A stretch of DNA of 24,880 bases from a virus. Lineage: Duplodnaviria > Caudoviricetes. Numbering within the stretch: the first letter of the stretch is position 1; every line of letters begins with the position of its first letter. Below the pieces are notes generated by a model that saw nothing but the letters and a program-made list of their open reading frames with translations, had not been told where the DNA came from and ran no database searches. The stretch is taken from positions 1 through 24,880 of IMG/VR virus record IMGVR_UViG_3300020044_000107. The stretch is one strand, 5' to 3'. Shown piece after piece: positions 1-24,880 of the stretch. A program made the translations under genes and the position numbers.

Positions 1-2
1 CA

Positions 3-731
3 GCCGCACTAAATGAATTTCTTTGTAAAACTCTTAATGTATATGTATCTGCTAACACCGCATGGATTGATCGCGACTATTGGGATAAGTCTATAGGCGA
101 AGATAAAGGCGATCCTGAAGAAGTGTTTATTGGATTTGACTTGGCGGCAACTCGCGACTTAAATGCAGTTTGCACTTTAAAACGATATGCTTCCGAAGAT
201 TATTATGCTGAATTCAAATTCTTTTTGCCTGAAGAAGCGTTATCCTTGATTCCAACTCATTATCGTGGTATATTTGACCAAGCCGTTCAATCTAAAATAT
301 TGCATATTACAGAAGGCAATGTTATGGATGATCGCGAAATTTCTGAATATATAAAACAACAAGCTACTTTATACAATGTTAAAGAAGTAGGTTATGACGC
401 TTACAATGCGGCTTCTTTAGTTGCTCGACTACACGATAATAGCATCCCTGTTAAAAAAGTTGGACAAGGCATGGCGGTTTTAAATAACCCATCCAAGCAT
501 GTTGAAAAACTCATCATGCAAAATGCTATTAAACACAATGGCAATCCATTTGTGGGTTGGCAATTAGGTAACTGTGAAGTTTACACCGATGTCAATGGCA
601 ATATTAAGATTCGGAAGAATGAAGCAGATAAGTCAGCAAAGGTAGATGGTATAATAGCACTCATTATTGCGATGCATTGCTCATTAGATCATCCATTAGT
701 TTCTACATCATTTGGATTTAGAAGCATATAA
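3..731 (+). CDS. terL: Terminase large subunit, C-terminal nuclease domain (5'-truncated by window edge)
   Basis: Frame is open from position 3 (AALNEFLCKTLNVYV...), so the ORF-track start at 123 is internal. RNase H-like nuclease motifs IGFDLA...DL, VGYDAYNA and KVDGIIALIIA are typical of HK97/Terminase_1-type TerL. Directly precedes the portal. Confidence 0.93.
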   Translation, partial: AALNEFLCKTLNVYVSANTAWIDRDYWDKSIGEDKGDPEEVFIGFDLAATRDLNAVCTLKRYASEDYYAEFKFFLPEEALSLIPTHYRGIFDQAVQSKILHITEGNVMDDREISEYIKQQATLYNVKEVGYDAYNAASLVARLHDNSIPVKKVGQGMAVLNNPSKHVEKLIMQNAIKHNGNPFVGWQLGNCEVYTDVNGNIKIRKNEADKSAKVDGIIALIIAMHCSLDHPLVSTSFGFRSI

Positions 732-740
732 AGGAAAAAC

Positions 741-2150
741 ATGGCTATACTAGATATATTCAAAAGAAAACCAAATCAAAACGCGCAAGAAAGTAACACT
801 CTTTTTGGTCAAACTGCTCTTGGTAACAACATCTTACGCAATGTTCAAGGTCAAGGTTATCAGTCAAACAATCAATTATTATATGTAACAACAAGCTCTA
901 CAAATACCGCAGGCAGGACATTAGATATGTCCACACTATCCCGTAACTCTACTGTTATGGCTTGTGTGAATGCTAAAGCAAGAGCATTAGCTCAATTACC
1001 TATTAAGATCATGGCTTATGATGCTAATGGCAAAATGGTTGATGCAATAACTGATCCTAATGTTTCAACTCGCGACAAAGCTAAAGCTAAAGCAGTATAT
1101 AACTTATTAAACAATCCTAATAACTATCAATCATCATACGAGTTTTGGTATCAATGGTCGATGTGGTATGACTTATCAGGTGAAACATTTACTGCTTTAT
1201 GGCGTAAAGAACAAAGTAACTCTACGCTAACTCCAATGGAAATGTATTTATTAGATTCAACTCTAATTACTGCACAAATTACACCTACTCGTTATCCAAC
1301 ATACAGATTAAGCACCTCTACTTACGGCTTTAATAAAGATGAGCCATTAGATTATTTCCAAGTTATTCATGCTTCAGAAATGGCTTGGCAAGGTAGCGCT
1401 GGTTTTAATAAAGGTATCCTAGCAACTGAATTAGTATCACTAGATCAAGATATTGATCTCTATGCAAACTTTATTATGCTTAATGGCGCTAAACCTAGTG
1501 GCATGTTTGTTACAGATCAAGTAATTCCTGATGCTAAATTTAAAGAAATTGCCGCAAGACTAAAAGAAGCTTGGACATCTTTAACAGGATCGCGATCAAC
1601 TGATTTATCTAAACCAGGTCAAGGTATGTTGTTAGATAATGGCATGAAATATATGCCACTTAATATGCTAACCCTTCAAGATGCTGATGCAAGAGCATTA
1701 AAACAACAAACAATGAAGCGTATCTGCGGATTGTTTGGTGTGCCACCTGCAATGATTGGAATTGAAGAAGGTAAGTATAATAATACTCAAACAATGCTTG
1801 ACGAATTCTATAAATCAACAATGTTGCCTATTATTACTAATATACAACAGAAGTTTAAAACATCTCTGCTTGCTGGTTATCCAAATCTTTGTATTGAATT
1901 TCAAACACAAGATTTCTTAAAAGGCGCACCATTAGATCAAATGAATTATTCTGTAGCGGCGGTTTCTAATGGTATAATGACACCTAATGAAGCGCGAGAA
2001 TATCTAGGCAGACAAAATTTGCCAGGCGCAGACGAATTAAAAGATACATCAAAACAAGCTCGACCTATTAGTGGCACTTCACCTCAAGATACAGGTGGCG
2101 GTGGCAATACTTCTAGCGTTGGCAAAACAGGTCAGGCAGGTAAAGCCTAA
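741..2150 (+). CDS. Portal protein, HK97 family
   Basis: Motifs STVMACVNAKARALAQLP, LLNNPNNYQSSYEFW, NGAKPSG, LLDNGMKY, ICGLFGVPPAMIG, GIMTPNEAREYLG. SD AAGGA upstream. Follows terL. Confidence 0.95.
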   Translation: MAILDIFKRKPNQNAQESNTLFGQTALGNNILRNVQGQGYQSNNQLLYVTTSSTNTAGRTLDMSTLSRNSTVMACVNAKARALAQLPIKIMAYDANGKMVDAITDPNVSTRDKAKAKAVYNLLNNPNNYQSSYEFWYQWSMWYDLSGETFTALWRKEQSNSTLTPMEMYLLDSTLITAQITPTRYPTYRLSTSTYGFNKDEPLDYFQVIHASEMAWQGSAGFNKGILATELVSLDQDIDLYANFIMLNGAKPSGMFVTDQVIPDAKFKEIAARLKEAWTSLTGSRSTDLSKPGQGMLLDNGMKYMPLNMLTLQDADARALKQQTMKRICGLFGVPPAMIGIEEGKYNNTQTMLDEFYKSTMLPIITNIQQKFKTSLLAGYPNLCIEFQTQDFLKGAPLDQMNYSVAAVSNGIMTPNEAREYLGRQNLPGADELKDTSKQARPISGTSPQDTGGGGNTSSVGKTGQAGKA

Positions 2151-2260
2151 TGACATTAAAAGAGTTGCTCAATAAATTAACCCAACAGGCTAAAAAGAGA
2201 AAACCTACACCTGTTGAAACCAACGGAATGAAAAAAAAGGGAGTTCCAATCCATGACTAA
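2150..2260 (+). CDS. Small basic 36-aa ORF (MTLKELLNKLTQQAKKRKPTPVETNGMKKKGVPIHD), not in ORF track
   Basis: ATG overlaps the portal stop (TAATG) and its end overlaps the protease start (ATGACTAA), exactly filling the gap. This is the usual translational-coupling pattern. Confidence 0.5.
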   Translation: MTLKELLNKLTQQAKKRKPTPVETNGMKKKGVPIHD

Positions 2261-3044
2261 AGATATTAAGTTTTTATTTGAATCAAAAGTAGCTCTAGGT
2301 GTTTCTGCCGATGAAGCTTCTGATGTTGTAGGAGCTATTGAAGCTACTGTAACAACTTGGGGTGCTAGAGAAGGCGCTGATGGTCGTAAATTCAATTATA
2401 TGCCTGAAGGTTTTGCACAATGGGCGGATGAGTTTGCTAAATCAGGTAAACCACTTCCAATGTATTTCCAACATAATGATATGTCAATGCCTGTAGGCGA
2501 ATGGCAAGAATTTTCATTTACTGATGAAGGAATGGATGCTAAAGGCAGACTATTTACAAATACAACTGCTGGTAAAGACCTTTATACAATTATGAAAGAA
2601 AGTCCAGCTATGGTTGGCGGTGTATCTGTTGGTGCTTATGCTGATGAATACTCAATGGTTGATGCTGAAGGCATGGAAGTAGGCGCTGATGAAGATGGAT
2701 ATTTCCAAATTAAAAAAGGCGGTTTAAGAGAAGTATCAATTGTTATGAATCCTAACAACCTAGAATGTAATATCTCGAAATTAGAGTGCTTTAGAGCTGA
2801 TGGTTCTTTAGACTTAAAACTAATCGAGAAGGCATTGCGTGATGCAAAACTTTCAAGAAAAGATGCGACCACCGCATCTTCAATTTTCAAAAAGATTATA
2901 GAAACTCGTGATGAGCCTACAATCATTGATGAAAAAGCACCTATTCAGAGTGATGCTGATGCGGTGGTTGATGAGCAAAAAATTCTTGATGCTTTTGCTG
3001 AAAGAGAATTGCTTAAAATTTTAAATAATCGTCTTAAAGGATAA
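2253..3044 (+). CDS. Prohead maturation protease, HK97 family, with C-terminal extension
   Basis: Catalytic-type motifs PMYFQH (His), PVGEW, GGVSVG (Ser), LREVSIVMNPNN. Tail IEKALRDAKLSRKDA is typical. Lies between portal and capsid. Confidence 0.92.
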   Translation: MTKDIKFLFESKVALGVSADEASDVVGAIEATVTTWGAREGADGRKFNYMPEGFAQWADEFAKSGKPLPMYFQHNDMSMPVGEWQEFSFTDEGMDAKGRLFTNTTAGKDLYTIMKESPAMVGGVSVGAYADEYSMVDAEGMEVGADEDGYFQIKKGGLREVSIVMNPNNLECNISKLECFRADGSLDLKLIEKALRDAKLSRKDATTASSIFKKIIETRDEPTIIDEKAPIQSDADAVVDEQKILDAFAERELLKILNNRLKG

Positions 3045-3048
3045 TCAA

Positions 3049-4461
3049 ATGTCAGAAAAAATAATGGAAAAACTAGACGCTATTGAAGCGGCTAATTTAG
3101 CTAAAGTTGAAGAAGTAACTTCTTCAGTTGATGCTAAACTTGCTGAAACAGTAGCTTCTTTTGAAGAAAAGGTTGCGGCTCTTGAAGCTAAAGTAGCTTC
3201 AGTTAAAGAATCTGCTCCAATCATCAAAACTTACAAAACTATCGCTCAAGAAGTTAATCGTTCTGTTAAAGAACAATTAAAAGGCTTTTACGATAGCGGT
3301 GCTAAAGTAGAAAAAGAATTAAAAATGTTTGAAGATGCTGGTCAATATGATGCTTACATGAAAGAAGCTTCAGCAATTGGTAATCCAGCAGGTATCGGTG
3401 GCGGTGCAGGCGTGGGCGGTAGAACTGCTTATGATCCTGTATTCTTTGCATTAAGACTTGCTAATCCACTTCGTGGCGTATCTCGTTCTGTTGCAACTGA
3501 TGGCGCTACTTATCAATTCCGCGCTAAAACAGGCAACACAGGTAGCTGGTGGGGTTATGGTATTAATAACAACACATCTAGCCCACATCCAAACCCAAAT
3601 AGCTTGGATACAAACATTTGGCAATTAACATTGCAAGATTTGAATGTTCAATTCCCAATCAGAACTGCGGCTCTTGATGATATCGATGGTTTAGAATCAA
3701 ATGTTGTAGCAGACATGTTGTTAGAATTCTCACAACAAGAAGCTCTCTCAATGATTCAAAATAATGACCAAGTTGCGGTTTCAGTTGTTGATAACACAAC
3801 ACCTTATGGTGGTTCTGACGGCTTACGCGGTCTTAATCAATATGCTGGTGCGGCGGCTACTTATGCTGGCGGTCAAACAACAACTGCGGCATTCGGAACT
3901 TCAGGAACAGGCTCATCAAGCGGCTTACATACAATCGCTACTTATGACCAATTAATTCCTAATGGTTCTTCAACTGCTGGTGCTGGAAATGGTGTAGGTT
4001 TATTCAACAATGTTTCTTATAAAGACATCGTTAATTTCATCTATGCTTTACCACAACAATATTGGACACCAACAACTAAATTTGTTATCAATCCACTAAT
4101 GCTCGCGTCAATTCGCGGTTTAGTTGATGACAATGGTCGCCCAATTTACATCGATGGTCTTTCACGCGATGATGGTATTGTTGGCACTTTACTTGGTTTT
4201 GATGTTGTAGTTAATAAGTATGTTTCTAACCCACTTATCCCTACTACACCAAGCCCATCAGTAGATACAAACGCTTTCCCAATGTATTTTGGTGATTGGA
4301 ATCGCGGTCATACAATCGTTGATCGTTTAAATATGGTTATGCGTAGATACGACCAAACATTGCCAGGCTATATCACATTCTATGGTGAGAAGCGTCTAGC
4401 AACATCTGTGGTCGATCCATTCAGCATCATCCGTTACAGATCAGCACAATATTTAGATTAA
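3049..4461 (+). CDS. Major capsid protein, HK97 fold, with ~105-aa coiled-coil scaffold (delta) domain
   Basis: Heptad-rich N-terminus, then ALRLANPLRGVS, AALDDIDGLESNV, FVINPLMLASIRGLVDDNGRPIY, TLLGFDVVVN, YFGDWNRGHTIVDR, FYGEKR. Strong SD and biased codon use. Confidence 0.93.
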   Translation: MSEKIMEKLDAIEAANLAKVEEVTSSVDAKLAETVASFEEKVAALEAKVASVKESAPIIKTYKTIAQEVNRSVKEQLKGFYDSGAKVEKELKMFEDAGQYDAYMKEASAIGNPAGIGGGAGVGGRTAYDPVFFALRLANPLRGVSRSVATDGATYQFRAKTGNTGSWWGYGINNNTSSPHPNPNSLDTNIWQLTLQDLNVQFPIRTAALDDIDGLESNVVADMLLEFSQQEALSMIQNNDQVAVSVVDNTTPYGGSDGLRGLNQYAGAAATYAGGQTTTAAFGTSGTGSSSGLHTIATYDQLIPNGSSTAGAGNGVGLFNNVSYKDIVNFIYALPQQYWTPTTKFVINPLMLASIRGLVDDNGRPIYIDGLSRDDGIVGTLLGFDVVVNKYVSNPLIPTTPSPSVDTNAFPMYFGDWNRGHTIVDRLNMVMRRYDQTLPGYITFYGEKRLATSVVDPFSIIRYRSAQYLD

Positions 4462-4478
4462 TTCTAAATTTGTTGTTC

Positions 4479-4514
4479 AGGGTGGGGGAGCAATCCCCCT
4501 CTCTCTAATTTTTT
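4479..4514 (+). terminator. Rho-independent terminator/attenuator-like hairpin between the two capsid genes
   Basis: GGGGGA-GCAA-TCCCCC stem (4484-4499) with a GNRA tetraloop, extendable through AGGG/CTCT, followed by CTAATTTTTT. The U-run is offset from the stem, so it is probably leaky. Confidence 0.7.
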
Positions 4515-4525
4515 AGGAAAGAAAA

Positions 4526-5596
4526 ATGAATACATCTGAAAGAATTTTAAATGGCATAAAGCAAGCTTTAACTGAAGGTGAATCTAAAGTTAATCTTGTT
4601 AAAGAACAAGCCCAACAAGATGTAAATGAAGCTTCTCAACTTACAGGAAGCGGATTAGACAAAGGTGGTAGAACATACTTTGATGATGCGTTTGCGGCTT
4701 TGCGATATGCAAATCCTTTTAGACAAGGCAGTCGTCAAATTGTTACTACTGATACTTCCGCCGTTCAATTCGTTGCTAAAACAGGTAATGTTTTAAATGC
4801 AACAGGCGCAAACAACCCTTGGGGCTATACATTTACACCTAATGATGGTGAACCAGGCATTGCTACAAATATTTGGCAATTACCTACAAGAGTTTTATCA
4901 GCACAATTACCTTTGAGAAGTGCTTTACTATCAGATATTAATAATATTGATGCGGCAATCGTTAATGACCTTATTTTGGAATTTTCAGCTACAGAAGCAC
5001 AATCTATGGCGACTAACTACGATCAAGCTGGTTCTACAACATATACAACAGGCGCAACTAATGGTTTAAGAGGTTTGGCTTACTATGGCGTAAGCGCTTC
5101 TGCGGCGGCTTATGGCACAAGCGGAACTGCTATAACTAATGGTATCCACACAGTATTAAAAGAAGATTTCCCTTATGCGGCTATCACTTATGATGACATG
5201 GTTAATGCGGCAAGCAAATTGCCAGGTCAATATTGGAGTTTACCTACAACTGCATGGCACTTACATCCTGATGTAATTACTCAATTAAGAAAATTAAAAT
5301 CAGCAGGTGGTGGTGTTCCATTCTTTACTGAAGTTGGTGATGAAGATGGCGGTTCGTTAGCATTTGTATTTGGTTTCCCTGTGATTCCTAATGCATATTT
5401 ACAAGCTCCAGGCGTAGGTTCTGTTTCAGGTATATTAGCAAATTGGGATCAATTCCTAACTATTGCTGATGGCGAAGAAATTACACTTAAACGCTATGAC
5501 CAAACAAAACCTGGATATGTAACGCTATATGCTGAAAAGCGCGTAGCTTCATCAATCCGTAATCCTTTTGCTGGCGTGTATTTAACAGGGGCTTAA
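4526..5596 (+). CDS. Second HK97-fold capsid protein (paralog of 3049..4461), probably a minor capsid protein
   Basis: Collinear with the first capsid: GGRTYFDDAFAALRYANPFR vs GGRTAYDPVFFALRLANPLR; AKTGN; TNIWQL; LEFSATEAQSM vs LEFSQQEALSM; GLRGL; LPGQYW vs LPQQYW; RYDQTKPGYVTLYAEKR vs RYDQTLPGYITFYGEKR. Confidence 0.88.
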   Translation: MNTSERILNGIKQALTEGESKVNLVKEQAQQDVNEASQLTGSGLDKGGRTYFDDAFAALRYANPFRQGSRQIVTTDTSAVQFVAKTGNVLNATGANNPWGYTFTPNDGEPGIATNIWQLPTRVLSAQLPLRSALLSDINNIDAAIVNDLILEFSATEAQSMATNYDQAGSTTYTTGATNGLRGLAYYGVSASAAAYGTSGTAITNGIHTVLKEDFPYAAITYDDMVNAASKLPGQYWSLPTTAWHLHPDVITQLRKLKSAGGGVPFFTEVGDEDGGSLAFVFGFPVIPNAYLQAPGVGSVSGILANWDQFLTIADGEEITLKRYDQTKPGYVTLYAEKRVASSIRNPFAGVYLTGA

Positions 5597-5598
5597 TA

Positions 5599-6267
5599 AT
5601 GACTGATACTTTAGGTCAAATACCATTTGGTGGTGGCACTAGAAATCCGTTTAACTATGATAAGTTTGAACAGATCAATCGTGCTTTAACAACAGGTTGG
5701 CTAACATTAGAAGAAATTACTCAACAATTAAATTTGTTTGGTGACGAATCTCAAGATAGTTATTTAGAAGGTTTAGAATTAGCGGTTCGTATGCACATCG
5801 AGGATTATCTCGGCATGCCTATATTCCCTGTTTCTTATCGTTCTTATTATGGTCTTGGTTCTTTATATGCTAATCCTGTTTGTTTAGATTTGCCGCAAGT
5901 ATCTTATAAAGATAGTTATAATTCGGGTGGCGTTGTTGTTAATAGCGTTAAATACTATAACAATGCCAATCCTGTAGTTATTACGACTTTAGCTAGCTCT
6001 GCTTATACTTATGATCCAACAGGAAATAAAGTAATCTTACCTGGCGGGATGCCAAGCGATGTTAATACAGTTTTAACTTCACCTATTGTTATTGAGTTTA
6101 CAGTTAATCCTAACTTCTTACAGGCTTATCCTGTAATTAAACAAGCGGCTTTATTGTTATTAACTCATCTTTATAATAATAGATCAGAAACAACTTTAAG
6201 TAAGTTACAAACAATTCCTTATGGAGTGGATGCGCTTTTAAGACCTTATAAACCATTGGTGATGTAA
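5599..6267 (+). CDS. Head-tail connector (HK97 gp6 / SPP1 gp15-like adaptor with central insertion)
   Basis: LTLEEITQQLNL...D..YLEGLELAVRMHIEDYLG and C-terminal IKQAALLLLTHLYNNRSET...IPYGVDALLRPYK are gp6-family signatures. Confidence 0.88.
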   Translation: MTDTLGQIPFGGGTRNPFNYDKFEQINRALTTGWLTLEEITQQLNLFGDESQDSYLEGLELAVRMHIEDYLGMPIFPVSYRSYYGLGSLYANPVCLDLPQVSYKDSYNSGGVVVNSVKYYNNANPVVITTLASSAYTYDPTGNKVILPGGMPSDVNTVLTSPIVIEFTVNPNFLQAYPVIKQAALLLLTHLYNNRSETTLSKLQTIPYGVDALLRPYKPLVM

Positions 6268-6612
6268 ATGGCAATTAAACGCTATGAGAATGTTGATGTA
6301 AATGATCTCACTTTCGGAACTGATCTTTATGGTGAATATACAACAACAATAACAAAGAAATTTACAACTAGACCTTTAGTGTCCGATGTAAAGAATTCTC
6401 TTGCTATTACGGAAAGGTATCGTGTATATCAAGATTTGATTCAATTTACTTTTAATTACACACCTAATTTAAAAGATATTGTTGATAATCAAAATTTATA
6501 TTCGATTACTTGGCGAAACCATGAGTGGCGTATTACCGATGCTATTGAAGCTAATGACAGGATGTCAGTAACCTTAATGTGTTACCGATCCGATCCTACA
6601 ACAAAGGTTTAA
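6268..6612 (+). CDS. Head closure / head-tail adaptor (SPP1 gp16-like)
   Basis: Size (114 aa), position, and patterns D.YGE and FTFNYTP...ITWRNHEWRITDAIE...VTLMC. Confidence 0.7.
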   Translation: MAIKRYENVDVNDLTFGTDLYGEYTTTITKKFTTRPLVSDVKNSLAITERYRVYQDLIQFTFNYTPNLKDIVDNQNLYSITWRNHEWRITDAIEANDRMSVTLMCYRSDPTTKV

Positions 6613-6613
6613 A

Positions 6614-7036
6614 ATGGCTACTCAACAAAATGTAAATGATTATGCAAAAGCCATTCAATGGCAGTTAGGTGATATAATATCACCAACGCCTGTGTATGCT
6701 AATTTCAATAGAAATTTTGCTACACAAAATGAATTTGTAACTTGGCAATTAAGAAATGTTCATCAACCTGTTTATACGGGCATATACCAAGATAACAAAG
6801 GTATTGATACACCTACTTTTCAAATCAGCGTATTTTCTACTGATATGGCAAGTGGTTTTGAATTAGCGAATGATATTTTACAAGCATTGCATGGTTATAG
6901 TGGAATATTTGGCAACCCTAGCGGAACAAATATACCAATATCTAAAGCTGATGTAGTGTGGTTATATAATGGATACGACAATGAGATCAATCTATTTAAT
7001 ATTTATATGGATTGCACCTTATACATACCAACATAA
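6614..7036 (+). CDS. Tail terminator / tail completion protein (SPP1 gp17 / DUF3168-like)
   Basis: 140 aa just before the tail tube; FQISVFS...ELANDILQALHGYSG pattern. Confidence 0.72.
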   Translation: MATQQNVNDYAKAIQWQLGDIISPTPVYANFNRNFATQNEFVTWQLRNVHQPVYTGIYQDNKGIDTPTFQISVFSTDMASGFELANDILQALHGYSGIFGNPSGTNIPISKADVVWLYNGYDNEINLFNIYMDCTLYIPT

Positions 7037-7070
7037 GAATTTTTAATTTTTTAATGTGAGGAAATAAATT

Positions 7071-7568
7071 ATGGCACTTCCAAATCGCGTCTTACCTGGT
7101 TTTAGCGCAACTCTTTTTGCTCAATCAGGCGCAAATCCAACAGTTTTAGATAACACAGAATTAGCAACATGGGCTGATGTTAATGCTATCTGTATTGCTC
7201 CTAACTCATTACCTGTTGAAGCTATCCCAGCATTCGGTCAAGATGATGCAGTTGCTAACTTCAATGTAGCTGGCGCTCGTCAATCTGACAAGATCCCAAC
7301 TCAAGCCGCTCCTACTTCAATGACAATAACTGCCGCTTGGAATCCTGCGGACACACAGTTAATTCAAATGAGAGATGATGCTTACAATGGCACAATCGAC
7401 AGAACATTCGTTGTTTTAGCTACTGATGGATTAGGTGACTTTGTTGCTTATGCTTTTAATGGTCGCGTAGGTCAATTCTCTGTTGATCCTAACCCAACTG
7501 CTGAAACAAAATGCACATTTACTGTTCACCCACGCGGTAATCAATACGGCTGGTCAAACAACACTTAA
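7071..7568 (+). CDS. Major tail (tube) protein, non-contractile
   Basis: Strong SD (GAGG), biased codon use, acidic beta-rich sequence: IPAFGQDDAVANF, MTITAAWNPAD, YAFNGRVGQFSVD...KCTFTV. Position before chaperones and tape measure. Confidence 0.82.
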   Translation: MALPNRVLPGFSATLFAQSGANPTVLDNTELATWADVNAICIAPNSLPVEAIPAFGQDDAVANFNVAGARQSDKIPTQAAPTSMTITAAWNPADTQLIQMRDDAYNGTIDRTFVVLATDGLGDFVAYAFNGRVGQFSVDPNPTAETKCTFTVHPRGNQYGWSNNT

Positions 7569-7586
7569 TTAGGACAAGGAAAAGAA

Positions 7587-7814
7587 ATGACACAACAAAT
7601 TAAAACAAGCGATGATTTATTAAGTTATTTGGTATCCCAAGCTGGTTCAGGTCAAAAGAATTGGTTTGGGTTTGCCCAACAACGCTTAACAGGAATTAAT
7701 TTAGCCCATGAGATTGCAAAACATCATGCGGATAAACTTACACCTGAAGAAGCAGTTGATTATGCTATTAAATTAAATAATGCAATTTATCATAAAATAA
7801 TTAAGGCAGATTAA
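7587..7814 (+). CDS. Hypothetical helical protein (75 aa) in the tail operon
   Basis: SD AAGGA; stop overlaps the next start (TAATG). No recognisable motif. Confidence 0.65.
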   Translation: MTQQIKTSDDLLSYLVSQAGSGQKNWFGFAQQRLTGINLAHEIAKHHADKLTPEEAVDYAIKLNNAIYHKIIKAD

Positions 7815-8368
7815 TGAGTGTTAAATTTGCGGTCAATGGGTTAAAAGAAACTCTTGAAGCTTTTAAAGAATTTCAAGAGCAATTTGGCGACAAAGACGCA
7901 AAGAGTAAAGTATTAATACCAGCAGTTAGAGATGCCATGAAGCCTGTATTGGCTATGGCTAAAACTTTATCACCTAAAGATACAGGCGCATTGGATCGTT
8001 CTTTGTATATCACCGCAAGGCGACCTACTAGAAAAGATATGAAGTCAAGATATGTAACACCAAAAGATTCTGTTATATCACTTGTTTCATCTCGACCAAT
8101 CCCTAAAAAATTAAAGCAACAATTTCATGCTGAATATGGAAACTTAAAAGGTAGTGAGTATAAAAAAGCCAAAAGAAAATTCTATGGCGAGCAAGGTGTT
8201 ATGCACGATGCAAGAGCTATTGCAAACGAATTCGGAACTGCCAAGATGTCCGCAAAACCATTTATGCGAATATCATTAGAATCACAAGCGCAAATGGTAG
8301 CATCAAAGTTAGGTATGATTTTAAAACAAAAAATGGATGCTTATAAAGCTAAAAATTTAACAACATAA
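7814..8368 (+). CDS. HK97 gp10-like tail completion/neck protein
   Basis: VNGLKET, AKTLSPKDTGALDRSL and EFGTAKMSAKPFMR are HK97-gp10 family signatures. Basic protein. Confidence 0.85.
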   Translation: MSVKFAVNGLKETLEAFKEFQEQFGDKDAKSKVLIPAVRDAMKPVLAMAKTLSPKDTGALDRSLYITARRPTRKDMKSRYVTPKDSVISLVSSRPIPKKLKQQFHAEYGNLKGSEYKKAKRKFYGEQGVMHDARAIANEFGTAKMSAKPFMRISLESQAQMVASKLGMILKQKMDAYKAKNLTT

Positions 8369-8377
8369 GGAAAAGAT

Positions 8378-8848
8378 ATGAGTAAATTAGGATCAGCTCT
8401 CGGTAAAAAATACGAGGAAAATAGATTATCAGTATTAACTAGGTCGTTTCAATTAGGCGACCATACATTTAAGGTAAGAATTCCAAGCGTTCAAGAAATT
8501 GAAGCTATTTATAATTACTTTAAAAATCCTAATGAAGAAAAGATTGAAGAAGAATATCAGTTAATGATAAAAGCTTTTGAGAATCTTAAAGATCAAGAAG
8601 GTGTAGAAGTTAAAGATAACGATTTTATTATTGACGGAAGATCAGTAAGAGAAACTGCTACAAATAAACATGTATTGCAATATAGAATAGTTGAGTATAT
8701 TAAATTTTTAATACCTGAAACAGGATCATTAGAAGATATAACTTATGAAGATGTAGAAACTGAATTTCCATTATCAGTTCAAATGACTTTAGTGGAAAAA
8801 ATTAACGAGGTTATTAGCCCTGACTATAAAGACATAAAGTCAAAGTAG
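8378..8848 (+). CDS. Tail assembly chaperone (lambda gpG-like)
   Basis: Acidic 156-aa protein with FKVRIPSVQEIEAI, two genes before the tape measure. Overlapped by a -1 frame at its 3' end. Confidence 0.65.
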   Translation: MSKLGSALGKKYEENRLSVLTRSFQLGDHTFKVRIPSVQEIEAIYNYFKNPNEEKIEEEYQLMIKAFENLKDQEGVEVKDNDFIIDGRSVRETATNKHVLQYRIVEYIKFLIPETGSLEDITYEDVETEFPLSVQMTLVEKINEVISPDYKDIKSK

Positions 8849-9189
8849 TAGGCTCGTTAAGAACCCAAGTGCGGGCGGCTATGGTCTTTAACGGGCATAC
8901 AATACAAGATATAGATGCGCTTGATGAGCATACCATGAATGAAATAACAGTCATGTATGCGGATGGGTTAGTTGGAAATAGAAGCTTATTAACTATGCAG
9001 GGAACTCTAATAGCTGGAGTTTTTAATTATTTAAGAGCAAGTAATAGCCAACCTTATACTCTAAAAAGCGTTTTAGGTAGTGCTTATGAATATTTTTATG
9101 GAATAGAGAAAGCTGATCCTAGCGAATCTTTATTAACATTTATGTCGCAAGCACCTGACTTTAAAATGGACAGATTTAAAGGTAAATAA
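8830..9189 (+). CDS. Tail assembly chaperone extension (gpT-like), probably expressed as a G-T fusion by -1 frameshift
   Basis: The -1 frame is open from 8830 (after TAA at 8827-8829) to 9189 and overlaps the last codons of the upstream gene. No clear SD for GTG 8869. Classic G/GT position. Confidence 0.62.
   Translation, partial: RHKVKVVGSLRTQVRAAMVFNGHTIQDIDALDEHTMNEITVMYADGLVGNRSLLTMQGTLIAGVFNYLRASNSQPYTLKSVLGSAYEYFYGIEKADPSESLLTFMSQAPDFKMDRFKGK
8835..8896 (+). promoter_or_regulatory. Putative -1 ribosomal frameshift cassette (A_AAG slip plus 3' hairpin)
   Basis: ATA AAG TCA AAG TAG, then 6 nt after the last AAG a stem GCTCGTTAAGAACC (8852-8865) / GGTCTTTAACGGGC (8883-8896) with 13 of 14 pairs including two G-U. 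Confidence 0.55.
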
Positions 9190-9191
9190 TC

Positions 9192-10979
9192 ATGGCAATT
9201 ATTTCAAGATTAGCGGTTTTACTTGGGCTTGATGCAGGCGAGTTTAATGCCAATCTAGGTAAGGCTAAAGACAAAGTAGAAGGATTTAGCACAGGCGCAA
9301 AAGTATCTTTACTTGCGGTTGGTGCGGCTTTTACTGCTTCCGCTCGTGAAGCAATTAACTTTGCCGACAAAATAAATGATGTCGCTAAAGCTAATGAAAT
9401 GTCCGTTCAATCTGTATTGCGTATGTCGCAAGCTTTATCAACGAATGGTGGTAATGCTGACGATGCTGGCAAACTTATGGCATCGTTCGCTAATAAAATT
9501 GATGAAGCCGCTCAAGGATCATCAAAAGCACAAAAAGCCTTTTTATCAATTGGCGTTTCCATTAAAGATTTAAAAACTCTCGCACCTGATGAGTTATTTC
9601 AAAAAACTATTAAATCCCTTGCTGGTATTGAAGATCCCGCTAAACGAAATGCGCTTGCTATGGATATGTTTGGCAGAGCTATTCGCGGTGTTGATATTAA
9701 AGGCATGGCGGAAGAATTTGAAAAAATTAAAAGTAAATTTGCAGGATCGGAAGAAGCATTTAAAAGTGTAGGAAATTCTGTTGATAGATTAGATAGATTC
9801 TTTTTAAATTTAAAAGTTACTCTTGCCACTCGCCTTGCTCCAGCTTTTGAATATGTAACAATTGCTATGGAAAATTGGCAAAATAAATCACAAGGTATAG
9901 TTGATAGATTTGCTGAAATTAGAAAAGAAGCAGGATGGTGGGCGGCTTGGAAAGATAAAGAAGGTTTCCAAAAATTTGAATTTCCTACACGCGGTTCGGT
10001 TCAGGGAGCTAATGTTCCTGGCATTATGTCAGGCATTGGTGGTGTAGCCGCGCCTAAAAAAGATATTAGAGATGTTGAGATTGATGAAAAACAAAAAGCA
10101 GAATTAAAACGCTTAAAAGAAGCCGCAGAAAGACAACAAGAATTTTACGAAAAAGAAATGTTAGTTAGCAAAGCTAAAGGCGAAAGATTACAAAAAGAAC
10201 ATGAATTAGCTTTTGTTTCAGAAAACGAAAGAAAGCTACAATTAGAAATATATGACATTGAACAAAAGCGCAAACAATTAACTTTAGGCGATCAATATGG
10301 TCGCAAGATGACAGAGCAAGATGCTAATAAATGGATGGAAGCAGAAAAGGCTCGCGCGCAAGAAGCTTATGCAATTGCTCAACAACAAAGAGATTTTGAA
10401 TATGGATGGAAAAAAGCTTTTGCTAGTTATACAGATAGCGCTACTAATGCCGCTAAAATGGGTGAACAAGCATTCGTATCTGTTACTCAAAACCTTGAAC
10501 AAGCATTAGATAATTTTGTTCAAACAGGAAAATTAAGCTTTAGTGATTTAGCAAGAAGCATTATTAGCGATCTTATTAAAATTCAATTAAAAGCACAAGC
10601 TACTGCAATATTTAAAAGTTCAGGAATAGGCGATTTTTTTAGTAGTATATTTGGTGGCGGTAGCAGTGCTTCACCTGCATTTGGTTCAACTGCTTTTTGG
10701 GGTGGTAAAGCCGAAGGCGGTGATGTTAATGGTAGTAGTTCATATATGGTAGGAGAGCGAGGTCCTGAATTATTTGTGCCTAACACTCCAGGCACTATTA
10801 TTCCAAACAACCAATTAAGTTCTATGGGCGGTGGACCTCAAGTCGTGTATAATGGTCCTTACATTGCTAACATGAGCGCTATTGATACACAAAGCGCAAC
10901 ACAATTTTTGGCTAAAAATAAACAAGCAGTTTGGGGTGCTAATCAATCTGCTCAAAGATCACTACCGCAATCGAGATAA
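9192..10979 (+). CDS. Tail tape measure protein, lambda-family C-terminus (595 aa)
   Basis: N-terminal ISRLAVLLGLDAGEFNANL, helical Ala/Lys-rich body, GWKKAFASYTDSATNAA...NFVQTGKLSFSDLARSIISDL and AEGGDV...YMVGERGPELFVP. Confidence 0.93.
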   Translation: MAIISRLAVLLGLDAGEFNANLGKAKDKVEGFSTGAKVSLLAVGAAFTASAREAINFADKINDVAKANEMSVQSVLRMSQALSTNGGNADDAGKLMASFANKIDEAAQGSSKAQKAFLSIGVSIKDLKTLAPDELFQKTIKSLAGIEDPAKRNALAMDMFGRAIRGVDIKGMAEEFEKIKSKFAGSEEAFKSVGNSVDRLDRFFLNLKVTLATRLAPAFEYVTIAMENWQNKSQGIVDRFAEIRKEAGWWAAWKDKEGFQKFEFPTRGSVQGANVPGIMSGIGGVAAPKKDIRDVEIDEKQKAELKRLKEAAERQQEFYEKEMLVSKAKGERLQKEHELAFVSENERKLQLEIYDIEQKRKQLTLGDQYGRKMTEQDANKWMEAEKARAQEAYAIAQQQRDFEYGWKKAFASYTDSATNAAKMGEQAFVSVTQNLEQALDNFVQTGKLSFSDLARSIISDLIKIQLKAQATAIFKSSGIGDFFSSIFGGGSSASPAFGSTAFWGGKAEGGDVNGSSSYMVGERGPELFVPNTPGTIIPNNQLSSMGGGPQVVYNGPYIANMSAIDTQSATQFLAKNKQAVWGANQSAQRSLPQSR

Positions 10980-10982
10980 TAT

Positions 10983-11666
10983 ATGTCCACATTAAATCAA
11001 ATATTAGCAATATCTGAATCAGTAGGCATTAATGACCATAGATTTATTGGTCAAATGATGAGCCGAAATCAGCGCGTTGCTACTTCCGAAATTCTTACTG
11101 TTCAACCATTTCAATTTGATATGAAGCCAATGAATTATTTGCTTTATAGTCAAAACAGAGCTTTATTATCTAACTTGCGTGAAGTGGATCGCCAATATGA
11201 ATCTTACCTAAACTTTGGTTCTACAGGCTGGTGGAATTATATTGCTTATCAAGGCGACATGAATTCTGCTCAAATACCTGATTGTCAATATCAAACATCA
11301 AGCGCTAATAAAACAATTGTATTAGGAAATCTTCCAGCAATACCTTCAACTGATTACATTGTTAAAACAGGCGACTTTTTACAGATTGATCGTTATGCTT
11401 ATATAGCAACTGCCGATGTTCAAAGAGGTGCTGGATCAACTGTTAATATTCCTGTTCACAGAACCATTATGACTACGCTTGCAAGTCCTATGGATGCAGT
11501 TATAGGTCAATATGGCATTACACAATCATTAGGTGGATTAACTTATATTGGCGTAACATTCCCTGTTATTCTTACAGAATATCCAGGATATAGTTTTGTT
11601 CCAATGACTAATGATTCATTCATATCATGGAGTGGATCATTTAAAGCAATAGAAGCGGTTTTATAA
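10983..11666 (+). CDS. Distal tail protein (Dit-like)
   Basis: Immediately after the tape measure; 227 aa; beta-rich with VKTGDFLQI insert and terminal FKAIEAVL. Call rests mainly on position. Confidence 0.55.
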   Translation: MSTLNQILAISESVGINDHRFIGQMMSRNQRVATSEILTVQPFQFDMKPMNYLLYSQNRALLSNLREVDRQYESYLNFGSTGWWNYIAYQGDMNSAQIPDCQYQTSSANKTIVLGNLPAIPSTDYIVKTGDFLQIDRYAYIATADVQRGAGSTVNIPVHRTIMTTLASPMDAVIGQYGITQSLGGLTYIGVTFPVILTEYPGYSFVPMTNDSFISWSGSFKAIEAVL

Positions 11667-12262
11667 TGTCAAACGATATAATACCAATACAAAATACTAA
11701 TAACATAAGGATGGCAGATTTCGTAAGAGTTACGACTGCTAGTGGCGTTTATCGTTTTGCAACAACCCCTTCTGTATTAACTATTCCTGCCGTTGATGCT
11801 CAACCTTTTGATGCTCTTGGTGCATTAGTTAAAATTAATGATGTTCAACGCGACATTAAATCAACTGCCAATGAAACAACTATAACTTTAGTCGGACTTG
11901 ATACCGCATTATTGGGATGGGTATTAGGACATGATATTAAAGGTTCTTTAATTGAAATGTGGCATGGATTTTTTGATGACCAAAATGAGTTAATTACTAC
12001 AGGCGGATCAGGCGGTCTTTATAAATTCTTTACAGGCTATATTAGTTCCTTTTCTATTTCAGAACAATATATGGAAGAAGCAAGGGCGTATGTAGGAATT
12101 ATAACCGCTTCAGCATCTAGCATTCAAATAATTCTTCAAAATAGAACTGCTGGCAGATATACCAATAACAATGCTTGGCAATTTTTTAATCCTGGCGATA
12201 CTTCAATGAATCGTGTTAATTTTATTGAAACTATTAATTACGCTTTTGGAAAAGAAGGTTGA
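11666..12262 (+). CDS. Tail-tip / baseplate hub protein (DUF2163 / lambda gpL-like position)
   Basis: FDALGALVKINDVQRDI, ITLVGLD, IEMWHGFFD, FFTGYISSFSISE, RYTNNNAWQFFNPGDTSM pattern seen in siphophage tip genes between Dit and J. Confidence 0.6.
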   Translation: MSNDIIPIQNTNNIRMADFVRVTTASGVYRFATTPSVLTIPAVDAQPFDALGALVKINDVQRDIKSTANETTITLVGLDTALLGWVLGHDIKGSLIEMWHGFFDDQNELITTGGSGGLYKFFTGYISSFSISEQYMEEARAYVGIITASASSIQIILQNRTAGRYTNNNAWQFFNPGDTSMNRVNFIETINYAFGKEG

Positions 12263-12693
12263 TTAGAAAAGCCACAAAATACGATAAGACACAATTAGCC
12301 GAAATGTTAAAAATGTTTCGTGATGAAAGTCCTATTCAGCAATATAAAAAATTAAATAATTATGATTATATTTATTCTTTAATAGATAGTATTGTTGCTG
12401 GTAGAGGTGTTATTTTTATTGAAGATAACATAGGATTTATTATGGCAATTATAACACCTACAATATGGTGCGATAAAACTTATGCTATGTATGAATTAGC
12501 ATGGTATGTAAAGCCTGAATACAGAATGGGAATGGTAGGTATAAGATTACTAAAAGAATATATTAACTATGCCAAGCAATTAAAAGAAGAAGGCAAAATT
12601 AAATTATTTACTGTTACTAAAATGACTACTAGCCCTGATCTTGATTATTCAAGATTTGGATTTAAAAAAATAGAAGAAAACTGGATGCAATGA
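12259..12693 (+). CDS. GNAT-family acetyltransferase-like protein
   Basis: N-terminal IRKATKYD, motif A-like WYVKPEYRMGMVGIRLLKEY, motif B-like YSRFGFKKIE. TTG start overlaps the previous stop (TTGA) and its stop overlaps the next start (ATGA). Confidence 0.75.
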   Translation: MIRKATKYDKTQLAEMLKMFRDESPIQQYKKLNNYDYIYSLIDSIVAGRGVIFIEDNIGFIMAIITPTIWCDKTYAMYELAWYVKPEYRMGMVGIRLLKEYINYAKQLKEEGKIKLFTVTKMTTSPDLDYSRFGFKKIEENWMQ

Positions 12694-15600
12694 TTGTTTT
12701 TATAATTAACTTTTTTATATTCTTTTTGCTATGCGCGCCCGCATACGCAATCGGAACTATTATTGCAACTGCCGTATTATCTGCTGGAACTGCTGGCTGG
12801 ATTGTAAGCACAGTAGCTTTTGCTATTAATATGGTTGCATCATCTATTCTTTCTAAAATATTTGCGCCTAGCATTCCAGGACAAGACAATCTTAATGCAC
12901 AACAACCTAATCCTGGTAATAGACAACAACTTCCACCTGCTGGCGATAATAAACTTCCTGTTATTTATGGATCAGCTTATGTAGGTGGTGTTATTACCGA
13001 TATGTCTATTACGGAAGATAATCAAAATATCTATTGGGTATTTGCTTTATCTGAAGTAACTAATACAGAAACAGGTGGAACTCCTGATACATTTACTTTT
13101 GGTGATGTTTACTGGGGCGGAAAAAAAGTAATATTTGGAAGTGGCTCGGCAGTAACAGGATTAGAAGATGAATCTACAGGCGAAGTTCAAGATGTTACAG
13201 GCTATATGGATATATGGTTGTATCGTAATGGATCAAGCCAGCCTACTAATACTGCAACATCGGCTATTGATGTAATGAATAGTGCTGGTCTTATTTATAC
13301 TTGGGATGCTACCAAATTAATGAGTAATACGGCATTTGCTATTGTTCATCTTAAATATAATCAAGATAGAAACTTAACTGGATTAAATCAAACTAGATTT
13401 CAAATTACCAATTCAAGAACTGCGCCTGGTGATTGCTTCCTAGATTATTTTACTTCTACAAGATATGGCGCGGCAATTCCTGTAGCTAATATTAATACTG
13501 ATTCATTAGATGATCTAAATACATATTCAAGTCAATCATTTACATATACGGATTATGATGGCAATACAACAACTCAACCTAGATTTACATTTAATGGTTC
13601 AATAGATACCAATTTAAAAATCATGCAAAACATTCAATCAATGTCAGATTGTTGTGATTGTTTGGTTAAATACAATGAAATATTAGGTTTATGGGGTGTG
13701 ATTGTTCAAAGCCCAACTTATACAATTGCTATGGATATTAATAACACTAATATGATTGGCGGAATTACTGTAACTCCTATTGATCTTAATAATTCATTTA
13801 ATGTCATTGAAGTTAAATTTCCCGATGGTTCTGCTAAAGACAGTTTTAATTCAGCTACATTTGATTTGGCAACTATTGATCCAAGTCTTTTATTTGCTAA
13901 TGAGCCTGTCAATAAACAATCAGTTAATCTTTATTTAGTTAATAACAATGTTCAAGCCCAATATCTTGCTAACAGAATGCTTGAAGCGGCAAGGGAAGAT
14001 TTACAAATTCAATGTGAAATTAATTTTATAGGTCTTGAATTAGAAGCTGGCGATATTGTTACAGTTACTAATGCCAATTATGGCTGGGTAGCAAAAGAAT
14101 TTAGAATTAATAAAGTTATAGAAAAATTTAGTGATACTGGTCAAGTTACTGCATCACTTAATTTAATGGAATTTAATGCTCAAGTTTATGATGATGTTAA
14201 TATAACTGAATTTACACCAAGTCCTAATACTGGCATTGGTAGCCCTGTAACATTTGGAACTGTTCCTGCACCTGTAGTTACTGCACAATATCCTAATATA
14301 GCTATTCCTAGTATCTTTGTAACGCCAACATCATCAAGCGCTGGTATTACTCAATATGCTGAAATTTGGTATTCAGCTTATCAATATCCTACGACTAGCC
14401 AATTAATATTTGCTGGCACTACCGCTATTCAATCTAATGGCAATCCTTATGGATTAAGTGAAGTTTTACCGCCTGTTGAAATATCTAATTTACCTGCGGG
14501 CAATTGGTATTTCTTTAGTCGTATGGTCAATGCTATTGCTTCAAGTGATTATTCATTAGCTTCAACATTATTAGAATGGCGACCTACTACATGGCAATAT
14601 ACAGACCGATATTTATCTATTGCTTATGCTGACGATATAGATGGAACAGGATTTGATTTAAACCCTAGAAATAAATTGTATTATGGATATTATAATACTT
14701 CATCCACTACACCTTCTAGTAATTCAGCCGACTATGCTGGCACTTGGACATTAGCCGATCCAGCGTTTGGCACAAACATTTATTTAATTTATGTCAATAG
14801 ACAAAACTTTAAATTTAGCTTTGATACAGATTTTGCTACTTACGCTTCAGGATCAGGCGCATTCGTGCCTACAACAACCGCTAACTTTGATCCTAAAATA
14901 TGGTCAGCTTTACCTGATGGCACAAACATAATTGATTTAAGACCTTCTACAGGACAGTTTTTAGGTGTAGGCAATACAACGACAGGCACAGGACAAATTA
15001 AAATTACGAATACTAATGATGGTCAAGTGATTGCGTCATTAGATCAATTCCTAGACTTTGGTGGTCCTACTATTAAAACAGGAACGGCTACTACATTAAC
15101 CATTGACATTTATGGTCGCGTTGTAGGCTTTACAACACCTGATGATTTCTACATGACTATTGATAGCTTTGTAGCTACCTCAAGCCAAACTGCATTTAGC
15201 GTTACAAGAAATGCTAATTATATTAATGGTCAATGTTGGGTATTTCAAAATGGTTGTTTATTAAATGAAGATGAATATACAGATACTAATACAACTGTTA
15301 CTTTAGATACTGGCGCTGACTTAAACGATCAAATAGATATTGTTTCATTTAGAGCAATTTCAAGTGGTAATTTTTATGCTTCTACATCATTAATTGTGGA
15401 TAGCGTAGCTGGTTCTGTAGTAACTTATGGTTCAACTGCATTACCTCATCAATTAATTAATGCTGGCGATATAATGACATTTAGCAATACAGGAACGCCA
15501 ACACAATACACAGTCGCAAGTGTTAATTATGCAACTTATGAAATTACATTTACAACTTCCGTAACTGCATCTAATGGCGATTCTATTTATATTTATCGTG

Positions 15601-16061
15601 CCGCCGCTTCATCATATCCTGTATTTAGCAGATTCAATGCTTCATTAACTAATGCTTCATCTTATACGCCTACAGAATGGTCTTTCTTATCAGGATATGA
15701 ATTACCATTTATGAATGGCACAGTAGTTCCCGATCAAGATTATGATATTGTAAGTAATACTTATACCAATTTACCAAACACAACAAGCGGCACTTTATCC
15801 ATTATTCAATTTACTGCAAACAATACAACGACACCTACAGGCACACCTGTAAATTCACCTGTGTTTTCAGTTATAGGACAAGATACTTATGAATTTAATT
15901 ACACAATTGACGCTTTTAATTTATACGGAAATGGGGTATTATTAGTCGATCCTGATGATTACACTACAGGGATAACAGGGCAATATACATTAACAACTGT
16001 GCCTGATACTAATATTACTGTTTTACAACAACAAACATACGCACGCGCTGGTGCGGCATAA
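12690..16061 (+). CDS. Tail tip attachment / central fibre protein (lambda J-like), 1123 aa
   Basis: LPVIYGSAYVGG, PGDCFLDYFTSTRYGAAIP, RFTFNGSIDT, NVIEVKFPD, QAQYLANRMLEAAR, LEAGDIVTVTNANYGW..KEFRI, followed by FN3-like and Thr-rich beta domains. Confidence 0.85.
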   Translation: MIVFIINFFIFFLLCAPAYAIGTIIATAVLSAGTAGWIVSTVAFAINMVASSILSKIFAPSIPGQDNLNAQQPNPGNRQQLPPAGDNKLPVIYGSAYVGGVITDMSITEDNQNIYWVFALSEVTNTETGGTPDTFTFGDVYWGGKKVIFGSGSAVTGLEDESTGEVQDVTGYMDIWLYRNGSSQPTNTATSAIDVMNSAGLIYTWDATKLMSNTAFAIVHLKYNQDRNLTGLNQTRFQITNSRTAPGDCFLDYFTSTRYGAAIPVANINTDSLDDLNTYSSQSFTYTDYDGNTTTQPRFTFNGSIDTNLKIMQNIQSMSDCCDCLVKYNEILGLWGVIVQSPTYTIAMDINNTNMIGGITVTPIDLNNSFNVIEVKFPDGSAKDSFNSATFDLATIDPSLLFANEPVNKQSVNLYLVNNNVQAQYLANRMLEAAREDLQIQCEINFIGLELEAGDIVTVTNANYGWVAKEFRINKVIEKFSDTGQVTASLNLMEFNAQVYDDVNITEFTPSPNTGIGSPVTFGTVPAPVVTAQYPNIAIPSIFVTPTSSSAGITQYAEIWYSAYQYPTTSQLIFAGTTAIQSNGNPYGLSEVLPPVEISNLPAGNWYFFSRMVNAIASSDYSLASTLLEWRPTTWQYTDRYLSIAYADDIDGTGFDLNPRNKLYYGYYNTSSTTPSSNSADYAGTWTLADPAFGTNIYLIYVNRQNFKFSFDTDFATYASGSGAFVPTTTANFDPKIWSALPDGTNIIDLRPSTGQFLGVGNTTTGTGQIKITNTNDGQVIASLDQFLDFGGPTIKTGTATTLTIDIYGRVVGFTTPDDFYMTIDSFVATSSQTAFSVTRNANYINGQCWVFQNGCLLNEDEYTDTNTTVTLDTGADLNDQIDIVSFRAISSGNFYASTSLIVDSVAGSVVTYGSTALPHQLINAGDIMTFSNTGTPTQYTVASVNYATYEITFTTSVTASNGDSIYIYRAAASSYPVFSRFNASLTNASSYTPTEWSFLSGYELPFMNGTVVPDQDYDIVSNTYTNLPNTTSGTLSIIQFTANNTTTPTGTPVNSPVFSVIGQDTYEFNYTIDAFNLYGNGVLLVDPDDYTTGITGQYTLTTVPDTNITVLQQQTYARAGAA

Positions 16062-16070
16062 GGATTAATA

Positions 16071-17459
16071 ATGACGCAAGCCTTCAATTTATCACAATTT
16101 GCCAATAAAGTAGATTCAAGCGGTCAAGCCGATGCTTCCACAGGATTTACAGGCACAATTTCAACATCTAATTTACCTACTATTCCCACCACTAAAGGCG
16201 GCACAGGATTAACGGCAGTCGGAACTGCTGGTCAAGTATTAAAATCAAACGGATCAACATTATCATGGGGTAATGTAGCTGGCACAATTGCATGGCAATC
16301 TGTTCAAGCTGCTGATTTTACTGCAACATCTAATTATGGTTATCCAGTCAATACAACTTCAGGATCAATAACAGTAACACTTCCAGCAAGCCCAAGTGCT
16401 GGCGATATGATTTCAATTATTGACTATGCTGGAACAAGTGCTACTAATAATATTAAATTAGCAAGAAATGGAAATAAAATTGAAGGCGGCACAAATGATA
16501 AATGGATACAAACAAATCGCGAAGGTTTAACTTTTGTATATGCTGATTCTACTCAAGGATGGGTAGCAATAAGCGATGTATATTCAACAACACCTTGGGC
16601 TAATCCTACTTATTTAGCAACATATTTAGTAGTCGCTGGTGGCGGTGGTGGTGGTGGACAACAAGGTTCAGGTGGCGGTGCTGGTGGTTATCAAACATCA
16701 ACTGCATCTTTATCACCTGGTGCAGTTTATACTGTAACTGTAGGTGCTGGTGGTGCTGGATGCGGCACTTCACCACAAGGTGGTATTGGTGTGCAAGGCT
16801 CAAATTCAGTTTTATCAGGCACAGGAGTATCTATTACTTCTATAGGCGGTGGATATGGTGCTGGTTATCTAACAAGAAATGGTGGTAATGGTGGATCAGG
16901 TGGTGGTGGCTCAACAAATACATCATCAAATGTAGGAACAGTAGGAGCTGGAACTTCAGGTCAAGGTAATAATGGTGGATTGGGCGCACAAGGAACAGGA
17001 TCAGGAAACAATGGTGGTGGTGGTGGCGGAGCTAGTGCAGTAGGTTCTGCGGCTACTTCAACTCAAGCTGGTGCTGGCGGCAATGGAACTGCATCATCAA
17101 TTACAGGTTCAAGTGTAACTTATGCAGGTGGCGGTGGCGGCGGATATGGCGCACAACCTACTTCAGATACTACACATTTTGGACCTGGTGGATCAGGTGG
17201 TGGTGGTCGTGGTGGATCAGGTGATCCTGGTGGTGGTGGTCTTGCTTCAGTAGCTGGAACTGCTAATACAGGCGGCGGTGGTGGTGGTGCTGGTGGAACT
17301 AATGGCACTCAAGCTGGGGCAACAGGTGGTTCAGGTGTTGTTATTCTTTCTGTGCCTACTGCAAGCTATTCAGGCACAACAACTGGTAGCCCAACTATAA
17401 CAACAAGTGGTGCAAACACAATTATTAAATTTAACGCATCAGGTTCTTATACTGCATAG
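16071..17459 (+). CDS. Glycine-rich tail fibre / adhesin, copy 1
   Basis: IPTTKGGTG fibre motif; beta module VNTTSGSITVTLPASPSAGD...FVYADSTQGW; then YLVVAGGGGGG...GGSGVVIL glycine-rich domain with many G4-G6 runs. Confidence 0.75.
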   Translation: MTQAFNLSQFANKVDSSGQADASTGFTGTISTSNLPTIPTTKGGTGLTAVGTAGQVLKSNGSTLSWGNVAGTIAWQSVQAADFTATSNYGYPVNTTSGSITVTLPASPSAGDMISIIDYAGTSATNNIKLARNGNKIEGGTNDKWIQTNREGLTFVYADSTQGWVAISDVYSTTPWANPTYLATYLVVAGGGGGGGQQGSGGGAGGYQTSTASLSPGAVYTVTVGAGGAGCGTSPQGGIGVQGSNSVLSGTGVSITSIGGGYGAGYLTRNGGNGGSGGGGSTNTSSNVGTVGAGTSGQGNNGGLGAQGTGSGNNGGGGGGASAVGSAATSTQAGAGGNGTASSITGSSVTYAGGGGGGYGAQPTSDTTHFGPGGSGGGGRGGSGDPGGGGLASVAGTANTGGGGGGAGGTNGTQAGATGGSGVVILSVPTASYSGTTTGSPTITTSGANTIIKFNASGSYTA

Positions 17460-17467
17460 GATAATTA

Positions 17468-18826
17468 ATGTCGCAAGCATATAATTTAGGAAAGTTTGCT
17501 AATACCTTAAATACATCAGGTCAAATTGATACGACTACTGGTATTACAGGAACATTTCCTACAACTAATTTACCTACTATACCTATTAACAAAGGTGGAA
17601 CTAACCTAACAACTGTAGGCGCTAATGGCACAATTCTATCAACTGATGGATCAGCTTATACATACGGATCAGCTTCAGGTGCTTTAACTTGGGATACAGT
17701 TAAAACTTCATCATTTACTGCCGTTGCTGGATATGGTTATTTAGTTAATACTACTTCATCAACAATTACAGTAACTTTACCATCAAGCCCTAGCATTGGA
17801 CAGTCAGTAGTGGTTGTGGATTACGCTGGAACTGCGGCAACTAATAATATAACTGTTGATCCTAATGGATCAAAGATTAATTCTAGTGGTGCTAATGCAG
17901 TTATTAACACAAATAGAACAGGATTAACTTTTGTTTATATAGACGCTACGCAAGGTTGGCTTGCACAATCTAATGTGTATTCAGGAAATCCACCTTTTTT
18001 AAGAACAGTTTTAATTTCATATCTTATTGTAGCGGGCGGTGGTGGTGGTGCTGGCGCTGGCGGTGGCGGTGGCGGTGCTGGTGGTATGCTTACAGGATCA
18101 ACAACATTATCTGTAGGAACTACTTATACTGCAACTATTGGTGGTGGAGGTGCTGGTGGCGCTGGAGTATATAATAGTGCATCATCAAGAGGAACAACTG
18201 GAAATAATTCATCATTTACAGGATTAACTACTGCATCGGGCGGTGGTGGCGGCGGTTCAGGTCAAGATTTTGGTGTTGGAACTGGAACTGGATTATCAGG
18301 TGGTTCAGGCGGCGGTGGTGGTGGAGCTAAAGGTGGATCAAATTATGCTGGTGGATCAGGAACTTCAGGTCAAGGAAATTCAGGCGGAACGGGAAGTGGT
18401 TCTGCTGGGGAATATGGTTCTGCTGGTGGTGGTGGCGCTGGTGTAACTGGTTCTAATGGATCAGGATCAGGATCAGGAAATGGTGGTGCTGGATCAGCAT
18501 CTAGTATTACAGGATCATCAATAACATACGCTGGCGGTGGTGGTGGTGGTGCTTACACAGGAAATGTTAATGGAACTGGTGGCGCTGGTGGTGGTGGTAA
18601 AGGTGGTGGTTCTACTGTTGCTACATCAGGAACGGCTAATCTTGGCGGTGGCGGTGGTGGCGGAGCAGTTTCATATACCGCTAGTGGTGCTGGAGGATCA
18701 GGCGTAATAATATTATCAATTCCAACTTCTTCTTATTCAGGAACAACTACAGGATCACCTACAATTACAACTTCAGGTTCTAATACAATTATTAAATTTA
18801 CTGCTTCAGGATCATATACCGCATAA
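17468..18826 (+). CDS. Glycine-rich tail fibre / adhesin, copy 2 (paralog of 16071..17459)
   Basis: Same architecture end to end; near-identical C-terminus SYSGTTTGSPTITTSG.NTIIKF.ASGSYTA. Confidence 0.75.
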   Translation: MSQAYNLGKFANTLNTSGQIDTTTGITGTFPTTNLPTIPINKGGTNLTTVGANGTILSTDGSAYTYGSASGALTWDTVKTSSFTAVAGYGYLVNTTSSTITVTLPSSPSIGQSVVVVDYAGTAATNNITVDPNGSKINSSGANAVINTNRTGLTFVYIDATQGWLAQSNVYSGNPPFLRTVLISYLIVAGGGGGAGAGGGGGGAGGMLTGSTTLSVGTTYTATIGGGGAGGAGVYNSASSRGTTGNNSSFTGLTTASGGGGGGSGQDFGVGTGTGLSGGSGGGGGGAKGGSNYAGGSGTSGQGNSGGTGSGSAGEYGSAGGGGAGVTGSNGSGSGSGNGGAGSASSITGSSITYAGGGGGGAYTGNVNGTGGAGGGGKGGGSTVATSGTANLGGGGGGGAVSYTASGAGGSGVIILSIPTSSYSGTTTGSPTITTSGSNTIIKFTASGSYTA

Positions 18827-18853
18827 GGTATAATAAGAATAAAGGGGAAATAT

Positions 18854-19204
18854 ATGTCGCATTTTGCAAAAGTTTGTGATGGTAAAGTAGTTCAAGTTAT
18901 CGTTGCAGAAAAAGAATTTTTTGATACATTTGTTGATTCAAGTCCTGGTGCTTGGATACAAACATCTTATAACACTCAAGGAAATCAACATCCTGAAGGC
19001 AAACCATTAAGAGGTAATTATGCTGGTATTGGTTATACATACGATTCAGCTAATGATGTATTTTATGCACCACAACCATTTGCTTCATGGCTTTTAAATG
19101 AAACAACATGGACTTGGGAAGCACCTATACCAATGCCAACTGATGATAAAATTTATATTTGGGATGAAGCTACTACATCTTGGTTAGAAGTTAATGTTAA
19201 TTAA
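18854..19204 (+). CDS. Conserved phage protein following glycine-rich fibres, possible fibre assembly/chaperone partner
   Basis: MSHFAK...WIQTSYNT...LRGNYAGIGYTYD...DVFYAPQPFASW...WEAPIPMP...YIWDEATTSW, a Trp/Pro-rich type I recognise from aquatic phages. SD AAGGGG. Function is inferred from position. Confidence 0.6.
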   Translation: MSHFAKVCDGKVVQVIVAEKEFFDTFVDSSPGAWIQTSYNTQGNQHPEGKPLRGNYAGIGYTYDSANDVFYAPQPFASWLLNETTWTWEAPIPMPTDDKIYIWDEATTSWLEVNVN

Positions 19205-19385
19205 ATTAACTAATGCAGTAGAAGAATTTGAAGATAAAATATTATTAATAAATACTGATCATATTATTACTTTTTATGAATCAATGATTGATGATAAAAT
19301 AGTAACTAATATATTTTCTACTACCCAACATAATTGGCAAGTGAAAGAATCAATAGATACTATTTATAGTATAATTAATAAATAA
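19194..19385 (+). CDS. 63-aa protein resembling the FlbD/SwrD family
   Basis: M-x-IKLT...ILLINTDHI...T...VKESIDTI matches the FlbD pattern MIxLT...LNxDxI...T...VKESxxxV. Overlaps the previous gene. Confidence 0.45.
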   Translation: MLIKLTNAVEEFEDKILLINTDHIITFYESMIDDKIVTNIFSTTQHNWQVKESIDTIYSIINK

Positions 19386-19446
19386 GATAAGACCATCGCA
19401 TTGCGTCAGAGAGATGCTTGCGTTATTAACCTTGTAAGGAAAAAAA

Positions 19447-19926
19447 ATGGCTATCTTTAATAAAAATACACTTCAACAAGTGTCGGGCTTTGATAATGAA
19501 ATCATTGCTGGCGAGCTTGTCTATAATCAAAAAACTTTTTGGAATTTAGCATTTAATACTGATGGCACACCTGTTGATTTAACAGACGCTACAATAGATG
19601 CTACTATCATTCGCAGAGAGTTATCTAATATCCATGATAGTCGTTATGGTCTAACTTTTGACATAGCTGATTATGATCCTACTCCCGAACCCGTTGCATT
19701 AAGCATTGAAAATGTTGATGGCGCGGCAGGCACTTTTACTTTAGTTATTGATGAATCCACTTGGGATATTATTGATAGCGATCCTCAACTCGACATTAAT
19801 GCTGAAAATTGTGTAGGCTTTAGTGGTCGTATTAAAATTGGTTTCCCATCTTCAGGTTCAACTCCCGCTCAAGATATTATTATATTCTTATTATTCCTAG
19901 TTAGATCAGATGGCGTGGTGAACTAA
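19447..19926 (+). CDS. Virion structural protein, likely side-fibre anchor/collar (BppU-N / T5 LtfC-like)
   Basis: Acidic beta protein with DGTPVDLTDATIDATI and GTFTLVI. Stop abuts the collagen gene start. SD AAGGA. Confidence 0.5.
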   Translation: MAIFNKNTLQQVSGFDNEIIAGELVYNQKTFWNLAFNTDGTPVDLTDATIDATIIRRELSNIHDSRYGLTFDIADYDPTPEPVALSIENVDGAAGTFTLVIDESTWDIIDSDPQLDINAENCVGFSGRIKIGFPSSGSTPAQDIIIFLLFLVRSDGVVN

Positions 19927-22317
19927 ATGGCTAATTACAATATAGATGTCATAGATAGCAATACAATTAATGTCAATGTAACTCCTACTTCTGCAACTGA
20001 AATCACGATTGATCGTGGTATTCAAGGATCACAAGGTCCTCAAGGTCCTACTGGTCCTACAGGCGCGGCTTCTACTGTTCAAGGTCCTACAGGGGCTACA
20101 GGCGCGACAGGCGCTACAGGAAATATTGGACCTACAGGAAGTCAAGGAAATCAAGGACCTACAGGCGCAATAGGACCTACAGGTGCTATTGGACCGACTG
20201 GCAGTCAAGGGATTCAAGGACCTACTGGCATACAAGGACAAACAGGACCACAAGGCGTTCAAGGAATTCAAGGTGTAGAAGGTCCGATAGGCGAAACAGG
20301 CGCTACAGGACCACAAGGGAATATCGGTGATACTGGACCGACAGGCGCACAAGGAAATACTGGCGCACAAGGTCCTACAGGTGATCAAGGTTTAATTGGA
20401 CCTACAGGCGCTAAAGGCGATACAGGCGATCATGGTCCTACAGGACCACAGGGCATACAAGGTATTCAAGGACCAATTGGTGATACAGGACCTACAGGCG
20501 CTCAAGGCGACATAGGACCTACAGGAACACAAGGTGAAATTGGTGCAACTGGACCTCAAGGTGAAGTCGGTCCTACAGGCGCGCAAGGTGATATTGGAGC
20601 TACAGGACCTACAGGAATTCAAGGCGACATTGGTCCAACTGGTCCACAGGGAATACAAGGAATTCAAGGCATACAAGGTGAAATTGGACCTACTGGCATT
20701 CAAGGCGATATTGGACCTACAGGTCCTACTGGAGCTGAAGGCGCACCATCAACTGTGGCTGGACCTACTGGAGCTATTGGTCCAACTGGCGCACAAGGTG
20801 ATCAAGGTAATATAGGACCTACTGGTCCGCAGGGAGTTCAAGGTGATCAAGGATTTGTCGGTCCAACTGGACCACAAGGTGATATAGGACCAACTGGCGC
20901 TCAAGGTAATCCAGGCGCGGGTGGAACTATAGCTGACTGGGGATCATTTTGGGATACTACAACTCAATCTGCAATTATCAATACTGCAACCGCAATAACA
21001 TTTAATAGTTACGATCCTGATTCTTATAATGTATCTATTGGATCACCTACTTCAAGAATTGTATTTGCTGAAACAGGAACTTATAGTCTTACTTTTTCTA
21101 TTCAATTTACAAACACTAGCACCGCTTCAGGAACAACTCAAGTTTGGCTAAAGAAAAATGGCACAAACATTCCTGATACCAACTCTCATTATGATGTTCC
21201 TGATAAACAAGGAAGTGCATTTTCATCACAAATATTAACTGTCAATTTTGTATTTGAAATAACTGCAAATGATTATATACAATTATTTTGGCAGACTACT
21301 AATGCAAATGTTTATTTAGAAACTATTGCCGCAAGCGGTAATTATCCTTTAACTCCTTCAGTTATTCTTACTGCAACACAAGTAACCTATACACAAAATG
21401 GACCGACAGGTGTGCAAGGACCGACAGGCGCGGCAGGTGGCACAGGACCTACAGGTCCGCAAGGAATACAGGGAATACAAGGCATTCAAGGTGATGTAGG
21501 ACCGACAGGACCTCAAGGTGAGATAGGTCTTACTGGACCAACTGGTGCAGATTCTACAGTCGCAGGACCTACTGGTTCTCAAGGGGCAATAGGACCAACA
21601 GGATCACAGGGTATTCAAGGTAATGTTGGACCAACAGGACCGCAAGGCATACAAGGCGATCAAGGCATACAAGGTGTTATAGGACCAACTGGACCTCAAG
21701 GAATTCAAGGGGATGTAGGACCTACAGGTAGCGTAGGACCAACTGGTCCACAAGGTAATATTGGACCAACAGGCGCGGCAGGAACAAACGGAAGCGTAGG
21801 TCCGACAGGACCGCAAGGAAGTATTGGACCTACTGGACCGCAAGGTGATCAGGGTATTCAGGGTGTGGCTGGCGATACTGGCGCACAAGGACCAACTGGA
21901 CCACAAGGAAACGCTGGAGCTACAGGTGGCATTGGACCTACAGGACCTCAAGGAAGTGTAGGACCTACGGGAGCTGGCGGACCAACTGGACCACAAGGAA
22001 TTGTAGGACCGACTGGATCAAATGGACCTACTGGACCTCAAGGCGTGCAAGGCATACAAGGTATTCAAGGCAATACAGGTGCGGGTGGACCGACAGGACC
22101 GACAGGAAGCACAGGCATTGTTAATTATGATTTATTTACTGCTACTGCTTCACAAACAACATTTACAACTTCAGCGACATATACATCGGGCAAAATAAAT
22201 GTATTTGCAAATGGTGTTAGAATGGTAAACGGAACTGATGTAACAGTTACAAGCGGAACTCAAGTGGTATTTGCTACAGGATTAACAGTAGGAACAAGGG
22301 TTGATCTAGTATATTAA
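19927..22317 (+). CDS. Collagen-like fibre: two Gly-X-Y stalks, internal BclA-C/C1q-like domain, small C-terminal beta domain
   Basis: Gly-X-Y repeats dominated by [12 protein letters not shown]. Internal globular domain [10 protein letters not shown]...[11 protein letters not shown]...[13 protein letters not shown]...ANDYIQLFW. Confidence 0.9.
20017..20925 (+). repeat. Collagen Gly-X-Y repeat, segment 1 (~100 triplets)
   Basis: 9-nt periodic GGN codons, with interruptions GAASTVQ and GAPSTVA. Confidence 0.92.
21400..22116 (+). repeat. Collagen Gly-X-Y repeat, segment 2 (~79 triplets)
   Basis: 9-nt periodic GGN codons, with one interruption GADSTVA. Confidence 0.92.
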
Positions 22318-22337
22318 TAACTAAAGGATAAGATAAG

Positions 22338-23384
22338 ATGAAGATAGCGGTATATGCCATATCAAAGAATGAAGAACAGTTTGTAAAAAGATTTTGTGAA
22401 TCAGCTAAAGACGCAGATTTAATTTTAATAGCAGATACAGGATCAACTGATAACACAATTAAGTTATCTAAAAAACATGGTGCGGTTGTTTATGATATAG
22501 CAATTAGCCCTTGGCGCTTTGATAAAGCTCGCGATGCGGCATTAGCACTTATTCCTAAAGACTTTGATATTTGTATATCATTAGATTTAGATGAAGAATT
22601 GCAACCAGGATGGCGCGAAGAAATAGAAAGAGTATGGAAGGATGACACTACTCGATTAAGATATAAATTTGATTGGGGTGTCGGCATAGTTTTTTATTAT
22701 GAGAAAATTCATGCTAGACATGGTTATCATTGGCATCATCCATGCCATGAATATCCAGTAGCAGATAAAAGAATTAAAGAAGTATGGGCGCAAACAGATA
22801 TGTTGCTTGTGATCCATAAACCTGATCCAATTAAATCAAGAGGACAATACCTTGATTTATTATTATTGGCGGTTACTGAAGATCCTAGATGCCCTAGAAA
22901 CGCTTTTTATTATGCAAGGGAGCTAACCTTCTATCATAAATGGCTTGATGCAGTAGTGGCTTTAAATAAGTATTTAGATATGCCTGAAGCTACTTGGCAA
23001 AATGAAAGATGTTATGCCATGAGGTTATTAGGTAAATGCTATGATGCTTTAGGTCAGAATGGCATTGAATGGTATAAAAAGGCTTGTAAAGAATCGCCTA
23101 ATACTCGTGAACCTCATGTTGAATTAGCTGAATCATATATGGCTAAAAAGATGTGGCGCGAATGTTATGAAGCCGCATTAAAAGCATTAGAGATAAAAGA
23201 TAAAGAATTAGTTTATACAATGCGACCTGATGTATGGGGTGCGTTGCCACATGATTTAATTGCGTTAAGCGCTTATTATTTAGATATGAAGTGTGAAGCG
23301 CGACATCATGGTGAAATTGCGTTAGAATTAGAACCTGATAATGAAAGGTTAAAAACTAATCTTGAGTTCTACAGAAACGATTGA
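22338..23384 (+). CDS. Glycosyltransferase family 2 (GT-A fold) with C-terminal TPR repeats
   Basis: IAVYAISKNEE, IADTGSTDNT, WRFDKARDAAL, ISLDLDE (DxD), WHHPCHE; TPR-like helices PRNAFYYAREL, YAMRLLGKCY, PNTREPHVELAESY, ALELEPDNERL. Confidence 0.92.
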   Translation: MKIAVYAISKNEEQFVKRFCESAKDADLILIADTGSTDNTIKLSKKHGAVVYDIAISPWRFDKARDAALALIPKDFDICISLDLDEELQPGWREEIERVWKDDTTRLRYKFDWGVGIVFYYEKIHARHGYHWHHPCHEYPVADKRIKEVWAQTDMLLVIHKPDPIKSRGQYLDLLLLAVTEDPRCPRNAFYYARELTFYHKWLDAVVALNKYLDMPEATWQNERCYAMRLLGKCYDALGQNGIEWYKKACKESPNTREPHVELAESYMAKKMWRECYEAALKALEIKDKELVYTMRPDVWGALPHDLIALSAYYLDMKCEARHHGEIALELEPDNERLKTNLEFYRND

Positions 23385-23556
23385 TGATCATTTCGATTTT
23401 CTACAAAATAAAACAATCAAAGATATTGGCGCTGATTATTTCGATGGTAAAAATTATTTGGTTATTTTACTATCTGATGGCTCTGTTGCTTATATATCTA
23501 GCGGCAACAATGATGGTAGTCTTTATTTGGCTATTGAAAAGCATCTTATCAATTAG
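23362..23556 (+). CDS. Hypothetical protein (64 aa)
   Basis: TTG start overlapping the end of the glycosyltransferase gene. Protein-like composition (LQNKTIKDI...YLVILLSDGS) and fills the gap to the next gene. Confidence 0.5.
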   Translation: MSSTETIDDHFDFLQNKTIKDIGADYFDGKNYLVILLSDGSVAYISSGNNDGSLYLAIEKHLIN

Positions 23557-23570
23557 TAGAAAGAAATAGA

Positions 23571-23804
23571 ATGGATATGAATTTAATTATTAACATCGTA
23601 TTAGGTGTTTGCCTGTCGGTTGGTGGTTGGTTTGTTAGACAAATGTGGGATGCGGTTCAAAACCTTAAAGAAGATATACAAAGAATTGAAGTAGAATTGC
23701 CAACTAATTATGTTCGTAAAGCTGATCTTGATGCTAGATTAGATAAGATAGACGATACTCTCGAAAAAATATTTGACAGGTTAAATTCTAAAGCCGATAA
23801 ATAA
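23571..23804 (+). CDS. Single-TM plus coiled-coil protein, holin/lysis-associated candidate
   Basis: Hydrophobic N-terminus LIINIVLGVCLSVGGWFV, then heptads and NYVRKADL...LEKIFDRLNSKADK. Located at the end of the structural operon. Confidence 0.55.
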   Translation: MDMNLIINIVLGVCLSVGGWFVRQMWDAVQNLKEDIQRIEVELPTNYVRKADLDARLDKIDDTLEKIFDRLNSKADK

Positions 23805-24182
23805 ATGTCAAAAGACAAGATAAAACATCAAGCTTACTGTCAAAAATATCGAGAAAATAATCGTGCATTAGTCCTTTTAGGTCAGGCTAGATATCGATCC
23901 AAGAAAAAAGGTATTGAATTTAATTTAGAATTATCCGATGTAGTTATTCCCAAAGTATGTCCTGTATTAAAAATCCCTCTTACTGCTGGAAGTTCTAGCG
24001 GTGGTCCTCGCGGATGTTCACCCTCATTAGATCGTATTGATAACACTAAAGGTTATATTAAAGGCAATGTCCAAGTTATTAGTCATAAAGCTAATACAAT
24101 GAAGCATTGCGCTGATAACAATGAATTGATATTATTTGCTAATTGGATTAAAAGAACTTATAGAAAGGTCATAGATGAGTAA
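23805..24182 (+). CDS. HNH-like (His-Me finger) endonuclease
   Basis: ARYRSKKKGIEFNL...CPVL...SPSLDRIDNTKGYIKGNVQVISHKANTMK, a phage HNH-variant pattern. Confidence 0.75.
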   Translation: MSKDKIKHQAYCQKYRENNRALVLLGQARYRSKKKGIEFNLELSDVVIPKVCPVLKIPLTAGSSSGGPRGCSPSLDRIDNTKGYIKGNVQVISHKANTMKHCADNNELILFANWIKRTYRKVIDE

Positions 24183-24387
24183 ATATAGTGAAGCTGGTAA
24201 AGGATCAAATCCTAAACTTAAACAAAAAAGCTTATATGATGAGAACTATGAAAAGATTTGGGGTAATAAAAAGAATAAGCTTTATGAAGAACGCTACTAT
24301 GATTCCGATGAAACAACTTCATGGGATCAAGATAAGGCTGATATGATTGGTCTTAATAACAACACAGGCGATCATTACATCAAATGA
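24175..24387 (+). CDS. Small hypothetical phage protein (GKGS motif)
   Basis: Overlaps the HNH stop; SD AAGG. AGKGSNPK...YDENYEKIWG resembles a recurring small phage protein pattern. Confidence 0.6.
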   Translation: MSKYSEAGKGSNPKLKQKSLYDENYEKIWGNKKNKLYEERYYDSDETTSWDQDKADMIGLNNNTGDHYIK

Positions 24388-24415
24388 TCTCATAATTGAT
24401 ACCATATCGTATCAA

Positions 24416-24448
24416 ATAAAAAAGGGGCATTTTAAGCCCCTTAATTAT
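24416..24448 (-). terminator. Rho-independent terminator at the convergence of the two transcription units, probably bidirectional
   Basis: AAGGGGC (24422-24428) / GCCCCTT (24436-24442) stem. The A-run at 24418-24423 gives a U-tail on the - strand; AT-rich tail on the + side. Confidence 0.78.
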
Positions 24449-24464
24449 ATATATAATGTATATA

Positions 24465-24536
24465 TTATTTGTTCATTACATACATCGTTACTTCGAAACC
24501 AAATCTCATTTCTGTTGCTGAAGGTGTAGTCCACAT
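24465..24536 (-). CDS. pqqA: PQQ (pyrroloquinoline quinone) precursor peptide PqqA, 23 aa MWTTPSATEMRFGFEVTMYVMNK
   Basis: Read by hand on the - strand: ATG at 24536, TAA at 24467-24465, SD AGGAG 6 nt upstream. Has the PqqA consensus MW-x-x-P...R-x-G-F-E-V-T-M-Y with Glu15 and Tyr19 (ExxxY). Confidence 0.95.
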   Translation of the reverse strand: MWTTPSATEMRFGFEVTMYVMNK

Positions 24537-24619
24537 AATAAGCTCCTAAAGTTATATAGAATTTTCATTCTACAAACTCATTGTTTCATATTGAGTGAAA
24601 ACAAACCTCAAGAAAATCA
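24537..24619 (-). promoter_or_regulatory. pqqA leader: SD AGGAG, GAAA-tetraloop hairpin and short inverted repeats
   Basis: On the - strand TAGAAT-GAAA-ATTCTA (24572-24557); ACTCA/TGAGT (24576-24596); TTGAG-N11-CTCAA (24591-24611). TAGAAT could also be a -10 box. Confidence 0.4.
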
Positions 24620-24847
24620 TTAAAATGGTAGGTCAGCTTTACTTTCTGATCCTGCACCATCTTTAGGTTGAGGTTCTCTCATTGTTACCCAGCCATCAAA
24701 ATTGACAGGGATTGATTCAATAAGAAGTGAAGTGCCGCCTTGTTTATTAGACATTGCAACTCCGACTTTAGTCCAGCGAGCTTTTGTTTCGCCTTCTTTG
24801 TTTACATATTCGCCTGTTTTAGCGATTAGATCATGGGTTATTGCCAT
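24620..24847 (-). CDS. Small single-stranded DNA-binding-like protein
   Basis: GEYVNKEGETKARWTKVGVAM beta-hairpin pattern, then a flexible tail ending in DLPF, like the SSB C-terminal tip DIPF. Confidence 0.65.
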   Translation of the reverse strand: MAITHDLIAKTGEYVNKEGETKARWTKVGVAMSNKQGGTSLLIESIPVNFDGWVTMREPQPKDGAGSESKADLPF

Positions 24848-24878
24848 CTTGTATTTTCTTTAATTTATTTATTTTAGT
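24831..24878 (-). CDS. Possible 3' end of an upstream gene (...TKINKLKKIQDGNNP*), truncated by window edge
   Basis: The only - strand frame open from the window edge; it ends at TGA 24833-24831, overlapping the SSB-like start. Too short to assign. Confidence 0.3.
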   Translation of the reverse strand, partial: TKINKLKKIQDGNNP

Positions 24879-24880
24879 TT

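What the first reader, a model, noticed from the sequence alone, without database searches (positions are those of the whole stretch)
24465..24536. Phage-encoded PqqA: a virus supplying the consumable peptide precursor of the host cofactor PQQ
Seen: a 23-codon - strand ORF below the ORF-track cutoff, MWTTPSATEMRFGFEVTMYVMNK, with an ideal SD and a terminator just downstream. It is the last gene of the unit containing the SSB-like gene, and no pqqB-E is in the window. Established: PqqE (radical SAM, with PqqD) cross-links Glu and Tyr of the PqqA ExxxY motif, and proteolysis plus PqqB/PqqC yield PQQ, one peptide per cofactor. PQQ is the cofactor of methanol dehydrogenases (MxaF, lanthanide-dependent XoxF). 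Inference: the phage carries only the stoichiometric substrate and uses host enzymes to keep methanol oxidation running during infection, a 72-bp auxiliary metabolic gene. It could instead act as a PqqD/E decoy. From memory the peptide is closest to Methylophilaceae PqqA, suggesting a Methylopumilus/OM43-like host. I recall pqqA-type annotations on some uncultured freshwater phage contigs, so it may not be unprecedented, but I know of no functional test.
Basis: partly seen in the sequence, partly recalled or inferred. Interest (0 to 1): 0.92.

Follow-up and report, generated by a model that had tools for sequence, protein, structure and literature searches.

The report
Phage pqqA carrying host control box

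Summary
Confirmed. The 72-bp ORF passes both curated PqqA models (Pfam 41.3/21.1 bits; TIGR02107 38.5/20) and is identical to chromosomal copies in two small Methylophilaceae genomes. The contig is a close relative of LD28 phage P19250A, not host DNA. Viral PqqA is in print (Lake Baikal, 2020), and this scan has logged it on other DNA (115 findings, at least 94 genomes). It lies unannotated in nine Methylophilales/Methylophilaceae phage records and in about 2,400 IMG/VR stretches, with no pqqB-E nearby in the loci read. Of 79 informative relatives found through the neighbouring gene, 76 keep it intact (pN/pS 0.11).

New here: a 17-bp palindrome 37 nt before a -10 box. It is the best match in the window to a host-only matrix, and 29 of 36 exact host copies fetched precede pqqA or pqqB. 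It is present in 76 of 76 relatives with pqqA and 0 of 3 without. Best reading (0.65): a precursor-dosage auxiliary gene wired into the host PQQ regulon. Expression, processing, regulator and benefit are untested.

The parts
24465..24536 (-). pqqA, 23-aa PQQ precursor peptide; Glu15-x3-Tyr19 motif intact
   Evidence: identical peptide in chromosomal loci L312 and L314
24543..24547 (-). Shine-Dalgarno AGGAG, 6 nt before the ATG
   Evidence: SD-like words before 123 of 128 viral copies
24580..24588 (-). predicted -10 hexamer AACAAT (24585-24580) with a TG extension; CATAAT at the same offset in 33 of 45 unique relative promoters
   Evidence: start site not mapped
24607..24623 (-). 17-bp pseudo-palindrome TTAATGATTTTCTTGAG ('pqq box'), one mismatch from the host consensus YTMATGRWWWTCATKAR; predicted activator site centred near -42; overlaps the stop codon of the 75-aa ORF
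24422..24442 (.). intrinsic terminator hairpin between pqqA and the convergent late-strand genes; identical in P19250A
24620..24847 (-). 75-aa ORF, 84% identical to P19250A_0030, weakly SSB-like; last gene of the leftward module upstream of pqqA
23805..24387 (+). convergent neighbours: HNH/endonuclease-like ORF (23805-24182) and a 70-aa ORF (24175-24387), syntenic with P19250A_0028/0029
3..16061 (+). phage packaging, head and tail module (terminase, portal, protease, two capsid-family genes, tape measure, tail) that shows the contig is viral and P19250A-like

Best explanation
This P19250A-like phage carries a genuine pqqA gene behind a copy of the palindrome that Methylophilaceae keep before their own pqqA and pqqB genes, and it likely uses a host activator to make extra precursor peptide that host PqqB-G would turn into PQQ, probably sustaining methanol dehydrogenase activity during infection. 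Steps: (1) shown: intact gene, SD, terminator, purifying selection, viral context, no downstream enzymes in the loci read; (2) shown: the box and a -10-like hexamer 37 nt later are conserved and tied to pqqA; (3) inferred: the box binds a host activator at the class II position and gives pqqA its own transcript; (4) established chemistry, untested for this peptide: PqqE/PqqD cross-link Glu15 and Tyr19, then proteolysis, PqqB and PqqC give one PQQ per peptide; (5) inferred: precursor dose limits PQQ supply, and more PQQ helps progeny yield.
For: PqqA models passed. Peptide identical to chromosomal copies in two 1.2-1.3 Mb Methylophilaceae genomes and 22/23 identical to the M. universalis copy. 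26 of 31 window proteins hit P19250A, with TerL 93% and portal 93%. Relatives fetched by the neighbouring gene: 76 of 79 informative loci have intact pqqA, Glu15 and Tyr19 are invariant in 39 unique CDSs, pS 0.41, pN 0.046. Box in 76 of 76 with pqqA and 0 of 3 without; column conservation is 0.98 in the box, 0.58 in the spacer and 0.92 in the -10. In L472 an extra ORF is inserted and the box stays with pqqA. Half-site plus -10 at 36-38 nt: 59 of 121 viral upstreams (3.4 shuffled), 19 of 55 Methylophilaceae-type host copies (1.0), 1 of 70 other cellular copies (0.9). A host-only matrix ranks the window site first, 16.7 against 11.0, and passes 57 of 121 viral upstreams (4.1 shuffled) but 0 of 27 of another viral PqqA type. 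29 of 36 exact host boxes fetched precede pqqA (25) or pqqB (4). Five of five small host genomes have one pqqB, pqqC and pqqE over cut-off, while 117 of 121 family genomes have 2-12 pqqA motifs; PMC4109929 reports 3-12 pqqA copies against single pqqB-G. xoxF is the top transcript of OM43 (PMC5120137).
Against: No expression data for this phage: two lake RNA runs gave only short pieces with other letters and unlike flanks. The window's -10 is weak (4/6), the generic scan found no promoter here, and there is no terminator call between the 75-aa ORF and pqqA, so read-through is possible. The regulator is not identified, and activation is inferred from spacing alone. The box scores poorly in MEP401/MEP402 (-4.6) and modestly in P19250A and MEP301 (3.9) on the host-only matrix, and about half of the viral upstreams do not pass. 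The box was not found at the four xoxF-type loci scanned, so it links the gene to PQQ synthesis, not directly to methanol oxidation. Hosts already hold 2-3 or more copies, so the gain from one more is unproven. PMC9851590 names PqqB and PqqC as possible rate-limiting enzymes. The viral sequences are related, so counts are not independent events.
Confidence: 0.65

Rival explanations
1. The peptide is converted to PQQ, but the benefit is not methanol flux: PQQ would serve another quinoprotein, act as a redox buffer, or be exported.
For: The box marks pqqA and pqqB but not the xoxF-type loci scanned. Small hosts carry a second, below-cut-off PQQ-dehydrogenase-like gene. The antioxidant role of PQQ is recalled, not from a call.
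Against: About 2,400 viral stretches have the RFGFEVTMY type (99 of 120 read fit a strict Methylophilaceae-type pattern) against 84 for the other patterns tried. Apart from two Acinetobacter records holding the whole chromosomal-type operon, no phage record of other hosts matched either PqqA query. This points to hosts that live on PQQ-dependent methanol oxidation.
Confidence: 0.15
2. The phage peptide is a decoy that ties up PqqD/PqqE or the PqqF/G protease and lowers host PQQ synthesis.
For: No direct evidence. Very high expression from a replicating genome could saturate the enzymes (inference).
Against: The peptide is identical to host chromosomal copies, and Glu15/Tyr19 never vary in relatives found without selecting on the motif. 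A dead-end inhibitor would be expected to diverge at the core.
Confidence: 0.07
3. The DNA box is what matters: many phage genome copies titrate the host regulator and change host pqq expression, while the peptide is secondary.
For: The phage site is a fuller palindrome than the promoter-proximal host site and is 98% conserved.
Against: It keeps a fixed distance to a conserved -10 and is lost together with pqqA. The coding sequence is under purifying selection. There is only one strong site in the window.
Confidence: 0.07
4. A neutral host-derived cassette that hitch-hikes between phage modules, or is kept only for its terminator.
For: Hosts hold many small orphan cassettes that are easy to capture. 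Three of 79 relatives lack it.
Against: pN/pS 0.11. The three relatives without pqqA show a terminator-like hairpin straight after the upstream gene. It occurs in unrelated phage types and behind 47 upstream gene families among 83 loci.
Confidence: 0.05
5. Host DNA or a chimeric assembly at the contig end.
For: The gene lies 345 bp from the contig end.
Against: The same gene order is in the isolate P19250A and in 76 related contigs. The nearest viral copy differs at 5 of 69 bases, the nearest cellular copy at 9.
Confidence: 0.01

Closest known systems
Bacterial PqqA (PF08042 / TIGR02107), orphan copies of Methylophilaceae
   Same: Sequence identical to copies in L312 and L314; stand-alone cassette with SD and terminator; same upstream palindrome. 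All three M. universalis copies also lie far from pqqB.
   Different: It lies in a phage. Hosts typically have a strong distal box about 23 nt before a weaker proximal one; this phage has a single near-full box at the proximal position.
Viral PqqA of Lake Baikal population VP_266 (10.1101/2020.04.02.019802, also PMC7678222; passages read)
   Same: Phage-encoded PqqA proposed as an auxiliary gene for methanol oxidation in Methylophilaceae.
   Different: That virus is T4-like and was reported with methanol dehydrogenase; this one is a P19250A-like small phage with no XoxF match in the window or in P19250A. The passages read give no promoter analysis and state that P19250A had none of those genes, whereas it carries pqqA at 28085-28153.
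Methylophilaceae phage P19250A (KX815270)
   Same: Same gene order around pqqA, same terminator, box at the same spacing, peptide 22/23 identical.
   Different: Different tail-fibre region; the gene is unannotated there; 11 base changes in the gene, only one codon with an amino-acid change.
AgmR/ErbR (LuxR-type) control of the pqq operon in Pseudomonas (PMC12997753; passages read)
   Same: A LuxR-type activator switches on PQQ synthesis. Five of five small Methylophilaceae genomes have a LuxR/GerE-domain regulator over cut-off; the one read (M. universalis) is a response regulator beside a histidine kinase.
   Different: No link between that regulator and this box was tested; LysR regulators are present too.

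Membership tests
PqqA (PF08042/TIGR02107) | Score above the curated cut-offs | tested here: met
   41.3 vs 21.1 bits; 38.5 vs 20 bits
PqqA (PF08042/TIGR02107) | Glu-x3-Tyr core in a 22-29 aa peptide with a leader | tested here: met
   Glu15 and Tyr19; invariant in 39 unique relative CDSs; the length range is recalled
PqqA (PF08042/TIGR02107) | pqqB-E available in the same cell | tested here: inconclusive
   Absent from the phage loci; present once in 5 of 5 small Methylophilaceae genomes; the host is inferred from P19250A, not observed
PqqA (PF08042/TIGR02107) | Cross-linked by PqqE/PqqD and matured to PQQ | not testable with these tools
   Needs biochemistry
Phage auxiliary metabolic gene | Lies in bona fide viral DNA, not host contamination | tested here: met
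   Synteny with isolate P19250A and 76 contigs
Phage auxiliary metabolic gene | Host-derived metabolic gene kept under purifying selection | tested here: met
   pN/pS 0.11; identical host peptides
Phage auxiliary metabolic gene | Expressed during infection | tested here: inconclusive
   RNA-run contigs cover pqqA-like pieces that cannot be assigned to this phage
Phage auxiliary metabolic gene | Alters host metabolism and raises phage fitness | not testable with these tools
   Needs infection experiments
Class II activator-dependent sigma-70 promoter | Conserved dyad centred near -41.5 with fixed spacing to a -10 and no consensus -35 | tested here: met
   Offset peak at 37 nt in 34 of 121 viral and 11 of 55 host upstreams with a strong -10; centre near -42 if the -10 starts at -12 (convention; start site not mapped)
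Class II activator-dependent sigma-70 promoter | A protein binds the site and activates transcription | not testable with these tools
   Candidate regulators only

The most novel reading that the evidence does not exclude
pqqA is a signature auxiliary gene of Methylophilaceae phages, comparable in reach to psbA in cyanophages: unrelated phage lineages have each taken up a roughly 180-bp cassette holding a consumed cofactor-precursor peptide plus the host's PQQ-regulon operator, so a host regulator switches on the viral copy and infected cells make more PQQ for methanol oxidation.
Probability: 0.45. Interest if true: 0.8.

Novelty: new variant of a known kind. Interest (0 to 1): 0.62.

Why it matters
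Most auxiliary genes encode enzymes; this one encodes a peptide substrate that is consumed one-to-one, in 72 bp, which gene callers miss. Four isolate papers do not mention it, so surveys of viral effects on methanol cycling in lakes and coasts probably undercount it. Cultured phage-host pairs exist (P19250A, Venkman, MEP301, MEP401/402, Melnitz), which makes the long-debated question of whether such genes raise phage fitness directly testable. The shared box also points to a PQQ-synthesis operator of Methylophilaceae that my searches did not find in print, and the gene could serve as a host marker for uncultured phages.

Tried and rejected
RNA evidence: two lake metatranscriptome runs shared 5-6% of the words; laid contigs covered pqqA only in pieces of 34-76 bases with 3-8 other letters and unlike flanks, so they are not evidence for this phage. 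A generic sigma-70 (-35/-10) score was barely above shuffles upstream of viral copies (8.2 vs 8.0, n = 85); the signal appeared only with the palindrome. An alternative -10, TAGAAT at 24572-24567, was set aside because relatives conserve the hexamer at offset 37. The two 'Acinetobacter phage MD-2021a' hits were rejected as phage genes: the one opened is a whole pqqABCDE operon among chromosomal genes. The LysR T-N11-A rule (recalled) does not fit the dyad, though the two-site host layout is LysR-like; the regulator family is left open. No complex prediction was run: the peptide is under 30 residues, and both substrate and decoy readings predict binding. PHROGs has no family for the peptide. 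Whether MEP431-434, HIM624-A, Venkman EXVC038S, MG-MTP1 and RSA-MFP1 are in the phage collection could not be settled. The PqqE cross-linking paper PMC4861456 is not held; that chemistry is cited from PMC12997753, PMC9851590 and the Baikal paper. My first -10 print was off by one and was redone. The hand tally had one wrong entry, so only the range and the count with two or more copies are used. Alphaproteobacterial PqqA types were not searched.

Full report
AGGAG lies 6 nt before the ATG, and a terminator hairpin at 24442-24422 follows, flagged on both strands (fold z = -2.95). The peptide scores 41.3 bits on PF08042 (cut-off 21.1) and 38.5 on TIGR02107 (cut-off 20). Glu15 and Tyr19 form the ExxxY motif.

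The contig. The held genome is the window itself. It encodes terminase, portal, prohead protease, two capsid-family proteins, tape measure and tail genes. 26 of 31 window proteins hit the LD28 isolate phage P19250A (TerL 93%, portal 93%, first capsid gene 84%), in the same order, including the 75-aa ORF, pqqA, the 70-aa ORF and the endonuclease. P19250A infects Methylophilaceae bacterium IMCC19250, so a Methylopumilus-like host is likely. Host DNA or chimerism is excluded by that isolate. The upstream 75-aa ORF is only weakly SSB-like.

Kinship of the peptide. Among 132 cellular copies from one capped scan, the closest (22/23) include Methylotenera, Methylophilus, Methylophilaceae MAGs and M. 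universalis. Two small Methylophilaceae genomes carry the identical peptide between ordinary chromosomal genes (L312, L314). Five of five small host genomes have one pqqB, pqqC and pqqE over cut-off, and four of five have a PQQ alcohol dehydrogenase over cut-off. All 121 family genomes sampled have the pqqA motif, 117 of them 2-12 times (counted by hand); M. universalis (1.3 Mb) has three copies, none near pqqB. PMC4109929 (passages and table read) reports 3-12 pqqA copies against single pqqB-G.

Spread in phages. tblastn against 50,697 phage records gave 12 hits: nine records named Methylophilales or Methylophilaceae phage (P19250A, Venkman, MEP301, MEP401, MEP402, four Melnitz), one uncultured spring phage, and two Acinetobacter records; the one opened holds a whole chromosomal-type operon. 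An Acinetobacter PqqA query returned the same 12. None of the seven methylophage-type records opened annotates the gene; in two, a hypothetical ORF is called on the opposite strand. NCBI lists 18 taxa with such names, so nine could not be checked, and 'every isolate' is not shown. PqqB, PqqC and XoxF queries found no methylophage record. In IMG/VR the core pattern matches an estimated 2,400 stretches; 120 were read, all in small ORFs, most with an SD. None of the 80 with flanks up to 5 kb had pqqB-E, against 31 of 80 cellular loci with PqqB within 1.5 kb. Among 83 loci there were 47 different upstream gene families, and in 30 of 88 the gene is antisense to both neighbours, which fits a self-contained cassette. 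Other core patterns gave 51 and 33 stretches in the whole collection, so viral pqqA is mostly, but not only, of this type.

Selection, tested without choosing on the motif. The best 80 of 114 relatives of the 75-aa ORF were read. One ends too early; 76 of the other 79 have an intact pqqA right downstream, and 3 lack it. Across 39 unique CDSs, pS was 0.41 and pN 0.046, and Glu15 and Tyr19 never changed. With the other neighbour as anchor, 71 of 80 had pqqA, some of the rest being short loci. These sequences are related, so the counts are not independent.

The promoter box. Upstream words were enriched at a fixed distance in viral and Methylophilaceae-type host copies. The half-site T[AC]ATG[AG] lies 36-38 nt before a -10-like hexamer in 59 of 121 viral upstreams (3.4 in dinucleotide shuffles), 19 of 55 host copies (1.0) and 1 of 70 other cellular copies (0.9), with a sharp peak at 37. 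The exact host dyad YTMATGRWWWTCATKAR occurs in 59 of 61 family genomes, with few reversed-control hits. In three small genomes it occurs at seven places, six of them at pqqA or pqqB. Of 36 exact boxes fetched (mostly one per genome, of many more listed), 25 precede pqqA, 4 precede pqqB and 7 precede other genes. The window's site at 24623-24607 has one mismatch and is the only such site. It ranks first on a matrix built from host boxes only (16.7, next 11.0); that matrix passes 57 of 121 viral upstreams (4.1 shuffled) and 0 of 27 of the other viral PqqA type, but also 18 of 70 other cellular copies, so the box is not confined to Methylophilaceae-type genes. It scores high in Melnitz, Venkman and the spring phage, modestly in P19250A and MEP301, and not in MEP401/402. 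In the 76 relatives the box is present every time, 98% conserved against 58% for the spacer, with a -10-like hexamer at offset 37 in 42 of 45 unique promoters; the three relatives without pqqA lack it. It overlaps the upstream stop codon, but in L472 an inserted ORF separates the two and the box stays with pqqA. With the usual -10 position, the dyad is centred near -42, where class II activators bind (established for CRP/FNR, recalled); hosts add a stronger copy about 23 nt upstream. No strong box was found at four xoxF-type loci. A LuxR/GerE-domain regulator is present in five of five small genomes and sits beside a histidine kinase in the one read, and a LuxR-type activator controls pqq genes in Pseudomonas (PMC12997753, passages), but LysR regulators are present too. 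The binding protein is unknown.

Mechanism. Shown: an intact, selected, viral pqqA with the host's pqq box. Inferred: a host activator transcribes it together with the host's PQQ genes; host PqqD/E, proteases, PqqB and PqqC (pathway as described in PMC12997753 and PMC9851590, passages) turn each peptide into one PQQ; and precursor dose matters, as the hosts' own gene multiplication suggests. OM43 depends on xoxF, its top transcript (PMC5120137, passages). Against: no expression data, a weak -10 with possible read-through, PqqB/C named as possible limiting steps, and no measured benefit. I put this at 0.65; other uses of PQQ 0.15, decoy 0.07, regulator titration 0.07, neutral 0.05, artefact 0.01.

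Prior art. The Lake Baikal virome paper (passages) reported PqqA in a T4-like Methylophilaceae virus with the same interpretation, and said P19250A encoded none of those genes; one search shows that it does. PMC13188868 (passages) lists pqqA among viral genes. Full-text term searches of four isolate papers found no pqqA mention (the one 'PQQ' hit is a medium supplement), nor did the supplements held for two of them; bioRxiv supplements were closed, and the original P19250A paper did not appear in my searches. Searches for pqqA with phage, PQQ with auxiliary metabolic and virus, pqqA promoter and regulator and TCATGA with pqq showed, in the listings seen, nothing on prevalence in methylophages or on this box; most subscription papers are not covered. 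I found the box before reading that note, which then prompted the regulator search.

Verdict. The gene is real and of a kind already reported from viruses. The variant documented here, a stand-alone cassette with the host operator, overlooked in cultured phages, is testable now. Interest 0.62.

Noticed in passing
L255-L305 and L319-L351 (IMG/VR): A second viral PqqA type (core RLGFEVTMY followed mostly by FK) occurs on roughly 50 contigs with no pqqB/C within 1.5 kb and without the Methylophilaceae box; host unknown.
   Followed up: partly
window 3049-4461 and 4526-5596: Two tandem genes both match the phage capsid family PF05065; both are conserved in P19250A (84% and 83%).
   Followed up: partly
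L366 (G001:C1:443341-443357): An exact host box lies 143 nt before a 263-aa ORF that looks like proteorhodopsin (recalled resemblance, not tested), hinting at a wider energy regulon.
   Followed up: no
L254 27833-27849 (P19250A): A second high-scoring box-plus-minus-10 site lies on the minus strand inside P19250A_0029; it would fire antisense into the endonuclease gene. Not seen in the window.
   Followed up: no
window 22338-23384 and 19927-22317: A GT2 glycosyltransferase with a TPR-like part follows a 796-aa collagen-repeat fibre; the glycosyltransferase has no match in P19250A, suggesting a swapped fibre-glycosylation module.
   Followed up: no
L472, downstream of the SSB-like match: An extra small ORF is inserted between the SSB-like gene and pqqA, and the box sits at the end of the insert.
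   Followed up: partly
L008 (CAKLQF020000010.1): A record labelled 'Acinetobacter phage MD-2021a' holds chromosomal genes and a full pqq operon with pqqA unannotated; probably mislabelled host DNA.
   Followed up: partly
L274, L275, L294, L321, L323, L327, L331, L334, L342-L344, L348: Enterobacterial-looking PqqA peptides (type recalled) in IMG/VR contigs, many near contig ends; possibly host DNA at prophage borders.
   Followed up: no
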